Assembly (NCBI GenBank): GCA_035574475.1 | Contig: DATLYR010000164.1 | Span: forward strand, 1-61,502 | Direction of reading: 5' to 3' | DNA length: 61,502 bases | From: Nevskiales bacterium | GTDB taxonomy: Bacteria; Pseudomonadota; Gammaproteobacteria; Nevskiales; DATLYR01 | Part shown: positions 1 through 61,502 of the stretch, in pieces | How the letters are laid out: each line of letters starts with the position of its first letter | Position numbering within the stretch: position 1 is the stretch's first letter | Program-made: the position numbers and the translations under genes | The notes under the pieces: generated by a model | What the model saw: only the letters and a program-made list of their open reading frames with translations | Told to the model about the DNA's origin: nothing | Database searches by the model: none

Positions 1-1
1 G

Positions 2-148
<147 letters not shown>

Positions 149-164
149 CGGAAGGGAGGAAGCG

Positions 165-518
165 ATGGACGGTTACACCACTTCCAGGCTCGCCAGCGCG
201 GCCGGTGTCAGCGTCCATGTCGTGCGCGACTACGTGCTGCGCGGGCTGGTGCATCCGGTGCGTCACACGCCGGGCGGCTATGGTCTCTACGACGAGCAGG
301 CGCTGACGCGGCTGCGCCTGGTGCGGGCGCTGTTCGAGGCCGGGATCGGCCTCGACGAGTTGGCCCGCCTGTGCCATGCCCTGGATGCGGACGGCGATGC
401 CGCCGCGTGCCTGACCCGCTTGCGCACATGGCTCGCGGCACGGCGCGAGCGGCTGGAGTCCCTCGACCGGCAGCTTGCCGGCATGGTGGATGCCCATGCG
501 GAGTGCCGTCATGGATAA
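165..518 (+). CDS. merD: MerD, MerR-family co-regulator of the mer operon
   Basis: 117-aa ORF with an N-terminal HTH ([26 protein letters not shown]). It sits directly after merA. Confidence 0.9.
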
Positions 519-729
519 CGATCAAGCGCCGGGCTGGCGGGCTTACGCCTGGGGTGTGCTGGCCGCGCTGACCTGCCCGTGCCACTTGCCGATCCTGGCC
601 GCCGTCCTGGCAGGCACGACCGCCGGCGCGTTCCTCAGCGAGCATTTTGGAATCGCGGCGCTCGCCCTGGCGGCCCTGTTCCTGTTGGCCCTGACGCGTG
701 CGCTACGGGCCTTCCGGAGCCGGTCATGA
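511..729 (+). CDS. merE: MerE, small mercury transport membrane protein
   Basis: Internal ATG at 511 of ORF 475-729. It carries the [22 protein letters not shown] motif and two TM helices, and overlaps the merD stop. Confidence 0.85.
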
Positions 730-1505
730 TCGCGACGCCATCCGATGAACCGACCACCGCGCAATTGGCGCAAGCGGCGCAGCGGCAGGAACTGGTTCTT
801 CACTACCAACCGATCATCGCCGTAGACGGCGGCGCGCTCATCGGCGCGGAGGCGCTGTTGCGCTGGGTGCACCCCGACCTCGGTCTGCTGGCTCCTGTGC
901 GTTTCCTGCCGATGGCCGAGGCCGCCGGGCTGATGCCGTCGATCGGCGACTGGGTATTGCGGGAAGCCTGCCGGCAGATGCATGACTGGCAGGAACACGT
1001 TCCGGCGTCGTTCCGCCTGGCGGTTAACGTGGCCGCCAGTCAGGTGGGGCCGGACTTCGACACCGCTCTGCGGCACGTGCTGGCCGCCACGCCGTTGCCC
1101 GGCGAGCGGCTGGAGATCGAGCTGACCGAATCGGCTGCGTTCGGCGATCCGACGCTGTTCGCCCTGTTCGACGCACTGCGCACCAATGGCGTGCGCTTCG
1201 CCGCCGACGACTTCGGGACCGGCTATTCCTGCCTCCAACACCTGAAGTGCTGCCCCATCGGCACCCTCAAGATCGACCAATCGTTCGTCGCCGGCCTCGC
1301 CGCCGACGCCCGCGATCGGACCATCGTGGACACCGTGATCCGGCTCGCGCACGGGCTGGGCTTGGACGTGGTGGCTGAGGGCGTGGAGACCTCAACCAGC
1401 CTCGAATGGTTGCGCCAGGCCGGCTGCGACGCGGTACAGGGCTTCCTGTACGCCAAGCCGCTGCCGGCCGACGAGTTCATCCGCTTCGCCCATCAGAGGA
1501 GGTAG
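726..1505 (+). CDS. EAL-domain protein (cyclic-di-GMP phosphodiesterase-like, mer-transposon 'urf2'-like)
   Basis: ATG at 726 overlaps the merE stop. EAL-family motifs are present: [30 protein letters not shown] and QGFLYAKP. Confidence 0.85.
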
Positions 1506-1507
1506 AC

Positions 1508-1714
1508 ATGATGAACAACGAACCTGGGGCGGTCGCCTGCTGCGTCTGCTGCAGGGAAATCCCGCTCGACGCCGCCTTGACGCCGGAAGGCGCCGAGTAC
1601 GTCGAGCACTTCTGCGGGCTGGAGTGCTATCAGCGCTTCCAGGCGCGCGCCAAGGCCGGCGAGGGCGAGCCCGAGTCCGAGCAAGCGCCGGGCCGGCAGC
1701 CTGATCCGTTCTGA
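1508..1714 (+). CDS. small Cys-rich protein, DUF3330-like
   Basis: ATG at 1508, 2 nt after the EAL gene stop. Sequence [21 protein letters not shown]...[11 protein letters not shown] fits a zinc-ribbon-like Cys pattern. Confidence 0.65.
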
Positions 1715-1751
1715 GTCAGGTCACGCCGCGCCCCGTGGGTACGCCACTGCG

Positions 1752-2651
1752 TCAGAAATTGAGGCGAAAGCCGGTGGTCAGGATGAAATTGTTCCTGAGC
1801 GCGCTGCCGTTCAGGTGCTGCGAGACCGGTATCTGAGCGCCCGCTTCGAGCACCCATTTGCGGGTCACATACTGCACGGTCGGCGTCAGGAACAGCGTCG
1901 TGCCGCCCGAGTTCCGAGCGTCAGCCCCATCGACCCGATCCTTGGCTACATGGATCAGGTTGGCCTCCAGCCCGCCGTAGAGAAAGCTGGGGACGCCTTC
2001 GCCCAACGTGCCGGGCCACAGCCGGCGCTGGACCGACAGATCGAGGCGGCTGACCGCGCCGGCTCGGAATCCGTTGGCCTCGCCGTTGCGCTGATGGGCG
2101 AGTTGAACGTCCCATCCCCAATCCAGGGATTGGAAAGACGCCACCGCGCCGCCTTGCCAGTCCCAGGAGCCCGAACCCGGCTGGAGCATAGTCGGCAGCC
2201 GTCCCAGGCGATCGGAGGCGTGGTCATCGCCGGTCGGCGCCTTGACGCCGAGAAACGGCGCGATGCGGAAGGTATGCCCCGTCGCGTTGTCCTCGTAGAC
2301 CGTGTAGCGGCCCATGAACATCGCATCGCCAAAGCCCGACTGGCTGCGCGTCGCGTCCGCCCCACCCACGTTCATCGACAGCCGCTTGTCGGCATAAGGC
2401 AGCACCGCGAACACGGCAATGTCACGGGTGACGCCGTAGCCCAGCACGGACATCAGACCGGAAACCTCCATGCGGCGGTTCATCGATGATGGATCGTCGG
2501 CGCTCTTCACGTAGACGAGCTGCTCGCGCAGAATCCACTCGTCCTTGGAGATGGGCAGGGCCGTGTTGAAGGTCAACGGCGCGGCGTTGACGGCCCCCGC
2601 CCAGGCGCAAAGCACGGCCAGCGCCAGGATGTTTCCGGGCGGGACGTTCAT
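1752..2651 (-). CDS. outer-membrane beta-barrel protein (MetA-pathway/'transporter' OMP family-like)
   Basis: 299 aa with a signal peptide (LAVLCAWAGAVNA/AP), an alternating beta-strand pattern and a C-terminal ...TTGFRLNF. Its start overlaps the stop of the upstream HMA gene. Confidence 0.7.
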   Translation of the reverse strand: MNVPPGNILALAVLCAWAGAVNAAPLTFNTALPISKDEWILREQLVYVKSADDPSSMNRRMEVSGLMSVLGYGVTRDIAVFAVLPYADKRLSMNVGGADATRSQSGFGDAMFMGRYTVYEDNATGHTFRIAPFLGVKAPTGDDHASDRLGRLPTMLQPGSGSWDWQGGAVASFQSLDWGWDVQLAHQRNGEANGFRAGAVSRLDLSVQRRLWPGTLGEGVPSFLYGGLEANLIHVAKDRVDGADARNSGGTTLFLTPTVQYVTRKWVLEAGAQIPVSQHLNGSALRNNFILTTGFRLNF

Positions 2652-2965
2652 TTGGCTTCTTCCTTGGAAACCTTCGCGTCACCGGGCGTGAAGCCGGCGT
2701 CATGGATCAACTGCTTGTAGCGTTCGAGGTCGGGTTGCGCGCCGGGCTTGAGCACGATGTGGACGTTTTGCGACTTCAGGCTCGCGCTCGCACTATCGAC
2801 TTCGCTCGCCTTGCCGAGGCTCTTCTCCAGCCCATAGGCGCAGAACGGGCAGGTCATGCCCTTGACGGCAATGTCCACCACCTGGCGCTCCGCGCCGAAG
2901 GCCATGAGTGGCAGGCAAAGCGCCAAGGCGGCTGCCAGGTGTTTCAGATAGGGTCTTTTTTGCAT
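2648..2965 (-). CDS. periplasmic heavy-metal-associated (HMA) domain protein, MerP-like
   Basis: Only the last 105 codons of ORF 2648-3733 look real: MQKRPYLKHLAAALALCLPLMAFG signal peptide followed by GMTCPFCAYG (the GMTCxxC motif). Confidence 0.8.
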   Translation of the reverse strand: MQKRPYLKHLAAALALCLPLMAFGAERQVVDIAVKGMTCPFCAYGLEKSLGKASEVDSASASLKSQNVHIVLKPGAQPDLERYKQLIHDAGFTPGDAKVSKEEAK

Positions 2966-2994
2966 GACGATGATCTCCTGCGAGGATGGGAGGC

Positions 2995-3393
2995 TCAGAC
3001 CCCGAGCCAGATACGGATCGGCAGCGCCAGATAGGCGGCGAAGAAGCCGATGCCCCAGAGGGCGGCCGAGACACCATGAATCCGCCGGTTCCAGCGCTGG
3101 GCGCGCTCGCACAAGCGCCCCAGCTCGGGATCGCTCGGGCAGGTGCGACCCGGCCGGTAGAGCAGCCAGCCGGAGACCAGCAGCATCAGCCCGGAGCCGG
3201 CGAACACCCAAGCCTTGTGCAGGGCCAGCGTGCCCAGGAAGGGCACGGCACTGGTGACGGCCGCCACGGCGGCGCCCAGGCCCAGCGTGACGAACAGGAT
3301 CGGCAGCGCGCAGCAGATCAGCGTGCCGGTCGAGGTGAACAGCGTCAGCCAACTGACGACGCTTTGCGGAAGTGGTGAGGGATTGGTTTTCAT
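2995..3393 (-). CDS. MerT-like membrane protein with a vicinal Cys pair in TM1
   Basis: 132 aa. It has TGTLICCALPILF (CC..P in the first TM, as in MerT), a second Cys pair in a loop (RTCPSDPELGRLC) and 3-4 TM helices. Confidence 0.6.
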   Translation of the reverse strand: MKTNPSPLPQSVVSWLTLFTSTGTLICCALPILFVTLGLGAAVAAVTSAVPFLGTLALHKAWVFAGSGLMLLVSGWLLYRPGRTCPSDPELGRLCERAQRWNRRIHGVSAALWGIGFFAAYLALPIRIWLGV

Positions 3394-3402
3394 TGTGTGC
3401 TC

Positions 3403-3657
3403 CTACCAGGTCAGCCAGGGGAAAAAGGCGAACCAGCCATTGAGCAGATACAGGCCGGTGAGCATCAGCAGGATGCTGCCGGTCAACTCGAAAGCCCTTT
3501 GGTAGCGTCCGAGCGGTTTCATATGCTCGATCCGCTCCAGCGCGGCGGCCGCCAGAGCCAGGGGAATCGCGCGGCCGATGGCGAAACTGGTCAACATCGC
3601 CGCGCCGAACAGCGGCGAGCCGCCGGCTGCCGGCGTGTAGAACAGCTCGATCCTCAT
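3403..3657 (-). CDS. CcdA/DsbD-type transmembrane domain protein, short form or C-terminal stub
   Basis: 84 aa with 2 TM helices, resembling the C-terminal third of DsbD_2/CcdA proteins. ATGA overlap with the merR-like stop. The expected N-terminal ~140 aa are absent. Confidence 0.45.
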   Translation of the reverse strand: MRIELFYTPAAGGSPLFGAAMLTSFAIGRAIPLALAAAALERIEHMKPLGRYQRAFELTGSILLMLTGLYLLNGWFAFFPWLTW

Positions 3658-4076
3658 GGCGCGCGCTTGGCCTCAAAGCTGACCGCTTCCAGGGCCGCCA
3701 GGATCGGACAGTCATCGACAGGCAGCGCCCCACCCGAACACTCGGCGATCAGCACGTCGAGCGCGGCCGACATCGCCTGCATGGCGCGAATCTTGGCGGC
3801 GAGCTGGAGTTTCTTCTCGATGGCGCGGCTCTTTATGTCGTCGCAGCATGCGCCGTCGGCCTGGCGCAGGTGCAGCAGGTCACGAATCTCTGCGAGCGTG
3901 AAGCCGCAAGCCTGGGCGTGCTGGATGAAGCGCACCCGCCGCACCGCATCCTCGCCATAGAGGCGATAGCCGCTATCGGTCTTGCCTGCCGGGATGAGCA
4001 GCCCCTCGCGCTCGTAATAGCGCAGCGCGTCGGGGCTGATACCGGCAGCCTTTGCCAGCTTGCCGATGGTCAGCAT
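3654..4076 (-). CDS. MerR-family heavy-metal-responsive transcriptional regulator
   Basis: MLTIGKLAKAAGISPDALRYYEREGLL HTH domain. Cys77-Cys78 plus C113-x9-C123 (AECSGGALPVDDC) lie at the metal-binding positions of CadR/ZntR/MerR-type regulators. Confidence 0.9.
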   Translation of the reverse strand: MLTIGKLAKAAGISPDALRYYEREGLLIPAGKTDSGYRLYGEDAVRRVRFIQHAQACGFTLAEIRDLLHLRQADGACCDDIKSRAIEKKLQLAAKIRAMQAMSAALDVLIAECSGGALPVDDCPILAALEAVSFEAKRAP

Positions 4077-4345
4077 CAGGGCTGGCCGAGGCCGGCGGCG
4101 CGCAGGCTCGCCTCATCGACACCGCGATCAACGCAGCAGCCGGCGAGCCGGCCATCGATCGCCACGGCTGGCACCGAGCGCACGCCGAGCGCCTTCGCGC
4201 GCTGTGCGACGGCCAAGTCGCGCATGTCGAGCACATCGACTTCGCACGAGGAGCAGGCCAGGCTTTTTACAAGGGTTTCGACATCGGTGCAGGCCGGGCA
4301 GCCGGCGCTGAACACCTCGACTTTGCGCTTGGCAGTCATGTTCAA
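4076..4345 (-). CDS. small thioredoxin-fold protein (redox-active disulfide protein-like)
   Basis: 89 aa with GCPAC near the N-terminus plus CSSC and GCC. It is the first gene behind the MerR-type promoter. Confidence 0.7.
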   Translation of the reverse strand: MNMTAKRKVEVFSAGCPACTDVETLVKSLACSSCEVDVLDMRDLAVAQRAKALGVRSVPAVAIDGRLAGCCVDRGVDEASLRAAGLGQP

Positions 4346-4406
4346 ACTCCTTCCACACTCATGAAGAACACGCCTGCGTGGTCGCAGGCCACCTCTTCAC
4401 AACACC

Positions 4407-4438
4407 ACTCTAAACCTTTGAGTGCACTCCAAGGTCAA
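4407..4438 (-). promoter_or_regulatory. MerR-type promoter with a long spacer and an operator dyad
   Basis: Minus strand reads TTGACC (4438-4433), a 19-20 nt spacer, then TAGAGT (4412-4407). The spacer holds the dyad ACCTTGGAGTG/CACTCAAAGGT (4414-4435, 1 mismatch). Confidence 0.55.
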
Positions 4439-4581
4439 GCCGGATTTCAGCCTGCGGATGCCTTGCTGGCAACGAGAAGCCGTCATGGCCGGCTTTCTGC
4501 TGCGCCGCAGGCTGAGGCTGCAGCCTGGTTTGGGAAATCGCACAGCTGCCGCTCTACACGCTGTGTAACGAACCGAGCGTA

Positions 4582-4898
4582 GGACGCATGGCCTTCGCGG
4601 TCGCCCACTGCACGGCCGGCGACCTGCTCATCGGCATGACGGCAGTCGTGCTCGCCCTGCTGGCGCAGCGGGCGGGCACTTTCCGGGAGTGGCTGCGCAG
4701 GGCGGTACCCCTGACCGCAATCCTGCTCGCCATGCTCTACATGGCACCCGCGAGCGGCTCAGCCTGACGGCAGGCAACTGGGCCTATGCGCCCTGGATGC
4801 CCATCGTGCCCGGCATCGAGATCGGGCTGTCACCCTTGCTGCAATGGCCGGCTGTGATCGCCTGCGCCTGGTGGTGGGCGCACCGCGCCGTCCGTTAA
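4582..4898 (+). pseudogene. small membrane protein gene with an apparent 1-nt frameshift
   Basis: MAFAVAHCTAGDLLIGMTAVVLALLAQ...LAMLYMAPASGSA* (4582-4761) continues sensibly in ORF 4689-4898 (..RERLSLTAGNWAYAPWMPIVPGIEIGLSPLLQW..). The frame changes near 4745. Confidence 0.3.
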
Positions 4899-5971
4899 AG
4901 CAGCCGGCCGATCATCCAGGCGACTGCCATCGCCAGCGGCAAGGTCGCTACCCAGGACAGCAGGATGTTGCCCAGGGCTTTCCAGTCCAGGGTGCCCGCG
5001 TTCGCCCCGACACCGGCGATCGCGCCCACCGAGACGTGGGTAGTCGAAACCGGCAGCCCCAGCGGACTGGCGCACAGCACCAAGGCAGCGGTGATCAGGT
5101 TTGCGCTCATGCCTTGCGTGGGGTCCATGCGGCTGACGCGCTGGCTCATCGTTTGCGCGACGCGACGCGCGAACAGCCAGCCACCGGCCGCCATCACGGC
5201 CGCAATCATCAGGATCGACAGGGGCGCATCCACGAGCTGCGCGGCGAGCAGCAGCGCCGTCAGCTTGGGGGTGTCGTTGACGCCCCGGGCGAAGCAGATC
5301 GACATCGCGGACAGCACGTGCAGGCGGTCCATGCTCCGAGACACCGACCAGCGCACTGGCGCGTCCAGCCGCTCGCAGTCCGCAGCCCCCGCCACGATGA
5401 CCGCAGGGACCGCCAAACGCACCACTGCTGCCCGATCGCCCGGCGCAGACGTTGCCGGTTCCAACGGCACGACGCATAGGCAATCCCTGGCGCCGGTGAG
5501 CGGCCGCAACACACGATACGCCACCGCGCTCAACAGGGCTGCGAGCAAGGGGCTGAGCAGCAGCGGCAGCAAGAACATGACCACCAGCCGGTCGAGGTGC
5601 ACAGCGCTGTTCTGCGCCAGATTCGCCCCCACCAGCGCGCCGATCAAGGCATGCGTGGTGGAGACCGGAAGCCCGAGTCGGGTGGCCATCAGCACCGTCA
5701 TGGCCGCGCCGCTGGCCACCGCGGTCATCAGGCGAGGATCCCCAACGACCGCATCGGGCACCAGCCCTTTGCCGGTGAAGGATTGCGCCAGCGCGGCGGC
5801 CAGGCCCCAGGATGCGAGGCTGCCGGCCACCGTGGCCAGCGTGGCCCAGGCGAGCGCCCGGCGATAGTCCAGGATCTGCGCTCCCCAGACCGTGGCAAAG
5901 CCTTTGAAGTTGTCGTTGGCGCCGTTGCCAAGCGCCAACACCAGCACGGCCACGAGGGTGAGCAGTTCCAT
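4895..5971 (-). CDS. inorganic phosphate transporter, PiT (PHO4) family
   Basis: 358 aa. GANDNFKG at the N-terminus, duplicated GLPVSTTH motifs and GVNDTPK are all typical of PiT. Confidence 0.9.
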   Translation of the reverse strand: MELLTLVAVLVLALGNGANDNFKGFATVWGAQILDYRRALAWATLATVAGSLASWGLAAALAQSFTGKGLVPDAVVGDPRLMTAVASGAAMTVLMATRLGLPVSTTHALIGALVGANLAQNSAVHLDRLVVMFLLPLLLSPLLAALLSAVAYRVLRPLTGARDCLCVVPLEPATSAPGDRAAVVRLAVPAVIVAGAADCERLDAPVRWSVSRSMDRLHVLSAMSICFARGVNDTPKLTALLLAAQLVDAPLSILMIAAVMAAGGWLFARRVAQTMSQRVSRMDPTQGMSANLITAALVLCASPLGLPVSTTHVSVGAIAGVGANAGTLDWKALGNILLSWVATLPLAMAVAWMIGRLL

Positions 5972-5986
5972 GGCTGGCCTCGTGGT

Positions 5987-7027
5987 TTAGCAGCAGCTCG
6001 ATGCCGCCGCCCCCGTCGCCCCGACATCGAACGGCAAGCCGCCACCGCAGCCGGCAAACAGGCCATAGTGGCGGGAGAAGTCACCGATGAAATCGAAGTG
6101 CGGGGCAAAGCGCGTCTCGTGGAGCATGCGCCAAGTGTTGCCGCACACCGGAAAGACACGCCCGGTTTCGATGTCGTGGTGTTTGTCGAGCGTGAAGCGA
6201 TCCGGGCACTGCGGGATGCTGCCACGGTAGATCACGGCCTGACCGTAGTCTTCGCAGGCACTCTCCAGTGCGTCGAGCTTGAACAGCCGGTAAGTGGCCG
6301 AAAAAAAGCGCGCGCTGCCCAGCTTGGCCGCCAACGTCGGGTCCGTCACGGCCAGCGGCCGGTCGCTGACCAGGCGCGGGTCGGCAAACCCTGCCGCCTG
6401 CGCCAGTCGAAGGAAATCGTTCCAGTACAGCGCACCGCCCAGGCATTCACCGTAGAGCACCGGATCGTGGCGCACCGCCTGCGGCAAACGCCGGTCGGCA
6501 TAGACATCGGAGAAATAGAACTCGCCGCCCGGCTTGAGCAGCCGCTGCACGCCCGCCAGCACGGCCGGTTTGTCCGGTGAGAGGTTGACCACGCAGTTGG
6601 AGACGATGACATCGAAGCTGCCGGGGGGCAGATCGAGCGCGTCGAGCTGTTCGATATAGCCTTTGACGAAGCGCACATTGGCGTAGCCGAAGCGCTCGGC
6701 GTGCCAGTCGCGGTGTTGCTGCGCCACCGCGAGCTGCTCGTCGGTCATGTCCACACCCACCACCTCGCCATGGGGGCCGACCAGTTGCGCGAGCAAATAC
6801 ACATCGCGGCCGCTGCCGCAGCCCAGATCGAGCACGCGGCAGCCCTCCAGCAACGGCGGGCACACCAGTCCGCAGCCGTAGTAGCGCGCCTGCACCTCGG
6901 GGTGGATGTTGGCCAGCAGCGGTTTGAGCCACTCGGGCACCTGGCTGGGGTCACAGCAGGCGCTGGTCTTCAAGTCGTCTGAGTGCTGAAGCTGTTTGCC
7001 GTAATAATCTTGGACCAGGGCATGCAT
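5987..7027 (-). CDS. arsM: arsenite S-adenosylmethionine methyltransferase
   Basis: Real start is MHALVQDYYGK at 7027, inside ORF 5987-7927. It has N-terminal TSACCD, the SAM motif VLDLGCGSGRD, SNCVVNLSPDK, YGECLGGALY and a C-terminal SSCC. Confidence 0.85.
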   Translation of the reverse strand: MHALVQDYYGKQLQHSDDLKTSACCDPSQVPEWLKPLLANIHPEVQARYYGCGLVCPPLLEGCRVLDLGCGSGRDVYLLAQLVGPHGEVVGVDMTDEQLAVAQQHRDWHAERFGYANVRFVKGYIEQLDALDLPPGSFDVIVSNCVVNLSPDKPAVLAGVQRLLKPGGEFYFSDVYADRRLPQAVRHDPVLYGECLGGALYWNDFLRLAQAAGFADPRLVSDRPLAVTDPTLAAKLGSARFFSATYRLFKLDALESACEDYGQAVIYRGSIPQCPDRFTLDKHHDIETGRVFPVCGNTWRMLHETRFAPHFDFIGDFSRHYGLFAGCGGGLPFDVGATGAAASSCC

Positions 7028-7047
7028 GGGAAGTGGCCTCCACGGCG

Positions 7048-7392
7048 TCAGGGGAATTGACAGGGCGCTTCGCGCGCCACGAAATGCAGATCGACCTCCA
7101 GCGGCCGCGCAAGCAGAGCCATGCTGGCCATCGCCTCGGCTTCGACGGCGGCCACGCCGTCCCACTCGCGCACGCGGTAACGGGTGGGCGGCACCCTGTC
7201 CGACAAGCGCACCACACGCCACGGTGCCGGGGGCACGTCCGTTGTGACCCCGGCAAAGCGCCCCACCCAATGCACGGGGGCGGAGGTGGCGGCGGAGGGA
7301 TGGTTTGCTGGGATGGGGGGCGATGGGGTTTGCGCCTGGGCCGCCGAGAGGGTCAGGACGCCCAGCGCCAGGGTCCACAGACGTGCGTTCAT
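7048..7392 (-). pseudogene. DUF3047-like secreted protein, N-terminal half only
   Basis: MNARLWTLALGVLTLSAAQA signal peptide, then PWRVVRLSDRVPPTRYRVREWDGVAAVEAEAMASMALLARPLEVDL, which matches the start of DUF3047. The ORF stops 20 nt before arsM, at about half the usual length. Confidence 0.5.
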
Positions 7393-8015
7393 GCCGCCTC
7401 CTGCCACGCCGCGGGCAGCGCGGCCAGATGTTCGGGTTCGTCGATGTCAGTGAGGGCCGGCGCTTCGGCCCAGTGCCAGCCGAGCGCCGCCATGCGTGCG
7501 CGGGTGACCGCGGCCACCTCTGGTGTGCTCCAGGGCATGTCGGCAAACAAGCGGGGGTGCGGCTCGCGCACGCCCAAGGCCACATAGCCACCATCGGTGC
7601 TGGGCACGAGCACGGCATCGTGCGTGTGCAGCCCTTGCACCACGGCGTGCAGGGCTGCAGCGTCGAGCGCCGGGCAGTCCGTGCCGATGAACAGCAGCGC
7701 GTGCCCTGCTGCCGCATGGTGTTCGGCCATGCGCCACAGACGCTCGCCCAAATCGCCCGCGCCTTGATCCACCCAGCACAACTGTTGCGCCAGCGCAGCG
7801 GGCAGAGCGTCCTGCCAGGCCGGGTGGGTCGGCGCGGGGCTGGTGCACAGCACGACGTCGCCCACCGCGGACGCCAGCGCTTGCTGCACGGTGTGCGTGA
7901 GCATGCGCTGTGCCAGCCGCGCCGCACCCTCTGGCCCCAGGGCCGGGATCAGCCGCGTTTTGACCACACCGGGCTGCGGCGCTTTGGCGAACACGAGCAC
8001 GCGCACGGGCCTCAT
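7389..8015 (-). CDS. DUF2064 / TIGR04282-type glycosyltransferase (arsenosugar-cluster type)
   Basis: Start MRPVRVLVFAKAPQPGVVKTRL at 8015, in ATGA overlap with the upstream gene. FIGTDCP and DGGY motifs are present. Confidence 0.8.
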   Translation of the reverse strand: MRPVRVLVFAKAPQPGVVKTRLIPALGPEGAARLAQRMLTHTVQQALASAVGDVVLCTSPAPTHPAWQDALPAALAQQLCWVDQGAGDLGERLWRMAEHHAAAGHALLFIGTDCPALDAAALHAVVQGLHTHDAVLVPSTDGGYVALGVREPHPRLFADMPWSTPEVAAVTRARMAALGWHWAEAPALTDIDEPEHLAALPAAWQEAA

Positions 8016-8686
8016 CGGTACGCCCTCGCCAACACGTCGGGATCGGCCCCGAAAAAATAACGGGCGCGCAGCCACCACATCAGAACGATGGTGCGCCACA
8101 CACCGCGACTCTCCCAGCGGCGGCCCGAGGTGGTCACGCGCAGACGCAGGCAGGCCGGGCGCGACAGGCGCTTGAGCCGGCGCGAGAGTTCGATGTCTTC
8201 CATCAGCGCCTGGGCGGGATAGCCCCCCACCTGTGCAAAGGCTGCGCGGGAGACGAAGAGGGCCTGATCGCCGGTGGCGATGCCGCTCAACCGCGAACGC
8301 CCATTCATCAGCGCGGCCACCACTCCCAGCCAGTGGCTGCGGCCGTCGATGTGGACGTCGAAGCGCCCCCAGACATGGCGGCCGTCGCGCAGCGCCGCTT
8401 CGATGGCCACGGCGGCCCCCGCAGGCAGCCGTGTATCGGCATGCAGAAACAGCAGCGCATCGCCCTGTGCTGCCGCCGCACCGGCGTTCATTTGCGTGGC
8501 GCGGCCGCGCGTGGCGGTGAGCACCGTAAAGCCCGCGGCCTGCGCCAGCGCAGGCGAGCCATCGTGGCTGCCGCCATCGACCAGGAGCACCTCGTGCCCC
8601 TGTCGCCGCAGCACATCGAGCTGTGCCAGCAAGGCAGGCAACTGGGCTGCTTCATTGAGCATCGGCACGATGATCGACAGCTTCAT
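8012..8686 (-). CDS. family-2 glycosyltransferase, TIGR04283-type (arsenosugar-cluster type)
   Basis: Start MKLSIIVPMLNE at 8686 (ATGA overlap). It has LLVDGGSHDGS, FLHADT and MEDIELSRRL motifs. Confidence 0.8.
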   Translation of the reverse strand: MKLSIIVPMLNEAAQLPALLAQLDVLRRQGHEVLLVDGGSHDGSPALAQAAGFTVLTATRGRATQMNAGAAAAQGDALLFLHADTRLPAGAAVAIEAALRDGRHVWGRFDVHIDGRSHWLGVVAALMNGRSRLSGIATGDQALFVSRAAFAQVGGYPAQALMEDIELSRRLKRLSRPACLRLRVTTSGRRWESRGVWRTIVLMWWLRARYFFGADPDVLARAYR

Positions 8687-10842
8687 GCCGCTCCTCGCAT
8701 CCAGCGGTGGTAGCGCTCCACCCACGCCAGCAGCCGCTGGGGTGCATGGGCGCGCTTCCATTCGCCCGCGGCGTATTTATTGGCTTCCGCCCAGGTGGGG
8801 TAGGTATGGATGGTGGAGAGGATTTTGTTCAGCCCCAGCCCGTGCTTCATTGCCAGCACGAACTCGGCGAGCAGGTCGCCAGCATGTTCCCCGACGATGG
8901 TCACGCCCAGAATGCGATCGCGCCCCGGCTCGGTCAGCACCTTGACGAAGCCATGGGCCGCGCCATCGGCGATCGCGCGATCCAGATCATCCAGCCCATA
9001 GCGGGTCACCTCATAGGCGATGCCCTTGGCTTGCGCGTCTTGCTCGTTGAGACCGACACGGGCCACTTCCGGATCGATGAACGTCGTCCACGGGATCACC
9101 GAGTCATCCACCTTGAACTTCTTGAAGCGGCCAAACAGCGCATTGACGGCGGCATACCAGGCCTGGTGAGAGGCCGTGTGGGTGAACTGGTAGGGCCCGG
9201 CGACATCACCGGCGGCGTAGATATTCGGATACAGCGTTTCCAGATACGCGTTGGTGACGACGGTGCGCTGCGTTTCGATACCCAGCTCCTCCAGACCATA
9301 GCCTTTGAGCCGGGCCACCCGGCCCACGGCGCAGATGAGTTCATCGAATTCGATGCGCTGTTCACGGCCCGTGTGTTCGACGACGATGAGCTTGCGTTCG
9401 CCCTCACGTTCGCAACGCAGCGCCTGGTGGCCCGTGAGCACCTCGACGCCGTCGCGGGCCAGTGCCTCCTCGGCCAGCGCCGAGACATCCGCGTCTTCGC
9501 GGATCAGCAAGCGCGGCGCCATTTCGATCTGGGTGACCTTCACCCCCAGTCGCGCAAACGCCTGTGCCAGCTCGCAGCCGATCGGCCCGCCACCCAGCAC
9601 GACCATGCGGCCGGGCATCGCATCGCGCTGTGCCAAGGTCTCCCACAAGGTATCCGAGGTGAGGTAACCCACCGCGTCGAGACCGGGCAAGGGCGGGACG
9701 AAGGGTTGTGCCCCGGCAGCGATGACGATACTGCGAGCCGTCAGGCGTTGGCTGCCATCGTTGCGCTGGATCTCCACCGTCCACGGATCCACGATCTTCG
9801 CGTAACCCTGCACCACATCGACGCCCAGATTGGTGTAGCGCTCGATGCTGTCATGCGGTTCGACCGCGCGGATCACCGCGTGCACCCGCCGCATGACCGC
9901 TTGGAAGGAAAAGGCCGGCTCACTGGCGGTCAGCCCGTAATGGTCGGCATGGCGGATGAGATGCGCGGCCTTGGCGCTTTTGATCAAGGCCTTGCTGGGC
10001 ACGCAGCCGTAGTTGAGGCAATCGCCCCCCATCTTGTGCGCTTCCACCAGCGTCACCTTGGCCTTGACCGCAGCCGCGATATAGGCCGTGACCAGACCCG
10101 CTGCACCGCCACCGATCACGATCAGGTTGCGATCGAAACGGGCTGGTCGCTGCCAGCGTGCATACAGACGCCGCCGCTGCAGTGCGCGCACCAGTGCACG
10201 GGCCAGCCATGGAAACACGCCCAGCAGCGCAAACGCGCCGAGCAGCGTGGGCGAGACGATGTCCGAGAGGCTGCGCAACTGCGCGATCTGGGTGCCTGCA
10301 TTCACGTACACCAGCGTGCCGGCCAGCATGCCGAGCTGGCTCACCCAGTAGAACGTCCAGGCACGCATCGCGGTCAGGCCCATCAGCACATTGATGAGGA
10401 AGAAGGGCACCACCGGTACCAGGCGCAGCGTGAACAAATACAACGCGCCATCGCGCCGAATGCCCGCATCGATGGCCGAAAGGCGCTCACCGAAGCGACG
10501 CTGCACCCCGTCGCGCAGCAGGTAGCGCGAAACCGCAAACGCCAGCAGCGCCCCCACGCTGGAGGCAAAGGACGCGATCAGCGTGCCCTGCCACAGGCCG
10601 AACAAGGCCCCCGCGGCCAGCGTCAGCACTGCCGCGCCGGGCAGCGACAGCGCCGTGACCGCCACATACAGCATGAAAAACCCCAGCACCGCCGCGACCG
10701 GGTGGGCAGCGCGCCAGGCCTGCCAATCGGCCAAGCCAGCCTGCACGGCCGCCAGGTTCAGCCAGCGCGGCCCCCCAGCGGCAAAGAATGCGATCAGCGC
10801 CAGCGCGATCGCGGCCAGTACGAGCGCTTTACGCGCATTCAT
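8683..10842 (-). CDS. fusion protein: TVP38/TMEM64 (DedA-like) membrane domain plus flavoprotein disulfide reductase
   Basis: Start MNARKALVL at 10842. The N-terminal ~230 aa are multi-TM (VPVVPFFLINVLMG). The rest has GGGAAG, the redox centre GGDCLNYGCVPSK, a second GGGPIGCE fold and HTYPTWAE. Confidence 0.85.
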   Translation of the reverse strand: MNARKALVLAAIALALIAFFAAGGPRWLNLAAVQAGLADWQAWRAAHPVAAVLGFFMLYVAVTALSLPGAAVLTLAAGALFGLWQGTLIASFASSVGALLAFAVSRYLLRDGVQRRFGERLSAIDAGIRRDGALYLFTLRLVPVVPFFLINVLMGLTAMRAWTFYWVSQLGMLAGTLVYVNAGTQIAQLRSLSDIVSPTLLGAFALLGVFPWLARALVRALQRRRLYARWQRPARFDRNLIVIGGGAAGLVTAYIAAAVKAKVTLVEAHKMGGDCLNYGCVPSKALIKSAKAAHLIRHADHYGLTASEPAFSFQAVMRRVHAVIRAVEPHDSIERYTNLGVDVVQGYAKIVDPWTVEIQRNDGSQRLTARSIVIAAGAQPFVPPLPGLDAVGYLTSDTLWETLAQRDAMPGRMVVLGGGPIGCELAQAFARLGVKVTQIEMAPRLLIREDADVSALAEEALARDGVEVLTGHQALRCEREGERKLIVVEHTGREQRIEFDELICAVGRVARLKGYGLEELGIETQRTVVTNAYLETLYPNIYAAGDVAGPYQFTHTASHQAWYAAVNALFGRFKKFKVDDSVIPWTTFIDPEVARVGLNEQDAQAKGIAYEVTRYGLDDLDRAIADGAAHGFVKVLTEPGRDRILGVTIVGEHAGDLLAEFVLAMKHGLGLNKILSTIHTYPTWAEANKYAAGEWKRAHAPQRLLAWVERYHRWMRGAA

Positions 10843-11810
10843 CGGGCATCTCCTGCCAGGGCTCCGCCGCAACTGCTGCCCTGGCCCGCGGTGCAGCCGT
10901 AGCAGTGGTCGGCCACGCAGACCGGCCCACCGTCCACATCCTGCGCCAGCAGATCCCGCAGATGGGCGCGTCCAGGCCGCGCACCGAGCGGCAGGCCGAG
11001 CTGCTGGTTGAAGTCGCAGTCGTAGAGATACCCCTGCCAGTCCACACTGACGAGATCGCGGCACATCACGCCCTCGAGGTTGTCGGCGCGGAAGTTGGCC
11101 TTGAGCAAATCCATATAGCCCGCGAACTGCCCTTTGGAAATCAGCCACGAGCCAAAGCGGTTGATCGGCATGTTGGCCAGCGCATAGAGCCGGTTGAAGA
11201 CGATGCCGAAATGCTCGCCCAGCTCGCGCCGGTAGGCGGCTTCCAGTTTCGTCTGCTCCGGCGGCAGGCTGGGGCCTTGCGGGTTGTAGACGAGGTTGAG
11301 CACCAACCCCAAACCTTCCTGTCCGTAGCCCAAGGCATTGAGCCGCTGCAAGCCGGCGATGCTTTTGTCGAACACGCCATCACCACGTTGCCGATCCACA
11401 TTGTCGGCCGAATAACAGGGCAGCGAGGCCACCACCTCCACCTGCTGCGCGGCCAGGAACTCGGCCAAATCGTCCTGCCCCGGCTCGAACAGGATGGTGA
11501 GGTTGCAACGGTCGATCACGCGCACGCCCAACGCGCGCGCCTGCTGCACCAGTGTCCGAAAGCCCGGATGCAGCTCGGGTGCGCCGCCGGTAAGGTCCAG
11601 CACCTCGATGCGGCGCGCCACCAGCACCTTGGGGATCAGCGCCAGCGTGTCGGCCTCCATCATCTCTTTGCGATGCGGGCCGGCATTGACATGGCAATGC
11701 ACGCAGGACTGGTTGCAGCGGTAGCCCAGATTGACCTGCAAGGTGCTGGTACGACGGCGCGTGAGCGATGGAAAGTCGGTGGCCTCGAGCAAGGGCAAGG
11801 TGGCGTGCAT
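10839..11810 (-). CDS. arsS: radical SAM/Cys-rich protein, ArsS-type
   Basis: Start MHATLPLLE at 11810. It has the CNQSCVHC radical-SAM cluster motif and a C-terminal DHCYGCTAGQGSSCGG tail. Confidence 0.85.
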   Translation of the reverse strand: MHATLPLLEATDFPSLTRRRTSTLQVNLGYRCNQSCVHCHVNAGPHRKEMMEADTLALIPKVLVARRIEVLDLTGGAPELHPGFRTLVQQARALGVRVIDRCNLTILFEPGQDDLAEFLAAQQVEVVASLPCYSADNVDRQRGDGVFDKSIAGLQRLNALGYGQEGLGLVLNLVYNPQGPSLPPEQTKLEAAYRRELGEHFGIVFNRLYALANMPINRFGSWLISKGQFAGYMDLLKANFRADNLEGVMCRDLVSVDWQGYLYDCDFNQQLGLPLGARPGRAHLRDLLAQDVDGGPVCVADHCYGCTAGQGSSCGGALAGDAR

Positions 11811-11861
11811 GGAAAGCTCCTGGTGATGGGGCAGCGCGATGGAGACAGCGATGCATGCGGC

Positions 11862-11891
11862 TTGGTCGCAGGCTGTGGCGAGTTTCTTACA
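11862..11891 (-). promoter_or_regulatory. putative ECF-sigma promoter (copy 1) upstream of arsS
   Basis: Minus strand reads TGTAAGAAACTCGCCACAGCCTGCGACCAAG. It shares TGTAA-N18-CGACCAA with four other sites and lies 51 nt upstream of the arsS ATG. Confidence 0.55.
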
Positions 11892-11924
11892 CCCAATGCG
11901 CACCCGTCAGTCTGCTGGGTTCCC

Positions 11925-11954
11925 TGTAATGAAAGCGCCGCTCGTCACGACCAA
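11925..11954 (+). promoter_or_regulatory. putative ECF-sigma promoter (copy 2) upstream of the AhpD-like gene
   Basis: TGTAATGAAAGCGCCGCTCGTCACGACCAAT, 64 nt upstream of the ATG at 12019. Confidence 0.5.
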
Positions 11955-12018
11955 TCACCACCGTGCGCTTGGGCACGGCACTGGCCCACAAGCCCCCCAA
12001 TTCATCAGGAGACCTTCG

Positions 12019-12591
12019 ATGACCGCTGCCATTGCCAAACTCGACCTGCCTGCCCAGACCTTGGAGTCCACCTCCGGAAAGGCGCGTGAGATGCTCGAAA
12101 CCGCCCAGGCCAGGCTGGGTTTCGTGCCCAACATGTACGCCAACATGGTCAACTCACCCGGCTTGCTGGAAACCTATCTCATGGGGTACGAGCGCTTCCG
12201 GCAGGACAGTGGCTTCACCCCCGCCGAGCAGGAAGTCGTGTTCCTGACCATCAGCCGCTTTCATCGCTGCACCTACTGCATGGCGGCACACAGCATGATC
12301 GCCGACAAGGTGTCGAAGGTGCCCGCCCCGGTGCTGCAGGCGCTGCGTGACGGCACGGCCATTCCCGACGCCAAGCTCGCGGCTTTGTCCGCCTTCACCC
12401 ACGCGATGGTGGAAAGCCGCGGGGCGCCCACGCCCGAGCAGGTTCAGGCGTTTCGCGCCGCGGGCTACACCGACCGCCAGGTGCTCGAGATCATCCTCGC
12501 CATCGCGGTCAAGACGCTGAGCAACTACAGCAACCACGTGTTGCACACCCCCGTGGACGCAGCCTTCCAGGCCTATGCCTGGTCGGACTGA
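12019..12591 (+). CDS. carboxymuconolactone decarboxylase (AhpD-like) family protein
   Basis: RBS AGGAGA then ATG at 12019. It has the RCTYCMAAH (CxxC) motif and SNY..H typical of the CMD/AhpD fold. Confidence 0.8.
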   Translation: MTAAIAKLDLPAQTLESTSGKAREMLETAQARLGFVPNMYANMVNSPGLLETYLMGYERFRQDSGFTPAEQEVVFLTISRFHRCTYCMAAHSMIADKVSKVPAPVLQALRDGTAIPDAKLAALSAFTHAMVESRGAPTPEQVQAFRAAGYTDRQVLEIILAIAVKTLSNYSNHVLHTPVDAAFQAYAWSD

Positions 12592-12612
12592 TCCCGTGAC
12601 ATGCATCGGGTG

Positions 12613-12641
12613 TGTAAGAACCACGCCGCTCACACGACCAA
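12613..12641 (+). promoter_or_regulatory. putative ECF-sigma promoter (copy 3) upstream of bufA
   Basis: TGTAAGAACCACGCCGCTCACACGACCAAA, 76 nt upstream of the ATG at 12718. Confidence 0.55.
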
Positions 12642-12717
12642 ACACCCGTCACGTCGCCTTTGCGGCCCCAGCGACGCCGACGCCATCCAGGGGCCTCGAC
12701 CGCACAGGAGATTTGCC

Positions 12718-13023
12718 ATGAACCAGAAACTGTCCGCTGCCGCTCTCACGCTGGCGCTGGGTACCGTGTTGGCCACTGCCGCGACCACCGCCACGGCGCA
12801 GGACATGGGGATGGGGGGGAAGGAAAAATGCTATGGCGTCGCCCTGAAGGGCAAAAACGATTGTAAGGCTGGTCCAGGCACGACCTGTGCCGGAACCGCG
12901 GCAAAGGACTATCAAGGCAACGCCTGGAAGTTCGTCCCCGCCGGCACGTGCGAAAAGACCGCTTCACCGACCTCGCCCACGGGTTTCGGTCAGCTCAAGG
13001 AGTTCAAAGAAAAGAAGGCTTAA
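12718..13023 (+). CDS. bufA: DUF2282 / BufA1-type bufferin precursor peptide
   Basis: RBS AGGAG then ATG at 12718. Sec signal [29 protein letters not shown], followed by a core with four Cys: EKCYG, NDCKAG, TTCAG and GTCEK. Confidence 0.85.
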
Positions 13024-13089
13024 GGCATCGCTACTGCAATCGGGCCTATGGCATGCCGCCATAGGCCCGGCATTCGTCAGGAGAGTGCC

Positions 13090-13986
13090 ATGGCATGGCC
13101 ACCGCCCACGACATTCCAGACTTTGTCGGTATTGCCATTGCGTGCCGGTTTGGGACTCAAGTCCGAGCATTACCGCGTGATCCTCGATCAGGTGCCGGAT
13201 GTAGGTTTCTTCGAGATCCATGCGGAGAACTATTTCGTCGCAGGCGGCCCCATGCACCACTCTCTGGGCCGCATTCGGGAGCGCTACGCCCTCTCCATCC
13301 ACGGGGTGGGCTTGTCCATTGGCGGCGCGGGGCTGCTGGACCGCGCGCATCTGGCGGCGCTGAAAGCCTTGCTGGCGCGCTACCAACCGCAGGCGTTTTC
13401 GGAACATCTGGCCTGGTCCAGCCACGGCGGGCATTTCCTCAACGACTTGCTGCCGCTGCCCTATACCGACATCACCCTGCAGCGCGTGTGCGCCCACATC
13501 GACCAGGTGCAGGAGACGCTGGGCCGCCGCCTGCTGCTGGAAAACCCCGCGACCTATGTCGAATTCGCCGCTTCCACCTGGGACGAGGCGGACTTCATCG
13601 CCGAGGTGGTGCGCCGCACCGGCTGTGGCCTGCTGCTCGACGTCAATAACGCGTATGTGAGCTGCACCAACCACGGCCGTGACCCTGACGCCTATCTGAC
13701 GCGGCTGCCCCTGCACGCGGTGGGGGAAATCCACCTCGCTGGCTTTGCCGAGGACGTGGATGGTGCGGGCGCGCGACTGCTGATCGACAGCCACGGTGCG
13801 CCGGTGGACGATGCCGTGTGGGCCTTGTACCGGCGGGCGCTGTGCTACACCGGCCCGGTGCCGACCTTGATCGAGCGCGACCAGAACCTGCCGCCCTTCG
13901 AGGTGCTGTTGGCAGAAGCGCATGCCGCCGACGCGCTGCTGGCCGAGGCGGCAGCAACGATTCCGATGCTGCAGGAGGTGGTGTGA
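13090..13986 (+). CDS. bufB: DUF692 / MNIO (multinuclear non-haem iron oxidative) enzyme, BufB-type
   Basis: [45 protein letters not shown] and ERD motifs fit the DUF692 TIM-barrel family. I chose the ATG at 13090 because it follows an AGGAGAG RBS. Confidence 0.9.
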
Positions 13987-14753
13987 TGCACGCCTGGAGG
14001 CAAGCGCTGCTCGATCCTTCTCTGCCACCGCCGCCCGGTCTGGTCGCGTGGAACGGCTCGGAGGTGGCCACCCGCTTTGCGGTGTACCGCAACAACGTCG
14101 TCGTCTCGCTCATCGACGCCCTGGCCGATACCTATCCGGTGGTGGTGCAGTTGGTAGGCGAGGCGTTTTTCCGCGCGATGGCGCGTGAATACGTGCGCGC
14201 GCATCTGCCGACCTCGCCCGTGCTCGCGCAGTACGGCGGTGATTTCGCCACGTTCATCGACACCTTTGCCCCGGCGGCGTCGGTGCCGTATCTCTCGGAC
14301 GTGGCCCGGCTGGAGTGGGCCTACCTGCAGGCCTTGCACGCCCCGGATGCGCCGGTGCTGACCCCGGCGGCCCTGCAGGCGGCGCTCGCCGATCCCGAAC
14401 GCCTGCCCGCGCTGCGCCTCCATCTGCACCCCTCGCTGCACGGCTTGCGGCTGCGCCACGCCGCCGTGTCGATCTGGGCAGCGCACCACGGGGAGGGTGC
14501 GCTGGAGGCGATCGACCCTGGGCGCGCGGAAAACGCCGTGGTCGTGCGCACCGACCTCTCCGTGCAAGTGATTCCCGTGGCGGATGGCGCCGTCGCCGTG
14601 CTGGATGACCTGGCCGCGGGCTTGCCCCTGGGCGCCGTGTTCGAGCGCCTGGCCGCGCGCGATGCCCCGCTCGATCTGGGCGAATGGCTGGGCCTGCTGC
14701 TGCGGGTGCAAGGGCTGAGCGCACTGAGCTTGACACCCACCGATGATGCGTAA
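13986..14753 (+). CDS. bufC: DUF2063 protein, MNIO partner (BufC-type)
   Basis: ATG at 13986 overlaps the bufB TGA. FAVYRNNVVVSLIDALADTYPVV and ARLEWAY are typical of DUF2063. Confidence 0.85.
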   Translation: MHAWRQALLDPSLPPPPGLVAWNGSEVATRFAVYRNNVVVSLIDALADTYPVVVQLVGEAFFRAMAREYVRAHLPTSPVLAQYGGDFATFIDTFAPAASVPYLSDVARLEWAYLQALHAPDAPVLTPAALQAALADPERLPALRLHLHPSLHGLRLRHAAVSIWAAHHGEGALEAIDPGRAENAVVVRTDLSVQVIPVADGAVAVLDDLAAGLPLGAVFERLAARDAPLDLGEWLGLLLRVQGLSALSLTPTDDA

Positions 14754-14765
14754 GGAGACCCCATC

Positions 14766-15263
14766 ATGAACACCTGCACCCCTTGGACCCAATGGCCGCG
14801 CCGCATCATCGCCCTGTTCGAGCGCATTCCGCACAGCGCCATCGCGCTGCTCGCACGGTTTTCTATCGCAGCGGTGTTTTGGAAATCGGGCCAGACGAAG
14901 ATCGAAGGGCTGGCTATCGACCTCATTGACGGGCAGTGGCAGCTCGGCTGGCCGCATCTGTCCGACAGCGCCGTGGAGCTGTTTCGCAGCGAGTACCAAC
15001 TGCCCGTGCTGCCGCCGGAACTGGCGGCGCTGCTGGCGGCGTTTGCCGAACATCTGTTCCCGCTGCTGCTGCTCGTCGGACTGGCCACGCGCTTTTCCGC
15101 ATTGGCCCTGCTGGGCATGACCGCGGTGATCCAGTTTCTGGTCTACCCCGGCGCCTACCCGACCCACGGCACCTGGGCGGCGGTGCTGCTCTACCTGATG
15201 GTGTATGGGCCGGGGACGTTATCGATGGATCATGTCATCGCGCGTCGTTGCCGCCACGGCTGA
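14766..15263 (+). CDS. bufD: DoxX-family membrane protein (BufD-type)
   Basis: 165 aa with 4 TM helices. RFSIAAVFWKSGQTK and AEHLFPLLLLVGLATRFSAL fit the DoxX pattern. Confidence 0.8.
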   Translation: MNTCTPWTQWPRRIIALFERIPHSAIALLARFSIAAVFWKSGQTKIEGLAIDLIDGQWQLGWPHLSDSAVELFRSEYQLPVLPPELAALLAAFAEHLFPLLLLVGLATRFSALALLGMTAVIQFLVYPGAYPTHGTWAAVLLYLMVYGPGTLSMDHVIARRCRHG

Positions 15264-15275
15264 GTGGGGTGTGCC

Positions 15276-16070
15276 ATGAACGCAGGCCTGCACCGTGTCG
15301 GTCGCTGGCTCGCTCGGTATCTCGCACGGCCCGTGCATGTGCATGGCACGGCACCGCCGGTACCGCCCGAGCGCCTGTTGGCCTGTCTGCAACCGGGGGA
15401 CGTGCTGCTGGTGGAAGGCAACAGCCGCGTCAGCACGGCGATCAAGTACCTGACCCAGTCCACCTGGTCGCACGCCGCGCTCTTTGTGGGCTTTGCCCCG
15501 TTGACCGCGGTGGGGCGCGATCCCTCGCATTGCTTCGTCGAGGCCGACATCGTCGATGGCGTACGCAGCGTTGGGGTGGATGCGTTTGCGGGCTTGCACA
15601 CCCGCATCTGCCGTCCGGTGGGCTTGCGTGAGGCCGATCGTGAGCGGCTCATCGCCTACGTGATCGCCCGCCTGGGCCACCAGTACGATTTGCGCAATGT
15701 GATCGATCTGGCGCGTTACCTGCTGCCGACCCCACCCGTGCCAACCCGCTGGCGGCGACGCCTGCTGGCCCTGGGCAGCGGCGAGCCCACGCGCGCCATC
15801 TGCTCCACGCTGATCGCGCAGGCTTTCCAGTCCATCCGCTATCCCATTCTGCCCATCATTGAGCAACGACAAACGGAAGCGGCAGACTGCCCTGGATGCC
15901 TGGAAGAAATCCTGCACGTGCGCCACCACAGCCTGTTTACACCGCGCGACTTTGACGTGTCCCCCTATTTCGAGGTGGTCAAACCCACCTTGGCCGCTGG
16001 CTTCGATTACACCGCCTTGCATTGGGGCGAGTCACCGACCCCACCCGCCATGCAGCCACGTCAGTCCTGA
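15276..16070 (+). CDS. YiiX-like permuted papain-fold (NlpC/P60 superfamily) protein
   Basis: It starts 13 nt after the doxX stop. The order His (STWSHAALFVG) then Cys (RAICSTLIAQAF) is characteristic of permuted YiiX/YaeF-type enzymes. I saw no signal peptide. Confidence 0.65.
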   Translation: MNAGLHRVGRWLARYLARPVHVHGTAPPVPPERLLACLQPGDVLLVEGNSRVSTAIKYLTQSTWSHAALFVGFAPLTAVGRDPSHCFVEADIVDGVRSVGVDAFAGLHTRICRPVGLREADRERLIAYVIARLGHQYDLRNVIDLARYLLPTPPVPTRWRRRLLALGSGEPTRAICSTLIAQAFQSIRYPILPIIEQRQTEAADCPGCLEEILHVRHHSLFTPRDFDVSPYFEVVKPTLAAGFDYTALHWGESPTPPAMQPRQS

Positions 16071-16288
16071 CCGGCATCCTCATCCCCGGCAAACGGGCTC
16101 TCGGCACGCTCGTTCTCACCGCGGGCATAAGCGCGTGTAATGCGTCTGAGTGCGTGCATCTGCGCATGGAAGTTGCGGCAGCCCGAGCACATCATCACGT
16201 GCATCTTGAGCGGAAGCTTTTCCCTGAGCGTCAGCTTCCGCTCCTGCGCCTCGGACATCAAGCGGGTGGCCTCGACACAGTTCAACAT
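16061..16288 (-). CDS. short zf-HC2 (ZAS-type) anti-sigma factor without a TM segment
   Basis: Start MLNCVEATRLMSEAQE at 16288, overlapping the sigma gene stop (ATGTTGA). It has the HVMMCSGC (HxxxCxxC) motif. It is 75 aa with an acidic tail. Confidence 0.7.
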   Translation of the reverse strand: MLNCVEATRLMSEAQERKLTLREKLPLKMHVMMCSGCRNFHAQMHALRRITRAYARGENERAESPFAGDEDAGQD

Positions 16289-16911
16289 GGTTTGCCCTCC
16301 AGAAACCAACGGTTTTCCAGGCACTCGCGCAATCTCAGGCGGGCCCGGTGCAGCATGACGTTCAGATTGTTCACGGTGATGCCGACACTGGCGCAAATCT
16401 GCGGTGATTCCAGTTCGAGAAATTCCCGCATCATGAACACCTGCGCCTGTCGAGCCGGGAGCTGAGTCAGACAGGCTTCGAACACCCGCCAGAACTGCGC
16501 ATCGTGCAGCGCGCCTTCCGGGTCCGCCCAGCGCTGCGGCCGTTCATCGGCGTGCCAGAAGCCGCGCCGGTCGAACAATTCGGAAAAGTCCTCGTCATCC
16601 TGTGCCGCCTGCAGCAGGCTGCTGGCATCCACCAGGCGCTGTCTTTGGCGCAGCTCGTCGGCGATCTTGTTCTTGAGGATCGTAAACACCCAGGTCTTGA
16701 AGGCTGAGCGTCCGCCGAACGAAGCGGCGTTTTTCATCGCGCCAATCAGCGCCTCTTGCACGGCATCTTCGGCCGCGTGCGGATCCGATAGTTGCAGCGT
16801 GGCGAACTTGAGCATCTGCCGACGCAAGTCCTCCAGGAACGCGCCCTCCAAGGGAGATACGCCTGACTCGGCTGCGGGTGTCGTCACGCTGGGCGACGCC
16901 TCATGGTTCAT
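16282..16911 (-). CDS. ECF (sigma-70 family group 4) sigma factor
   Basis: 209 aa. Region 2 is DAVQEALIGAMKNAASFGGRSAFKTWVFTILKNKIADELR. Region 4 is LPARQAQVFMMREFLELESPQICASVGITVNNLNVMLHRARLRLRECL. Confidence 0.9.
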   Translation of the reverse strand: MNHEASPSVTTPAAESGVSPLEGAFLEDLRRQMLKFATLQLSDPHAAEDAVQEALIGAMKNAASFGGRSAFKTWVFTILKNKIADELRQRQRLVDASSLLQAAQDDEDFSELFDRRGFWHADERPQRWADPEGALHDAQFWRVFEACLTQLPARQAQVFMMREFLELESPQICASVGITVNNLNVMLHRARLRLRECLENRWFLEGKPC

Positions 16912-17410
16912 CGTCTTGTTCCCTCCTCAATCCACACCTCGGCCCCCGATGCCTGCCGTCTCAAGGCATGGCGTGCCACCAACGCCAGTTCCACTCCCGC
17001 CGCACCGGCGCCGACCACCACCAGCCGAAATCGCCGCGTGCACCGCGCCGCTTCGATCACCTCGGGCCAGGCGGCGAACAAGCGCTCCAGCGGCTTGACC
17101 GGCAGCAAGCGCACACCGGCCAGTTCCAGTCAAACGGTGTCGGTGTCACTGCCGACATCCAGTGACAGCAGATCGTATTCCAGATGCCGCTCGTCGGGCA
17201 GGAGCACACAGCGCCGATCAGCATCCATGGCGGCCACGCGGCCCTCGACGAGACGTACGCGGGCTTCGGCACACAAAGGGCGCAGCTCAATGCGGCATTG
17301 CTCCGCCCGGTGAAGACGTTTCATGATCTCGACTCGCTACCGCGACGGGCGAGTTGGCGGCGTGCCGGTGCGATGACCACGCGCTGGCATGGAATGAACC
17401 CCATCATACG
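16908..17410 (-). pseudogene. decayed FAD-dependent pyridine nucleotide-disulfide oxidoreductase gene
   Basis: ORFs 17324-17130 (..CRIELRPLCAEARVRLVEG..YDLLSLDVGS) and 17114-16908 (VRLLPVKPLERLF...RLVVVGAGAAGVELA) are in the same frame, split by an in-frame TGA at 17130-17132. The N-terminal GxGxxG region is missing apart from a 28-codon stub at 17407, and the 3' end is cut at the sigma start codon. Confidence 0.55.
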
Positions 17411-17440
17411 AGCGCTCCCGTTTGGGGTGACCAATGTCTA

Positions 17441-17470
17441 TTGGTCGATGCGACGGGCCCGTTTCTTACA
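17441..17470 (-). promoter_or_regulatory. putative ECF-sigma promoter (copy 4) heading the oxidoreductase'-sigma-anti-sigma unit
   Basis: Minus strand reads TGTAAGAAACGGGCCCGTCGCATCGACCAAT. Confidence 0.55.
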
Positions 17471-17487
17471 GGTCGGTATGGACGACC

Positions 17488-17517
17488 TGTAAGAACCTCG
17501 CCACGGCCCGCGACCAA
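17488..17517 (+). promoter_or_regulatory. putative ECF-sigma promoter (copy 5) upstream of the 17528 membrane protein gene
   Basis: TGTAAGAACCTCGCCACGGCCCGCGACCAAG, 28/31 identical to copy 1. The -10-like element ends 10 nt before the ATG at 17528. Confidence 0.55.
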
Positions 17518-17527
17518 GGTTGACATC

Positions 17528-17974
17528 ATGAACATCATGAACTGGAAACGTCTTTCCCTCACCGCGGCGACGATCTTCGTGATCGGTTTGGCGTGGAACG
17601 GCCTCATTCATGGCCTCGTGCTGCGCGATGCGAACGAGGCTCTGGACGGCGTGGCGCGCCCGCTGGCGCAGCGCCCGTTGGCGCTCGGCCTCGCGCTCAC
17701 CGTAGGCATCGCCGTTTTGTTCGCTTACTCGTACGCAGCCTTCGTGCGCACGCCCGGGGTCAAACGCGCGCTCGGCCACGGCGTCTTCTTCGCGCTGCTG
17801 ACGGGACTTCTCGTCGATCTGAACCAGTACGTTCTCTATCCGATCCCGGCGTCGCTGGCCGCGGCCTGGTTCGTCTTCGGGCTGATCGAGTTCTGCCTTT
17901 ACGGCGTGGTTGCGTGCTGGCTCTACCCGTTTCCCGCGACGATCGATGGGACACGAGGTTCTGGTGCGTCGTGA
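17528..17974 (+). CDS. hypothetical integral membrane protein (about 4 TM)
   Basis: MNIMNWKRLSLTAATIFVIGLAWNGLIHG... with hydrophobic helices throughout. I recognised no family. Alternative start at 17537. Confidence 0.55.
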   Translation: MNIMNWKRLSLTAATIFVIGLAWNGLIHGLVLRDANEALDGVARPLAQRPLALGLALTVGIAVLFAYSYAAFVRTPGVKRALGHGVFFALLTGLLVDLNQYVLYPIPASLAAAWFVFGLIEFCLYGVVACWLYPFPATIDGTRGSGAS

Positions 17975-18131
17975 GCGCCAACTCGCTCCGACACGGAAGC
18001 GTGTCGAACAGGGCTATCCGTGTCGTGACTGAGCACCGCAACGCGCTGCCTGCGACCGCGCGGCGTTTGCACGATAGCGTGCTCCGCGGCACCAGCTGTC
18101 CTGGAATAGCCAACCATTCACCGTAGGATTC

Positions 18132-18691
<560 letters not shown>

Positions 18692-18695
<4 letters not shown>

Positions 18696-19135
18696 GAGGG
18701 AATCTCCGCCTCCACCAGGCGGGTGAGCAGATCGAAGGACTGCTGCCAGCCCAAGCGGCAGGCCTCGGCCGGGATGGCATCGGGCAGCCCGGCCTGCTCC
18801 ACCGTCAACTCGGTGCCGACGGACACGGCGCGCAGGGTGTAGGTGGTGAGCATTTCACCGGGCAGCTGGTCATCCTCAAAGCGGTCGGTGGCGACGAGCC
18901 TCTCGTTCGGCACGATCTCGCGATAGCTGCCCCCGAAGCTGTGGCGCTGGCCGTTACCCAGGTTGATGAAGCTCATGCGGTAGTGGCCGCCCACGCGCAG
19001 GTCGCACTCGTGCACCTCGGCCACGAAGCCGTCGGGCGGGTTCCATTTGACGATGGCGGCCGGTTCGGTCAGCGCGCGCCAGAGGCGCTCGGCCGGGGCG
19101 CGAAACACGCGAACTTGGGTCAGGGTGTAGGGCAT
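18692..19135 (-). CDS. SRPBCC-family protein (AHSA1/START-like)
   Basis: Real start MPYTLTQVRVFRAPAERLWRALTEP at 19135, 147 aa. ATGA overlap with the VOC gene. Confidence 0.8.
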
Positions 19136-19140
19136 GGCGC

Positions 19141-19779
19141 TCATCTCCTCTTGCGCTGGGTGGATGGAAGGGGAAGCAGCGCCTGCACGTAGCGCTTCAG
19201 ATGCGCGATCGCGTCGAGCGCGGCCTGCGGGTTGTTCATGGCTTTTGCGAGCACGAAGCCGCCTTGCAGCACGGCCTGGGTGTGGCGCGCCAGGCTCTCG
19301 GCGCTCCACTCGGCATCCGGGGCGTACTTCGCCTTGGCCGCTTCGATCGTCGGCACGAGGGTTTGCGCATGCGCCTCGATGCCGGCGCCGCAGGCGGCTT
19401 GCAGCGCTGGGTGGCTGGCGAAGGTCTCCTGCACCAAGGTGCCGAGCAGGCAGGTGAACTCGGGCATCGCCCCGCGCACCAGCTCGGCGCGGAAGTCGAG
19501 ATAGGCGAGCAGGCGCTCGCGCGGATCCTCGACCCGCCAGTACGGGGCGGTGGCGAACAGCGTGCCGGTGGTGTCGTTCCAGTGCGCGATCGCGGCCAGC
19601 GCGGCCGCTTCCTTGCTGTCGAAGTGGTGGAAGAAGCTGCCCTTGGTGACGCCGGCGGCCGCGCACAGATCGTCCACCGTCGTCGCGGTGTAGCCCTTGG
19701 TGCGGAACACGCCGAGCGCAGCCTCCAAGATACGCTGACGCGACTCCTGCCCGCGGGCGGTGGGGGCGGCCTGGCTCAT
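19141..19779 (-). CDS. TetR-family transcriptional regulator
   Basis: Start MSQAAPTARGQESRQRILEAALGVFRTKGYTATTVDDLCAAAGVTKGSFFHHF at 19779, giving the TetR HTH. Confidence 0.85.
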   Translation of the reverse strand: MSQAAPTARGQESRQRILEAALGVFRTKGYTATTVDDLCAAAGVTKGSFFHHFDSKEAAALAAIAHWNDTTGTLFATAPYWRVEDPRERLLAYLDFRAELVRGAMPEFTCLLGTLVQETFASHPALQAACGAGIEAHAQTLVPTIEAAKAKYAPDAEWSAESLARHTQAVLQGGFVLAKAMNNPQAALDAIAHLKRYVQALLPLPSTQRKRR

Positions 19780-20171
19780 AGGTGGGCCGTCACCGCAGGT
19801 GCCGCGTCCCAGCGGTCGTGCGCGCCGTCCACGTAGGTCACCGGCAGCGCGGCCAGGCGCTCGGGCGCCAGCCCCTCGAGGCAGGCGACGTTGATCGCCA
19901 CACCCTGCCCATCGGTGGTCTGACCGAAGGGCTTGACGCCGCAACGGGTGCAGAAGCGGTGTCGGATGCGGCCCGCACCGAAGCGGTAGTCGGCGAGATG
20001 CTCTTCGCCCTGCAGCAAACGGAACTGCGCTGTCGGCACGAAAGCCAGCCAGAAGCGGGTCTTGGCGCAGATAGAGCAGTTGCAGCGCACCGTGCCGGCC
20101 TCGAGATCGGCCTCGACTTCGAAACGCACGGCGCCGCAGTGGCAGCTGCCGGTGTAGGCATCCAGGGCCAT
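19776..20171 (-). CDS. GFA-family (glutathione-dependent formaldehyde-activating / CENP-V-like) protein
   Basis: GSCHCGAVRF, CNCSIC and FCTRCG Cys clusters in a 131-aa protein. Confidence 0.85.
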   Translation of the reverse strand: MALDAYTGSCHCGAVRFEVEADLEAGTVRCNCSICAKTRFWLAFVPTAQFRLLQGEEHLADYRFGAGRIRHRFCTRCGVKPFGQTTDGQGVAINVACLEGLAPERLAALPVTYVDGAHDRWDAAPAVTAHL

Positions 20172-20179
20172 GGTGGTTG

Positions 20180-20227
20180 CATACCGATTGGTTGGTTTTT
20201 TTGATGCTAAACCGACTAATAGGTATG
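20180..20227. promoter_or_regulatory. imperfect 19-bp inverted repeat, candidate TetR operator
   Basis: CATACCGATTGGTTGGTTT (20180-20198), 10 nt, then AAACCGACTAATAGGTATG (20209-20227). 16 of 19 positions are complementary. It lies immediately upstream of the GFA-TetR operon. Confidence 0.4.
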
Positions 20228-20446
20228 GTCAAGACGGCCGACTGATGTTCGGGATCGCAACGGCACCTTGGCGCGCAGTGAGACCGGCCTCACCGGCAAC
20301 ACCTGGACCTGGACGGTGGCCGAGGCCGCCGCGGACGCCGGTGCCGCGGGCGATCGCGTGACCCTCGAGATCAGCGCCGTGCGCGATGGGCTGGAGAGCT
20401 GGCAGGCGCAGGCGCGCAGCGTCGACCGTGCCGGCTGATCGCTTGA

Positions 20447-20870
20447 CTCTTGGCCTTCAAGGTCGAGTTGGCGCTCCTGGAGAGCACGGGGATTTACTAG
20501 AAGAGTGTCTTTGCACATCTGGAAGCGGCGGGCATCTTGGCCTGGGTGGTCAATGCCCACCTCGTCAAGCACGTGCCGGGGCGCAAGACCGACATCGCTG
20601 ATTCCGAATGGCTGGCCCAGTTGGGGCGCTTCGGCCTGGTGCGCGGCAGCTTCATCCCGCCCAAGGATTTGCGGGAGTTGCGCCTGGTATCGCGCTACCG
20701 GAAGAAACTGTCCGGGGTGCTGGCTGGGGAGAAGAACCGGATGCACAAGCTCCTCGATGATGCCGGCATCAAGCGGTGGGGTCGTTTCGGATATCAACGG
20801 CGTCTCGGCCAAGCGGATGATCGAAGGTCTCATTGCCGGGCAATCCCCGGCAGAATTGGCCACCCCACAG
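20447..20870 (+). pseudogene. IS110-family transposase fragment (internal part, stop codon plus frameshift)
   Basis: ..LLESTGIY*KSVFAHLEAAGILAWVVNAHLVKHVPGRKTDIADSEWLAQLGRFGLVRGSFIPPKDLRELRLVSRYRKKL..GIK, then a shifted frame GGVVSDINGVSAKRMIEGLIAGQSPAEL. There is a TAG at 20498. Both the N- and C-terminal parts are missing. Confidence 0.7.
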
Positions 20871-21027
20871 CCCTGGCAACAAATCCTTGCCTACGCTAAC
20901 CTCATATCCAGCCATCGCTTCTCTCCTTCGGTTGATCAACGTCTCGATAACGTCATCGTACCGAACCGAAGCGGTGGCTACTCGCCATCCGATTTACAGC
21001 AGTTTATAGACTCAATCCTGCGTTCAG

Positions 21028-21108
21028 GCCGGCGCTCAGCAGACGACCGTTCGTCCGAAAGACGGCGAGGATGATTTCGGTCAGCAACTCAGCTGCCTGT
21101 GTTCGCAT
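21028..21108 (-). pseudogene. MarR-family regulator, N-terminal 27-codon stub
   Basis: MRTQAAELLTEIILAVFRTNGRLLSAG matches the usual MarR N-terminus (..FRLNGRLLAAG..). Similarity is lost after 21028. Confidence 0.4.
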
Positions 21109-21160
21109 GGGTCGACCGAGAAGAAGAAATTGACAACCAGTTTCCATTGGCAGCAACTAG

Positions 21161-21268
21161 TTGCCAATATCGGCATCCAAGGCCGAGACGCTGATCCCCT
21201 ACGCCCGCAACCCGCGCACGCACTCCGACGCCCAGGTGACCAAAATCGCAGCCAGCATTGTCGAGTTC
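21161..21268 (+). pseudogene. ParB-like nuclease / DNA methylase N-terminal fragment
   Basis: ..KAETLIPYARNPRTHSDAQVTKIAASIVEF fits the ParB/Srx-domain motif (NxRxHS..Q...ia.SI.efG) of phage/plasmid ParB-methyltransferases. It breaks off at about 21268. Confidence 0.45.
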
Positions 21269-21461
21269 GACTGGACCCGCATCCGCCAGACCAACGGCTT
21301 CCTGGAGGCCTTCAACGCCTCTTCTAGGCCACCAAGCGCAAGGCCCGCGGCTATGCGGGCTTCTCCACCATCCGCGCCGTCGTCTTCCTCCTTGCCGGCA
21401 AGCTGGACTTCGGAAAAGTCAATCAGCATGACGCTTGACCCACTCGCCTTTCAAAAGAGCC
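21268..21461 (+). mobile_element. ISL3-family IS element, 3' remnant (transposase C-terminus plus terminal inverted repeat)
   Basis: ..IRQTNGFLEAFN then, frameshifted with a TAG, LF*ATKRKARGYAGFSTIRAVVFLLAGKLDFGKVNQHDA*. The outer end reads GGCTCTTTTGAAAGG inward from 21461, which starts like an ISL3 IR. Confidence 0.55.
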
Positions 21462-21462
21462 C

Positions 21463-21570
21463 CTCGGAGACATCGACCAGCATCACATCCAGCCCGGTCA
21501 GCGCGCACGCTTGCGCGATGCCGCAGCCCATCGTCCCGGCGCCGATCACGCCGATCTTCTGCATGCTCAT
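21463..21570 (-). pseudogene. hbd: 3-hydroxybutyryl-CoA dehydrogenase, N-terminal 36 codons, truncated by the ISL3 end
   Basis: MSMQKIGVIGAGTMGCGIAQACALTGLDVMLVDVSE gives a Rossmann GxGxxG fold. The reading frame then runs into the IS terminal repeat. Confidence 0.7.
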
Positions 21571-21593
21571 CGCCTCCACCCGCGCAATCGCGA

Positions 21594-22778
21594 TCAGACT
21601 CGCTCGAAGACTGCAGCGATGCCCTGCCCGCCGCCGATGCACATGGTTACCAACGCGTAGCGCTCCCCAGTGCGCAGCAGCTCATGAATCGCCTTGACGG
21701 TATTGATGGCGCCGGTGGCGCCCAAAGGATGGCCGAGGGAGATGCCGGAGCCGTTCGGGTTCACCTTCGCCGGATCCAGCCCCAGCTCGCGCGTCACAGC
21801 GCAAGCCTGGGCGGCGAAGGCCTCGTTGGACTCGATGACGTCCAGATCGTCCACGCTGAGCCCCGCGCGCTGCAAGGCCAAGCGCGTGGCCGGCACCGGG
21901 CCGATGCCCATGTACGCCGGCTCGACGCCGGCGTGGCCCCAGGACACCAGGCGCGCCAGCGGCCGCAGCCCCAGCGCGCTAGCGCGCCGTGCCTCCATCA
22001 GCACCACGGCGGCCGCACCGTCGTTGATGCCGGAGGCGTTGCCCGCCGTCACCCGACCGTCCTTCTTGAATACCGGATTCATCTTCGCCAGCTGTTCGGC
22101 CGTCACGTCCGCGCGGACGTGCTCATCGGTATCGAACAGAACCGGCCCCTTGCGCGTGGGAACCTCCACCGGCACGATCTGCTCCCTGAAGCGCCCTTCG
22201 GCGATCGCCCGGGCGGCCCGGCGCTGGCTTTCCAGTGCCAGTTCGTCCTGCATGGCGCGCGTGATGCCATGGCGTTCCGCGACATTCTCCGCGGTGATGC
22301 CCATGTGAATCTTGTGCCACGGATCATGGAGGGCGCTCGCCATGTAGTCGACCATCTCGGCCGTGCCCATGCGTGCGCCCCAGCGTGCGGCGGGCAGCAG
22401 ATAGGGACTGCGGCTCATGGACTCGGCGCCGCCGCCGACGGCGACATCAGTCTCCCCCAGAAGGATCGCCTGGGCGGCGCAGAGGATCGCCTGCAGGCCC
22501 GATCCGCAAAGGCGATTGACGTTGTAGGCGGATACCGGGTTGGGTATGCCGGCGTCGAGGGCCGCGACGCGGCTCAGGTAGGCATCGTTCGGCTCGGTGG
22601 GGATGACGTTGCCGAGGACGACCTGGCCCACCTCGGCCGCATCGATGCCGGAACGTTCGAGCGCCGCCCGCACCACGGTAGTGGCGAGGCCGGTCAGCGG
22701 CACGTCCTTGAGTGATCCGCCGAAGCTGCCGATCGCCGTGCGGGCGGCGCCCACCAGCAGGACTTCCCGTTGCGACAT
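21594..22778 (-). CDS. acetyl-CoA C-acetyltransferase (thiolase II)
   Basis: Start [21 protein letters not shown] at 22778. Motifs [11 protein letters not shown] (active-site Cys), [28 protein letters not shown] and CIGGGQG are present. Confidence 0.9.
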
Positions 22779-22807
22779 TTTCCTTGCTCCTGTCTTGTTG
22801 GAAACGG

Positions 22808-24838
22808 TTACCGGCGCCCGGGCGCTTCGTAGTCCGGGCACTCCCGCGCGAAGCGGACGAAATACTCCAGGGCCTGCGGATTGCGCATGGCATCCCGGTT
22901 GGCCGCCTTCTCCGCCGGCCAGCCCATGAGGATCTTGCGCACCGGGACTTCCATCTTCTTGCCGGTCAGCGTGTAGGGAATGGCGTCCACCGCATAGAAG
23001 CTGTCGGGCACGTGGCGCGGCGAGCAGTCGCTGCGCAAGCGTGACTCGATCCGTCTTCGCAACGCCTCGTCCATCACCACGCCGTCCCTGAGGACGAGGA
23101 ACATGGGCATGAAGAACTTTCCGTCCTCCAGGTCGCAGCAGACGATCAGGCTGTCCACGACACCCTCGACCTGCTCCACGACGCGATAGATCTCCGCGGT
23201 GCCGATGCGCACGCCGTAGCGGTTGAGGGTCGAATCCGAGCGGCCGTAGATGTGGCAGCCGCCGCGCGCGTTGATCTTGAGAAAGTCGCCGTGGCGCCAG
23301 ACGCCGGGGAAGTGGTCGAAGTAGGACTCGCGGTAGCGGGCGTTTTCCGCATCACCCCAGAAGTACACCGGCATGGAGGGAATCGGATTGGTGCAGACCA
23401 GCTCGCCGATCTCGTCGATGAGCGGTTTGCCGGCATCGTTCCAGGCTTGGATGTCCTTGCCCAGCATGCGGCACTGGATCTCGCCGGCGTAGACCGGAAG
23501 CGTCGGCGAGGAGCCGACGAAGCCGCCGGCAATGTCGGTGCCGCCGCTGACGGAAGCGATCCACAGGTCATCCTTCACGTCGCGATAGAACCAGGCGAAG
23601 GTTTCAGGCGTGGCGGGCGATCCGGTCAGCATCACGGTGTCGAGCCTGGTCAGGTCGAAAGTCTCTTTGGGTCGGAGTCCAGCTTTCTGCATCATCTGCA
23701 CATAGGTCGGGCTGGCGCCGAACAGGGTGACTTCCTGCTCGGCGGCCATCTTCCACAGCAGGTCCGGTTGCGGCTGGGAGGGATGGCCGTCGTAGAGCAC
23801 GATGGAGGCGCCGGTCACCAGCGCCGCCACGGTGATGTTCCACATGATCCAGCCGGTGGTGGTGTAGAAGAACATGCGCTTGCCGGGCCCCAGGTCGGAA
23901 TGCAGGCGCAGCAGCACGCAGGCCTCCAGCAGCGCGCCCACGTGGCCATGGACGATGGGCTTGGGCAGCCCGGTGGTGCCGGACGAGTAGACGATCCACA
24001 GCGGATGATCGGGGGGCACGCGAGCGAAGGAAAATTCCTCCGGCCCGGGATCCGTCCCCGCCATCACCTCGGACCAGCGCTGCGCCCCCGCGATCGGCGC
24101 CGCGGCCGTGGGATTCAGGTAGGGCAGCCAAATGACGTGCTCCACGCCGGGCAGCGAGGCGACAATGCGGCGCACCTCGTCGCTGCGGTCGAAGTCCTTG
24201 CCGCCGAAGCGGTAACCGTCCGCCGCAAACACCAGCTTCGGCTCGATCTGGGCGAAGCGGTCCAGCACCGTCTGCACGCCGAACTCGGGCGCCGCCGACG
24301 ACCATACCGCACCCACGGCAGCCGTCGCCAGAAAGGCGATGACGGTCTCGATGACATTGGGCATGTAGGACACCACCCGATCGCCGGGACCGATGCCGAG
24401 TTCGCGCAGCCGGCTCGCCATGATTCGGACCGCGGCGCGCAGCGCCTCCCGCGAAGTGCCTGCCGCCTCGCGCAGCTCCGAGAGATGGACGATCGCCGTC
24501 TCGTCCGCGGCGCCCGGCCGCAGCAGGTGCTCCGCATAGTTGATCGTGGCGCCTTCGAACCACGTCGCACCGGGCATCGCGGACGACGACAGCACGCTGC
24601 AAAAGGGCGTGTCAGACATGACGTCGAAGTACCGCCAGCAATCGCCCCAGAATTCCTCCAGATGGTCCACCGACCAGCGGCGCAGGGTTTCGTAGTCGCC
24701 GTCGAAGCGGAGCCCGCGCTCGCGCTCGACCCAGCGCATGAAGTGCATCATGGCGGAGCCTGCCACCCGCTCCGGCGAGGGTGTCCACAGCAAATCCCCT
24801 TCCTTGACCGGCGGCAACTCGTTCACTCGCGTCGGCAT
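22808..24838 (-). CDS. acetoacetate-CoA ligase (acetoacetyl-CoA synthetase)
   Basis: 676 aa. It has the LLWTPS..F..W N-terminus typical of acetoacetyl-CoA synthetases, the AMP-binding motif [14 protein letters not shown], and SGGTDI. Confidence 0.9.
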
Positions 24839-25684
24839 TCAGGCCATCTCCGTAAGGCGTTGCAGCACCGTTTCCGGCACCGCAGCGGCGGGCACCACCG
24901 CGTAATGGAAGCAGCCGGCGCCGGGCGCCGGGGGGCGCGTCCCCATCCAGAAGTCGGGGCCGAGCATGATGCCGCCCGCCATGCCCTCCGGCAGGGTCGG
25001 CGCGATGTGGAAATCTACGCCGCCCGCGCTCACCGGCTCCTGCGGGCTGGCATCGAGCAGCCCCACTTCCCAACGGTAGTGGTGCGCCTTGTTGATGACC
25101 GGGTCGTACCAGGAAAGCTCCTGCGCGCTGGCGGGCGCCTGGCCGGGCGATTCGACGAGCACCACTGCATCGAGGCCGCAGTCTGCAAATGCCCGCAGGA
25201 AGTCGGCGACATACACCGCCGCCGCGCCGATCTCGTCGCCGTTGCCGGCGACCTCCGCCGCCAGGGCCTGGCCGCGGGCCGCCCGGTAGGCGAGCGCAAG
25301 CCAGCGCCGCGGCGACGGCACCATCAGCGCCAGCGGCCGATCGGCATTGGCCGCGCGCAGCGGTTCCAGCAGCCGGGCGACCGCCTCGCGCAGGGCCGGC
25401 TCCTCCAGCAGGCGCCGCAACGGATAGCCCGTCCTGGATTTGGCCCTCATCGCGTCCACCAGGGCGGGATTCGCGGCGAGCAGTGCGTCGGCAATGGGCT
25501 CCACCGGCAGGTGAACCACACCGGATTTCAGCAGCGCCTGGGCCCTGCCGTGGAAAGCCGAGAAGCGCGCCTGATCGAGCCACGGAACGCTGCCGTTCTC
25601 CAGCAGCGTCGCCGCGTAGTCGTAGAAGTCCAGCCACAGCGCAGGCCGGGCGTTCATTGTGAAATCCTGAATCGTGGTTCCCAT
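24839..25684 (-). CDS. hypothetical protein, abutting the acetoacetyl-CoA synthetase start
   Basis: 281 aa from MGTTIQDF (alternative start MNARPALW at 25657). Its stop codon abuts the downstream ATG at 24838. I recognised no family. Confidence 0.5.
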   Translation of the reverse strand: MGTTIQDFTMNARPALWLDFYDYAATLLENGSVPWLDQARFSAFHGRAQALLKSGVVHLPVEPIADALLAANPALVDAMRAKSRTGYPLRRLLEEPALREAVARLLEPLRAANADRPLALMVPSPRRWLALAYRAARGQALAAEVAGNGDEIGAAAVYVADFLRAFADCGLDAVVLVESPGQAPASAQELSWYDPVINKAHHYRWEVGLLDASPQEPVSAGGVDFHIAPTLPEGMAGGIMLGPDFWMGTRPPAPGAGCFHYAVVPAAAVPETVLQRLTEMA

Positions 25685-26052
25685 GTTCTCTTTCACTCCT
25701 TCAACTCCCCAGCCGCTGCAGTGCCGACGGCGTGAGGTAGTCCTCATACACGCCCGGGTCATTGACCTTCATGGCGTGCCCGCCCGCCACTTCCCAAACC
25801 TGCTCGATACGCGTCATGCGCTTGGTCTGCCGTTGAAGGCATGCACCGTGGTCCATGACCAATAGGCGTTTCGTCCATCACGAACCCGACCGCGGCCGTC
25901 GTCATAGACGGCATAGGCGCTGGCGACCGATTCCGTTCGCATGAAGGCGGCCCAGGGGGAGGACAGCAGTCCGGCGCCGGCGATCCGGCGTAGCGATCGC
26001 CGCAGGAATGCGCGACGGCTGCGCGAGAGGACGCTTTCCATCTCGCCTCTCG

Positions 26053-26391
26053 TCACGCAGCAGCGACGCATTCCGCGCTGACCTGCCGTGCCGCCTCCTC
26101 CCGGGTATAAAAGCGTCCGTCGCGCACGAAGCCCGAGGTGACGGAAGCCTTGATCGCCGCCACGCGACCGGCGGCGTCGCGCGCCACCACGAGCTCGTCG
26201 GGCAGGCCATCCAGCAGATGACAGGGCGCCTGTCGCCCGTCCGCGAAGCGGGAGAGGTAGACGATGTCGGTCTGGGTGTCGTGGAACGCGGGTTGGAAAC
26301 CATGGCTGCGGTTCTCGGCGCTGACGCCGCCGCTGCCGCGGAAGGTTCGGGTTTCCTGTTCCAGCACCTGCCCGGTCATGACTCGATTCAT
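26053..26391 (-). CDS. conserved-looking hypothetical protein (112 aa)
   Basis: MNRVMTGQVLEQETRTFRGSGGVSAENRSHGFQPAFHDTQTDIVYLSRFADGRQAPCHLLDGLPDELV... The composition looks coding, but I recognised no family. Confidence 0.45.
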   Translation of the reverse strand: MNRVMTGQVLEQETRTFRGSGGVSAENRSHGFQPAFHDTQTDIVYLSRFADGRQAPCHLLDGLPDELVVARDAAGRVAAIKASVTSGFVRDGRFYTREEAARQVSAECVAAA

Positions 26392-26728
26392 CTGCTTGCT
26401 CCGCTCACTGCCATCCTACGTTGCTTCTGTCTGAACTCTACTTTTCCTTGGGAAGGGGTTTCACCACTCGCGCGGGTAGAAGGGGCGCAACCGATGGGGG
26501 GACAGTCGGGTAGTGGCGCCGGGCGGCAGGACTTTGGAAACATTTGGGCATAAACTACAAACGTGATCCGCGCCACGGTGCTGCAACGCAGCAGCATCGA
26601 TCCCCCGATGTGTGGCGAGGATGCTCCGGCCTTCAGGCCGGAGTGACTCACAAGACAAACGATATTGGAGACAGACAAGCCAATGCTGCGCCGCTTTTCC
26701 CAAAACGGGCAGCGCTCGGGGACCCGCC

Positions 26729-29575
26729 ATGACCAAATCCGTACCCAAGCAACTGCGCCCGGTGCCCGCGACAGATAATCCACCCACCCAGAGCGCCACC
26801 CCAGTCCGCCAGAAGCTCTTCGTCACCACCAAACTGCGCCCGCCCACCAACAAGGCGAACCTGATCGAGCGCCCGCGGCTGATGGAGATCCTCGGCCACA
26901 CCCTGTCGCGCAAGCTGGCGTTGATCCACGCGCCTGCCGGCTTCGGCAAGACGACGCTAGCCGCGCAGTGGCACGACCGGCTTCACGCCACGGGCATCAC
27001 GGTCGCCTGGCTGGCCATCGATGCCGCCGATAACGACCTGGAGCGTTTCCTCGCCTACGTCGTCGAGGCGATCCGCGCCGCCGAGCCGGACATCGGCGCG
27101 GGCCTCACGGAGGTGATCGAGTCCAATCCCGGCAACGCCGCCGAGTTCGTGCTGGGGGACCTCATCAACGAGTTCGAGCTCTATGACAAGGAGTTCGTAC
27201 TGTTCCTCGACGACTGGCACCTGATCCATGAGCCCAAGATCCACCAGGCCCTGGAGCTGTTCCTCTCGCGCGTGCCGCCCAATTTCCACTTGGTGGTGAC
27301 CAGCCGCAGCCGGGCCGGCATTCCTCTGGCGCGCCTGCGGGTGCAGAACGAGTTGGTGGAGATCAATGCCGCGGACCTGCGCTTCGACTACACGGAATCG
27401 AGCACCTTCCTCTCGGACGCGAAGGCGCTGCAGCTGGGCGCCGAGGACCTGGAGGTCCTGTGGCGCAGCACCGAGGGCTGGGTCGCCGCGCTGCAGCTCG
27501 CCTCGATCTCCCTGCGCAGCGCCGGCGACCGGGATCGCATCCTGCGCTGGGTGGCGGGCACGCCCCACGATATCGGCGAATATCTCGCCGAGAACGTGCT
27601 GGACAGCCTGCCGAAGGACCTCGTCGACTTCATGCTCAAGACGAGCATCCTCGGACGGCTCTCCGGCGAGCTCTGCCGCGCCGTCACCGGCGAGGCGGCC
27701 AGCGCCCAGTTCCTGGATGCGCTGGAGCGGCAGGAGCTGTTCCTGCTGCCGCTCGATGAGGAGCGGCAGTGGTTCCGCTACCACCACCTGTTCGCCCGCT
27801 TCCTGCAGCGCCGGCTGGAAAGGGAGCACCCCGGCCTGATGCCCAAGCTGCATCTCGCCGCCTCCGACTGGTTCGCCGCCCACGGCCAGACGGCGGAGGC
27901 GCTGGCCCACGCCCTGGCGGCAGATGAGGTGGAGCGGGCCATCGCCCTGGTGGAGAAGGACGCCATGGCACTGATGCAGAACAGCTACATGTCCACCCTG
28001 CTCGGCCTGGTGGCGCAGCTGCCCCAGGCCCGGCTGTTCGACCGGCCCATCCTGCAGACCGCCGTCGCCTGGGCCCACTGCCTCACCCACCACCCGCACG
28101 AATCCGAGGAGGCGCTGGCCCACGTGATCCGCGTGGCGTCGACGCAACCCCCGCAGACGCAGAAGCTGCTCCTCGGCGAGGCCAACGTCATCCGCGCCTG
28201 CAACGGCGTCTATGCTGACCGCATCGACGACGTGGAGACCATGGTGAGGCCCTGCCTCAACGAAAGCGCCATCTATTCGCCCTGGGTCGTCGGCGTGGCG
28301 GCCAACATCCTGACCTACCGCCACATCCACACCTACCAGTTCGACAAGGTGGCACCGCTGCAGACCTGGGCACGCGACTACCAGGACCGCGCCCAGGGGC
28401 TGTTCAGCGGCGTCTATGGCCGCTGCTTCTCCGGCATCGCCGCCTGCTGGGCCGGCGACCTGGCGCTGGGCAAGAAGCACTTTCTCGACGCGCTGGTGCT
28501 GGCCCGGGACACCGCCGGCCGGCAATCCCACGCCGCCCGGCTCGCCGGCGCCCTGCTCGGGCAACTGAAGTACGAAGCCAACGAGCTGGAGGAGACAGAG
28601 CAGCTCCTGCAGGAAAGCCGCATCCTGGGATTCGAGGGCGGCGTGGTGGACTTCTATCTGGCGACCTTCATCTCCACCTGCCGGCTTATGGTGCAGAAGG
28701 GCGACTACGCCGAGGCCAGCGCTATCCTGCAGGAGGGCGAGGATACGGCCCGGCATCTGCGCCTCGACCGCCTGGCCATGGCGGTGGCCGGCGAGCGCGT
28801 GCGGCTCAGCCTACTGGTCGGAGACATCCGTGGGGCGGAACGTACCCTAGCCGACTTCGACGGGCGTTTCGCCGGCGCGGAGCCCCCCGTCGCCGGCATC
28901 GCTGCCCAGATCTGGGACTACCGGGAGATGGCCCGGGCGCGGCTGCTGTGCGAACAGGGATATCCGGAACAGGCGGTGACCATCCTGCGCACCCAGTCGC
29001 GCCGCGCCCAGGACAGCGGGCGCAAGTACCATGAGGTCGCCATCAATGTCCTGCTGGCCATTGCCCTGGATGTGGCCGGCCAGGGGGCGGACGCGGAGGA
29101 GACGCTGGCGCGCACCGTCGCCGACGCGGTCCCGCGCGGCATCATCCGCACCTTCCTCGACGAGGGACCGCGCGTGGTGGTGATCCTGGAACGCCTGCGC
29201 GAGAAGGCGCGCCGCCATCAGGCGGCCGCCGGCGGGCTGCCGGAGTTCGGCGCCTCGGCCAATCTGCTGGTCACCACCAGCCGCCACCCGGACCGCGGAC
29301 TGCCCTTGCTCGTCGCCTCGCGAGCACCCGCAACTTCAACGGAATACGGCGCCCGCACCCGCGCCCCGTTCGACGACAGCCTGAAACGGCGCGAGATCGA
29401 CATCATCCGCTTCCTCGACCAGGGCCGTTCCAACAAGGAAATCGCCCGCGCGCTGGGCATCAGCGTCGATACGGTGAAGTGGTACCTGAAGGCGATCTTC
29501 TGCAAGCTGGGCGTGGCCCGTCGCGGCCAGGCCATCGCCGAGGCGCGGCGGTTGCGGTTGCTGGATGAGCCGTGA
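26729..29575 (+). CDS. large ATP-binding LuxR-family (MalT/LAL-type) transcriptional activator
   Basis: Start MTKSVPKQ at 26729. Walker A HAPAGFGKTTLAAQW, a Walker B-like FVLFLDDWH, a long helical/TPR-like middle, and a C-terminal LuxR HTH (REIDIIRFLDQGRSNKEIARALGISVDTVKWYLKAIFCKLGV). Confidence 0.85.
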   Translation: MTKSVPKQLRPVPATDNPPTQSATPVRQKLFVTTKLRPPTNKANLIERPRLMEILGHTLSRKLALIHAPAGFGKTTLAAQWHDRLHATGITVAWLAIDAADNDLERFLAYVVEAIRAAEPDIGAGLTEVIESNPGNAAEFVLGDLINEFELYDKEFVLFLDDWHLIHEPKIHQALELFLSRVPPNFHLVVTSRSRAGIPLARLRVQNELVEINAADLRFDYTESSTFLSDAKALQLGAEDLEVLWRSTEGWVAALQLASISLRSAGDRDRILRWVAGTPHDIGEYLAENVLDSLPKDLVDFMLKTSILGRLSGELCRAVTGEAASAQFLDALERQELFLLPLDEERQWFRYHHLFARFLQRRLEREHPGLMPKLHLAASDWFAAHGQTAEALAHALAADEVERAIALVEKDAMALMQNSYMSTLLGLVAQLPQARLFDRPILQTAVAWAHCLTHHPHESEEALAHVIRVASTQPPQTQKLLLGEANVIRACNGVYADRIDDVETMVRPCLNESAIYSPWVVGVAANILTYRHIHTYQFDKVAPLQTWARDYQDRAQGLFSGVYGRCFSGIAACWAGDLALGKKHFLDALVLARDTAGRQSHAARLAGALLGQLKYEANELEETEQLLQESRILGFEGGVVDFYLATFISTCRLMVQKGDYAEASAILQEGEDTARHLRLDRLAMAVAGERVRLSLLVGDIRGAERTLADFDGRFAGAEPPVAGIAAQIWDYREMARARLLCEQGYPEQAVTILRTQSRRAQDSGRKYHEVAINVLLAIALDVAGQGADAEETLARTVADAVPRGIIRTFLDEGPRVVVILERLREKARRHQAAAGGLPEFGASANLLVTTSRHPDRGLPLLVASRAPATSTEYGARTRAPFDDSLKRREIDIIRFLDQGRSNKEIARALGISVDTVKWYLKAIFCKLGVARRGQAIAEARRLRLLDEP

Positions 29576-29755
29576 GGCAGGGGCGGATCGGGTTCCCGAG
29601 AAGGCCTCTCCTTGCATTTTGAGCGGCGTCCTGCGCCGCAGCCGCCTACCCGCCAACGTCAATCGACCGGATGATCCTCGCCACGTCCTCCAGGTGTTTC
29701 CCATAATAGTGCTCGCGCGTGCCCAGGTACATGATCAGCTGCAGCCGCTGCGCGA

Positions 29756-30220
29756 TCACTGCGCCCGCAACGAGCCCCGCCCTTCGAGCCCGTCGCGGTA
29801 CAGGAAATCGGGTTCGAAGCGAAAACCGGGCAGCCGGCCGAAGTCGGCGGGCCGCAGGTTGTGCGCCTGCAGCTGCGTGTATCCGGCGTGTGCCAGGCTG
29901 TCGAGCGTGAACTCCATGATTTCGTGCGGGGTCATTTCCGGGCTGAACAGCGGCCGCTGCCTCTGGTCCCTCGCGGCCGCCTCCAGCGGCGCGCCCTTGC
30001 GGATCCCTTTGATGAAGTAAAGCGCTTGCAACGCGGGACCGTCAGCGGTCCAGGTCTCGATGTTGCCGCGCCGGAACCGGCTCCACGCAATTTGCGGATC
30101 CACGGTGTATGGATCGCCCAGTCCGACGCGCCCGGGTTTCGTCCCGTTCGGGGCGGCGCACCCCGCCGACAAAGCGAGAACCATGAGCGCTGCGGCATGC
30201 CGAGGCATCGCGGTCGTCAT
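29756..30220 (-). CDS. lipoprotein of unknown function, probably frameshifted near its 3' end
   Basis: Lipobox LALSAGC. After ..DGLEGRG the +1 frame continues plausibly (AGLVAGAVIAQRLQLIMYLGTREHYYGKHLEDVARIIRSIDVGG*) down to 29646. The likely slip site is a G-run at about 29775-29790. Confidence 0.5.
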   Translation of the reverse strand: MTTAMPRHAAALMVLALSAGCAAPNGTKPGRVGLGDPYTVDPQIAWSRFRRGNIETWTADGPALQALYFIKGIRKGAPLEAAARDQRQRPLFSPEMTPHEIMEFTLDSLAHAGYTQLQAHNLRPADFGRLPGFRFEPDFLYRDGLEGRGSLRAQ

Positions 30221-30905
30221 GGGGAGCGCTCCAGATAGCTGCGCACCATCGCCCGGTCCTCGGCATCGGGCTCGAGCTCCAGGTAGCGCCCCAGGAGCCG
30301 CCGCGCCTCCTGCCTTTCACCGGATTTCAAGGCCAGCAGGCCGAGGGCGCGGTAGGCTTCGGCAGAAACGTCGGCGTACGGCAGCGCTTTGCGGTATGCC
30401 GCCTTGGCCTGCTCGTCGTCCCCCGGCTTGCCGCGAAGGCGGTAGAGCTCTTCCTGATCCCTTTCCCGCAGCAGCGCCTGCCAGAGCTTGGCCGCCTCGC
30501 GCGCGTCGTAGCCCGCCGCGGTGGCAAGATCGAAACCAATCTCGTCCGCCTCCCGCTCGGCATCCCGAGAGAACTTAAGATGCTGCCAAGGGTGGCGAGC
30601 TGCGCGACGTCCTGGACATAGCCCGGCGCGCCGGCCATGCCACTCAACAGGCCGAAGTACGTGGACAGATCGGATTTGCGCCGTACGTCGCGCCACGCCT
30701 GGAGGGTGTGCCGGCGCAGGTAGTCGCCCAGCTCGTGTCCGAGCACGTAGGCCAGCTGCGCCTCGTTCTCGGCGCGGCAGCAAACCGCTCCAGACCTGCA
30801 TGACCCCGTTGGGCGCCATGGAGGCGTTGAACTCGGAAACGCGCATGAGGTAGACGGGCACGTCGCTGCAGCGCGGCCCGGCGAGATGGCCGTCTTCCGG
30901 AATTC
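30217..30905 (-). pseudogene. M48-family metallopeptidase with TPR tail: N-terminally truncated, two frameshifts, mutated HExxH
   Basis: Frame A gives ..VYLMRVSEFNASMAPNGVMQVWSGLL. Frame B gives LGHELGDYLRRHTLQAW..., so HExxH has become HELGD. Frame A resumes with FSRDAEREADEIGFDL... plus TPR-like repeats. Confidence 0.65.
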
Positions 30906-30958
30906 GGATTAAGGAATGCTCACCTTAACCATGGGATATTCATTTCCAATATAGCCGC

Positions 30959-32041
30959 TCAAGGCAAGATGGCGACCTTGATGACGCCATCGCGCTGGTT
31001 GCCGAACACCTCATACGCCTTTTCAATATCGTCCAGTCTGAAGCGATGGGTGATCAGTGGCGTCATGTCGACCCGCCCCGACTGCACAACATTGATCATG
31101 CGGCGCATGCGCTCCTTTCCGCCCGGGCACAGCGTCGTGATGATCTTGTGGTCGCCGACACCGGCCGCGAAGGCGTCCACCGGAATCACGAGGTTGCCGG
31201 AATAAACACCGAGGCTGGACAATGTGCCGCCCGGACGCAGCACCCGCAGAGCGTTCTCAAAGGTGACCTGGGTGCCCAGCGCCTCGATGGCAACATCGAC
31301 CCCTCGACCATCGGTCAGGCTTGCGATTTCCGCGACCGGATCGACCTCCTTGTAATTCACCACGATGTCGGCCCCCATGCGCTTTGCCATTTCCATGCGG
31401 GACGGCACCGAATCTACCGCGATGATGGTCGTAGCCCCTTTCAGCTTGGCCCCTGCAATGGCGCACAGGCCGACCGGACCGCAGGCGAAGACGGCCACCG
31501 TGTCGCCGATGCCGACCTTCGCCCGCTCGGAGGCTGAGAAGCCGGTCGACATGATGTCCGGGCACATGAGCACCTGCTCGTCGGTCAGGCCGTCCGGAAT
31601 CGGCGCCAGGTTGACCATGGCGTTGGGCACCAGGAGATATTCAGCCTGTGAGCCATCCATGCTGTTGCCGAACTGCCAGCCGCCCGCCACCTTCAAGCCA
31701 TGCTTCGCATGGCCGCCGTCCTGCGCACCGCAACCACAAAGCGAGCCATAACCGTAGCCGCTGGGCGTGAGTGCCGGCACGACTACCCGCTGCCCTTCCG
31801 TGTAGTCTTTGACACAGGAGCCGAGTTTTTCGATGACACCGATGGGCTCATGGCCAAAGACCACGCCTTCCTTTTCCACCGGCAGCTCACCCTTGAGGAT
31901 ATGGACGTCGGTGCCGCAGATCGTCGTCATGGTGATGCGGACGAGAGCGTCCAGCGGCCCCACCTCGGGGATGGGAATCTCGTCGAGAACCAGGCGACCC
32001 TTTCCAACAAAGCGTGCTGCTTTCATTCTCTTCGGAAACAT
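30959..32041 (-). CDS. Zn-dependent medium-chain alcohol dehydrogenase (secondary-alcohol dehydrogenase-like)
   Basis: 360 aa. Motifs CGTDVH, GHEPIGVIE, FACGPVGL and AVDSVPSRMEMAKRMGA are present. A GGGGGAGA RBS precedes the ATG at 32041. Confidence 0.9.
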   Translation of the reverse strand: MFPKRMKAARFVGKGRLVLDEIPIPEVGPLDALVRITMTTICGTDVHILKGELPVEKEGVVFGHEPIGVIEKLGSCVKDYTEGQRVVVPALTPSGYGYGSLCGCGAQDGGHAKHGLKVAGGWQFGNSMDGSQAEYLLVPNAMVNLAPIPDGLTDEQVLMCPDIMSTGFSASERAKVGIGDTVAVFACGPVGLCAIAGAKLKGATTIIAVDSVPSRMEMAKRMGADIVVNYKEVDPVAEIASLTDGRGVDVAIEALGTQVTFENALRVLRPGGTLSSLGVYSGNLVIPVDAFAAGVGDHKIITTLCPGGKERMRRMINVVQSGRVDMTPLITHRFRLDDIEKAYEVFGNQRDGVIKVAILP

Positions 32042-32093
32042 CTGTTCTCCCCCGATGCATTAGCGAAAGCAAGCCGGCCGGAAAGCCGGCCGT

Positions 32094-32522
32094 TCATGCC
32101 GGCCGGGCCTCACAGGCACGGCCGGTACTGCATTCCGGACAACGTAGGCAAAAGCTCCGATTGAGGAGATGGCCGATGACCAAGCACAGGCTGCCGGCCA
32201 CCGTCACCGGCATCTCCCACTCCTCGCCGAACATCGCATGAGCGACGAAGGCGGCGAACCCGATCTGCGCCACGCCGCCGACGATCAGCAGCAGCGGCGC
32301 CAATCGGCGATGCAGGCAATAGCCCGGCAAGGCGGCCAGTGCAGCAGGGATGACCAGCCCGATGGCCAGAATCTGGTGAGTCGCCTCGCTGCCCGGCAGT
32401 ACGGATGCGAAGGCCGGCAGCGCCGCAATCAGGAAAGGCAGGCCGAGGCAGTGGAGCAGACAGACCAACGATGCGGAAATGCCTATGGCATCCCATTCGA
32501 CACGTACAGTGTTGGCGTTCAT
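32094..32522 (-). CDS. MerC-domain membrane protein with a Cys-rich C-terminal tail
   Basis: 142 aa with 4 TM helices. SASLVCLLHCLGLPFL fits the MerC-family Cys motif. The tail is NRSFCLRCPECSTGRAC. Confidence 0.65.
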   Translation of the reverse strand: MNANTVRVEWDAIGISASLVCLLHCLGLPFLIAALPAFASVLPGSEATHQILAIGLVIPAALAALPGYCLHRRLAPLLLIVGGVAQIGFAAFVAHAMFGEEWEMPVTVAGSLCLVIGHLLNRSFCLRCPECSTGRACEARPA

Positions 32523-32593
32523 GGTGTTTTCTCAGCCGACAAAGGGATCAATACCGGCCATGGGCAGCGCCCCATGGCCGGGCATGCACGGCC

Positions 32594-34870
32594 TCAGGCC
32601 CCCGCCATTTCCTTCCTGAGCGCTTCCAGCTGCGCTTCCAGGGCGGCGATACGACGATCCTTGGGATTGGAGATCCTCACCCCGCGCAGCTCGCTGGCCT
32701 TCATGACCACCCGTTCGCCCCCGGGCGGCGTCGCATAGATCTCGCTGTCGTTGCCCCAACTGCCGAAGTAGGGCAATTCCTTCGGCGGCTCGTCCTTCAC
32801 CCACTGGGCGACAAAAGTGTCGTAGGGAATACCGCGGGCCTTGCGCGCCTGGCGTTCGGCATCGCGGGCGGCGCGGGTGGCATCCTCGTCCACCGCCAGG
32901 GTCTGGGGATCGAACACCACCTTGTAGATGCGGCTCGCCAGCTCGGGCGAGACCAGCTTCTCCTCCACATCCTTCATGACCAAGGCGGGCGAGCGCTCCA
33001 GCACGTCGCCGTAGCCGCCGCCAGCGCCCTGGCAGATCATGTAAATCTCGCCCTCGTGGCATTGCTCGAAGTTCATGCCGGCGTCCTGCATGATGTATTT
33101 GGCGCCGGGGATGGCCTGCTCGTTCATCAGCTCCACCATGCTGAACTTGAACAGTTCCGGCTGGCTCTTCAGGATGTCGAAGATGTTGATGCCCTTGATC
33201 TTGGCCAGCGGGTAGGCGGGGCAGCCGTAGCCACCGAACAGCCCGTAGGCCGACGGATGCTTGCCGCCGCACTGGCCGGTCATGAAGCCGAAGTTGTCGG
33301 TGCCCTTGACGGTGGAGACCTGCTCGTAGCCCATGCCGCCGCGGTACTTGCCCCAGCCCACCCGGTCCTTCGCCAGCTCCTGCGCCACCAGGCGCACGTA
33401 GGGCAGCTCCTCCTCCGCCACCTCGAACTCGCCGGTGTCGGACATGTAGCCGAATACCGGCGACAGCGAATGCTCGCCGTCCATGTTCTCGCGCGCCCCA
33501 CCGCCGTTGCCATTGATGTCGGCGCAGAAGTTGCCAGTCACCTCCAGGTGCTGGGTCAGGCCACCATAGACGAAAGTCGCCGGCTGGTTGTAGTGGTTGG
33601 CGTTGATGGCGGTGTAGCGCTTGGGCAGGCAGTAGGCGAACTTCGCCAGCACCATGCCGGGCGTGGACAGCGCGCGGAAGATGGGGATCAGGCTCATGGC
33701 GTTGGGCGCATCGACGGATGCGTCGATGAGCGAGTTGCGGTCGGTGAGCACCTCGATGGGGCTCAGCACGCCCTGGTTGGCCGGCAGATCGGGCCACACG
33801 TAGAGCACCAGGTTGGTCAGCAGGCAGGCCTTGACCGAGGCCAGCGCCGAGTTGATGGAGCGGTTCGACAGCTCGGGGCTGGCGCCGCGCAGATCCCAAA
33901 TCATCCGGTCGCCCTTGACGGTGATGGCCAGCGGGAACTTCGCCAGGATGTGCTCGCGCAGGTCGCCGTCGATCCAGGTGTTGATGCGGCAGGTGCCGTC
34001 CGGCAGCTCGGCGACACGGCGCCGCACTTCCGCCTCCGTATCCTCGAGAGTCTTGCGCAGGGTGGCGATGAGGTAGTCCTTGCCGAACTCCTCGATGATG
34101 GCCAGCACCCGCTCGCGCAGGCGCAGCACGGCGTGCAGCTTCACCTTCATGTCGGCCAGCTGCAGCTTGGGATCGCGCACCGAGTTCTGCAGGAAGTTGA
34201 CCAGGTCGCGCTTGAGCTCGAAGTTCTCCACCACCTTGAAGGGGCACATCTTCAGCCCCTCGTCGAACTTCGACTCGGCGATGGACGGCATACCGCCGGG
34301 TTCGATGGCGCCGTTCTCGCCCTCGTGGATGGTGGATCCCAGCCAGCACACCAGCTCCCCCTTGTAGAACAGCGGGATGAGCATGCTCTGGTCGGTGTTG
34401 TGGATGTTGCCGTAGCGGGAGTCGTTGTGGATGAAGCCGTCGCCCTCGCGCACGCCCACCGTCGGATCGTTCTTCCAGTACTTGAGGATGAACTTCACCG
34501 GATAGTGGCAGACAGCGGCGAAGGGCACGATGCCGTGGGGTCCCACCTGGGAAAGATCGCCCGAGGCGGTGAATACGGCGGACACCAGATCACCCCATTT
34601 GGCGCCGGGAGCCACGCCCATCTGCTCCACCATGTTGAAGGTCTCCTGCAGGGCGGAGCTCAAGCGATCGCGCACCAGGCTGATGCGATGGAGATCGAGC
34701 TCGCCGCTGCTCAGCAGCCGTTCCTCGGCCGGCGAGCGGGGCGAGATGCTGTGGTTGCGCATGATTTCGTCGTCGGGCGCGTAGAACAGCTGGTTCTCGA
34801 TGAGGAATTGATTGACCAGCTCCTGGTCGGCGACGGAGAGTTTGCCGGCATTTCCGTTTGAGAGATCCAT
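32594..34870 (-). CDS. ATP-dependent ketone carboxylase, hydantoinase-B/oxoprolinase-type subunit (AcxB-like)
   Basis: Start MDLSNGNAGK at 34870, 758 aa. It shows the HyuB-family pattern (DPKLQLADMKVKLHA, GGGARENMDGEHS, GGGYGD) and has a long C-terminal coiled tail. Confidence 0.9.
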   Translation of the reverse strand: MDLSNGNAGKLSVADQELVNQFLIENQLFYAPDDEIMRNHSISPRSPAEERLLSSGELDLHRISLVRDRLSSALQETFNMVEQMGVAPGAKWGDLVSAVFTASGDLSQVGPHGIVPFAAVCHYPVKFILKYWKNDPTVGVREGDGFIHNDSRYGNIHNTDQSMLIPLFYKGELVCWLGSTIHEGENGAIEPGGMPSIAESKFDEGLKMCPFKVVENFELKRDLVNFLQNSVRDPKLQLADMKVKLHAVLRLRERVLAIIEEFGKDYLIATLRKTLEDTEAEVRRRVAELPDGTCRINTWIDGDLREHILAKFPLAITVKGDRMIWDLRGASPELSNRSINSALASVKACLLTNLVLYVWPDLPANQGVLSPIEVLTDRNSLIDASVDAPNAMSLIPIFRALSTPGMVLAKFAYCLPKRYTAINANHYNQPATFVYGGLTQHLEVTGNFCADINGNGGGARENMDGEHSLSPVFGYMSDTGEFEVAEEELPYVRLVAQELAKDRVGWGKYRGGMGYEQVSTVKGTDNFGFMTGQCGGKHPSAYGLFGGYGCPAYPLAKIKGINIFDILKSQPELFKFSMVELMNEQAIPGAKYIMQDAGMNFEQCHEGEIYMICQGAGGGYGDVLERSPALVMKDVEEKLVSPELASRIYKVVFDPQTLAVDEDATRAARDAERQARKARGIPYDTFVAQWVKDEPPKELPYFGSWGNDSEIYATPPGGERVVMKASELRGVRISNPKDRRIAALEAQLEALRKEMAGA

Positions 34871-34906
34871 TGTCTTGCTCCTTGAGATTCTTCGTGTCCC
34901 GCGATT

Positions 34907-34978
34907 CCGTCGTTCCCGCGGAAGCGGGAACCCAGGGTTCTGCGTACGCTTCTGGATTCCCGCTTCCGCGGGAATGAC
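34907..34978. repeat. two inverted copies of a 28-nt REP element in the carboxylase intergenic spacer
   Basis: CGTCGTTCCCGCGGAAGCGGGAACCCAG (34907-34934) and the reverse complement of CGTCATTCCCGCGGAAGCGGGAATCCAG (34951-34978). They are 26/28 identical, and each copy is itself a hairpin. Confidence 0.7.
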
Positions 34979-34980
34979 GG

Positions 34981-37125
34981 TCACTCAGCGCTTCGTCCCT
35001 GACTGCGCTCGAACCACACCGCCCCGTAGTTAGAGGCATGGAAGGTCCATCCCGGCTCCACCAGGTAGGTCGTCGCCCGCGTCGTCACCACCGCCGGCCC
35101 TTCGATGAACGATCCGGGCTCGAGCGCCGCCTCGTCGTATACCCGCGTCATCAGCGGCCCGTCGTGGCCGACGTAGTGGCAGAGGCGCTCGCCGACGCTG
35201 TCCGCCGTCACCTTCCGCTCCAGCGGCTTGATGTTCTTGAAGTCCACCTTGTCCAGCGGCACATAGCTCGTCACCCGGATGGTGTTGATGCGCACGCCCG
35301 ACTCCGTGGCCTGGCTGCCCTCGCCGAAGCGCTCGCCGTAACGCTGGTGAAACTGCCGGATCAGCGTCAGCACGTCGTGGGCCGAGTTGATGCGCCTGAG
35401 GTCGGTGGCGACCGCCGTTTCCACGCGCTGATTGCCGTAGCGCATGTCGAACTCGAGCCGGTGGGCGACGTTCTTCGGATCGACGCCCTGCCGCACCAGG
35501 TCCTCCCTGCCCCGCCGCTCCAGGTCCTCGATGGTGGAGTTGAGGCGTTCGTAGTCGTTGAGCAGCGCCTTCAGACCGGTGTGGAACAGCACCGTGTAGG
35601 TGGATTTCTCGTGGATGTGCAGCTGGTCCACGTTGCCGGCGCCCAGCGCGGAGAAGACCGAGCTGAAGGGCGGCGCCAGCACCTTGGAGACGCCCAGGGC
35701 GTTGGCGATGCCGCAGCAGTGCAGTGGGCCGTTGCCGCCGTAGGCGAGGATGGTGAAGTCCTCGGGCGCATAGCCGCGGGAGCGCAGCTCGGTGGCGATG
35801 CCGTTGGCCATGTTGTGGTCCACCGTCTCCTTGATGATCTTGGCGATGCCGATGACATCCATGTCGAGATCGTCGCCGAGGGTCTCCTCGATGGCGAAGC
35901 GGGAACGCGCGGGATTGAGCCTGATGCGGCCGTTGGCGTAGTTTTCCGGGTCCAGGTAGCCGAGCAGCAGGTCCGCGTCGGTGACGGTGGCGCGCATGCC
36001 GCCCTGGTCGTAGCAGGCCGGGCCGGGGTCCGAGCCGGCGCTCTCGGGCCCGATCTTCACCGCGCCGTAGAGACGATCGTAGCTGGCGATGGAGCCGCCG
36101 CCCGCACCCAGGGTGACCAGATGCACCATGGGCACGCTCACCAGCCAGCGGTCGATCACCGGGTGGAAGTCGTAGTGCTTCTCCCCGCCGGCGGTGACGA
36201 TGCCGATGTCGAAGCTGGTGCCGCCCATGTCGGTGGCCACCACGTTGCCCAGCTCCCCCTCCTCGGCCAGCAGCTCCGAGGCGGCGATGCCGGCCACCGG
36301 GCCCGAATGCACGGTCTGCAGGGCGTCGGTGGAGTTGAGCTGGGCCAGCCCGCCGGAGTTGTGGTTGATCAGCATCGGCCGGGTGTAGCCGTTGGCGCGC
36401 AGGTTCAGCTCCAGCGAGGAGAGGCCGTGGTACATGACGTTGTGCAGGAAGCCGTCCACGATGGTGGAGGTGGCACGGGTGTACTCCCCCTTGCGTCCGG
36501 CCACCTGGTGGGACAGCAGCATGGGGATGGCGCCCAGCAGATAGTCGGGATACTCCTCGCGGAAGATGGACTGGACGGCCAGCTCGTGCTCGGGATTGAC
36601 GACGCTGTTGGCCAGCATCACCACGATCGTCTCCGCCCCTTGGTCCACCAATTCCCACAGCGCCTCCCTCACCCCCGCCTGATCGAGGGCCAGCAGCACC
36701 TCGCCGTTGTAGCCGATGCGCTCACGCACCGTGCGGATCATGGGGATGGGCACCAGCGGCTCGGGACGCCGGGCGCGCGGCAGATCGCGCTGCAGGGAGA
36801 AAGGCAGCCCTTCGCCGTAGCCGCGCCCGCGCGAGATGGGCACGATGCTGCCGTAGCCCGCGGTGCATAGCAGGCCGATGCGCGGTCCCTTGCGCTCGAT
36901 CAGGGCATTGGTGCCCAGCGTCGTCGAGTAGCGCACCGATTCGGCATTGGCGAGCAGCTCCGGCACATCGATGCCCAGCTCGCCGCAGGCCACGTCCAGG
37001 GCGTCGTTGAAGCCCAGGGCCAGATTGTGATGGGTCGTCAGCGCCTTCGCCTGCACATATTTGCCGTTGTGGGAGACGAAGCAGTCGGTGAAGGTGCCGC
37101 CGATGTCTACCGAGATCCTGTTCAT
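34981..37125 (-). CDS. ATP-dependent ketone carboxylase, hydantoinase-A-type subunit (AcxA-like)
   Basis: 714 aa. MNRISVDIGGTFTDCF, DMGGTSFD and GAGGGS are ASKHA/HyuA nucleotide-binding motifs. Confidence 0.9.
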   Translation of the reverse strand: MNRISVDIGGTFTDCFVSHNGKYVQAKALTTHHNLALGFNDALDVACGELGIDVPELLANAESVRYSTTLGTNALIERKGPRIGLLCTAGYGSIVPISRGRGYGEGLPFSLQRDLPRARRPEPLVPIPMIRTVRERIGYNGEVLLALDQAGVREALWELVDQGAETIVVMLANSVVNPEHELAVQSIFREEYPDYLLGAIPMLLSHQVAGRKGEYTRATSTIVDGFLHNVMYHGLSSLELNLRANGYTRPMLINHNSGGLAQLNSTDALQTVHSGPVAGIAASELLAEEGELGNVVATDMGGTSFDIGIVTAGGEKHYDFHPVIDRWLVSVPMVHLVTLGAGGGSIASYDRLYGAVKIGPESAGSDPGPACYDQGGMRATVTDADLLLGYLDPENYANGRIRLNPARSRFAIEETLGDDLDMDVIGIAKIIKETVDHNMANGIATELRSRGYAPEDFTILAYGGNGPLHCCGIANALGVSKVLAPPFSSVFSALGAGNVDQLHIHEKSTYTVLFHTGLKALLNDYERLNSTIEDLERRGREDLVRQGVDPKNVAHRLEFDMRYGNQRVETAVATDLRRINSAHDVLTLIRQFHQRYGERFGEGSQATESGVRINTIRVTSYVPLDKVDFKNIKPLERKVTADSVGERLCHYVGHDGPLMTRVYDEAALEPGSFIEGPAVVTTRATTYLVEPGWTFHASNYGAVWFERSQGRSAE

Positions 37126-37146
37126 TTGCGCGCCTCGTGTATCTGC

Positions 37147-37554
37147 TCAGTGCCCATGGCAGTGCTTGGGCCGGGCATGCACCGGAATCTCGGCCGGCGA
37201 AGTTGCGCCGCCCCAGCTCTGCGCCTTCTCGCGCAGGGATTCCAGATCCAGCTCGATGTCGCGGGCCGGCGGATGGCCCGGCACCAGGTATTCCGTCTCG
37301 ATCATGGTGCCGCAGTGGGGGCAGTAGTACTCCAGCAGCGCGGTATAGGCGGGATCCGGCGCGAAGGTGTATTCGTATTTCTCCGGATCGATCAAGGGCG
37401 GATGAATCTCCTGCGGGTCGCGGTCATGGACCAGCAGCCCGCGCTTGTAGTTGTCCCGCGCCGGGATCAGCTCGTGCTGGCAGGCACGGCAGAACCACAT
37501 CTCGGTCTCGAGATCGATGCCCAGGTATTCCGTGATGTTGACCTTCATGTTCAA
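37147..37554 (-). CDS. small Zn-ribbon subunit of acetone/acetophenone carboxylase type (gamma-like)
   Basis: 135 aa with a Cys4 arrangement: CRAC (22-25) and CPHCG (79-82). It sits between the two HyuA-like genes. Confidence 0.75.
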   Translation of the reverse strand: MNMKVNITEYLGIDLETEMWFCRACQHELIPARDNYKRGLLVHDRDPQEIHPPLIDPEKYEYTFAPDPAYTALLEYYCPHCGTMIETEYLVPGHPPARDIELDLESLREKAQSWGGATSPAEIPVHARPKHCHGH

Positions 37555-37560
37555 TCTTCC

Positions 37561-39492
37561 TCAGTTGCCCTTCGTCAGCAGGATGTCGCTGCTCGCCGTG
37601 ATTTCGAACATCCACCCCTTGCCCACCTTGCCGGTGAAATAGGCCTCCTCCACCAGCGCCGGCCCGCAGGCGGTGGCGCCGGGCGCCAGCTCCTCGACGC
37701 GATACAGCGGCACGGTGATGCGCTCGCCGTCGTGGCCGAGGATCTTGCGGCTTGCGGACGCCTTCGCATCGTGCCGCTCCGCCAGCGGCACGCTGGGGAT
37801 GCGCGCCTTGCGCACCGGCTTGACGGCGCGCAGGTAGAGCGTCGCCCGATCCGAGGCCACGAGCTCGCACGGCAGCATGGCGGCATCGCCGACATCGAAG
37901 ACCGCTTCCTCGTCGCCGCGCTCGCGCAGCAACGACGCCCGTATCGTGCAGTCGGAAAGCTTGGCGCCCTCGGCGAACATGTCCCGTCGCGCCCGCTCCA
38001 CGAGGTGGAAGTAGGCGTGCCGCAACTCCTCGGCGGTGTTGGCGCCGAGCGTCATCTGGTACTCCTGCGACACGTCGGAGAAGTTGATGCCGTAGGCGCT
38101 GAAGACGGCCGCCAGGCGCGGGATGAGCACCCTTCTCACATCCAGCCGGTCGGCCACGGCCGTGGCCGCCAGCGCCCCCGCGCCGCCGAAGCCGGCGAGC
38201 ACCGCGCCGTCCAGTGGCCCGGCAGCATAGGTGATCGCTTGCGCGATCTTCTCCACCCAGGCGTTCTCCATTTCCAGGAGCGCCTGACTCAAGTGCCAGC
38301 CGGCATGGGCGGCCACGTTCTGCTCGATGCTCGCCCGGGCCCGCTCCTCGTCCAGGACCAGGTCGCCGCCGAAATAGCTCGCCTTGTCCAGCACGCCCTG
38401 GAGCAGATACACGTCGGTGATGGTGGCGTCCTTGCCGCCGCGGCCGAAGCAGGCCGGCCCGGGCACCGCGCCGACGGACCGGGGCCCCACCTCGATGCCC
38501 TTGCCGTTGGCCCGGATGATGGAGCTGCCCCCGACGCCGGCGCTATGGACGTCCGCCAGCGGGAAGGCGATCTCCACCTCCTCGCATCGGCCGCGCCGGG
38601 AGCAGCGGATCTCGCCGTTCTCGACGACGCCGATGTCGGTGGTCGTGCCGCCCACGTCATAGGAGACCACCTTGCGATAGCCGTAGTGGTCCGCCAGGGC
38701 GCGGATGCCTTCCATTCCGCCCCGCGGACCGGAGCTGTAGGTCTTCACCGCCGTGGTCTTGGCCACCCGCGCCGAGCCGCCGTCGTTGCGGAAGACAAGC
38801 AGCGGGTTGGTGGTCTTCTGGGACTTGAGGCGGTAGTCCGCCGAGTAGAGGAAGCGCTCCATGGCGGGATGGAGAAAGGCGTTGAGCAGCGCCGTCCAGC
38901 TGCGGCGCACGAAGCGCGCATCGTCGGTGAGGTCGGCGGCGCACAGCAGCGGCATCGCGCCCAGCAGATGGGACGGAAAGCGCTTCTGGATGATCGCCTT
39001 GATGCGCGCCTCCACGCTCTTGAAGTCGCTCGAGCCGACGCTCACCACCACCCGGCTGGCACCGGCGGCGGTGAGCTCATTCACCGCCCTGATGACCTCC
39101 GCATCGAAGGCCGCGGCGTCGAGGGCCGCATCGACCGTGCGCACCCGGTCCCCGACCAGCTCGGCGAAGAGCGGCGCGTGGTGCTCGCCGGCGGACAGCG
39201 CATTCACGTCGCTGTCCGGCGTGCTGATCACCCCCAGCCGCGGCCCCTTGCGCTCCACCAACGCGTTGGTGCCGACCGTGGTCGAGTAGCGGATGTGCTC
39301 CGCCTCCCGCAGCAACCGGCCCACGTCCTCCTTGCCATAGACGCGACCGGAGACCTTCTGCAGCCCCTCGAAGAAGCACTTGCTCAAGTCATACGGCGTG
39401 GTGAGCGTCTTGGCATGATGCACCGCCGTATCGGTGACCACGCAGAAATCCGTCAGCGTGCCGCCGTTGTCGATACTGATTAGCATCCCCAT
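37561..39492 (-). CDS. second hydantoinase-A/oxoprolinase-family paralogue (extra carboxylase subunit, Apc-like architecture)
   Basis: 643 aa. MGMLISIDNGGTLTDFC, YDVGGTTTD and AGVGGSS motifs are present. It is the first gene of the four-gene unit. Confidence 0.85.
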   Translation of the reverse strand: MGMLISIDNGGTLTDFCVVTDTAVHHAKTLTTPYDLSKCFFEGLQKVSGRVYGKEDVGRLLREAEHIRYSTTVGTNALVERKGPRLGVISTPDSDVNALSAGEHHAPLFAELVGDRVRTVDAALDAAAFDAEVIRAVNELTAAGASRVVVSVGSSDFKSVEARIKAIIQKRFPSHLLGAMPLLCAADLTDDARFVRRSWTALLNAFLHPAMERFLYSADYRLKSQKTTNPLLVFRNDGGSARVAKTTAVKTYSSGPRGGMEGIRALADHYGYRKVVSYDVGGTTTDIGVVENGEIRCSRRGRCEEVEIAFPLADVHSAGVGGSSIIRANGKGIEVGPRSVGAVPGPACFGRGGKDATITDVYLLQGVLDKASYFGGDLVLDEERARASIEQNVAAHAGWHLSQALLEMENAWVEKIAQAITYAAGPLDGAVLAGFGGAGALAATAVADRLDVRRVLIPRLAAVFSAYGINFSDVSQEYQMTLGANTAEELRHAYFHLVERARRDMFAEGAKLSDCTIRASLLRERGDEEAVFDVGDAAMLPCELVASDRATLYLRAVKPVRKARIPSVPLAERHDAKASASRKILGHDGERITVPLYRVEELAPGATACGPALVEEAYFTGKVGKGWMFEITASSDILLTKGN

Positions 39493-40280
39493 CGTTGATT
39501 CTCCTGCATCCCATGCGAGGTGATTGGCATTGCTGCGGGATATGGAGTGTGCATGCGCACCCCGCCGCGCATGTCCCGCATTGGCTGCGACAGTTGATAG
39601 GTTAGGGGCAGGCTTGGGGTTGAATCACCGCCTAAAGGAGTGGAGAGGGGGGTGGCGTTCGGGTAGTGATGGGCGTGGTGCCCTGTCCAGCGACGTTGTT
39701 CGCGAGGGATTCGTCACGGGCACGAAACAGTCGTCGTCTTTGGTAACCACCGCCGCTCCACGCACGCCGAGCGCCACGACCTGACTGAGCCGGGCACCAT
39801 GGGCGATCTTCCCTTGCGCATCACGTGGCGCAACATCACCCGAGTGTCGAACCAGGCTTTCTTGAGTCAAAAAACATAAATCCATTAAGGGTCCTAGATG
39901 GAACCACCATTTACACCTAGCCCCGACCACTCTCGGTTGGACTTTTTTCTTGCCCACAGCGCCAGTCCTAGCGCGGCTTCGCGCCTTGGGTTCGCGAGCG
40001 GCAGCCCAGCCGATAGGCCGGTTCTCCCCTTCCGGGCCTCTCTGTTCTCTGTTTTTCTCTGGTGATCTCGCGAGCGTTCGCGAGGTCACTTCCTTGGCTA
40101 GTGCGGGGTTGGAGACGGCTGGTTGTGTTTGGAGAAAGGTTACCGCTGGCGACCGAGATATAAACTGCACCGAGATACCTTCAGCTTTCGGACAGAAGCA
40201 GCCGTCGTTGTCCTAACCGAGAAGCGACGTTGGAAATAGGCGCGACAACCATAAGTGAGAAGCTCGTTGCAATGGCCATC

Positions 40281-41771
40281 TCACTTGGAGCCCATCTCCC
40301 CAATCACCGACGCCAAGGTGAATATTCCCTGCTGAATCTGCTCGATCGTCAGACTGGCATATCCCAAGATCAACCCAGCTGGCCGAGATTGCAAATGCAA
40401 CTCTGGCTTGGCAAACAGCGGCGACACCGGGTAGACGCCCACGTCCTGGTCGCGGGCAGCGGCCACCAGTGCGGACTCGTCCTGCGGTAGCAGGAAAGGC
40501 AGCCACAGCACCACATGCAGCCCAGCCGCCGTACCGCTGATTTGAACGTTAGCCGGCAGGTGGCGCGCGATAGCGTCCAGCAATGCCGCACGGCGTCGCT
40601 CGTTTTCTCGACGCATGCGCCGCACATGGCGTTCATAGGCGCCGCTGTCGATCAATGAGGCCAGCGCGCGCTGCTCCAGCACGGGCGCGTGGCGGTCGAC
40701 CAGCCGCTTGGCCTGCTGGAACACCGGCACCAGCTCAGGCGGCAGCACCAGGTAGCCGAGTCGCAGCTGCGGTGACAGCGCTTTGGAAAAGGTGCCGATA
40801 TAGATCACGCGGCCATCGGTGTCGATCGATTGCAGTGCGTCGATCGGGCGCTGGCCGTAGCGGAACTCCCCATCGTAGTCGTCCTCGATGATCCAAGCGT
40901 CGTGGCGTTGCGCCCACTGCAGCAATTCCAGACGACGGCTGATCGGTAGCACGCCACCCAGCGGGAACTGATGCGACGGTGTCACGTACGCCAGGCGGGC
41001 ACGCTCATCTTCGGGAAGATGACGTGTGTCCAAGCCGTGCCCGTCCACAGGGTTGGCCAGGAGACGGGCACCAGTGGCTTCAAAACAGCGCCGTGCCATC
41101 AGATAGCCGGGGTCCTCGAAGACAAATCCGTCACCTGCATTCAGCAGCAGCCGTGCACACAGGTCGATGGCTTGTTGCGAGCCGTGCACTACAAGGATTT
41201 GCTCGACCTCGCAGGCAATTCCCCGAGCGCGCCGCAGATAGCCCTGTAAGGCACGTCGCAGTGCCCCGTCACCTTCGGGTGGACCGTAGTACAGGCGATG
41301 CTGCTGGCGCAGCAACTCAGCCTGGTAGGCGCGCCGCCAAGCCAAAGCAGGGAAGTCCCGCGAAGCCACCGCGCCATACAGGAAGTCGAAGCGTGCGGGT
41401 TCAGCGGGAGGCAGTGCGACCATGCCCATCCCCGCAACGCGGCGCCCAAAGTCGGACAGGGTTGGCGCGGACTGGGCGCGCCTGCCTGCAACCGCCTCTT
41501 GTGGTGCAGATGGCGCCACCGGGCGGCCGGCGACCCGCGCTACCCGCCCTGGAGACGTAATGAGAAAACCCTCGGCTGCGAGTTGCTCGTAGGCGGCGGT
41601 GACGGTGGTGCGCGACACCCCCAGTTCGGCCGCCAGGGCGCGCGTGGATGGCACCCGAGCACCCGGTGGCAGCGTGCCGTCGGCGATCTGCGCGCGTAGC
41701 AGATCGTAGATGCGGCGTCCAGCGCCGGTGGCACCAGGGCGGTTGCCGGTTGGTCTGTGAAACTGGCACAT
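40281..41771 (-). CDS. MocR/PdxR-type regulator (GntR HTH fused to a PLP aminotransferase-like domain)
   Basis: 496 aa. The N-terminus has LPPGARVPSTRALAAELGVSRTTVTAAYEQL. The C-terminal fold-type-I domain has the FSKALSPQLRLGY lysine motif. Confidence 0.9.
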   Translation of the reverse strand: MCQFHRPTGNRPGATGAGRRIYDLLRAQIADGTLPPGARVPSTRALAAELGVSRTTVTAAYEQLAAEGFLITSPGRVARVAGRPVAPSAPQEAVAGRRAQSAPTLSDFGRRVAGMGMVALPPAEPARFDFLYGAVASRDFPALAWRRAYQAELLRQQHRLYYGPPEGDGALRRALQGYLRRARGIACEVEQILVVHGSQQAIDLCARLLLNAGDGFVFEDPGYLMARRCFEATGARLLANPVDGHGLDTRHLPEDERARLAYVTPSHQFPLGGVLPISRRLELLQWAQRHDAWIIEDDYDGEFRYGQRPIDALQSIDTDGRVIYIGTFSKALSPQLRLGYLVLPPELVPVFQQAKRLVDRHAPVLEQRALASLIDSGAYERHVRRMRRENERRRAALLDAIARHLPANVQISGTAAGLHVVLWLPFLLPQDESALVAAARDQDVGVYPVSPLFAKPELHLQSRPAGLILGYASLTIEQIQQGIFTLASVIGEMGSK

Positions 41772-41860
41772 AAAAAATCATCAAAACTGGACCTTATCAT
41801 TGTGCCGGTTATGAGTGAGAGTAGCGAGGATTCTGTACTTCTCTCATTCGCCTGCCGACG

Positions 41861-42484
41861 ATGTACATCCCTGCTCACTTTGCTGAAAATCGACCCGAGG
41901 AACTCGGCCGCATCATCCGTGCGCACCCGCTGGGCATGCTGGTCACACACGGCAGTGATGGACTGGACGCCGACCACATTCCGTTCGAGTTCGATGCCGA
42001 CGAGGGACCGCACGGCGTGCTCACGGCCCATGTGGCGCGAGGCAACCCGCTGTGGCAGCGCTGTCCGACGGGCACGCCGGTGATGGTCGTGTTTCGCGGC
42101 GCCGAGGCTTACATCTCGCCCAACTGGTATCCGAGCAAGCACGAGGCACACCGCCAGGTGCCGACCTGGAACTACGAAGTGGTGCACGCGCACGGCACCC
42201 TCACCGTGCACGATGACGAGCGTTTCGTTCGCCGCATCGTTGCGCGCCTGACGCGGCGGCATGAGGCGGCCGAACCCAAGCCCTGGAAGATGGGCGACGC
42301 CGCGCCCGAGTACATCGACAGTCTGCTGCGCAACATCGTGGGCATCGAGATCGCCATCACTTCGCTGGTGGGCAAGGTCAAGCTCAGCCAGAACAAGGAA
42401 GCGCGCGATCGCCTCAGCGCCGCCGACACGCTGGAGGCGCGGGGGCGAGGTGAAATGGCGCAGGCCATGCGCCAGGCCCGGTGA
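41861..42484 (+). CDS. FMN-binding PaiB-family protein
   Basis: MYIPAHFAE..., ISPNWYPSK, VPTWNY and KLSQNK motifs are typical of PaiB. Confidence 0.85.
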   Translation: MYIPAHFAENRPEELGRIIRAHPLGMLVTHGSDGLDADHIPFEFDADEGPHGVLTAHVARGNPLWQRCPTGTPVMVVFRGAEAYISPNWYPSKHEAHRQVPTWNYEVVHAHGTLTVHDDERFVRRIVARLTRRHEAAEPKPWKMGDAAPEYIDSLLRNIVGIEIAITSLVGKVKLSQNKEARDRLSAADTLEARGRGEMAQAMRQAR

Positions 42485-42600
42485 GCGATCAATGCACTGT
42501 GCTGGGAGCCCCTGGACGGTACTCACGAGGCGAGTCAAGCACCCGCACGTCGGAACAGTTCCGGCTTGCCAACGTCACCCTACTAAAGAACAGCAACACT

Positions 42601-43218
42601 ATGTCATTCATTCCCTTCCTAATTGCCGCCGTCGTTCTTGCCATCACGCCCGGTCCGGGGATCGCCTACGTTGTCGCTCGCACGATTGCCGGCGGCCGTT
42701 CGGAAGGCTTGGCCTCGTGCTTCGGCACCGGTATCGGTGGGCTGCTCCACGTGTTCGCGGCGGCGTTGGGCATATCGCTGGTCATTGCGCAGTCCGCTGT
42801 GGCATTTAACCTGCTCAAGTACCTCGGTGCGGCCTATCTGATGTACCTGGGCCTTCGCATGCTGCTGCGTAAGGACAAGCCGCTCACGGTCGACGCCGTG
42901 ACGGCTCAAGGTGCGCGCCGCGCCTTGGTCGAGGGCATCGTGGTTGAAGCCTTGAACGTCAAGACGGCCTTGTTCTTCCTGGCGTTCCTACCGCAGTTCG
43001 TTTCGCCGGCTGAGCACCTGGTGCCGCAATTGGTGCTCCTTGGATGCATCTGCGTGGCGCTCAATACGCTCGTCGACGTCATGGCGGTTCTTGCGGCTCA
43101 TCGCTTGCTTCAGTCAAGTGCTGCCCGTGCTGCGCGAGCCAAACTGATGACCCGTGTGTCGGGCATCACCATGTTAGGTTTGGGCGCCTTCCTTGCGCTG
43201 GCACGGCGTCCAGCGTAG
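42601..43218 (+). CDS. LysE/RhtB-family amino-acid exporter
   Basis: ATG at 42601. AITPGPG, GAAYLMYLG and NVKTALFFLAFLPQF motifs are present. Confidence 0.85.
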   Translation: MSFIPFLIAAVVLAITPGPGIAYVVARTIAGGRSEGLASCFGTGIGGLLHVFAAALGISLVIAQSAVAFNLLKYLGAAYLMYLGLRMLLRKDKPLTVDAVTAQGARRALVEGIVVEALNVKTALFFLAFLPQFVSPAEHLVPQLVLLGCICVALNTLVDVMAVLAAHRLLQSSAARAARAKLMTRVSGITMLGLGAFLALARRPA

Positions 43219-43304
43219 CAACCGATGATCTTGAGTATTTTTGGAAAAATTCCAAAACAAGAAAAGCCATTGATCACGTATTTTGTCGATCTTCCTCGCT
43301 GTAT

Positions 43305-43737
43305 GTCGGTGTCGGCTGGGTTGTCCCAGACTCCCACGACCACCGGGGCGAAGCGCTTGTCTCGGTGTCCGAAGGCGGTCTCGTCGGCGCCGACCCGATG
43401 CGCCGCGCCGTTGATCGGATGCAGATGCATGCTCGAGCTGATGTTTGATGTCTTCCTGCCGTACGCGACGTGAGCCGCGATCGCCTCGTCGCTGAGCTCG
43501 GTGATCCAGCAGGCTGTCGATGGAGAGCCCGAAACCGCGGGTCAGATAACCGATGCCGCCGCCCAGCGTCAGGCCCCCCACCCCGGTCGTCGAGATGATC
43601 CCGCCGGGCGCGGCCAGGCCGAACGGGTAGGTCGCATGGTCGACATTGCGACTGGACCGAGCGAGGTCGACGTGCTGAGGTTCCACGATGCCATGGCCGC
43701 CGGTGATTTCGAGCTCGCTGCGCGCCTCTATGCGGGC
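43305..43737 (-). pseudogene. FAD-linked oxidase (PCMH/BBE-type), middle and C-terminal pieces with an internal deletion
   Basis: ..NVDHATYPFGLAAPGGIISTTGVGGLTLGGGIGYLTRGFGLSIDSLLD, then a frame change near 43504, then ITELSDEAIAAHV...MHLHPINGAAHRVGADETAFGHRDKRFAPVVVGVWDNPADTD. Confidence 0.6.
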
Positions 43738-43784
43738 GATCTCCTTCTTTGCCCATCCTTTGAAACGGTGCAGAGGAGCACCCC

Positions 43785-43979
43785 ATGAGCGACACAATCA
43801 AGGCATTGACCGAAGCGGTGCGCGATCGCGTCATCACCCCCTCGGATTCCGACTACGACGACGCTCGCGCCGTCTACAACGCCATGCACGACCGCAGACC
43901 TCGCGCTGTCATCCAGTGCGTGGATGCAGCCGACGTCATGGCCGCAGTCGCTGCCGCCCGCGATGGCGGCCTCGACCTG
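43785..43979 (+). pseudogene. FAD-linked oxidase, N-terminal 65 codons, opposite strand to the rest of the gene
   Basis: MSDTIKALTEAVRDRVITPSDSDYDDARAVYNAMHDRRPRAVIQCVDAADVMAAVAAARDGGLDL. Similarity ends where GGGHN should follow. Confidence 0.6.
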
Positions 43980-43983
43980 GAGC

Positions 43984-44298
43984 AATCCAGCGCACAATCT
44001 CGCTGTCGATCTCGACGAACCGACCGATGTCGGGAAGGGAATGGCGGAAGTCGTGGAGCAGCTTTCTGAGGTCGGTGAGCGCCTGCGGTTCGTCGGAGTC
44101 GGGCCAGAGCTCGAAGGCGAGTCGTGAGCGGTGCTGCGAGTCTCTGCGCAACACGATCAACGCCAGAAACCGTTGCAAGCGAAGCGAGTCGAAGGCGCGA
44201 AGACGCCGGCCGTCCAGGATGATCTCGACTGCACCGAGAAGTCGGACCTGTAACCGTGTCGGCCGTTCGCCACCGAGCCCGCTCGTGTCACTCGGCAT
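43984..44298 (-). pseudogene. SARP/BTAD-type regulator, N-terminal winged-helix fragment
   Basis: MPSDTSGLGGERPTRLQVRLLGAVEIILDGRRLRAFDSLRLQRFLALIVLRRDSQHRSRLAFELWPDSDEPQALTDLRKLLHDFRHSL. It is truncated at the junction with the oxidase fragment. Confidence 0.5.
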
Positions 44299-44668
44299 AG
44301 GGCTCCTCTGGTCGCTGCCCACCCCCGCCTTTATCGATAACAAGCCAATCAGCCGCTTGATGAGAGTCGACCCCGAGTTTCCGGGCCAGAACCGCGGGAA
44401 TGTGTTGTGGTGTTCACATCCCATCTGCCTCAATATCGTTGTAGGGTCGTTCCTGCGACCGTTACCAAGTCGGGCCAAGGGTTCAGCCGGTTGCGCTGGC
44501 GGTGGCAATCCACCGATCGACAGAGCGCCGGACAGGGCGAAATCCGCCTCGGCGTGCCGGGAGGACTTTGTTGCTGCACGCACGCTGCCCCCCACCCTCG
44601 CTGCCTTTGCCGATGCCTAATCCCGGCGTGCGCCGGGAAGTGACCAGCGGCCTGAGCCACGAGCTAGC

Positions 44669-44812
44669 GAAGACGAAGCCGACCGGCTGTTCGCGGCGCT
44701 CGCCGACGGCGGACAGGTGCAGATGCCGCTCGGTAAGACCTTCTAGTCCCCGCGCTTTGGTATGGTGGCCGATCGCTTCGGCATCTGGTGGATGATCAAC
44801 GTAGCGGCTTGA
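44669..44812 (+). pseudogene. PhnB/VOC-like protein, C-terminal fragment with an in-frame TAG
   Basis: EDEADRLFAALADGGQVQMPLGKTF*SPRFGMVADRFGISWMINVAA*. The TAG at 44744 replaces the conserved Trp codon. Confidence 0.55.
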
Positions 44813-44930
44813 GCGCCGCCGCTGCGGGAGATCGGGGAGCTTCAAGCAATCGCGCTACAATGCCCTACTCCTCTCGCTCTGGCCCTCTCGATGCACGCAC
44901 CCTCTCCCGGCGAGGGGGATGGTATGAGGG

Positions 44931-45599
44931 ATGCATCCATTGGAGATGACCCTGGACTTGTTCGAAAACCTGGATGCTATCGAAGCGCGGCAGACCTCCC
45001 TGGGCCCCGGTGCGGTGCTGCTGCGCGGTTTCGCCCGGGCCAACACCGCGGCGCTCCTGGCCGCGCTGCAGGAGATCGTCGCACAAGCGCCGTTTCGTCA
45101 CATGGTCACCCCTGGCGGTTTCCGCATGTCGGTGGCGATGACCAACTGCGGTGCATGGGGCTGGGTCTCGGATCGAACGGGGTATCGCTACGCGGCCATG
45201 GATCCAGCGAGTGGCCGCCCCTGGCCGGCGCTGCCGGAGGCCTTTCTCCGGCTGGCGCAGGACGCCGCCGCGCAGGCCGGCTTCGGCGGCTTCATGCCCG
45301 ATGCCTGTCTGATCAATCGCTATGTGCCCGGCGCGAGGATGTCGCTGCATCAGGACAAGGACGAGCGCGACCTCGCTCAGCCCATCGTCTCCGTCTCGCT
45401 CGGCCTCCCCGCCATGTTCCTGTTCGGCGGCTGGAACAGGGCCGACCCGGTGACGCGCGTGCCGCTGGCGCATGGCGACGTGGTGGTGTGGGGCGGGCCG
45501 GCGCGGCTGCGCTACCACGGCGTGATGCCGGTGAAAGCGGGATATCATGAACAGTTTGGCGCCTGCCGCATCAACCTGACCTTGCGCAAGGCGACATGA
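44931..45599 (+). CDS. alkB: alpha-ketoglutarate/Fe(II)-dependent DNA/RNA demethylase AlkB
   Basis: 222 aa. INRYVPGARMSLHQDKDE, VSVSLG and VVWGGPARLRYHGV match the AlkB HxD...H and RxxxxxR pattern. Confidence 0.85.
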   Translation: MHPLEMTLDLFENLDAIEARQTSLGPGAVLLRGFARANTAALLAALQEIVAQAPFRHMVTPGGFRMSVAMTNCGAWGWVSDRTGYRYAAMDPASGRPWPALPEAFLRLAQDAAAQAGFGGFMPDACLINRYVPGARMSLHQDKDERDLAQPIVSVSLGLPAMFLFGGWNRADPVTRVPLAHGDVVVWGGPARLRYHGVMPVKAGYHEQFGACRINLTLRKAT

Positions 45600-45659
45600 G
45601 GATTCGTGTCAGCTCTGCCCGAGCCGCAGCGGGCCGTCAATCTTAGTAAGGAGCGAGCA

Positions 45660-46010
45660 ATGACTGCCGTCATCCTGGAATCGCTTTTGACCTGCCCGGC
45701 GGGCGATCACGTCAAGAACGAGACCCTGCCCACCGACGTCTGCCAGTGGTTCTACGAGTGCAAGCGCTGTCACGCAGTGCTCAGACCCAAGCCGGGTGAC
45801 TGCTGTGTGTACTGCTCCTACGGCACGGTGCCCTGCCCGCCCGTACAAACCCACGGCCGGCAAGGGCGGTTGCTGCGGCTGATCGGGGGTACAGCACATC
45901 GTCGTCTCCTATGCCAGGACCTTGCAGTAACACAGCAGAGGAGCGTGCCGAGGGCGTACCCTCGGCACGCCGGCGGTCGCCTCACGAGACCTCGATGGTG
46001 CGTACCTTGA
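45660..46010 (+). CDS. GDCCVxC-domain small metal-binding-type protein, with a probably frameshift-extended C-terminus
   Basis: AAGGAG RBS. MTAVILESLLTCPAGDHVKNETLPTDVCQWFYECKRCHAVLRPKPGDCCVYCSYGTVPCPPVQ. After this point the shifted frame gives PTAGKGGCCG* ending at 45882. Confidence 0.6.
   Translation: MTAVILESLLTCPAGDHVKNETLPTDVCQWFYECKRCHAVLRPKPGDCCVYCSYGTVPCPPVQTHGRQGRLLRLIGGTAHRRLLCQDLAVTQQRSVPRAYPRHAGGRLTRPRWCVP
45946..45969. terminator. perfect 10-bp/4-nt-loop hairpin between convergent genes
   Basis: GTGCCGAGGG-CGTA-CCCTCGGCAC, 12 nt beyond the hsp20 stop at 45982 and inside the extended GDCCVxC ORF. There is no clear U-tract. Confidence 0.4.
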
Positions 46011-46488
46011 TCTCACCCGGAGTGCGTTTTGGCAGCTCGATGCGCAACACCCCATTTTTGTACGTTGCGCTGCCGCCTTCGGCATTCACTGGCGCCGGCA
46101 GTGGCACGACCCGGCGGAAGTGGCCATAGGCGCATTGCATGACGCGCCAGCGACCTGCCGTGCTTTCCCGCGCGAAGCGTTTCTCGCCACTGACCACCAG
46201 GGCATCGTCGCACACTTCGATGGCGATGTCCTCTTTGGCCATACCAGGCAGTTCCAGACGCACCACCAGCCGCCGCTCGTCCTCGAAGACATCGCCACCC
46301 AGCATCGCCCAGCGGCGCGTCGGCAGATAAGACTCGTCGTCGACTTCGTCGCTGCTCGGCAAATTGGTATTTTCGCTCGGTTTGAAACGCGTCAACGCGC
46401 CAGAGGCCGATTGCATCAAATGTCGCCAGCCTTCGGTCACATTATCCCAAAACGAGCTGACGCTTTCTTTCAGCGTTTCGAGTTTCAT
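45982..46488 (-). CDS. small heat-shock protein, Hsp20/alpha-crystallin family (copy 3)
   Basis: Start MKLETLKE at 46488 behind GAGGAGG. ACD core RLELPGMAKEDIAIEV..DALVVSGEKR...ATYKNGVLRIELPK. Confidence 0.85.
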   Translation of the reverse strand: MKLETLKESVSSFWDNVTEGWRHLMQSASGALTRFKPSENTNLPSSDEVDDESYLPTRRWAMLGGDVFEDERRLVVRLELPGMAKEDIAIEVCDDALVVSGEKRFARESTAGRWRVMQCAYGHFRRVVPLPAPVNAEGGSATYKNGVLRIELPKRTPGEIKVRTIEVS

Positions 46489-46545
46489 GAGATTCCTCCT
46501 CGCCACGATGCCGATATACGACCTTGCGCTAGCGCCGCGGGTGAA

Positions 46546-46926
46546 TCAAGCGACCTTGACCTCGATACGGCGCCGCTGTGTGTGCGCAGCTTTGGGAATG
46601 CGCAATTTGAGCACGCCATGCTCGAACTCGGCATTGATCTGGTTGACATCCAACTCTTTTGACAAGTTGAATACGCGCCGGTAGCGTAGAAGATTCACAT
46701 CGGCATGACCGGCTTCCAGACCGTCCGGGATATCTAGGTTCATTTCACCTTCGATCAGCAGCGTGCCATCTTCGATTTGCAGCAGCAGCTTGTCTTTTGG
46801 CACGCCCGGCAGATCGGCATAGAGGGTGATGCCGGCGGCATCCTCGATGACATCGACCGACGGTAACAAAAAAGCTTCATGCCGCGGACTATCGGCATTT
46901 GGTTTCACAGTCGTATTCGTATTCAT
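46546..46926 (-). CDS. small heat-shock protein, Hsp20 family (copy 2)
   Basis: Start MNTNTTVK at 46926. PSVDVIEDAAGITLYADLPGVPKDKLLLQIEDGTLLIEGE...AEFEHGVLKLRIPK. Confidence 0.85.
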   Translation of the reverse strand: MNTNTTVKPNADSPRHEAFLLPSVDVIEDAAGITLYADLPGVPKDKLLLQIEDGTLLIEGEMNLDIPDGLEAGHADVNLLRYRRVFNLSKELDVNQINAEFEHGVLKLRIPKAAHTQRRRIEVKVA

Positions 46927-46946
46927 GGCATTCGTCTCCTCCAGCC

Positions 46947-47384
46947 TCATTGAATAGCGATACGCCGCGGCTGCGCCGCGCTCTTGCGTTTGATACTGAT
47001 GTGCAGGACCCCATCGCGGTATTTGGCCTCGACGGCGTTGGGATCGATATCGTCGGGCAGGCTGATCACTCGACGGAAACGACCGGAAAAACGCTCATTG
47101 ATGTGAATGATGGCTTTTTCCTCTTTGCTGGGCAGATCGGCTTTGCGCTCACCGGCGATGGTCAGCACACCGCGCTCCAGATTCACTTCCAGAGTTGCCG
47201 GATCGAGGCCCGGTGCAAAGGCATAGATTTCTACTGATTGCGCTGTGCTGCCGACGTTCAATGCCGGGAAACCACCGCGCGTAAGCCCACGGATATTGGG
47301 CGAAATATCGAACGCCTGCTGCATGCTCCGCTGCAACCGTTCCAGCTCGGCTAGTACATCTTGAGGAAATATGGATCGATACAT
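46947..47384 (-). CDS. small heat-shock protein, Hsp20 family (copy 1)
   Basis: Start MYRSIFPQD at 47384 behind AAGGAG. PALNVGSTAQSVEIYAFAPGLDPATLEVNLERGVLTIAGER...AKYRDGVLHISIKR. Confidence 0.85.
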   Translation of the reverse strand: MYRSIFPQDVLAELERLQRSMQQAFDISPNIRGLTRGGFPALNVGSTAQSVEIYAFAPGLDPATLEVNLERGVLTIAGERKADLPSKEEKAIIHINERFSGRFRRVISLPDDIDPNAVEAKYRDGVLHISIKRKSAAQPRRIAIQ

Positions 47385-47482
47385 GATGACGATCTCCTTG
47401 GTAACCCAATCCGACATCCCCTGGGATGCCCGAGTCCCTGATTTGAGGATGGGGGGCGAGAATTTCAAGAGAGCACCCAGGG

Positions 47483-47509
47483 CTTGCATTCTTTGCCTGG
47501 TGACCCTAT
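47483..47509 (+). promoter_or_regulatory. possible sigma-32-type heat-shock promoter for cbpA
   Basis: CTTGCA (47483-47488), 15 nt, CCCTAT (47504-47509), compared with the consensus CTTGAA-N13-15-CCCCAT. It lies 47 nt upstream of the ATG. Confidence 0.3.
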
Positions 47510-47555
47510 GTCAAAAAGGTGGTATGGCGCGATAAGCACGGCTAGAGGAGGACAC

Positions 47556-48503
47556 ATGCAGTTCAAGGATTATTACGCCACTTTGGGCGTGGCACGCGAT
47601 GCCACGGCCGAGGACATCAAAAAGGCTTTCCGTAAACTGGCGCGCAAATACCACCCGGATATCAGCAAAGAGCCGGATGCCGAAGCCCGCATGAAAGAGA
47701 TCAACGAAGCCTATGCGGTGCTGTCGGACCCGGAGAAGCGCGCCGCCTACGATCAGCTCGGGCGGAACTACCAGCCTGGTCAGGACTTTCATCCTCCGCC
47801 GGACTGGGATGCCGGGTTCGAGTTCTCCACTCACGGCTTTGCGCCTTACGAAGCGGCCGATTTCAGCGACTTCTTCGCCGAGCTGTTCGGCCACCTCGGC
47901 GCCGCCCGTGCGGCGCGCGGCGGCAGGGCTGGGCCGGGACGCGGCCAGGATCATCACGCCAAGATCCTGCTCGATCTGGAGGATGCCTTCCTCGGCAGTA
48001 CGCGACAGATCACCCTGCGCGTCCCCAGGCTGGACAGCCAGGGGCGCGTGGTCCTCGCCACCCGGACGTTGAACGTGAAAATTCCCCAGGGTGTCAAAGA
48101 GGGGCAGATCATCCGTCTGGCCGGACAAGGCGCACCGGCACTGGGCGCGGGCCAGCCTGGCGACTTGCTGCTGGAGGTGCATTTCAAGCCGCATCCCCGG
48201 TTTCGCGTCGAGGGTCGTGACCTGCACCTGCGGCTGCCGGTTACGCCCTGGGAGGCGGCACTGGGCGCCGTCGTGCCGGTCGAAACCCCAACCGGCACGC
48301 TCAAGGTGCGCATTCCCGCCGGCGCCCAGAGCGGGCAGCAGTTACGCGTGCGCGGCAAGGGTATCCCCGGCGAGCCGCCCGGAGATCTGCTGCTGGAGGT
48401 GCAAGTCGTGTTGCCGCCGGCCGATTCGCCCAAGGCGCGTGAGATCTATCAAACCATGGCGCGGGAGCTGGCCTTCGATCCGCGCCTTGCCGAGAGGACG
48501 TAA
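47556..48503 (+). CDS. cbpA: curved-DNA-binding DnaJ-class co-chaperone CbpA
   Basis: GAGGAGG RBS. J-domain [12 protein letters not shown]...[14 protein letters not shown]. There is no Zn-finger region. DnaJ C-terminal domains follow. Confidence 0.9.
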
Positions 48504-48506
48504 GCC

Positions 48507-48815
48507 ATGGCTGAACACGACATCCTGACAGCCAGCCTGATCGAGCAAGACGCGCTGACGCTCGAAGAACTCGCGGCAGCAATCGCCGTCGAACCCGACT
48601 GGATCATTCGCCACATCGAGCAGGGCTGTTTTTCTGTGCAACCCGCGGGCAGCCGTGAATGGCGCTTCTCCAGCACGACCCTGGTGCGGGCGCGCCGCAT
48701 CCGGGAGATCGAGCGCAACTTCGAGGCCGATCCGCAACTGGCGGCCCTGGTCGCTGATCTGCTGGAAGAAATCGATGCGCTGCGCGCACGCCTGCGTCGC
48801 GCCGGTTTGATGTGA
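48507..48815 (+). CDS. cbpM: chaperone modulator CbpM (MerR-like fold)
   Basis: 102 aa, starting 3 nt after the cbpA stop. [24 protein letters not shown]... matches the expected position and size of cbpM. Confidence 0.8.
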
Positions 48816-48858
48816 CGCTCATACGGTCCGACCCAGCGCCCGAAGGGGGATCCAGCCT

Positions 48859-50775
48859 ATGGAACAGAAAACGCAATGGCACGTCGGTTATTGGTTGCTG
48901 GCCGTGCTGGTCGTGCTGATGCTGCAAAACTGGCTGCACAGCGTCCAGCGCATCGAATTGGTACCCTATAGCGAATTCGAAAAAGCGCTGGCCGACGGCC
49001 GCGTGGCCGAGGTCGTGGTCACCGACCAGACGCTGACCGGCAAGCTCAAAAGTCCGGACGCTAGCGGCAAGACGGTTATCGTCGCCACGCGCGTCGAGCC
49101 GGCGCTGGCCGAGCGCCTCTCTCAGTACGGCGTGCCCTATACGCGGGTGATCGAAAGCACCTTGCTGCGCGATCTGTTGTCGTGGATCGTGCCGGCGCTG
49201 GTCTTTTTCGCGGTATGGTTTTTCCTCTTCCGCCGCTTTGCCGAAAAACAGGGCCTGGGCAGCTTCATGGGCATCGGCAAGAGCCGCGCCAAGATCTATG
49301 TGGAAAAAGACACTGGCGTGACCTTCGCCGATGTCGCCGGGGTCGACGAAGCCAAGGAAGAGTTGCAGGAAATCGTGCAGTTCCTCAAAGCGCCTCAGGA
49401 TTACGGGCGGCTCGGCGCCCGCATTCCCAAAGGCGTGCTGCTGGTCGGTCCGCCCGGCACCGGCAAGACGTTGCTGGCCAAAGCCGTGGCCGGTGAGGCC
49501 GGCGTGCCGTTTTTCTCCATCTCCGGCTCCGAGTTCGTGGAAATGTTCGTCGGCGTGGGCGCAGCCAGAGTGCGCGACTTGTTCGAGCAGGCGCGGCAGA
49601 AGGCGCCTGCCATCATCTTCATCGATGAGCTGGATGCCCTGGGTCGCGCCCGTAGCGCGCTGACCGGCGTCGGCGGGCACGATGAGCGTGAGCAGACGCT
49701 CAACCAATTGCTGGTAGAACTCGACGGCTTCGACAGCACCTCGGGCCTGGTGCTGCTGGCGGCCACCAACCGCCCCGAGATTCTCGATCCGGCGCTGCTG
49801 CGGGCCGGGCGCTTCGACCGCCAGGTGCTGGTCGACCGTCCCGACAAAGCCGGCCGCGTGCAAATCCTCAAGGTGCACGCGCGCAAGGTCAAACTCGCGG
49901 CGGATGTCGATCTGGAGCAGATCGCAGCGCTCACCACCGGCTTTTCCGGCGCCGATCTGGCCAACCTGGTCAATGAAGCGGCGTTGATGGCTACGCGGCG
50001 CCGCGCCGCGGCCATCACGCTGGAGGATTTCACCCGCGCCATCGAACGCATCGTAGCCGGCCTGGAAAAGAAAAACCGCGTGCTCAATGCCAAGGAACGC
50101 GAGATCGTCGCCTATCACGAGATGGGTCATGCTCTGGTGGCGCTGGCCTTACCCGGCACCGATCCGGTGCACAAGGTTTCGATCATCCCGCGCGGCATCG
50201 GCGCCCTGGGCTACACCATCCAGCGGCCCACCGAAGACCGCTTTCTGATGGACCGCGAGGAGTTGGAAAACAAGATCGCCGTACTGCTCGGTGGCCGCGC
50301 CGCGGAGAAGCTGGTGTTCGGCAAGCTCTCCACCGGGGCTGCCGACGACATGGCCAAAGCCACCGACATCGCCCGCGACATGGTCACCCGCTACGGCATG
50401 GACGAGCGACTCGGCTATGTCGCCTATGAGGCCCAGCCGCCGCGCTTTCTCGGCGCGCCGGCCGGTCTGACCCAGGGTGGCAGCCGGATGAGCGAAGCCA
50501 CCGCGCGCCAGATCGACGAAGCAGTACGCGAGCTGATCATGCGTATTTTCGAACGTGCCTACCGCCTCCTCGAGCACAACCGCGACATTCTCGACAGTTG
50601 CGCAGCCGAGCTGCTGAGACACGAGACCTTGGACGAAGCCACCCTCAGCGAGCTGACCCGGGGCTTACACCGCCACACCGGCAGCGACAGCCCCCGAATA
50701 CCGGCCGTAGCTGCTGTGGCACGGACCTATACTGAAGACGGGGTCATCCCCGACCATGCGAGGAAGCAACCATGA
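48859..50775 (+). CDS. ftsH: ATP-dependent zinc metalloprotease FtsH (accessory paralogue by context)
   Basis: 638 aa. Two N-terminal TM helices, Walker A GPPGTGKT, Walker [12 protein letters not shown] motif [19 protein letters not shown], and HEMGHA. Confidence 0.9.
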
Positions 50776-51017
50776 AACGGTCCGGAATCTGGCTGTGGGC
50801 ACTGCTCGCTCTGAGCACGCCGGCCTGGGCGTTCCACTGCCCGGCGGACATGAAGAAGATCGACGCCGCCCTGCAGAGCAATCCCCCCAAGGACGCACAG
50901 CAACTCGCCGAGGTAACGAAGCTGCGCGCCGAGGGCGAGACCCTACACAACGCTGGCAAGCATCAAGAATCGGTCGACACCCTGGCGAAGGCGATGAAGA
51001 TTCTCGGCATCCAATAG
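50772..51017 (+). CDS. small secreted helical protein of unknown function, overlapping the ftsH stop
   Basis: ATGA overlap with the ftsH stop. Signal peptide [22 protein letters not shown]. 81 aa, Lys/Ala/Glu-rich. Confidence 0.6.
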
Positions 51018-51039
51018 CCCTTACCGTCTACCTTCCTTG

Positions 51040-51065
51040 AGCCGCGCTCGCGCGGCTTTTTTTTG
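51040..51065 (+). terminator. Rho-independent terminator
   Basis: AGCCGCG-CTCG-CGCGGCT followed by TTTTTTTT. Confidence 0.8.
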
Positions 51066-51136
51066 CGCCGCCGCGCCATTGGGATCAACTGGCTGATAGC
51101 ATGATTTTCCCGCCCGCTCTGGATGGAAATGCGACG

Positions 51137-51775
51137 ATGATCCTGGATACCTGGTTACTCTTCGTTCCGGCGGCCTTCGCCCTGAACATGGCGCCCGGCC
51201 CCAACAACCTGCTCTCGGTGGCCAACGCCGCCCGCTTCGGCTTCGCCGCCTCGGTACTGGGCGGCCTGGGACGGCTGCTGGCCTTCGCCCTCATGATCGC
51301 CCTGACCGCGGTCGGCCTGGGCACGCTGCTGGCGGCCTCGGAACTCGCCTTCCAGATCGTCAAGTGGCTGGGTGCGGCCTATCTGCTCTACCTGGGCATC
51401 AAGCTGTGGCGCGCCCCGGCCATGACCCTGCCGGGGGCGTCGGCGGCGCAGACGGGCACCAGCGTGCTCGCGCTGGCGCAGCAGGAGTTCCTGGTGGCGG
51501 TGGGCAATCCCAAAGCCATCCTGATCTTCACCGCCTTCTTCCCACAGTTCCTGTCGCGGGACGGCTCGCCGCTGGTGGAGTTCGCGCTGATGGGCGTGAC
51601 CTTCCTGGCGCTGGAACTCATTGCCATCGCCCTCTACGCCCTGTCGGGGCGGCAGTTGGCGGCCGTCACCCGCTCGGCCCGCGGCCTGCGCCTGTTCAAC
51701 CGGATGAGCGGCTCGGCCCTATGCGGCGCCGGCGTACTGCTCCTGCTCTCCAGCCGCGCCAACGCCGCTACCTAG
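51137..51775 (+). CDS. LysE/RhtB-family exporter
   Basis: MILDTWLLFVPAAFALNMAPGPNN..., GAAYLLYLG and NPKAILIFTAFFPQF motifs. Alternative start at 51101. Confidence 0.85.
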   Translation: MILDTWLLFVPAAFALNMAPGPNNLLSVANAARFGFAASVLGGLGRLLAFALMIALTAVGLGTLLAASELAFQIVKWLGAAYLLYLGIKLWRAPAMTLPGASAAQTGTSVLALAQQEFLVAVGNPKAILIFTAFFPQFLSRDGSPLVEFALMGVTFLALELIAIALYALSGRQLAAVTRSARGLRLFNRMSGSALCGAGVLLLLSSRANAAT

Positions 51776-51816
51776 ACAATCACTCCTACCCGCGGTCCAT
51801 CTGCTCAGCCGCTGCT

Positions 51817-51911
51817 CCCTCACCCCGCCCCTCTGCCGGAGGGTGAGGCAGTCCGCGTCCCCGGCTTCCTCGCTTCGCTCTTCCCCTGGGAGAGGGCCAG
51901 GGCGAGGGGGG
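51817..51911. repeat. GC-rich REP-like palindromic units ('..PLPxGEGxGEG..' type)
   Basis: CCTCACCC-N15-GGGTGAGG (51818-51848) and CTCTTCCCCTGGGAGAGGGCCAGGGCGAGGG (51889-51911). Both are related to the hairpin at 56396. Confidence 0.5.
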
Positions 51912-51949
51912 GTGGGGATTGTAGAGCGACTGATTACAGTTATCCGATA

Positions 51950-55495
<3,546 letters not shown>

Positions 55496-55535
55496 GGGAA
55501 TCCCGTGGCGGAAACGCCCGCCTTCCATGTTTTTT

Positions 55536-56333
55536 TTACAGCTTATCCGCTTCCAGCATGGCACGAACCAGCAACTGCCGCTGGTGATACACCCAACTGC
55601 GATCGGCGCTGGGATCGGCGCTGGGCAGCATGTAGACCGTGCCGCTGTCCAGTTCCAGCAGGCTCAGGGCGGCGCCGCTGTAGTGCGGCTCGAGCAGACC
55701 GTAGACGGCGCCGGTATCGAGGCCGTAGACGTTACCCACCCGGCATACGCCATCGAAGCTCGGGGTGTGGCCGACCAGGATGCGCTCGATGCCGGCTACG
55801 CCGGTGCGCACTTGACCCATCATGCGCGCCCGCCCCCACAGGGCGGTGTGTGCCACTTCGGCTTCGCCGGCGCGCAGGGCCGCCACGAAGCCGGGCCAGT
55901 CCAGGGTCGCCGGCACATCGGCGTGGACGATGCCGGTCAGCCCCTGCACGCTCTCCACCTCGATGACCAGCGGCAACTGCGCCAGCGCCTGGCGAAAGCG
56001 CGCCCGGGTGGCCTCGTCCTGCTCCAGCCACCACACGCCACCGCAGGCCACCCACCAGTGCAGGCGGCTCTCCCGGGTGCGGGCGCTGAGCACGAAGTCG
56101 TCGTGGTTGCCGCGCACCGTATGGAACCAGGGCAGTGCCAGGAATTCCAGGGCGCGGGGCGACTCGGGGCCGCGGTCCACCAGGTCGCCGACGCTGAACA
56201 GCCGGTCGCGCCCGGCATCGAACTCCACCGCCGCCAGCAGCCGCTCCAGCAGCGAGAAGCAACCGTGAATGTCCCCCACCACGAAGTCGCGGCCGTGGGT
56301 GTTGCGGGTGTACCGGCGGATCGGGTCGGTCAT
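55536..56333 (-). CDS. metallophosphoesterase, PPP-family Ser/Thr phosphatase-like (PrpA/PrpB / lambda-phosphatase type)
   Basis: 265 aa with GDIHGC, GDLVDRGP, RGNHD and VGHTP motifs. Confidence 0.8.
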   Translation of the reverse strand: MTDPIRRYTRNTHGRDFVVGDIHGCFSLLERLLAAVEFDAGRDRLFSVGDLVDRGPESPRALEFLALPWFHTVRGNHDDFVLSARTRESRLHWWVACGGVWWLEQDEATRARFRQALAQLPLVIEVESVQGLTGIVHADVPATLDWPGFVAALRAGEAEVAHTALWGRARMMGQVRTGVAGIERILVGHTPSFDGVCRVGNVYGLDTGAVYGLLEPHYSGAALSLLELDSGTVYMLPSADPSADRSWVYHQRQLLVRAMLEADKL

Positions 56334-56395
56334 GGGCGCTGTCTATGCAGAGGAGATATTGTCACTGACAGCGCGCACTGCAGGGTGTTCGCCCG

Positions 56396-56428
56396 CCCCG
56401 CCCCTCTCCCTCTGGGAGAGGGGCGGGG
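56396..56428. repeat. perfect 15-bp-stem REP hairpin
   Basis: CCCCGCCCCTCTCCC-TCT-GGGAGAGGGGCGGGG, between the recC stop (56447) and the phosphatase start (56333). Confidence 0.75.
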
Positions 56429-56446
56429 TGAGGGCACTGCTGCGCA

Positions 56447-59400
56447 TCACTTCTCCACCACCCGCGCCGCCAGGATCGGCCCCAGCACGGCCTGCGCCTC
56501 GGCGGCGAAGTCGTCGGGGGAGTCCAGGGGATCGCGGTCGCGCCACAGCACCTGGTGGTAGGGATCGTCACGCTCGCCGGCGGCGAACTCCGAGCCCTCC
56601 CAGATCCGGCGCGCCGCCTCCAGGCCGTCCTGGCCCTTGGCCTCAGCCGCCACATAGGCCAGGGCGGAACGCGGCAGGAAGCGGCTGGGCCGGCAGGAAT
56701 GCGCCCAGTAACGCTCCAGCAGCGCCCGCAGATGGCCCGCGCTGTCGGCCACCGGCCCCAGGGTCAAGTGGCCGTCCTCGGTCAGCCACTGGCTTTGCGG
56801 CGCCACGCCCGCAGGCGCCAGGTGCAGCAGCAGCAGATGGCGCAGCCACAGGTTGAGGTAATCCCGTACTCCCAGGCTGCCCAGGCGGTAGCCAATCAGA
56901 CCGTGCTCGCCGAGGCCGCGCAGCTGGCCGCGCAGGCGCAACTTGCCCGCGGCGGTGGCGAATTCCAGCTCGAACGGCAGCGGCTCCCGCTCCTGCTGCG
57001 GCGGCGCCAGACGTGCCAGGCGGCGGGCGAACTCGGCGGCTGCGGCGCGCTCGTGGCGATACTGGGTCGCCCCCACCTCGCCGTGGGGCAGTCCGCCGTA
57101 GGCGCGCAGCAGCTCCAGGCTGGGCCGCTCGCCCTGGCGCTGCAGCTCCAGCACGGTGCGGCGCAGAGCGCGGCTGGCCGGCTCATCCAGCACGAAGGGC
57201 TCGCGCGTCTCGATCAGGCCGGCGCTGCGCTCCAGGCGTATCCCCAGGCGCCGGCGCAGCAGATGGCGGGCCGGATGCCCGAGGGCCTCGAGCAGCATCT
57301 CCAGCTCGATGTCGCGCCAGTGCTGTTCGGGCTCGGGCAAGGGCGCGGCCAGAAACGGCGCGGGGACTAGCCCGCCGCCTCCGGCCAGGCGGGCGGCGCG
57401 GCATAGCTCCTCGGAATAGCTCACCAGCCCCGGCTCGCCGCGGAAATAGCGGCGGCTGAAGGCCTGCAGCGGGTGACGCACCAGAATCTGCTGCACCGGA
57501 TCGCCGGCGGGATCAGCAGCCGGATGGAAGCCTTGGCGCAGGTAGTCCAGCAGTTCGCTGACCAGCACCGAGGGCGGGATTTCGCCGTTGTCGCGCAGAC
57601 TCGCCCCGACGTAGCTCAGGTACAGCACCTCGCGGGCCGAGAGCAGCGCCTCGAGGAACAGGTAGCGGTCGTCGTCGCGGCGCGAGCGGTCGCCGGGGCG
57701 CGGGTGATGGGCCATGAGGTCGAAGCCGAGGCGCGCCGGCTGGCGCGGATAGACGCCGTCGTTGAGGCCGATCAGGCAGACCACGCGAAACGGCAGGCTG
57801 CGCATCGGCACCATGGCGCAGAAGGTGACGCCACCGGCGAGGAAGCGCCCGCCGCGGCCCGGCACCGCGTTCAGGCGCCGGCCCAGGGCGGCGCGCAGCA
57901 GGGGCAGGCCGAGCGGCCGATCGAAGCCGGCGAGCTGCCAGTCCTGGCCCAGGGCCTCGATGGCTTCGTGCAGGGCGACGGCGGCCGTCTCGTCCTCTTC
58001 CTCGGGGGCGAAGAAGGCATCCGGCAGGCCGCGCAGCAGCTCCAGCCATTCGCCCGGCGGGCGCGGCGCCGCCAGCCGCCGCTCCAGCGCCGCCAGGGCC
58101 TCCAGCAGCGCCTGCAGCCGGCCCATGAGCTGGGCCTCGCTGCCTTCTATACCGTCGTAGGCCAGGATGCCGCCGAACAGCCGCCGCCCCTCGGCGGGCA
58201 GGGCGTAGCCCAGCAGCAGCCGATCCAGGCCGGCGCGCCAGCTATGCTCACCGGTCGCCGGCAGGCCCAGGGCGGCGCGGCTGTCGGCGTCTAGCCCCCA
58301 GCGGATGCCGGTGTCGCGCACCCACTGGTGCAGCCGCGGCAATTCCTCCTCGGCGATGCCGAAGCGGCGTCGCAGCGCCGGCAGTTCCAGCAGCCCCAGC
58401 ACGCGGTTGGCGTCATAGCGTCCGCCGGGCAGTTCCAGCAAGGTGAAGAAGGCATCGATCAGCGGGCTCTCGCTGCGCGGGCCGCGATCGGCCATGCTGT
58501 AGGGAATGCGCCGGCGGCCCTCGGCGGTGGCGAACACGGCCTCGATGTAGGGGGCGTAGGCGTCGATGTCCGGCGTCATCACCACTACGTCCGCCGGGGT
58601 CAGCTCGGGACGGGTGTGGAACAGATGCAGCAACTGCTCGTGCAGGACCTCCACCTCGCGCATCGGACCATGGCAGGCGTGCACCTGCAGCGAGTCGTCG
58701 TGCGCGGCGATGGGGCTACGCCTGCCCTCCTCGCCGCGGCTGCGCAGCTCGAGGATATCGCCCTGCAGGCAGGCCAACAGGCGATCCTCGCCGGGCGCGA
58801 CGAAGGCCTCCAGCTCCTGCGGCGGCGCGATGTCGCGGTACAGCAGGCGCAGGAAATCCTGCCCCTGTTTGCCCCAGGAGGCCAGCAGCGGGTTGCCCAC
58901 CTCCAGGTACAGGGTGTCGGCGTCCACTTCGCCCTTGCGGCGGGTGGCGCGGGCGATATCGCGGGCAGCGCGGATCTCGTTCCAGTATTCGCGGCAGGGG
59001 TTGAGGAAAAAGAGCTGCACCTCCACCCCGGCCTCGGCCAGTTGCTGCAGCAGCGCCAGGTAGGGCGGCGGCAGAGCGTTGAGGCCGATGACGTAGAGCG
59101 GCCCGCGCAGCGCCGGCGGCAGTCCGCCCTCCTCGAGCCGTGCGGCGCAGCGTACCGCCAGCTCGGCGCGGTGTGGCGAGGGCTCGCGCGCCCGCAGCCG
59201 CCGCCACAGCGCCGACTGCCAGGGCTGCGCTGCCTCATCCCCGGCTTCCCAGGCGGCGATCCAGTCCGGACGGTAGACCAGGTACTGATCGAAGACGTCG
59301 GCGATGCGCGCCGCCAGGTCGTAGGCGCGGCGCTGGTCGTCGCCGCCGTCGGCGAGGTAATGGCGCAGCGGCTCGTAGAGGGCCTCGTCCGGCAGCGTCT

Positions 59401-59698
59401 GCAGCTCCTCCAGCACCCGCCAGCGCAACGGCTCCGGGTCCCAGGGCGAGACCTCCGGCAGCTCCTGTCCCAGCACCGCTCGGTAGGTCTGCCAGGCGAA
59501 GGCCGCCGGCATGGGGAAGCGCACATTGGCGCAGATGCCGCGCTGGGCGGCGATGCGCAGGCTGAGCCAGCGCGCCATGCCGGTGCTCTGTACCAGCACG
59601 GTGAGCGGCGCGAAGGGGTCGGCGTCCGAAGCGGCAAGGCGCTCGATCAGCCGGTCGGCGAGGACTTCCAGGCGGTTGCTGTGATGCAGGGTGAGCAT
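56447..59698 (-). CDS. recC: exodeoxyribonuclease V gamma subunit RecC
   Basis: 1083 aa. MLTLHHSNRLEVLADRL...DPFAPLTVLVQSTGMARWLSLRIA matches the canonical RecC N-terminus. Confidence 0.9.
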   Translation of the reverse strand: MLTLHHSNRLEVLADRLIERLAASDADPFAPLTVLVQSTGMARWLSLRIAAQRGICANVRFPMPAAFAWQTYRAVLGQELPEVSPWDPEPLRWRVLEELQTLPDEALYEPLRHYLADGGDDQRRAYDLAARIADVFDQYLVYRPDWIAAWEAGDEAAQPWQSALWRRLRAREPSPHRAELAVRCAARLEEGGLPPALRGPLYVIGLNALPPPYLALLQQLAEAGVEVQLFFLNPCREYWNEIRAARDIARATRRKGEVDADTLYLEVGNPLLASWGKQGQDFLRLLYRDIAPPQELEAFVAPGEDRLLACLQGDILELRSRGEEGRRSPIAAHDDSLQVHACHGPMREVEVLHEQLLHLFHTRPELTPADVVVMTPDIDAYAPYIEAVFATAEGRRRIPYSMADRGPRSESPLIDAFFTLLELPGGRYDANRVLGLLELPALRRRFGIAEEELPRLHQWVRDTGIRWGLDADSRAALGLPATGEHSWRAGLDRLLLGYALPAEGRRLFGGILAYDGIEGSEAQLMGRLQALLEALAALERRLAAPRPPGEWLELLRGLPDAFFAPEEEDETAAVALHEAIEALGQDWQLAGFDRPLGLPLLRAALGRRLNAVPGRGGRFLAGGVTFCAMVPMRSLPFRVVCLIGLNDGVYPRQPARLGFDLMAHHPRPGDRSRRDDDRYLFLEALLSAREVLYLSYVGASLRDNGEIPPSVLVSELLDYLRQGFHPAADPAGDPVQQILVRHPLQAFSRRYFRGEPGLVSYSEELCRAARLAGGGGLVPAPFLAAPLPEPEQHWRDIELEMLLEALGHPARHLLRRRLGIRLERSAGLIETREPFVLDEPASRALRRTVLELQRQGERPSLELLRAYGGLPHGEVGATQYRHERAAAAEFARRLARLAPPQQEREPLPFELEFATAAGKLRLRGQLRGLGEHGLIGYRLGSLGVRDYLNLWLRHLLLLHLAPAGVAPQSQWLTEDGHLTLGPVADSAGHLRALLERYWAHSCRPSRFLPRSALAYVAAEAKGQDGLEAARRIWEGSEFAAGERDDPYHQVLWRDRDPLDSPDDFAAEAQAVLGPILAARVVEK

Positions 59699-59782
59699 GA
59701 CGTGTCAGAGCTGCCCATCGTCCGGGACCCGACGGGTAGTTTTATCACGAGCCCGCCGCCTGCACGAACTTCTCCGGCCGCA

Positions 59783-59910
59783 GCCGACGAAGATCGCCTG
59801 CCGCCGGGCATGGCGCCAGGTGCCGTTGCGCTCGCCGTAGCCCATCGCCTCGAGCAGCGCCTTGAGCGCCTTGGCCTGCCCGTGATGTCACCGATGATGT
59901 CGTAGGCCAT
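59783..59910 (-). pseudogene. second metallophosphoesterase (ApaH/PrpE-like), N-terminal remnant with a 1-nt frameshift in the GDIHG motif
   Basis: MAYDIIGDI, frameshift, then GQAKALKALLEAMGYGERNGTWRHARRQAIFVG. The expected DLIDRGP motif does not follow. Confidence 0.55.
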
Positions 59911-60019
59911 GTCCTTACCCCGGACCAGAGGCGTTCGAAGAGCTCTCCGCGGATCCCAATCAGTGGCGACTGCTTGCCGGCGAGACCGAGGAAGAAGCCG
60001 GCCGCAGTCACCGATCGTA

Positions 60020-60793
60020 TCAGTCCCCGCTCAGCAGGTCCGAGCGGATCGCCGCATCCAGCCGCCGCATGAAGCATTCCGCGCTGTGCATATGCTCGGC
60101 CATGATGCGGCGCACGGCGTCCCGGTCAGCGGTGCGGAAGGCGGCCAGCAGCGCGCGATGGCTGTCGATGTTGTGCTGACCGAAGGCTCCGTGCTCGGCG
60201 TAGCGGTCGCTGCGGAACTCGACCAGGTCGCGCAGCAGGCCGTTGAGAAAGCGGCAGATGAAGGCGAGCAGGGGGTTGTCGCAGGCCTCGCAGAGGATGT
60301 CGTGGAACTCGAGTTCGCTCTGGCGGCCGAGCGAATGGTCGCCGCGCTCGCGGGCGCGGTCGCAGGTCTCGATATTGGCCTCGAGCCGCGCCAGTTGCTC
60401 GTCGCTGAGACGGCCGACTACGCTTTCGGCCAGGGTCACTTCCAAGCTGTGGCGCAGCGCATAGACCTGTTCGAAGTCGAGCGCATGGAAGTGCAGATAG
60501 CTGCGCAACTGTTGCGTCACCGCCTCCAATGACACCGGCTGGATCTCGGCGCCACCGTTGGGGCCGGTCTGCATCTTCACCAGACCCTGCACCTCGAGCA
60601 CCTTCAGCGCTTCGCGGATGGTGCCCTTGGCGCAGCCGTAGTGCTCCATCAGTGTCTTCTCGTTGGGCAGCCGGGCGCCCGGGCGCAGGCGCTCGCGCGC
60701 GATCCAGCGGCGCAGGTCCTCGGCGATCAGGTCCGAGAGCTTGCGCCGCTGCAGCCGCTCACGGCCCGGCAGCGGGCTCGGTCTGGCGCTCAT
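60020..60793 (-). CDS. GntR-family (FadR/FCD subfamily) transcriptional regulator
   Basis: LPNEKTLMEHYGCAKGTIREALKVLEVQGLV HTH plus a helical FCD-like C-terminal domain. Confidence 0.85.
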   Translation of the reverse strand: MSARPSPLPGRERLQRRKLSDLIAEDLRRWIARERLRPGARLPNEKTLMEHYGCAKGTIREALKVLEVQGLVKMQTGPNGGAEIQPVSLEAVTQQLRSYLHFHALDFEQVYALRHSLEVTLAESVVGRLSDEQLARLEANIETCDRARERGDHSLGRQSELEFHDILCEACDNPLLAFICRFLNGLLRDLVEFRSDRYAEHGAFGQHNIDSHRALLAAFRTADRDAVRRIMAEHMHSAECFMRRLDAAIRSDLLSGD

Positions 60794-61502
60794 GGCAGAC
60801 GTACCTCCGATATCCAGGCGACGTCGGGATCAAGAGGATAGATCGGACGGGCGAGCTTCTCAAAGCGGAACAGGCCATAGTCGGAGCTGGTCACGCCTAG
60901 GCTCGCGCACTCGACCACGGCCCTGGCGATCGGCTCGAACACCGGCCGGCAATACATGCGCGACTTGAGGATCAGGTAGCGGCAGGCGCGCGGATCGATG
61001 CCGACGCTGGTGAACACGCCAAGATCCCAGGGCTCGTGTGGACGCTCGCTGACAAGCACCCGCGCAGTGCCGGCATCGAGCAGCGCGGCACGGCCCATGG
61101 AGCAGCGCATGCCGGTATAGGTGGGGCCGCTGATCACGTATTCACCATCGGTCAGCGCGCGCACGGTGCCGGTGAGCATGAGCGGCGGTTTGGCGACGCC
61201 GATGCGCGGCATCGGCACGCGGTTGCCGACGCCGAGCGTGAGGCGCGCGCCGACGCCGGCGGCGACCAGCTCGGCGACTGCCGGCGGATCGCAGATCGGC
61301 CCGGCGACGATGCCGTCCAGCCCCTGCCGCAGCGCCTCGGCCAGCACGTCCATGGTGTCGCAGGTACCGCCGGACATGCAGTTGTCGCCGTGGTCGAGCA
61401 GCAGCACCGGTCCCTCACCCGCGCCTTGGCCTGCTACCCGCGCGGCGGCGACCGACTCGGCGAGCGGCGCCTCGTGGTAGACGAACTCGGCGCGGCGCGC
61501 CC
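60790..61502 (-). CDS. M81-family (MlrC-like) protein, C-terminal part (gene runs off the right edge)
   Basis: The frame is open to the window edge (..ARRAEFVYHEAPLAESVAAARVAG..LLLDHGDNCMSGG...). Its stop overlaps the gntR-like start. Confidence 0.6.
   Translation of the reverse strand, partial: ARRAEFVYHEAPLAESVAAARVAGQGAGEGPVLLLDHGDNCMSGGTCDTMDVLAEALRQGLDGIVAGPICDPPAVAELVAAGVGARLTLGVGNRVPMPRIGVAKPPLMLTGTVRALTDGEYVISGPTYTGMRCSMGRAALLDAGTARVLVSERPHEPWDLGVFTSVGIDPRACRYLILKSRMYCRPVFEPIARAVVECASLGVTSSDYGLFRFEKLARPIYPLDPDVAWISEVRLP

Follow-up and report, generated by a model that had tools for sequence, protein, structure and literature searches.

The window analyzed here, a 61.5-kb stretch of DNA from a Nevskiales bacterium, carries on its minus strand a run of closely spaced genes that begins with arsS (10839..11810; 323 aa), whose product has the CNQSCVHC cluster motif and a Cys-rich C-terminal DUF3641 domain. 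It continues with a gene for a VTT/DedA-flavoprotein disulfide reductase fusion (8683..10842; 719 aa), a GT2-family glycosyltransferase gene of the TIGR04283 type (8012..8686; 224 aa, with a Trp/Arg-rich C-terminal helix), a gene for a DUF2064 protein of the TIGR04282 type (7389..8015; 208 aa), a DUF3047 remnant ORF (7048..7392; 114 aa), arsM (5987..7027; 346 aa, with a C-terminal vicinal Cys pair, ..SSCC) and, as the last gene, a PiT/PHO4-family transporter gene (4895..5971; Pfam PHO4, 227.8 bits). Reading the junctions from the sequence, we found four ATGA overlaps, at 10842-10839, 8686-8683, 8015-8012, and 7392-7389, and spacings of 20 nt between the 114-aa ORF and arsM and of 15 nt between arsM and the PiT gene. 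The initial annotation described six genes packed by ATGA overlaps; the three overlaps that it listed are exact, but it missed the one at 7392-7389, its fifth gene is only a DUF3047 remnant, and it left out the PiT gene. Its description of an arsenosugar-type gene set joined to the fusion on the minus strand agrees with the gene calls, overlaps, and family profiles alike. The set is widespread in public genomes, with ArsM and ArsS as its experimentally supported members, and the arsM-PiT pairing recurs in the related loci L083, L008, L046, L079, L105, and L126. The genes from arsS to pit are predicted to constitute one intact, stress-controlled operon that depends on an ECF sigma factor. Divergent from it on the plus strand lies a gene for an AhpD/CMD-family CxxC protein (12019..12591; 190 aa) that matches the Pfam CMD model and scores 74.2 bits with TIGR01926 (cutoff 81.8); in several related loci that lack arsS, this gene sits immediately 5′ of the fusion gene.

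The ECF-type promoter of the arsS operon (11862..11891, minus strand) has the −35 box TGTAAGAA (11891-11884) separated by 15 nt from the −10 box CGACCAA (11868-11862), and it ends 51 nt 5′ of the arsS ATG. Its −35 box coincides with the end of the interval delimited in the initial annotation. A second copy, TGTAAGAA-N14-CGACCAA, lies upstream of bufA on the plus strand (12613..12641), and a back-to-back pair occupies 17441..17517, with the minus-strand copy (17470-17441) pointing at the sigma operon and the plus-strand copy (17488-17517) at a gene for a 148-aa membrane protein (17528-17974). Thus, the exact copies of TGTAAGAA-N14/15-CGACCAA in the window precede arsS, the bufferin operon, the ECF sigma/anti-sigma operon, and the membrane-protein gene; four were found versus 0.14 expected, and none of 100 shuffles reached four. 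In 165 related loci together with the window, we found 124 copies (107 unique) versus 0–2 in shuffled sequences; spacers of 14 and 15 nt are the only ones, and positions 3′ of CGAC that the motif leaves unconstrained are also conserved. The genes downstream of these copies are most often arsS (29) and the fusion gene (28), followed by bufA (7), the MTA phosphorylase (MTAP) gene (5), arsM (4), and the sigma factor gene (4), and the motif is absent before the internal genes for GT2 (0/92) and DUF547 (0/50). This multi-species conservation bears out the earlier proposal of an ECF-type promoter common to the arsS and metallophore operons, which also precedes the ECF sigma operon. The motif resembles the Caulobacter sigmaF site GTAACC-N16-CGAA, which drives bufferin operons (PMC3511200).

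The bufferin operon (12718..16070, plus strand) was delineated with Pfam models and comprises bufA (DUF2282; 12718-13023), bufB (MNIO; 13090-13986), bufC (DUF2063; 13986-14753), doxX (14766-15263), and a C92-like gene (15264-16070); the bufferin family consists of copper-binding RiPPs (PMC11626156). On the minus strand beyond it are genes for an ECF sigma factor (16911-16282; 209 aa), which scores 318.6 bits with NF009196 (cutoff 287) and 244 bits with TIGR02943 (cutoff 162), and for a short zinc-finger (zf-HC2) anti-sigma factor (16288-16061; 75 aa; NF052368 71.3 bits, cutoff 50). Next to these lies a pseudogene of a TIGR03169 ("N-terminal-to-SelD") pyridine-nucleotide-disulfide oxidoreductase (16920..17300, minus strand), of which residues 57-183 are left and which contains an in-frame stop. 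Mercury genes are also close by: within 10 kb lie the tail end of a mer operon as well as MerR/HMA genes. The initial annotation had stated that arsR, arsB, and arsC are missing, and in the 61.5-kb window we indeed found no homologs of Escherichia coli ArsR, ArsB, or ArsC at E ≤ 1 except two chance-level ArsR fragments, nor homologs of a relative's ArsC and Acr3 at the same threshold; these five proteins were the queries of the search.

ArsS matches the TIGR04167 equivalog model at 461.6 bits (cutoff 300) and DUF3641 at 185 bits in addition to the Radical_SAM model, and it shares 70% identity with a cyanobacterial homolog encoded next to arsM. It is, by this similarity, predicted to be a radical-SAM 5′-deoxyadenosyl transferase acting on dimethylarsenic. 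Members of the ArsM family methylate As(III) to dimethylarsenite. The ArsM encoded here matches the solved structures of Chlamydomonas ArsM (5evj; 349.8 bits) and CmArsM (4fr0; 310.6 bits), it is approximately 50% identical to biochemically defined ArsMs, and its four catalytic cysteines (C24/25, C52, C145, and C195) all match their counterparts in solved ArsMs; the protein is therefore identified as a genuine As(III) S-adenosylmethionine methyltransferase. Both assignments had been made in the initial annotation and are upheld by these profile and structure matches. The ArsS reaction and the cotranscription of arsM and arsS have been described in Synechocystis (PMC12159101; bioRxiv 10.64898/2026.04.29.721666; bioRxiv 10.1101/2022.09.23.509062).

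The GT2 and DUF2064 proteins also exceed the cutoffs of their models (TIGR04283, 280.6 bits versus 182; TIGR04282, 193.5 bits versus 134), so that all three of the profile checks proposed for this gene set, including TIGR04167, gave matches above cutoff. In a search of the PDB with a profile of 28 GT2 orthologs, the nearest solved relatives were the polyprenyl-phosphate sugar synthases ArnC (5e-10), DPMS (2.7e-8), and GtrB (7.5e-6); the ArnC and DPMS hits, at E ~1e-9, are weak and span the catalytic GT-A half only, and we found no transmembrane helix in GT2, both of which count against the pathway favored below. DUF2064 scores 61.6 bits with the CofC model TIGR03552, and its profile matches 3cgx (8e-39) and then the CofC homolog 2i5e, FbiD (7p97), and CofC (6bwg) in the PDB. 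Of the "two glycosyltransferases" in the initial annotation, GT2 stands, whereas DUF2064, being closer to CofC/FbiD, is probably a CofC/FbiD/MobA-like nucleotidyltransferase. That both carry their arsenosugar names by genomic association only holds as well, because a literature search found no test of either. The DUF3047 remnant matches positions 2-48 of the 198-position Pfam model (26.3 bits); what remains, 114 aa versus approximately 250 aa in relatives, is the signal peptide plus the initial quarter of the domain. The closest relative, L083, carries a full-length DUF3047 gene, to which DNA homology stops at approximately 7087 and whose product is predicted to be periplasmic.

The fusion protein comprises a VTT/DedA (TVP38/TMEM64, COG0398-type) membrane domain at residues ~1-225 (Pfam VTT_dom, 88.9 bits) and a class-I flavoprotein disulfide reductase at residues ~238-700 (Pyr_redox_2, 208 bits; Pyr_redox_dim, 104 bits). 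The motifs reported earlier, GGDCLNYGCVPSK and HTYPTWAE, are both present in the translated sequence; the reductase has a CLNYGC redox disulfide and, in HTYPTWAE, a His-Glu dyad. The VTT domain contains no cysteines and therefore cannot itself relay electrons. Homologs of the fusion are 70–83% identical across Beta-, Gamma-, and Zetaproteobacteria. The fusion matches MerA and Lpd structures about equally (top match MerA 5x1y, 253 bits) and scores below all NCBIfam equivalog cutoffs, including that of its best match NF004991 (487 bits, cutoff 620). The literature names only the fusion type, COG0398 DedA proteins being fused to a reductase more often than to any other domain (PMC10127716), in accordance with the earlier statement that the fusion has no assigned substrate.

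We tentatively favor, at rather less than an even chance, the reading that the operon joins an organoarsenical-sugar module to a general membrane redox/translocation module in an eight-step pathway. The metal- or thiol-stress-induced route so encoded would lead from arsenic to a dimethylarsinoyl-riboside that is probably lipid-linked. First, a thiol-reactive metal(loid) or oxidant would inactivate the zinc-finger anti-sigma factor, and the released sigma factor would direct transcription from the arsS, bufferin, sigma-operon, and membrane-protein promoters, which are evident from the sequence and its conservation across species. Second, PiT, as its family suggests, would take up arsenate alongside phosphate. 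Third, ArsM would convert As(III) to dimethylarsenite. Fourth, ArsS would use the 5′-deoxyadenosyl radical from SAM to form 5′-deoxy-5′-dimethylarsinoyl-adenosine, as established for the cyanobacterial ortholog. Fifth, an MTA phosphorylase would strip adenine to leave a ribose-1-phosphate derivative; the MTAP identity is clear in relatives (TIGR01694, 320 bits; cutoff 275), but no MTAP gene was found in the window, and the enzyme would have to act in trans here. Sixth, DUF2064, given its likeness to CofC/FbiD, could nucleotidylate this derivative, and seventh, the inverting GT2 could transfer arsenoribose to polyprenyl phosphate or a glycerolipid, giving a beta-riboside as in arsenosugars. In the eighth and most speculative step, the VTT/DedA domain might carry the lipid-linked product or its carrier over the inner membrane, DedA proteins being UndP flippases or scramblases (PMC10127716), while the cytoplasmic NAD(P)H-dependent reductase domain might keep arsenic-handling dithiols, or arsenic itself, reduced; it could stand in for the missing ArsC or re-reduce ArsM in each methylation cycle. 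A broader envelope or metal-stress role, as initially suggested, fits a regulon with bufferin, periplasmic MsrB, MTAP, and a senBC operon, and the ArnC/DPMS/GtrB-like GT2 fits it as well. Counting against the pathway, the strict motif lies within 400 nt upstream of only 19 of 80 arsS genes, the VTT domain has the lack of cysteines noted above, neither a GT-C enzyme nor any other obvious candidate for a periplasmic transferase was found here, and of the periplasmic partners seen in relatives, DUF547 is missing and DUF3047 is truncated.

Somewhat unlikely, in our judgment, is that two separate modules merely share a promoter, the fusion (with DUF547, DUF3047, and TIGR03169) being a general envelope thiol/metal-stress factor that might, for example, carry a small redox-active compound back and forth between cytoplasm and periplasm or recycle it, and ArsS, ArsM, GT2, and DUF2064 separately making arsenosugars. 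The distribution of the fusion speaks for such a split, because arsS lies within 10 kb in 36% of fusion-centered loci and not in the other 64%, its own ECF promoter precedes the fusion in 23 of 55 loci without nearby arsS, and in Marinomonas, the minimal case, it is accompanied by DUF547 only, a secreted protein with a CxxxxC motif. These counts tell against the favored pathway as well: the fusion is no enzyme reserved for arsenosugars, it is predicted to function also without arsS, and in our favored reading, too, it must perform a general service of which arsenic is one client. Moreover, further regulon members are redox or metal proteins of the periplasm (bufferin, MsrB, DoxX, and CMD), and cyanobacterial and Zhongshania loci contain arsS-arsM without the fusion or GT2. 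Against the split, the interleaved order arsS-fusion-(DUF547)-GT2-DUF2064 is kept across many species, and arsS, translationally coupled to the fusion gene here, directly abuts it in 24 loci. Among the 45 arsS-centered species loci, GT2 is present in 84%, DUF2064 in 78%, the fusion in 67% (30 loci, within 10 kb), arsM in 29%, and MTAP in 27%, a co-occurrence that goes against the refuting outcome named in the initial annotation, a fusion gene that does not accompany arsS elsewhere; Caldimonas manganoxidans has the same five-gene form of the cassette. GT2 and DUF2064 also accompany the fusion where no arsS is nearby (L002, L004, L059, L061, L066, L068, and Rhodoferax ferrireducens T118).

An improbable alternative is that the product is a soluble arsenosugar made for detoxification only, with no lipid carrier: the reductase would be an arsenate/DMAs(V) reductase replacing ArsC, GT2 would glycosylate a soluble acceptor such as glycerol, and export of the product would fall to the VTT domain. 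No arsC was found in the window with the ArsC queries used, although PiT would bring in arsenate; a GT2 without transmembrane helices suits a soluble acceptor, and glycerol ribosides are the products known from cyanobacteria. In L083, arsC-acr3-arsA is adjacent to the cassette and a fragment of an LMW-phosphatase (ArsC-type) lies between arsM and PiT, so that a link to arsenic detoxification may exist. However, we know of no class-I flavoprotein disulfide reductase that acts as an arsenate reductase, the nearest solved relatives of GT2 are lipid-phosphate glycosyltransferases, and many fusion loci lack any arsenic gene. DedA/VTT proteins are, moreover, tied to lipid movement rather than solute export (PMC10127716).

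Selenium, alone or with arsenic, is quite improbable as the physiological substrate; the fusion would then bring selenite or seleno-thiol adducts into the cell and reduce them, and a methylated or glycosylated selenium compound would be the product of the cassette. Selenium-linked genes do associate with the fusion, which also weighs against the pathway that we favor: a TIGR03169 oxidoreductase (335 bits, cutoff 310), with homologs that serve as the N-terminal domain in fusions with SelD, is encoded within 10 kb in 44–45% of loci and as the pseudogene in the window; sen-like genes are near the fusion in approximately 6 of 80 loci; and R. ferrireducens T118 has a senA/senB/senC-like cluster between arsM and the fusion, with senBC under the same ECF promoter. 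Selenoprotein forms exist in the ArsS and ArsM families according to NCBIfam names, and one study reportedly linked a DedA protein to selenite resistance. Nevertheless, ArsM has the full As(III)-binding Cys set and its similarity to defined ArsMs, the cyanobacterial ArsS to which ArsS is so similar is paired with ArsM, no selD or sen gene was found in the window, and selenoprotein variants reflect how an enzyme is built, not its substrate. That the fusion is a membrane-anchored mercuric reductase of the neighboring mercury-resistance genes is hardly credible despite its top PDB match and the proximity of those genes, because its TIGR02053 score of 375 bits is below the MerA cutoff of 454, it has neither the C-terminal Cys pair of MerA nor an NmerA/HMA domain, its His-Glu dyad is an Lpd/GR-type feature, and it is translationally coupled to arsS and GT2 but to no mer gene.

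The favored route to a lipid-linked arsenoriboside has a precedent in the MTX capping of LAM, with MTA as the starting compound and a polyprenyl-P-linked pentofuranose as donor (PMC11127046). As proposed here for the arsS operon, a 5′-substituted 5′-deoxyadenosine is converted in that system to a polyprenyl-P pentofuranose donor.

The minus-strand interval 5987-11891 had been described in the initial annotation as an arsenosugar-type gene set joined to a fusion of a TVP38/TMEM64 membrane domain with a flavoprotein disulfide reductase; this observation is confirmed, and the cautious interpretation placed on it is supported overall. The operon consists, all on the minus strand, of arsS (11810..10839, preceded by a CCAGGAG ribosome-binding site), the gene for the 719-aa fusion (10842..8683; Pfam VTT_dom, Pyr_redox_2, and Pyr_redox_dim), a GT2 gene (8686..8012; Pfam Glycos_transf_2, TIGR04283 280.6 bits against a cutoff of 182), a DUF2064 gene (8015..7389; TIGR04282 193.5 bits against a cutoff of 134, DUF2064 107.5 bits), a 114-aa ORF (7392..7048), arsM (7027..5987), and a gene for a PiT/PHO4 transporter (5971..4895). 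All three ATGA overlaps of stop and start codons claimed earlier are exact on the sequence, with the GT2 gene overlapping both its neighbors; a fourth is present at 7392-7389, and at the final two junctions the genes are separated by 20 and 15 nt. The 114-aa ORF corresponds to no more than the N-terminal quarter of a periplasmic DUF3047 protein, and its similarity to the complete gene in a relative (250 aa) ends at about 7087. No homologs of arsR, arsB, arsC, or acr3 were found anywhere in the 61.5-kb window, which has a GC content of about 66% without a break in composition at the locus. Only one sequencing run, of metagenomic DNA, and no RNA run contains the window, and many near-identical copies of the locus are already in public genomes. 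Positions 1-4345 form a metal-resistance neighborhood, in which the 3' end of merA (5-145, 87% identical to the MerA of a relative), a merD-like gene (165-518), and an EAL-domain gene (579-1505) are arranged as the tail of Tn21/Tn501-type mer transposons. They are followed by an outer-membrane channel-like gene (1752-2651), an HMA/MerP-like gene (2648-2938) with two small membrane proteins next to it, a MerR/ZntR-like regulator (3654-4076), and a thioredoxin/glutaredoxin-like gene (4076-4345).

Both arsenic enzymes are well supported by profile and motif evidence. ArsS scores 461.6 bits against TIGR04167 (equivalog cutoff 300) over profile positions 2-303 of 303, carries the radical-SAM cluster motif CNQSCVHC (CxxxCxxC) at residues 32-39, and ends in a Cys-rich DUF3641 domain (185 bits) with the C-terminal sequence CYGCTAGQGSSC; it is 70% identical to a cyanobacterial homolog adjoining arsM. 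ArsM matches the solved Chlamydomonas ArsM (5evj) with 349.8 bits across query residues 2-330 and CmArsM (4fr0) with 310.6 bits. With CmArsM C44, C72, C174, and C224 as the reference, all four catalytic cysteines are in place, as the motifs TSACC, YYGCG, SNCVVNL, and YGECLGGALY align with both structures. The narrow NCBIfam ArsM models are not reached (NF008823, 175 against 263; NF038099, 88.6 against 400). The arsS and arsM genes of Synechocystis are transcribed together, and ArsS takes the methylated ArsM product (bioRxiv 10.1101/2022.09.23.509062). ArsS couples a 5'-deoxyadenosyl radical to it, and the resulting 5'-deoxy-5'-dimethylarsinoyl-adenosine later loses its adenine; this conversion of dimethylarsenite and SAM is an activity known for the Synechocystis ArsS only (PMC12159101; bioRxiv 10.64898/2026.04.29.721666). 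At its C-terminus (5987-5995), ArsM of the window carries a vicinal Cys pair (..AAASSCC) on a seemingly flexible tail, reminiscent of the C-terminal tails that serve redox reactions or metal handling in MerA and large thioredoxin reductases. This pair could be a contact point for the fused reductase.

The reductase part of the fusion is a class-I flavoprotein disulfide reductase with the redox pair CLNYGC and the His-Glu dyad HTYPTWAE. It is preceded by the VTT/DedA membrane domain (VTT_dom 88.9 bits against a Pfam gathering score of 33.9), in which R140, L141, P143, P146, and F147 of the re-entrant RLxPxxPF loop are invariant among aligned homologs. The protein falls below all equivalog cutoffs, including that of NF004991 (487 against 620), and solved MerA and Lpd structures are about equally distant from it, with matches of 190-250 bits. 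An identity as mercuric reductase was rejected because the score is below the MerA cutoff (TIGR02053, 375 against 454.45) and the MerA-type C-terminal Cys pair is missing, none of the 25 aligned fusion homologs having a C-terminal Cys. Of the features of dihydrolipoamide dehydrogenase, the CLNYGC and HTYPTWAE motifs are present, but the score stays under the cutoff (TIGR01350, 387.1 against 408.8) and a membrane domain is fused. An AlphaFold2 model based on 25 close homologs (mean pLDDT 60.5) was too poor for domain geometry. The fusion is common, with at least 8,000 protein matches and at least 579 species-representative loci, which span Beta-, Gamma-, and Zetaproteobacteria with 70-83% identity; NCBI names some relatives [quoted passage not shown]. 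No domain fusion is more common among COG0398 DedA proteins than this architecture, for which the describing paper gives no function and no gene context (PMC10127716); our COG0398 label is taken from that fusion architecture and not from direct scoring. That paper was the single mention of the fusion that we found in the literature, where our searches turned up nothing relevant on the cassette, on DUF2064 or DUF3047, or on the fusion in connection with arsenic.

To determine co-occurrence, we ran tblastn with defined queries on the 80 closest species loci for the fusion and the 80 closest for arsS, counting genes within 10 kb and taking percentages from the loci with full flanks (arsS-centered, n = 45; fusion-centered, n = 47). 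The initial annotation was to count as refuted if the fusion did not occur with arsS elsewhere; the fusion lies within 10 kb in 67% of arsS-centered loci, and this check does not refute it. The dependence is asymmetric: arsS is mostly accompanied by the fusion, whereas the fusion is often found without arsS, which is present in 36% of fusion-centered loci. In arsS- and fusion-centered loci, respectively, we found GT2 in 84% and 47%, DUF2064 in 78% and 47%, the TIGR03169 oxidoreductase in 44% and 45%, DUF3047 in 36% and 34%, DUF547 in 33% and 36%, arsM in 29% and 17%, MTA phosphorylase in 27% and 13%, and an ECF sigma factor in 22% and 23%. In Marinomonas, the fusion is accompanied by DUF547 alone. 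Given the asymmetry, the fusion and the arsenic genes may quite possibly be separate modules, the fusion serving the envelope as a redox factor of general use and being linked to the arsenic genes by co-regulation only.

The closest relative is a Steroidobacteraceae MAG (CP110108.1), where the fusion is 83% identical and the cassette has its fullest form (L083, 2797-22163). An MTA phosphorylase gene behind an ECF promoter is followed there by a block of TIGR03169, three small ORFs, sigma, and anti-sigma genes, then by arsS, fusion, DUF547, GT2, DUF2064, DUF3047, a 137-aa ORF, and arsM, and finally by a fragment of an LMW-phosphatase (ArsC-type) gene, PiT, and arsC-acr3-arsA. Compared with this order, the window has no DUF547 gene, a shortened DUF3047 gene, and a TIGR03169 pseudogene; its five-gene core also occurs in Caldimonas manganoxidans. 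The MTA phosphorylase of the relatives' clusters scores 320 bits against TIGR01694 (cutoff 275).

The -35-like box that closes the interval of the initial annotation proved real. The sequence TGTAAGAA occurs four times in the window against 0.14 expected, a number that none of 100 shuffles reached, and each copy is followed after 14-15 nt by CGACCAA and faces a gene start. The genes behind these predicted ECF promoters are arsS, bufA, the operon of a TIGR03169 pseudogene, an ECF sigma factor, and its anti-sigma factor, and a 148-aa membrane-protein gene, the motif being common to target operons and the sigma factor's own operon. A scan of 165 related loci and the window for the cross-species pattern TGTAAGRA-N13-16-CGAC yielded 124 occurrences, of which 107 are unique, compared with 0-2 in shuffles. 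The spacer is always 14 or 15 nt long, and the positions beyond CGAC, which the pattern leaves free, are conserved as Y-A-A. The unique sites lie before arsS (29), fusion (28), bufA (7), and MTA phosphorylase (5) genes, and before arsM, sigma, ZAS-type anti-sigma, and TIGR03169 genes (4 each), and none was found before the internal genes GT2 (0/92) and DUF547 (0/50). The motif is not universal, being found at 19 of 80 arsS genes and at 23 of 55 fusion genes without an upstream arsS. A GGAAC -35 box 5' of arsS was rejected in favor of TGTAAGAA/CGACCAA, as it is not conserved in relatives and its spacing is wrong. A sigma-70 promoter scan gave no matches, an Rfam search of the arsS/CMD intergenic region found nothing, and terminator-like hairpins lie mainly within genes.

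The sigma factor (NF009196/TIGR02943) and a 75-aa zf-HC2 anti-sigma factor are encoded within 16061-17517. The zinc-finger partner fits the sensing of a thiol-reactive stress, which would be the signal. An ECF18/RpoT assignment was dropped, as that literature could not be linked to the sigma factor of the window, to which we give no ECF group number. The TIGR03169 ("N-terminal-to-SelD") pseudogene (16920-17300) has an in-frame stop and retains only residues 57-183, and of two back-to-back ECF promoters at 17441-17517 the second faces the 148-aa membrane-protein gene (17528-17974), which has no family match. On the plus strand, a further promoter copy (12613-12641) stands at the head of a complete bufferin-type RiPP operon (12613-16070) comprising bufA (DUF2282), bufB (MNIO/DUF692), bufC (DUF2063), doxX, and a C92-like amidase gene, preceded by an AhpD/CMD CxxC gene (12019-12591). 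In the 550-nt gap after PiT lies a decayed 150-aa membrane-protein gene (4519-4886, plus strand) with an in-frame stop and a frameshift; one relative (L107) has an intact 150-aa counterpart under the same ECF promoter. Three accessory regulon genes, those for the 150-aa membrane protein, DUF3047, and TIGR03169, are decayed in the window, where metagenome assembly errors are possible. In related loci, genes for a secreted or periplasmic MsrB-type methionine sulfoxide reductase and for YnjB-like periplasmic binding proteins also stand directly 3' of the motif (L037, 1017-1517; L012, 16252-17427; L060, 13165-14355). These targets suggest that the regulon repairs or protects the envelope.

The arrangement in Rhodoferax ferrireducens T118 (L081, 34-13873; CP000267.1, 1743133-1765283) differs. 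Its ArsM gene is 78% identical to that of the window, no arsS lies within 10 kb, and a selenoneine-type senA/senB/senC-like cluster with a phosphonate-type ABC transporter lies between arsM and the fusion gene, beyond which follow DUF547-like, GT2, and DUF2064 genes. The ECF motif is found 5' of the fusion (9915-9941) and 5' of senB-senC (4515-4489, minus strand). SenA-like and SenB-like genes near the fusion were found only in T118, L037, and L034, with SenC also in T118 and L037; L012, L060, and L069 have a SenA-like match only. Several further "SenC" matches near the fusion are cross-hits to the stand-alone TIGR03169 oxidoreductase and not SelD fusions. The cassette may have a selenium connection, given the T118 cluster with its promoter before senBC and TIGR03169 being the family found fused to SelD, but the Cys set of ArsM and the orthology of ArsS argue for arsenic.

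A profile of DUF2064 orthologs matched, after the structure of its own family (3cgx), the CofC homolog 2i5e, FbiD (7p97), and CofC (6bwg); the latter two are guanylyltransferases and are the nearest characterized relatives of DUF2064, not glycosyltransferases. Because the next profile matches are CofC/FbiD, nucleotidyl transfer to a phosphorylated substrate is a more likely activity of the DUF2064 protein than glycosyl transfer. By a profile of GT2 orthologs, the nearest solved relatives of GT2 are all polyprenyl-phosphate sugar synthases, namely ArnC (5e-10), dolichol-P-mannose synthase (2.7e-8), and GtrB (7.5e-6), in a weak match confined to the GT-A half. GT2 has no transmembrane helix and only a Trp/Arg-rich C-terminal helix, and neither the window nor the annotated relatives L081-L085 contain a GT-C gene.

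GT2 enzymes act with inversion, and natural arsenosugars are beta-ribosides. The pieces fit a chemically coherent route, in which the ArsS product would be an arsenic analog of methylthioadenosine, its phosphorolysis would give an alpha-ribose-1-phosphate derivative, nucleotidylation would activate this derivative, and the inverting GT2 would form the beta-riboside. A precedent for making a polyprenyl-phosphate-linked pentofuranose donor from a 5'-substituted 5'-deoxyadenosine is the methylthioxylose capping of mycobacterial LAM (PMC11127046), and DedA proteins are candidate lipid-carrier flippases or scramblases (PMC10127716). Together with the route, this precedent and this candidacy lead us to propose that the VTT domain would move the lipid-linked product or its carrier. 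On the cytoplasmic side, the fused reductase would keep arsenic or arsenic-handling dithiols reduced, perhaps standing in for the absent ArsC or re-reducing ArsM after each methylation. We found in the literature no experiments on the steps after ArsS.

In marine food webs, organic arsenic is present mainly as arsenosugars and arsenolipids. To our knowledge, only the first two enzymes of the arsenosugar pathway, ArsM and ArsS, are known, and from cyanobacteria only. The cassette offers candidates for the missing steps, namely MTA phosphorylase, the CofC-like nucleotidyltransferase, and the inverting GT2, and suggests that common heterotrophic Proteobacteria may make arsenosugar-type compounds. 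For the commonest DedA-reductase fusion, with thousands of sequences and none with an assigned function, it provides a first gene context and regulator, and it extends the bufferin/sigmaF-type stress regulon to arsenic and possibly selenium metabolism, with the predicted promoter TGTAAGRA-N14/15-CGACYAA. A more ambitious joint reading, which we consider rather unlikely, would make the fusion the hub of a widespread, unrecognized envelope defense that a sigmaF-like ECF sigma factor controls and that is directed at metals and metalloids reacting with thiols (As, Se, Cu). There, 5'-substituted 5'-deoxyadenosines (in the window, the ArsS product) would be phosphorolyzed, nucleotide-activated, and loaded on a lipid carrier by the ArnC-like GT2, the DedA domain would carry the loaded lipid across the inner membrane, and the reductase would supply NAD(P)H-derived reducing power. 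If it held, heterotrophic Beta-/Gammaproteobacteria would be unrecognized makers of arsenosugar-type lipids or glycoconjugates, and the steps beyond ArsS would be assigned to MTA phosphorylase, DUF2064, and TIGR04283. If the fusion is only a co-regulated bystander, the finding shrinks to a routinely annotated arsenic gene cluster.

Among known systems, the locus is an undescribed proteobacterial, ECF-controlled version of a known pathway type. It shares with the arsM-arsS pathway of Synechocystis sp. PCC 6803 an ArsM with four cysteines and an ArsS equivalog in one transcription unit. In contrast to the cyanobacterial unit (L165), which has no fusion, GT2, or DUF2064 gene adjoining, the genes of the window stand in a heterotrophic, high-GC proteobacterial metagenome contig, with an ECF promoter and PiT, and their product is a predicted one. 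All three proteins of the NCBIfam/TIGRFAM cassette TIGR04167 + TIGR04282 + TIGR04283 adjoin in the window and exceed the curated cutoffs; this cassette, formerly "rSAM/selenodomain-associated" and now arsenosugar biosynthesis, owes its names to gene association, and its definition is without the fusion, ECF control, and the MTA phosphorylase, DUF547, DUF3047, and TIGR03169 partners. The fusion has the same architecture as the COG0398 DedA-pyridine-nucleotide-disulfide oxidoreductase fusions but, unlike the published ones, is tied to arsS, GT2, DUF2064, and an ECF promoter. With MerA and Lpd it shares the fold and the CxxxxC redox disulfide; it differs from MerA in having neither the C-terminal Cys pair nor an HMA domain, and from Lpd in being membrane-anchored. 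The promoter (GTAAGA-N16-CGAC) is similar to GTAACC-N16-CGAA, the site through which sigmaF of Caulobacter drives bufferin operons (PMC3511200; PMC11626156). The Caulobacter sigmaF-bufferin regulon and the Cupriavidus gig operon likewise have a DUF2282-DUF692-DUF2063-DoxX operon under the promoter, and periplasmic methionine-sulfoxide repair is common to the sigmaF regulon and the regulon described here. However, the anti-sigma factor of the window is a 75-aa soluble zf-HC2 protein and that of Caulobacter the six-helix NrsF, and, unlike in the sigmaF regulon, the sigma factor belongs to TIGR02943/NF009196 and arsS and the fusion are the most frequent targets. Lipid-carrier (three-component) glycosylation systems are a further comparison. 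One of them, the methylthioxylose capping of mycobacterial LAM, also takes its sugar from a 5'-substituted 5'-deoxyadenosine, the proposed source here (PMC11127046). In the systems ArnC/ArnEF/ArnT and GtrB/GtrA/Gtr*, the likeness lies in a GT2 nearest to ArnC, dolichol-P-mannose synthase, and GtrB beside a candidate lipid translocase (DedA). The window has no GT-C transferase, its GT2 is without a transmembrane segment, and its DedA translocase is fused to a reductase, and the resemblance to three-component glycosylation lies in the working principle and is no proof of membership.

What the first reader, a model, noticed from the sequence alone, without database searches (positions are those of the whole stretch)
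11862..17517. One ECF-type promoter motif (TGTAA-N17/18-CGACCAA) occurs five times and would link the arsS cluster, an AhpD-like gene, the bufferin operon, a membrane protein and the sigma/anti-sigma genes in one putative regulon
The five copies, read from intergenic DNA, are:
(1) minus 11891-11862, TGTAAGAAACTCGCCACAGCCTGCGACCAAG, 51 nt before arsS.
(2) plus 11925-11954, TGTAATGAAAGCGCCGCTCGTCACGACCAAT, 64 nt before the CMD/AhpD-like gene.
(3) plus 12613-12641, TGTAAGAACCACGCCGCTCACACGACCAAA, 76 nt before bufA.
(4) minus 17470-17441, TGTAAGAAACGGGCCCGTCGCATCGACCAAT, heading the decayed oxidoreductase/sigma/anti-sigma unit.
(5) plus 17488-17517, TGTAAGAACCTCGCCACGGCCCGCGACCAAG, 10 nt before the 17528 ORF.

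Copies 1 and 5 are 28/31 identical although they precede unrelated genes on opposite strands. A GTAA..-N16-CGA. layout is what ECF sigma promoters look like. As far as I recall, it is close to the GTAACC-N16-CGAA motif reported for Caulobacter SigF, which controls the homologous DUF2282-DUF692-DUF2063-DoxX operon.

The only sigma gene in the window (16282-16911) lies behind copy 4, which suggests autoregulation. I did not spot further copies in the other ~55 kb. If real, the arsenosugar-type cluster is co-regulated with a metallophore operon rather than by an ArsR.
Basis: partly seen in the sequence, partly recalled or inferred. Interest (0 to 1): 0.85.

Follow-up and report, generated by a model that had tools for sequence, protein, structure and literature searches.

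The report
ECF sigma promoters linking stress genes
Five copies of one promoter-like motif almost certainly mark the target genes of the neighbouring stress sigma factor, a relative of a known Neisseria/Haemophilus system, and they tie an arsenic-sugar-type gene cluster to a copper-binding peptide operon, a regulatory link I found in no paper searched.

Summary
TGTAA-N17/18-CGACCAA occurs exactly five times at the stated coordinates, against 0 expected. All five copies lie in three intergenic spacers and point at downstream genes.

The sigma/anti-sigma pair is not Caulobacter SigF/NrsF-like. It is a homologue of Neisseria sigmaE/MseR and Haemophilus RpoE2/HrsE: 38-41% identity to Neisseria sigmaE, and a 75-aa soluble zinc-finger anti-sigma with the same Cys4/His30/Cys34/Cys37 layout. 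Their published promoter (GTMAGBWTT-N12-13-CGTCTAA) has the same architecture, and it already drives the DUF2282-DUF692-DUF2063-DoxX (bufferin) operon.

Across 80 loci holding sigma homologues plus the window, the extended motif TGTAAGAA-N14/15-CGACCAA (up to 2 mismatches) occurs 115 times against about 1 expected. It sits upstream of bufA in 22/23 loci and of arsS in 15/21. It also precedes the CMD gene in a few loci, an MTAP-like phosphorylase gene, and the operon carrying the sigma gene.

What appears undescribed is recurrent sigma control of the ArsS-type cluster. Copy 5's membrane-protein target is window-specific, and the island shows decay. All regulation is predicted, not measured.

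The parts
11862..11891 (-). Promoter copy 1, TGTAAGAAAC-N-CGACCAA. The predicted start is the A at 11856, which leaves a 46-nt leader before the arsS ATG at 11810.
   Evidence: Exact match. The same motif lies upstream of arsS homologues in 15/21 sigma-linked loci and 16/80 arsS-centred loci. An A six nt after the -10 block is enriched, 42/79 sites.
11925..11954 (+). Promoter copy 2 (TGTAATGA...CGACCAA), divergent from copy 1 and 64 nt before the CMD/AhpD-like gene.
   Evidence: A motif with up to 2 mismatches lies upstream of CMD homologues in 4/22 loci, including the window and e.g. L001 and L050.
12613..12641 (+). Promoter copy 3, with a spacer one nt shorter, 76 nt before bufA.
   Evidence: A motif with up to 2 mismatches lies upstream of bufA in 22/23 loci.
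17441..17470 (-). Promoter copy 4, predicted start at A 17435. It heads the oxidoreductase remnant, then sigma, then anti-sigma, which implies positive autoregulation.
   Evidence: In relatives the motif precedes (p157)-FAD oxidoreductase-sigma-anti-sigma, or the sigma gene directly.
17488..17517 (+). Promoter copy 5, divergent from copy 4, predicted start at A 17523. It is 10 nt before the ATG at 17528 and 19 nt before the ATG at 17537.
   Evidence: In relatives the divergent partner drives an MTAP-like phosphorylase gene instead. Homologues of the downstream gene lack the motif.
16282..16911 (-). ECF sigma factor, 209 aa.
   Evidence: Sigma70_r2 + Sigma70_r4_2. NF009196 at 318.6 bits against a cut-off of 287, and TIGR02943. 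38-41% identity to Neisseria sigmaE over the full length, E about 1e-42.
16061..16288 (-). Anti-sigma factor, 75 aa, soluble, ZAS type (Cys4, His30-x3-Cys34-x2-Cys37). Its start overlaps the sigma stop codon by 7 nt.
   Evidence: zf-HC2. NF052368 'antisigmaE' at 71 bits against a cut-off of 50. Sequence. The same Cys/His layout is present in 81/81 homologues and matches MseR as described in PMC2893595.
16956..17324 (-). Pseudogene remnant of a ~385-aa FAD/NAD(P) oxidoreductase (Pyr_redox_2) that is the first or second gene of the sigma operon in relatives.
   Evidence: tblastn gives 40-52% identity to residues ~65-180 of intact homologues, with an in-frame stop.
10839..11810 (-). arsS-type radical SAM gene, first gene behind copy 1.
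   Evidence: Radical_SAM + DUF3641. TIGR04167 equivalog at 461.6 bits against 300.
8683..10776 (-). Fusion protein: membrane VTT domain plus pyridine-nucleotide-disulphide oxidoreductase. The start is approximate.
   Evidence: No motif lies upstream of homologues (0/22), so it is internal to the operon.
8012..8761 (-). GT2 glycosyltransferase of the 'arsenosugar biosynthesis' type.
   Evidence: TIGR04283 at 280 bits against a cut-off of 182.
7389..8099 (-). DUF2064 (MobA-like nucleotidyl-transferase fold) gene.
   Evidence: PF09837 at 107 bits.
7051..7392 (-). Truncated DUF3047-like ORF with a signal peptide.
   Evidence: It matches only positions 2-48 of the 198-position profile. Homologues occupy the same slot between the GT2 and ArsM-like genes elsewhere.
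5987..7051 (-). ArsM-like SAM methyltransferase. The start is approximate; the long ORF reaching 7927 is an artefact.
   Evidence: Methyltransf_31. The best NCBIfam hit is arsenite methyltransferase, below its cut-off. Homology begins at ORF residue ~293.
4895..5971 (-). PHO4/Pit-family phosphate transporter, 16 nt after the methyltransferase. Probably the last gene of the operon.
   Evidence: PF01384 at 227.8 bits. Operon membership is inferred from spacing only.
12019..12591 (+). CMD/AhpD-like peroxidase-related gene, behind copy 2.
   Evidence: PF02627. TIGR01926 just below its cut-off.
12718..15263 (+). Bufferin operon bufA-bufB-bufC-doxX, behind copy 3. The C92 amidase gene at 15264-16070 follows directly.
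   Evidence: DUF2282, MbnB_TglH_ChrH at 354 bits, DUF2063 and DoxX. Independent gene calls on the Logan contig agree.
17528..17974 (+). Membrane protein with about four hydrophobic segments and no family assignment. The true start is probably the ATG at 17537.
   Evidence: Called as a gene on the Logan contig. Homologues at 61-86% identity start at the second ATG. No Pfam or NCBIfam hit.

Best explanation
The five sites are promoters read by RNA polymerase carrying the ECF sigma factor encoded at 16282-16911. TGTAAGAA is the -35 element, CGACCAA the -10 element, the two are 14-15 nt apart, and transcription starts about 6 nt downstream.

In unstressed cells the co-translated 75-aa zinc-binding anti-sigma (Cys4, His30, Cys34, Cys37) holds the sigma factor. 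Thiol-reactive stress modifies the cysteines, zinc is lost and sigma is released. That stress would be oxidants such as HOCl or H2O2, as in the Haemophilus homologue, and possibly thiophilic metal(loid)s.

Free sigma then transcribes five units:
- its own operon (positive feedback through copy 4, reading across a dead oxidoreductase gene);
- the bufferin operon;
- an AhpD-like gene;
- the six- or seven-gene arsS-type operon;
- in this genome only, a membrane-protein gene.

Shown here: the motif, its enrichment, its conservation and placement, and the homology of sigma and anti-sigma to the Neisseria system. Inferred: actual sigma dependence, the start sites, the inducing signal and the operon extents.
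For: Motif statistics. There are 5 exact copies against 0 expected. In 924 kb of DNA holding sigma homologues there are 115 hits with up to 2 mismatches, against 1.05 in dinucleotide shuffles.

Promoter anatomy:
- G, A, A after TGTAA were not part of the search pattern yet are present at 65, 57 and 69 of 79 sites.
- An A is enriched 6 nt after the -10 block (42/79). PMC2893595 reports a conserved A at the same position, coinciding with the mapped gonococcal msrAB start.

Placement. Hits lie upstream of first genes (bufA 22/23, arsS 15/21) and never before internal genes (0/22, 0/13). Back-to-back divergent pairs recur in many loci.

Homology to a tested system. The sigma is 38-41% identical to Neisseria sigmaE, the anti-sigma 30-33%, and BufB 38%. 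The Neisseria operon promoter GTCAGTTTT-N12-CGTCTAA has the same layout (consensus from PMC2893595).

Anti-sigma. Its Cys/His layout is invariant in 81/81 homologues.

No competing promoter. No sigma-70-like promoter was found in 5000-19000.

Independence from adjacency. 12 of 64 arsS loci with no sigma gene within 5 kb still carry the motif.
Against: There is no transcript or binding data for this organism, so everything about expression is prediction.

Only 61.5 kb of the genome is available. Other ECF sigmas with overlapping specificity cannot be excluded, and genome-wide specificity could not be checked.

The -10 block differs from the Neisseria consensus (CGACCAA against CGTCTAA).

Only about 15 of 81 sigma genes have a motif within 700 nt upstream. 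In the others autoregulation would have to come from a promoter further upstream in a longer operon, as is visible in many loci.

Most arsS homologues (about 60/80) lack a recognisable motif.

Copy 5 leaves a 5-14 nt leader with no Shine-Dalgarno sequence before a gene that is not a conserved target.

In N. meningitidis, H2O2, diamide and singlet oxygen did not induce the system (PMC2893595). The signal is therefore uncertain.
Confidence: 0.85

Rival explanations
1. The motif is a genuine ECF-type promoter, but a different ECF sigma factor encoded elsewhere in the genome reads it. The local sigma would then be only one of its targets or be unrelated.
For: Only 61.5 kb of the genome is visible. 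Cross-talk among ECF groups with similar -10 CG(T/A)C elements is discussed for Cupriavidus (PMC13492112). Most sigma homologues lack a motif within 700 nt upstream.
Against: The loci were collected solely by homology to this sigma, and they are more than 100-fold enriched for the motif. The homologous Neisseria sigma was shown by experiment to drive its own operon from a promoter of the same layout (PMC2893595).
Confidence: 0.07
2. The sites bind a conventional transcription factor, for example the DUF2063 'putative DNA-binding' BufC, an AraC-type regulator or the nearby MerR. They would not be promoter elements.
For: DUF2063 was once proposed to bind DNA (PMC2954202, listed). AraC-family genes accompany the cluster in several relatives. 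Copies 1/2 and 4/5 form inverted pairs.
Against: The motif is asymmetric. It always points toward the downstream gene, and it also occurs singly (copy 3 and many loci). The distance between paired copies varies from 5 to 45 nt. Its block spacing and distance to genes fit -35/-10 geometry, and the homologous Neisseria element maps next to a transcription start. BufC is now regarded as a partner of the MNIO enzyme (PMC11626156, PMC12452194).
Confidence: 0.04
3. The copies are remnants of a small repeated or mobile element, or of recent local duplication, and have no regulatory role.
For: Copies 1 and 5 are 28/31 identical including the spacer. All five copies share GCC within the spacer. The island shows rearrangement scars.
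Against: Similarity stops at the 30-nt motif. The two blocks are conserved in distant genera while the spacers are not, which a neutral repeat would not show.
Confidence: 0.03

Closest known systems
Neisseria meningitidis/gonorrhoeae sigmaE (NMB2144, 'Ecf') with anti-sigma MseR (NMB2145)
   Same: The sigma is homologous (38-41% identity). The anti-sigma is a small cytoplasmic ZAS protein with Cys4/His30/Cys34/Cys37 at identical positions. The system is autoregulated. The promoter architecture is the same, a GTxAG-type -35 block, 12-13 nt, then CGxCxAA. It controls the DoxX-DUF2063-DUF692-DUF2282 operon.
   Different: In Neisseria, sigma and anti-sigma are the last genes of the bufferin-type operon, and the regulon is tiny (that operon plus msrAB). 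Here sigma sits in a separate operon behind an FAD oxidoreductase (a pseudogene in this window). The -10 block is CGACCAA rather than CGTCTAA. The predicted regulon adds an ArsS-type cluster, an AhpD-like gene and, in relatives, MTAP-like and other genes. No msrAB is visible.
Haemophilus influenzae RpoE2 with the 67-aa anti-sigma HrsE (PMC7907618)
   Same: It has a peptide-sized ZAS anti-sigma that is co-transcribed with sigma. The doxX-type operon depends on the sigma. The authors place it in ECF group 13 together with Neisseria sigmaE.
   Different: HOCl, H2O2 and paraquat induction and msrAB control were shown there by experiment and nothing was measured here. No arsS-type cluster is mentioned in the passages I read.
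Caulobacter SigF with NrsF, and Cupriavidus RpoQ/RsqA (ECF16)
   Same: The output is analogous: an ECF sigma next to and controlling buf1/buf2 (DUF2282-DUF692-DUF2063-DoxX) under metal stress. The motif shares GTAA...CGA (GTAACC-N16-CGAA).
   Different: The anti-sigma there is a six-helix membrane protein (DUF1109) with periplasmic cysteines. Here it is a 75-aa soluble ZAS protein. The motif differs outside GTAA and CGA. This is a parallel solution rather than the same family.
Streptomyces coelicolor SigR with RsrA
   Same: It is the paradigm of a soluble ZAS anti-sigma that releases its ECF sigma on thiol oxidation. MseR's Cys/His positions were mapped onto RsrA (PMC2893595).
   Different: It is actinobacterial, with a large thiol-homeostasis regulon and a different promoter. 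The resemblance is one of mechanism only, and I did not test it here.

Membership tests
SigmaE/MseR and RpoE2/HrsE-type ECF systems (called ECF group 13 in PMC7907618; ECF13 was merged into ECF293 in PMC7826278) | ECF sigma with sigma-2 and sigma-4 domains, homologous to Neisseria sigmaE | tested here: met
   Sigma70_r2 + r4_2. 38-41% identity over residues 2-208, E about 1e-42, to the gene in five Neisseria loci located with a published NMB2144 primer.
SigmaE/MseR and RpoE2/HrsE-type ECF systems (called ECF group 13 in PMC7907618; ECF13 was merged into ECF293 in PMC7826278) | Small cytoplasmic ZAS anti-sigma directly downstream, with Cys4 and His30-x3-Cys34-x2-Cys37 | tested here: met
   75 aa with no hydrophobic segment and residues at exactly these positions. 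NF052368 is above its cut-off. 81/81 homologues keep the layout. The MseR positions are quoted from PMC2893595.
SigmaE/MseR and RpoE2/HrsE-type ECF systems (called ECF group 13 in PMC7907618; ECF13 was merged into ECF293 in PMC7826278) | Promoter of -35 GTMAGBWTT, 12-13 nt spacer, -10 CGTCTAAH, with an A start six nt downstream | tested here: met
   The block positions and the 12-13 nt spacing are the same, and the A at +6 after the -10 block is enriched. The sequence differs at two -10 positions and in the tail of the -35 block.
SigmaE/MseR and RpoE2/HrsE-type ECF systems (called ECF group 13 in PMC7907618; ECF13 was merged into ECF293 in PMC7826278) | Controls the DoxX-DUF2063-DUF692-DUF2282 operon | tested here: met
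   Met as a prediction only: the motif is 76 nt upstream of bufA here and upstream of bufA in 22/23 loci.
SigmaE/MseR and RpoE2/HrsE-type ECF systems (called ECF group 13 in PMC7907618; ECF13 was merged into ECF293 in PMC7826278) | Controls msrAB | not testable with these tools
   No MsrA or MsrB signature was found in the window or in any fetched locus. The rest of the genome is unavailable.
SigmaE/MseR and RpoE2/HrsE-type ECF systems (called ECF group 13 in PMC7907618; ECF13 was merged into ECF293 in PMC7826278) | Formal assignment with the ECF-group HMMs | not tested
   The group models are not available here, and the supplement of PMC7826278 is not held.
SigF/NrsF (ECF16) | Anti-sigma is NrsF: DUF1109, six transmembrane helices | tested here: not met
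   The adjacent anti-sigma is a 75-aa zf-HC2 protein. The NrsF features come from PMC3511200.
SigF/NrsF (ECF16) | Promoter GTAACC-N16-CGAA | tested here: not met
   The window copies read GTAAGA/GTAATG-N15/16-CGAC. Only GTAA and CGA are shared.
Bufferin (Buf1) biosynthetic cluster | DUF2282 precursor, MNIO enzyme, DUF2063 partner and DoxX in one operon | tested here: met
   All four Pfam families are above their cut-offs, in order, at 12718-15263. The cluster composition is as described in PMC11626156.
ArsS/ArsM 'arsenosugar biosynthesis' cluster (NCBIfam naming) | ArsS radical SAM (TIGR04167) and the associated glycosyltransferase (TIGR04283) | tested here: met
   461.6 bits against 300, and 280.1 bits against 182.
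ArsS/ArsM 'arsenosugar biosynthesis' cluster (NCBIfam naming) | A true ArsM arsenite methyltransferase | tested here: inconclusive
   The best hits are PRK11873 (173.5 bits against 263) and AsSugarArsM (86 against 400), both below cut-off.
ArsS/ArsM 'arsenosugar biosynthesis' cluster (NCBIfam naming) | Acts on arsenic or makes arsenosugars | not testable with these tools
   This needs chemistry. The name rests on cyanobacterial work that I recall but did not verify here.

The most novel reading that the evidence does not exclude
In many environmental Beta- and Gammaproteobacteria the 'arsenosugar-type' pathway is not an ArsR-controlled arsenic operon. That pathway comprises ArsS, a VTT-FAD oxidoreductase, GT2, DUF2064, DUF3047, an ArsM-like methyltransferase, an MTAP-like phosphorylase and a Pit-type transporter. 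It would instead belong, together with the copper-chelating bufferin, to one thiol-stress regulon run by a soluble zinc-finger anti-sigma. That anti-sigma would directly sense thiophilic agents such as As(III), Cu(I) or HOCl. If so, either a sigma/anti-sigma pair acts as an arsenite/soft-metal sensor, or the cluster's real substrate is not arsenic at all.
Probability: 0.25. Interest if true: 0.75.

Novelty: new variant of a known kind. Interest (0 to 1): 0.5.

Why it matters
**A consensus for finding regulons.** The work supplies a concrete, conserved promoter consensus, TGTAAGAA-N14/15-CGAC(C/T/A)AA, for a widespread subfamily of sigmaE/MseR-type ECF sigma factors. With it, their regulons can be read from genome sequence.

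**A larger regulon than in the pathogens.** In Neisseria and Haemophilus this system controls only msrAB and the operon now known as the bufferin cluster. In free-living relatives it appears to control more. It recurrently includes the ArsS-type radical-SAM cluster, whose role outside cyanobacteria is unknown as far as I recall and whose regulation was not described in the literature I could search.

**A testable hypothesis.** One thiol-reactive signal would co-induce a copper metallophore and an organo-metalloid pathway.

**Culturable strains for the test.** Caldimonas manganoxidans, Glaciimonas immobilis, and Thermomonas, Microbulbifer and Aromatoleum species.

Tried and rejected
- **BufC against the Protein Data Bank.** I hoped to link BufC to the N. 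gonorrhoeae NGO1945 structure, but there was no hit at E <= 0.001. I reached Neisseria instead through a published primer sequence.
- **Sigma against the PDB.** Only generic ECF hits came back, which was uninformative.
- **Rfam on 5000-19000.** No family matched, so no riboswitch or sRNA explains the spacers.
- **Sigma-70 promoter scan.** It found none.
- **Copy 5's gene as a conserved regulon member.** Rejected, because six homologous loci have no motif and no sigma cluster.
- **The 17593-18126 ORF as the gene behind copy 5.** Rejected. It is an Arg/Ala-rich off-frame product with no independent homology. The independent gene call on the Logan contig and the homologues elsewhere support the 17528/17537 frame.
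- **MsrA/MsrB signatures.** None in any fetched DNA.
- **The opposite strand as a control.** It proved unsuitable because divergent promoter pairs are common. Genes internal to operons and shuffles served as controls instead.
- **Extrapolating sigma N-termini.** This missed some promoters close to the gene (for example L053). The locus maps are more reliable.
- **ECF-classification supplement.** Not held.
- **Literature on ArsS/TIGR04167 regulation by ECF sigmas.** Nothing found.

Full report
**1. The observation**

None of 100 dinucleotide-preserving shuffles produced a single match. The shorter core GTAA-N16-19-CGAC adds only two chance-level sites near 42 kb. Allowing up to 3 mismatches over 15 positions adds three more sites, each with 3 mismatches. 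That is the class in which shuffles of the pooled loci give about 21 hits per 924 kb, so these are at chance level.

The five copies occupy three spacers: arsS/CMD, CMD/bufA, and oxidoreductase remnant/ORF 17528. Each points at a downstream gene, and the distances to the start codons are 51, 64, 76 and 10 nt as stated. When the copies are aligned with 40-nt flanks, similarity is confined to the 30-nt motif.

**2. The genes**

On the minus strand behind copy 1:
- arsS (radical SAM + DUF3641; TIGR04167, 461 bits against a cut-off of 300)
- a fusion of a VTT membrane domain with a pyridine-nucleotide-disulphide oxidoreductase
- a GT2 glycosyltransferase (TIGR04283)
- a DUF2064 gene
- a truncated DUF3047-like ORF
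- an ArsM-like methyltransferase (below the NCBIfam cut-offs)
- a PHO4/Pit-type transporter

On the plus strand, a CMD/AhpD-like gene follows copy 2. BufA (DUF2282), BufB (MNIO, 354 bits), BufC (DUF2063), DoxX and a C92 amidase follow copy 3.

Behind copy 4 lies a 370-nt fragment. It matches residues ~65-180 of ~385-aa Pyr_redox_2 oxidoreductases and contains an in-frame stop. After it come the ECF sigma gene and a 75-aa zf-HC2 anti-sigma gene whose start overlaps the sigma stop codon.

Independent gene calls on a Logan contig that carries the identical sigma agree with this map, including the 148-aa gene behind copy 5.

**3. Conservation elsewhere**

Eighty loci encoding homologues of the sigma (43-76% identity; Burkholderiales, Rhodocyclales, Xanthomonadales, Cellvibrionales, Oceanospirillales and others) were fetched with 6-kb flanks. 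All 80 have the small anti-sigma next to the sigma gene.

- **Frequency.** The strict motif is present in 29 of the 80 loci. The 15-position form TGTAAGAA-N14/15-CGACCAA with up to 2 mismatches occurs 115 times in 924 kb. Twenty dinucleotide shuffles gave a mean of 1.05.
- **Anatomy.** The frequency matrix shows a promoter-like structure. The three bases after TGTAA, which were not searched for, are G/A/A at 65, 57 and 69 of 79 sites in DNA that is 60% G+C. The spacer sequence is unconstrained. An A is enriched six bases after the -10 block (42/79).
- **Placement.** Motifs with up to 2 mismatches lie within about 330 nt upstream of bufA in 22/23 loci, arsS in 15/21 (20/21 at up to 3 mismatches), an MTAP-like phosphorylase gene in 6/10 and the FAD oxidoreductase in 7/17. 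They lie upstream of none of the operon-internal VTT/oxidoreductase (0/22) or GT2 (0/13) genes.
- **Recurrent layout.** The locus maps show MTAP-like gene <- P P -> (p157), FAD oxidoreductase, sigma, anti-sigma. Sigma is therefore usually autoregulated from a promoter one or two genes upstream, exactly as copy 4 is placed here.
- **Other genes with the motif in subsets of loci.** These include ArsM-like methyltransferases, an AraC/cupin regulator, DUF3179, DUF302, and a cytochrome-c-domain protein with NPCAAK repeats.

**4. Is the arsS link an artefact of looking next to sigma?**

The 80 closest arsS homologues (67-82% identity) were fetched independently.

- Sixteen have the motif (up to 2 mismatches) within 250 nt upstream of arsS, against about 0.04 expected from uniform base frequencies.
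- Four more have it upstream of an MTAP-like-arsS operon.
- Twelve of the 64 loci with no sigma gene within 5 kb still carry it.

The link is therefore real and independent of adjacency. It covers only about a quarter to a third of close arsS homologues.

**5. What it is homologous to**

However, SigF's partner NrsF is a six-helix DUF1109 membrane protein, whereas the anti-sigma here is a 75-aa soluble ZAS protein.

[quoted passage not shown] All 81 homologues keep this layout.

I used a published NMB2144 primer to locate five Neisseria loci.
- The window sigma is 38-41% identical over its full length to Neisseria sigmaE (E about 1e-42).
- The anti-sigma is 30-33% identical, and BufB 38%.
- The Neisseria operon promoter reads GTCAGTTTT-N12-CGTCTAA. 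This fits the published consensus of -35 GTMAGBWTT, 12-13 nt, -10 CGTCTAAH, with an A start six nt downstream.
- In the same register the window motif is GTAAGAAAC-N12/13-CGACCAA.

In Neisseria, sigmaE drives NMB2140-2145 (DoxX, DUF2063, DUF692, DUF2282, rpoE, mseR) and msrAB. In H. influenzae the homologous RpoE2, with its 67-aa anti-sigma HrsE, is induced by HOCl, H2O2 and paraquat and is required for induction of the doxX-type operon (PMC7907618). That paper calls these ECF group 13, which the 2021 reclassification merged into ECF293 (PMC7826278). I could not run the group models.

**6. Mechanism**

Shown:
- the motif, its statistics, its conservation and its placement;
- the homology of sigma and anti-sigma to an experimentally characterised pair;
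- the absence of sigma-70-like promoters and of Rfam elements in these spacers.

Inferred:
- the anti-sigma holds sigma through its zinc site;
- thiol-reactive stress releases sigma;
- sigma-RNA polymerase starts about 6 nt after CGACCAA, at 11856, 11960, about 12647, 17435 and 17523;
- copy 4 gives positive feedback through a 524-nt leader that crosses the dead oxidoreductase gene;
- the arsS operon runs to the Pit-type transporter.

The inducing signal is the weakest step. Haemophilus responds to HOCl and H2O2, whereas the oxidants tested in meningococci had no effect. Soft metals or As(III) are plausible for a Cys3-His zinc site, but that is pure inference.

**7. Caveats specific to this window**

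- **Copy 5.** Its downstream gene has homologues at 61-86% identity in six other genomes. None has the motif or the sigma cluster. Those homologues start at the second ATG (17537). DNA homology to the closest one begins only 5 nt before that ATG. The window carries a 9-bp tandem duplication (ACATCATGA twice) at the junction and lacks the Shine-Dalgarno sequence present in the relative.
- **What relatives have at that position.** The divergent partner of the sigma-operon promoter there drives the MTAP-like gene, which is absent from this window.
- **Signs of decay.** Together with the oxidoreductase pseudogene and the truncated DUF3047 gene, this indicates a rearranged, partly decayed island. 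Copy 5 probably acquired its present target by accident.
- **Unexplained spacer similarity.** All five copies share GCC in the spacer, and copies 1 and 5 are 28/31 identical. Sigma contacts do not explain this, so it may reflect promoter duplication.

**8. Novelty and score**

An ECF sigma with a small ZAS anti-sigma that autoregulates and drives the bufferin-type operon from a GTxAG...CGxCxAA promoter is known from Neisseria and Haemophilus. The core of the finding is therefore a new instance of a known system.

The variant features are:
- a distinct -10 consensus;
- a separate sigma operon headed by an FAD oxidoreductase, with back-to-back promoter pairs;
- a larger predicted regulon that recurrently includes the ArsS-type cluster, an MTAP-like phosphorylase and, in a few loci including this one, an AhpD-like gene.

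I found no paper that connects ArsS/TIGR04167 clusters with ECF regulation. The bufferin surveys mention sigma/NrsF but not this link.

I rate it a new variant of a known kind, with interest 0.5. It is a solid, testable regulon prediction with one fresh link, but it is not mechanistically surprising.

Noticed in passing
window 16956-17324 (-), 7051-7392 (-), and the absent MTAP-like gene beside 17488: The island looks partly decayed. It holds an FAD oxidoreductase pseudogene with an in-frame stop and a DUF3047-like gene cut to about a quarter of its length. It also lacks the MTAP-like phosphorylase gene that relatives carry opposite the sigma-operon promoter.
   Followed up: partly
window 17523-17540: A 9-bp tandem duplication (ACATCATGA twice) creates two in-frame ATGs, at 17528 and 17537. 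Homologues start at the second, and homology to the nearest relative begins 5 nt before it. This looks like a rearrangement junction that placed promoter copy 5 in front of an unrelated gene with no Shine-Dalgarno sequence.
   Followed up: partly
window 11862-11891, 11925-11954, 12613-12641, 17441-17470, 17488-17517: All five copies share GCC at spacer positions 13-15, and copies 1 and 5 are 28/31 identical including the spacer. Across other genomes the spacer is not conserved. Possible explanations are promoter duplication, gene conversion or a genome-specific spacer preference.
   Followed up: no
window ~2650-5971 (-): Just past the arsS operon lie a PHO4/Pit-type transporter, a glutaredoxin/thioredoxin-like ORF (4079-4345), a MerR-family regulator (3657-4076) and an HMA-domain ORF (~2650-2900). 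A second, MerR-type metal-responsive unit therefore abuts the ECF island.
   Followed up: no
L058 3250-3909, L068 3260-3916, L072 3196-3909, L075 2672-2929: In Aromatoleum/Thauera relatives the same motif precedes a secreted cytochrome-c-domain protein that carries many tandem NPCAAK repeats at both ends. This cysteine-rich repeat may be another metal-binding product of the regulon.
   Followed up: no
L001 3225-3695, L005 3019-3468, L018 4177-4656, L028 3398-3868: A conserved ~155-aa protein with no Pfam family ('p157') is the first gene of the sigma operon in several relatives, directly behind the motif. It is absent from the window.
   Followed up: no
L185-L264 (arsS-centred loci): The ~385-aa FAD oxidoreductase and the VTT-oxidoreductase fusion accompany arsS even where no sigma gene is nearby. 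They seem to belong functionally to the ArsS-type pathway rather than to the sigma module.
   Followed up: no
PMC13492112, Table 4 (literature): The ECF16 (RpoQ) consensus printed there (-35 AATTCG, -10 GGTTAC) is the reverse complement of the Caulobacter SigF motif GTAACC...CGAATT. This may explain why that study found no RpoQ-type promoter upstream of rpoQ or gig.
   Followed up: no

Follow-up and report, generated by a model that had tools for sequence, protein, structure and literature searches.

The window analysed in this study was a stretch of 61,502 nucleotides from a Nevskiales bacterium (GCA_035574475.1, contig DATLYR010000164.1). An earlier note had described positions 12613 to 15263 as a bufferin-type RiPP operon, and each of the features it named was present in the sequence. 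This segment starts at the first base of a promoter-like motif (12613), ends at the DoxX stop codon (15263) and carries four genes on the forward strand, which are tightly coupled as proposed, with intergenic gaps of -1 to 66 nt and ribosome-binding sites. When the profile searches suggested in the note were run, DUF2282, DUF692, DUF2063 and DoxX each gave a match, and thus the ORFs fell within these families.

The first gene, bufA (12718..13023, +), has an AGGAG ribosome-binding site 8 nt upstream and encodes a Buf1/DUF2282 precursor of 101 aa, consisting of a 27-aa Sec signal peptide and a 74-aa core. The protein matched PF10048 (DUF2282/BufA1) with E=1.6e-24 and 86.1 bits (cut-off 22.4). 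The Sec signal described earlier was recognised as a hydrophobic N-terminus ending in ...ATTATA/QD, the cleavage site being read by eye, and the four cysteines were seen in EKCYG, NDCKAG, TTCAG and GTCEK as reported. These cysteines lie at core positions 11, 22, 30 and 51, and their spacing of 11/8/21 is identical to that of Cys12/23/31/52 in BufA1 of Caulobacter vibrioides (PMC11626156). All four cysteines and the C-terminal tail were kept in 78 of 79 aligned BufA homologues; in the exception, L063, CysIV and the tail were missing through an apparent frame change. The Pro/Ser/Lys-rich C-terminal extension is indeed present, but it comprises 21 residues and not 20, and it is a conserved trait of this BufA subfamily and not a peculiarity of this precursor. 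The conversion of bufferin cysteines into thiooxazoles holds in the characterised homologue, but only for the two central cysteines, and a disulfide joins the outer two (PMC11626156). A Buf1 product is defined by 5-thiooxazoles at CysII and CysIII, a disulfide between CysI and CysIV, a mass change of -10 Da and copper binding.

The gap between bufA and bufB contains a hairpin (13040..13070, +) with a perfect 12-bp stem, a closing G-U pair and a 5-nt loop. The 81-nt fold gave -37.7 kcal/mol (z=-3.1) and was not followed by a T-run. The hairpin was not conserved in the relatives, and no second copy was found in the window; it may possibly act as a local attenuator or mRNA stabiliser.

The second gene, bufB (13090..13986, +), encodes a 298-aa MNIO (DUF692) bufferin maturase. 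Position 13090 is its likeliest start, having an AGGAGA ribosome-binding site and agreeing with the start called independently on a Logan contig. An alternative upstream ATG lies at 13048. BufB matched PF05114 with E=4.5e-106 and reached 385.8 bits on NCBIfam NF050167 (MNIO_BufB; cut-off 310), the alignment spanning positions 1-261 of the 262 in the profile. It stayed below the cut-offs of the other MNIO models (HvfB, 241.7 vs 360; MbnB, 58.6 vs 325), and its nearest solved structure was the DUF692 protein 3BWW (E=3.4e-45).

The third gene, bufC (13986..14753, +), encodes a 255-aa partner protein, the N-terminal domain of which matched PF09836 (DUF2063) with E=2.3e-25 and 89 bits. The overlap of the bufC ATG with the bufB TGA was confirmed, with one base in common (gtgTGATGcac at 13984-13988). 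A bufC homologue with 43-61% identity lies directly 3' of bufB in 79/80 related loci, the sole exception being a contig that ends 40 nt past its bufB match. A BufC of the Buf1 type is defined by DUF2063 plus a C-terminal RRE-like domain, the latter being defined by structure; BufC gave no sequence match in the PDB. The fourth gene, bufD (14766..15263, +), encodes a DoxX-family membrane protein of 165 aa (PF07681, E=2.9e-17, 63.5 bits) and was found after bufC in most related loci, and the order bufA-bufB-bufC-bufD was kept in essentially all 80.

The order of the four genes thus stood as described, whereas the end of the operon at DoxX did not, since a further gene (15276..16070, +) begins 12 nt after the DoxX stop. 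It encodes a 264-aa C92 (YaeF/YiiX-type permuted papain-like) protein (PF05708, E=1.5e-7). A C92 gene is equally placed in the related loci L019, L033, L058, L072 and L077, and it also adjoins arsS clusters in L085, L131 and L135; this hydrolase-like gene is an occasional accessory add-on to the operon. Third-position GC was 0.73-0.85 in the operon frames and 0.68-0.75 in long antisense ORFs.

Because the four ORFs belong to the named families and BufB exceeds the equivalog cut-off, the call of a bufferin-type RiPP operon was correct. Judged from sequence, positions 12613-15263 very probably represent an intact, canonical Buf1-type bufferin cluster, bufABCD, the product of which is predicted by homology to bind copper. 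As a bufferin operon it is an ordinary copy of a widespread type and has no novelty: the chemistry and the copper role have already been worked out, and the family has thousands of members, published surveys giving >14,000 MNIO sequences and ~21,000 precursors.

By analogy with C. vibrioides Buf1, BufA would be made with its Sec signal peptide, and the multi-iron oxidase BufB and the DUF2063 partner BufC would act on it in the cytoplasm, where the two central cysteines of the core, Cys22 (NDCKAG) and Cys30 (TTCAG), would be converted into 5-thiooxazoles. The modified precursor would then be exported by Sec and cleaved after ATA, a Cys11-Cys51 disulfide would form between the outer cysteines, and the resulting small protein of 74 residues may chelate copper in the periplasm. 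DoxX would be a conserved, non-essential accessory protein. In C. vibrioides the thiooxazole chemistry, the requirement for BufB and BufC and the protection against copper are established, and DoxX is dispensable for both modification and protection (PMC11626156).

Subsequently, the surroundings of the operon were considered. Immediately upstream lies a gene (12019..12591, +) for a 190-aa AhpD/carboxymuconolactone-decarboxylase-like "peroxidase-related" protein (PF02627; TIGR01926, 74 bits, below the cut-off of 81.8), a homologue of which occurs within 10 kb of bufABCD in 11/80 loci. Farther upstream, Pfam and NCBIfam matches delimit an arsenosugar-type cluster on the reverse strand (4895..11810). 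It consists of the radical SAM gene arsS (10839-11810; TIGR04167 ArsS, 461 bits, cut-off 300), a VTT/DedA-FAD pyridine-nucleotide-disulfide oxidoreductase fusion (8683 to about 10840), a TIGR04283 glycosyltransferase (8012-8761; 280 bits, cut-off 182), an ArsM-like methyltransferase (5987-7927) that scored below the cut-offs of the ArsM models, and a PHO4-family transporter (4895-5971). The earlier note had placed the operon between an arsenic-type cluster and mer/MerR modules, in a metal/metalloid island. These neighbours exist, but they do not flank both sides, since the main ones are all upstream: the arsenic-type cluster at 4.9-11.8 kb, a ZntR/CueR/MerR-like regulator at 3.65-4.08 kb and, at 1-1.5 kb, the tail of a mer operon (3' end of merA, MerD, EAL). 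Downstream, only an orphan MerC (32.1 kb) and a chaperone-modulator-type MerR_2 protein (48.5 kb) were found, and hence the island holds for the upstream side and not elsewhere.

On the reverse strand beyond the C92 gene lies a regulatory pair. The first member is an ECF sigma factor of 209 aa (16282..16911; Sigma70_r2 + r4_2), which scored 318.6 bits against NF009196 (cut-off 287) and 244 bits against TIGR02943. The second, whose gene start overlaps the sigma gene end, is a 75-aa anti-sigma factor (16061..16288; PF13490 zf-HC2), which scored 71.3 bits against NF052368 antisigmaE (cut-off 50). As read from the translation, the anti-sigma factor has the ZAS motif C4 ... H30-x3-C34-x2-C37 (H30VMMC34SGC37) and a hydrophilic C-terminus, with no transmembrane segment, and is thus soluble. 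A SigF/NrsF-type regulator pair is frequent in Buf1 clusters but not obligatory; here the sigma factor is of the ECF type, and the anti-sigma factor is zf-HC2/ZAS and not NrsF/DUF1109. Homologues of the sigma/anti-sigma pair adjoin bufABCD or arsS in many loci. Between the sigma gene and the promoter-like motif of its operon lies a remnant of a TIGR03169-type FAD oxidoreductase gene in two frames (16908..17324, -), the fragments of which match full-length genes similarly placed in L033, L002, L035 and L077; the L033 protein scored 333 bits against TIGR03169 (cut-off 310). On the forward strand, a gene call on the Logan contig gave a hydrophobic protein of 148 aa (17528..17974), which had no Pfam or NCBIfam match and no homologue in 160 related loci.

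A shared ECF-type promoter, as proposed earlier, was borne out by the window and by conservation in the relatives. The motif TGTAAGAA-N14/15-CGACCAA occurred in five copies in the window, whereas none was expected from 50 shuffles. All five are intergenic, correctly oriented towards genes and located between 11.86 and 17.52 kb. The copy for bufA (TGTAAGAA-N14-CGACCAA; 12613..12641, +) lies 105 nt before the bufA ATG and matches the consensus at 15/15 positions. The others precede the arsS operon (11862..11891, -), the AhpD-like gene (11925..11954, +; the same arrangement in L033), the sigma/anti-sigma operon (17441..17470, -; putative autoregulation) and the gene for the 148-aa membrane protein (17488..17517, +), the last two being divergent. 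Among the relatives, 52 of 78 loci (67%) carry a motif with at least 12/15 matches some 90-130 nt upstream of bufA, against 2% of random 300-nt windows; it was absent in about a third of the relatives, mainly Pseudomonas loci. At the same threshold, 34 of 80 arsS loci (42.5%) have it in the 300 nt upstream of arsS, against a background of 2.7%. A motif on the sigma strand was also seen upstream of the sigma gene in L002, L019, L033, L035, L038, L055 and L077, and divergent pairs were seen in L002, L033, L038 and L077; in the two loci read (L033 and L038), the + side of the pair faces an MTAP gene. In relatives, VTT-FAD, CMD and sigma genes are likewise preceded by the motif. It could be read by a different ECF sigma factor than the one encoded next to it.

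From the adjacency of the genes and the motif upstream of the sigma operon itself, we infer that this sigma factor reads this motif. The bufferin operon would accordingly be transcribed from an ECF-type promoter, TGTAAGAA-N14/15-CGAC(C/T)AA, recognised by the sigma factor encoded 1 kb downstream, which would be held by the soluble zinc-finger anti-sigma factor. The same promoter type would drive the arsS cluster, the AhpD-like gene, the sigma operon and the small membrane-protein gene. Since this promoter type is common to the bufferin operon and four neighbouring units, the operon would be one module of a compact regulon, which appears to recur across Beta- and Gammaproteobacteria. Furthermore, a soluble ZAS anti-sigma factor of 75 aa makes it probable that the trigger is a cytoplasmic thiol-reactive stress, such as HOCl-type oxidants or thiophilic metal(loid)s, and not periplasmic copper alone. 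The suggestion in the earlier note that copper may not be the only relevant stressor is reasonable and already in the literature, where Au/Cu, Cr/Cd, chlorite and HOCl have been reported (PMC11626156, PMC3511200, bioRxiv 10.1101/072470, PMC7907618).

It is conceivable, although we consider it rather doubtful, that the same machinery has a main role other than copper buffering. The peptide would then be induced by, and counteract, oxidants that react with thiols (HOCl, chlorite) or thiophilic metals and metalloids (As, Se, Hg, Cd, Au), which it would scavenge or chelate in the periplasm in parallel with the co-regulated arsS/ArsM cluster. The sensor here, a soluble ZAS anti-sigma factor and not a periplasmic metal sensor, would fit such a role; however, Cu(I) also reacts with thiols and could set it off. 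The AhpD-like gene and the arsenosugar-type cluster stand under the same promoter here and in many genomes, but common regulation is no proof of a common substrate, and about 50 of 80 bufB loci lack both arsS and VTT-FAD genes over a distance of 10 kb. Other systems also point to stresses besides copper: in three species, DUF692/DUF2063 mutants show sensitivity to chlorite (bioRxiv 10.1101/072470), HOCl and H2O2 trigger the Haemophilus and Neisseria systems (PMC7907618), MerC-Buf1 fusion proteins are known (PMC12452194), and Cr and Cd elicit a response from Caulobacter sigmaF (PMC3511200). Against these, the sole biochemical and genetic data on Buf1 peptides are copper binding and copper protection (PMC11626156).

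Far less probable is that BufB makes oxazolone-thioamide pairs instead of 5-thiooxazoles, the type of product known from methanobactin and originally suggested for oxazolin (HvfA) being such pairs. The two products are equal in mass and hard to distinguish (bioRxiv 10.64898/2026.06.05.730506), and BufB weakly matches the HvfB and MbnB models, but the BufB equivalog cut-off is the only one that it passes. Moreover, NMR of Buf1 supports thiooxazoles (PMC11626156), and later work assigns thiooxazoles to Hvf-type products too (PMC13097082; bioRxiv 10.64898/2026.07.17.739211). A decaying or silent relic in an accessory region is the least credible reading, in spite of the fragmented TIGR03169 gene, the lack of the HD-GYP gene and 153-aa ORF that occupy the promoter-sigma interval in L033, the lack of an MTAP gene after the + side promoter (unlike L033 and L038), the mer operon tail ~11 kb upstream and the GC content of 0.58-0.69 over 1-52 kb against 0.70-0.73 around recBC, because none of the five genes is disrupted or shortened relative to its profile, the four cysteines, signal peptide, ribosome-binding sites and 15/15 promoter motif are all present, and third-position GC is typical for coding sequence.

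With a canonical Buf1-type cluster as the preferred reading, the useful part of the locus is the regulatory picture, in which five promoter copies within 6 kb tie together the bufferin operon, the arsenosugar-type cluster, the AhpD-like gene and a sigma factor controlled by a soluble anti-sigma factor of the zinc-finger type. We tentatively propose, as a possibility, that Buf1 operons in many Beta- and Gammaproteobacteria are a module of a conserved ECF/ZAS regulon with the TGTAAGAA-N14/15-CGACYAA promoter and not stand-alone copper systems. The other recurrent modules would be the ArsS/ArsM/glycosyltransferase/VTT-FAD cluster, the AhpD-like protein, the TIGR03169 oxidoreductase and MTAP. If the link is functional too, thiophilic metalloids (As, Se) or thiol-oxidising stress would be the target of bufferins, and perhaps of DoxX, in concert with organo-arsenical or organo-selenium metabolism. 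In the literature, we found no paper reporting the bufferin-arsS regulon link. The motif, conserved upstream of both bufA and arsS across dozens of genera, offers a testable handle on which stress switches on bufferins outside Caulobacter and on the purpose of proteobacterial ArsS-type clusters.

Among known systems, the founding Buf1 cluster, buf1ABCD of C. vibrioides (CCNA_03363-03366), has the same four families in the same order and a Sec signal (PMC11626156). The sizes are also close, with BufC of 255 aa here and 254 in Caulobacter and BufB of 298 here and 280 in Caulobacter (CC3255/CC3256, PMC3511200). The BufA core has 74 aa here and 68 aa in Caulobacter because the conserved C-terminal tail is longer here. 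Both have ECF-type promoters of similar GTAA...CGA architecture: the sigmaF motif upstream of the Caulobacter buf operons, GTAACC-N16-CGAA (PMC3511200), resembles GTAAGA-N15/16-CGAC here. In contrast, the Caulobacter regulator is SigF with the membrane protein NrsF (DUF1109), whereas this place is taken here by an ECF sigma factor and a soluble ZAS protein, and the C92 gene after DoxX and the co-regulation with an arsS cluster also set this operon apart from Caulobacter buf1.

The betaproteobacterium Cupriavidus metallidurans likewise has a DUF2282-DUF692-DUF2063-DoxX operon beside an ECF sigma/anti-sigma pair (gigPABT and rpoQ-rsqA), and this gig operon is induced by metals and accounts for a small part of copper resistance (PMC10304878, PMC13492112). 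The literature describes RsqA as membrane-bound and places RpoQ in ECF16, whereas the anti-sigma factor here is soluble. Furthermore, no dependence of the gig (buf) operon on RpoQ could be established (PMC13492112), whereas a clear motif is common to the sigma operon and bufA here.

Short cytoplasmic ZAS anti-sigma factors, as here, occur in Neisseria SigE/MseR and Haemophilus RpoE2/HrsE (67 aa in Haemophilus, 75 here), where the pair adjoins an oxidant-responsive Hvf (oxazolin/gonophorin) MNIO-DUF2063-DoxX operon, the product of which is a secreted copper-binding thiol-heterocycle peptide (PMC7907618, PMC11252979, PMC13097082). In Haemophilus the 67-aa protein controls an HOCl/H2O2-responsive ECF sigma factor that regulates an uncharacterised DoxX-containing protein complex, and the Neisseria SigE regulon counts three hypothetical proteins along with one DoxX protein among its members (PMC7907618). 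An Hvf/oxazolin assignment of the present operon was rejected on the HvfB score given above, on the HvfC score of BufC (42.5 vs 142) and on HvfX (44 vs 80). The Hvf precursor is an EGKCG-repeat peptide, whereas BufA here is a DUF2282 protein without EGKCG repeats, and the Neisseria/Haemophilus regulon includes msrAB where the regulon here has the arsS cluster. The methanobactin system MbnABC also uses an MNIO (DUF692) and a partner to oxidise cysteines of a ribosomal peptide into a copper ligand. It was rejected on the MbnB score, and no MbnA- or MbnC-type gene was found in the operon. Methanobactin is a secreted chalkophore for copper acquisition, whereas a bufferin is a small periplasmic protein exported by Sec.

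Profile searches against Pfam placed all four ORFs of the interval 12613-15263 in the families that the earlier note had named when it described a bufferin-type operon there. The first gene, bufA (12718-13023, 101 aa), encodes a DUF2282/BufA1 precursor (E = 1.6e-24), and bufB encodes a 298-aa MNIO of the MbnB_TglH_ChrH family (E = 4.5e-106). The best start for bufB is at 13090, which is backed by an AGGAGA ribosome-binding site and by a gene call made independently on a Logan contig, where the start is identical. The ATG of bufC (DUF2063, E = 2.3e-25) overlaps the bufB TGA by one base (TGATG, 13984-13988), and bufD (DoxX, E = 2.9e-17) starts 12 nt past the bufC stop. The third-position GC of the buf frames was 0.73-0.85, as against 0.68-0.75 in long antisense ORFs. 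BufB scored 385.8 bits with the NCBIfam BufB equivalog, for which the curated cut-off is 310, and stayed under the NCBIfam cut-offs for HvfB, ApyH, MbnB, and ChrH. A search of the window for a second precursor or a second MNIO gene found neither, each buf gene being single-copy. In PDB sequence searches, the nearest solved relative of BufB was 3BWW, and BufA and BufC had no match.

The operon extends beyond the interval first described, into a gene for a C92 (YaeF/YiiX permuted-papain-like) protein at 15276-16070 on the forward strand, which starts 12 nt past the DoxX stop. The C92 gene also follows bufD in five relatives and lies beside arsS clusters in three others; its product matched no NCBIfam model.

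Identical BufA was seen solely on one 8-kb Logan contig. When species-representative genomes were scanned with BufB, more than 375 relatives were obtained, the best 80 of which (65-75% identical; Rhodoferax, Sulfuritalea, Zoogloea, Hydrogenophaga, Thermomonas, Pseudomonas, and others) were used for the comparisons. The order bufA-B-C-D was the same in essentially all of these 80 loci, and about 400 plasmids carry the same four-gene operon under generic annotation. The closest genome relative was Rhodoferax by BufB (75% identical) and Caldimonas by ArsS (82% identical). The operon belongs to a well-populated, biochemically characterised family.

The N-terminus of BufA is hydrophobic and, as read from the sequence, ends in ATTATA|QD. 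If the precursor is cleaved after ATA, the core has 74 aa with Cys at positions 11, 22, 30, and 51, in the contexts EKCYG, NDCKAG, TTCAG, and GTCEK. This 11/8/21 spacing is identical to that of BufA1 from C. vibrioides, in which the residues are Cys12, Cys23, Cys31, and Cys52. In BufA1, 5-thiooxazoles are formed on CysII and CysIII only and CysI and CysIV form a disulfide; BufB and BufC are both required for this modification and together suffice for it, DoxX being dispensable (PMC11626156). By analogy with this characterised homologue, the precursor would be exported by the Sec pathway and cleaved, Cys22 and Cys30 of the core would carry the thiooxazoles, Cys11 and Cys51 would be joined by a disulfide, and the product is predicted to chelate copper in the periplasm. 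We hold the identity of the operon and this general mechanism to be highly probable.

All four Cys were kept in 78 of the 79 aligned BufA homologues; in the exception, the related locus L063, CysIV and the tail were lost through an apparent frame change. The tail itself had been taken for a C-terminal extension of 20 residues. It is present, with a length of 21 residues rather than 20, and its unusual nature was ruled out, since TSPTG(F/Y/H/M)GQL.EFKEKKA is kept in nearly all of the 79 homologues. The consensus of the whole region reads CEKT.S.TSPTG(F/Y/H/M)GQL.EFKEKKA. Accordingly, the "extension" is a feature of the subfamily and not a peculiarity of this locus.

The gap between bufA and bufB holds a hairpin at 13040-13070, with a perfect 12-bp stem, a closing G-U pair, and a 5-nt loop, and without a T-run behind it; the 81-nt segment folds at -37.7 kcal/mol (z = -3.1). 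It is unique in the window, with no repeat copies. A conserved attenuator was rejected, as few relatives have a strong stem and the distribution of stem lengths equals background; one may speculate that the hairpin adjusts the precursor:enzyme ratio. An Rfam scan of the whole window gave no match, and the sole ARAGORN call, a tRNA at 52398-52487, lies inside a recB-like ORF and was discarded.

The shared ECF-type promoter suggested in the earlier note was borne out by its copies in the window and by its conservation in relatives. The 61.5 kb of the window contain the pattern TGTAA-N17/18-CGACCAA five times, whereas 50 shuffles gave none, and the five copies are all intergenic, lie within 11.86-17.52 kb, and are each oriented toward a gene. 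On the reverse strand, the copies at 11891-11862 and 17470-17441 face the arsS cluster and the sigma/anti-sigma operon, respectively; on the forward strand, those at 11925-11954, 12613-12641, and 17488-17517 face an AhpD-like gene, bufA, and a gene for a 148-aa membrane protein. No sixth copy matching at least 13 of the 15 positions was found in the window, including the interior of the arsS cluster and the surroundings of the MerR genes. Scanning of 11.7-17.6 kb revealed no sigma-70 promoter, and terminator-like matches there were at background level.

Among the relatives, 52 of 78 loci (67%) had a motif match of at least 12/15 at a distance of 90-130 nt before the bufA start, as compared with 2% of random 300-nt windows drawn from the same loci. 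Thermomonas haemolytica DSM 13605 (L022) and Hydrogenophaga taeniospiralis (L055) are cultured examples with the motif ahead of bufA, and Zoogloea ramigera NBRC 15342 (L031) has a weaker copy. A stricter pattern gave 80 matches in 1.29 Mb, for which the targets were bufA (46), arsS (8), VTT-FAD (3), sigma (2), CMD (1), and methyltransferase (1), with none assigned for 19. For the reverse test, 80 arsS loci were collected; 34 of them (42.5%, background 2.7%), from many genera, had the motif no more than 300 nt ahead of arsS. Furthermore, sigma/anti-sigma homologues adjoin arsS in 11-14 of the 80 arsS loci, and in Caldimonas manganoxidans ATCC BAA-369 (L082) the genes for sigma, anti-sigma, arsS, VTT-FAD, GT2, and methyltransferase follow one another in this order on one strand. 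Among the best 80 of the more than 375 bufB loci, approximately 29 have arsS and/or VTT-FAD at most 10 kb from bufABCD, and five (L002, L033, L035, L038, and L072, the last from the cultured Herminiimonas fonticola S-94) have the complete arrangement of the window. Occasional members of these neighbourhoods are C92, the AhpD-like gene, a TIGR03169 FAD oxidoreductase, an HD-GYP protein, and MTAP (S-methyl-5'-thioadenosine phosphorylase).

The MTAP gene lies behind the forward-facing member of the divergent ECF promoter pair in two related loci (L033, 16683-17549; L038, 17085-18008), a position that fits a regulon with the SAM-consuming enzymes ArsS and ArsM. At the corresponding place of the window (17528-17974), the unrelated 148-aa membrane protein is encoded, homologues of which were seen in 0 of 160 loci.

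The sigma operon is on the reverse strand and consists of genes for an ECF sigma factor (16282-16911, 209 aa) and a zf-HC2 anti-sigma factor (16061-16288, 75 aa), both converging on the C92 gene. The anti-sigma factor has the pattern C4...H30-x3-C34-x2-C37, is without a hydrophobic segment, and passed the cut-off of NF052368 "antisigmaE". Judging from its adjacency and from the motif that precedes the sigma operon itself, this sigma factor presumably reads the five promoters. Its trigger would be a cytoplasmic thiol-reactive stress, a class that includes Cu(I) as well as oxidants, As, Hg, and Cd. Between the sigma gene and the divergent promoters, two short ORFs in different frames (16908-17324, reverse strand) are what is left of a TIGR03169-type FAD oxidoreductase gene, which is intact at this place in L033, L002, L035, and L077; L033 also has an HD-GYP gene and a 153-aa ORF there, both of which are missing from the window.

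The metal/metalloid island proposed for the surroundings stands for the upstream side only, the downstream genes being mostly not metal-related. The first 1656 nt are the tail of a Tn21/Tn501-type mer operon (merA 3' end, MerD at 161 bits with a cut-off of 103.65, then an EAL-domain protein), and plasmid-borne merA 3' end-merD-merE-urf2 regions share about 76% identity with bases 5-1656. At 3.65-4.35 kb there are genes for a ZntR/CueR/MerR-like regulator, which fell under every equivalog cut-off, and a thioredoxin-like protein. They form part of a tight group on the reverse strand (2995-4345), in which the thioredoxin-like gene is of the MTH895/ArsE type and two further small ORFs (84 and 132 aa) had no family match. 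The arsenosugar-type cluster (4895-11891, reverse strand) encodes a radical SAM ArsS (TIGR04167, 461 bits, cut-off 300), a VTT/DedA-FAD oxidoreductase fusion, a TIGR04283 "arsenosugar" glycosyltransferase (280 bits, cut-off 182), an ArsM-like methyltransferase, and a PHO4-family transporter. It is divergent from the AhpD/CMD-like gene (12019-12591, forward strand) upstream of bufA and has the same promoter type as bufA.

Downstream of the sigma operon are genes for a 3-demethylubiquinone-9 3-methyltransferase-family protein, an AHSA1-domain protein, a TetR regulator, and a GFA-family protein, as well as for a thiolase, an acyl-CoA synthetase, a MalT/LuxR-type regulator (26612-29575), and a GntR-aminotransferase, together with acetone-carboxylase/hydantoinase genes, three sHSP20 genes, a DnaJ-like gene, a MerR_2 gene, FtsH, recB, and recC. 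The exception is an orphan MerC gene (32.1 kb) directly downstream of the hydantoinase-type cluster (Hydantoinase_A, gamma subunit, Hydantoinase_A, and Hydantoinase_B; 32094-39492 with MerC, reverse strand). The three sHSP20 genes lie together with the DnaJ-like (CbpA-type), MerR_2 (CbpM-type), and FtsH paralogue genes at 45982-50775, a grouping that recalls loci for transmissible heat resistance or for protein quality control, and GC falls to 0.58 at 46-48 kb.

Taken together, an intact Buf1 cluster, a zinc-finger anti-sigma (ZAS)-type factor, and a conserved ECF-type motif that the cluster shares with four neighbouring units are established by sequence and comparison. Co-regulation of these units is likely, with somewhat less assurance than the identity of the operon. 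It is conceivable, but less likely than not, that another stress or ligand matters here instead of copper or besides it. A literature search found no paper reporting a promoter-level link between a Buf1 operon and an ArsS cluster; of all the results, only this recurrent link, suggested by purely comparative sequence evidence, might appeal to specialists.

Among known systems, the window motif, read as GTAAGA-N15/16-CGAC, resembles the Caulobacter sigmaF site GTAACC-N16-CGAA, which was experimentally mapped upstream of both Caulobacter buf operons (PMC3511200). NrsF of Caulobacter, the Buf1-associated anti-sigma factor in bufferin surveys (PMC12452194), is a membrane protein, unlike the anti-sigma factor of the window. 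RsqA of C. metallidurans is likewise membrane-bound, and in that organism gig could not be shown to depend on RpoQ (PMC13492112). The anti-sigma factor is instead of the same type as Haemophilus HrsE and Neisseria MseR. In Haemophilus, an ECF sigma factor responsive to HOCl and H2O2 is under the control of a cytoplasmic ZAS peptide of 67 aa, and this sigma factor in turn regulates an uncharacterised complex that contains DoxX; the related SigE regulon of Neisseria includes three hypothetical proteins along with a DoxX protein (PMC7907618). The Hvf systems of Neisseria and Haemophilus are a precedent for regulation by a ZAS factor rather than by NrsF.
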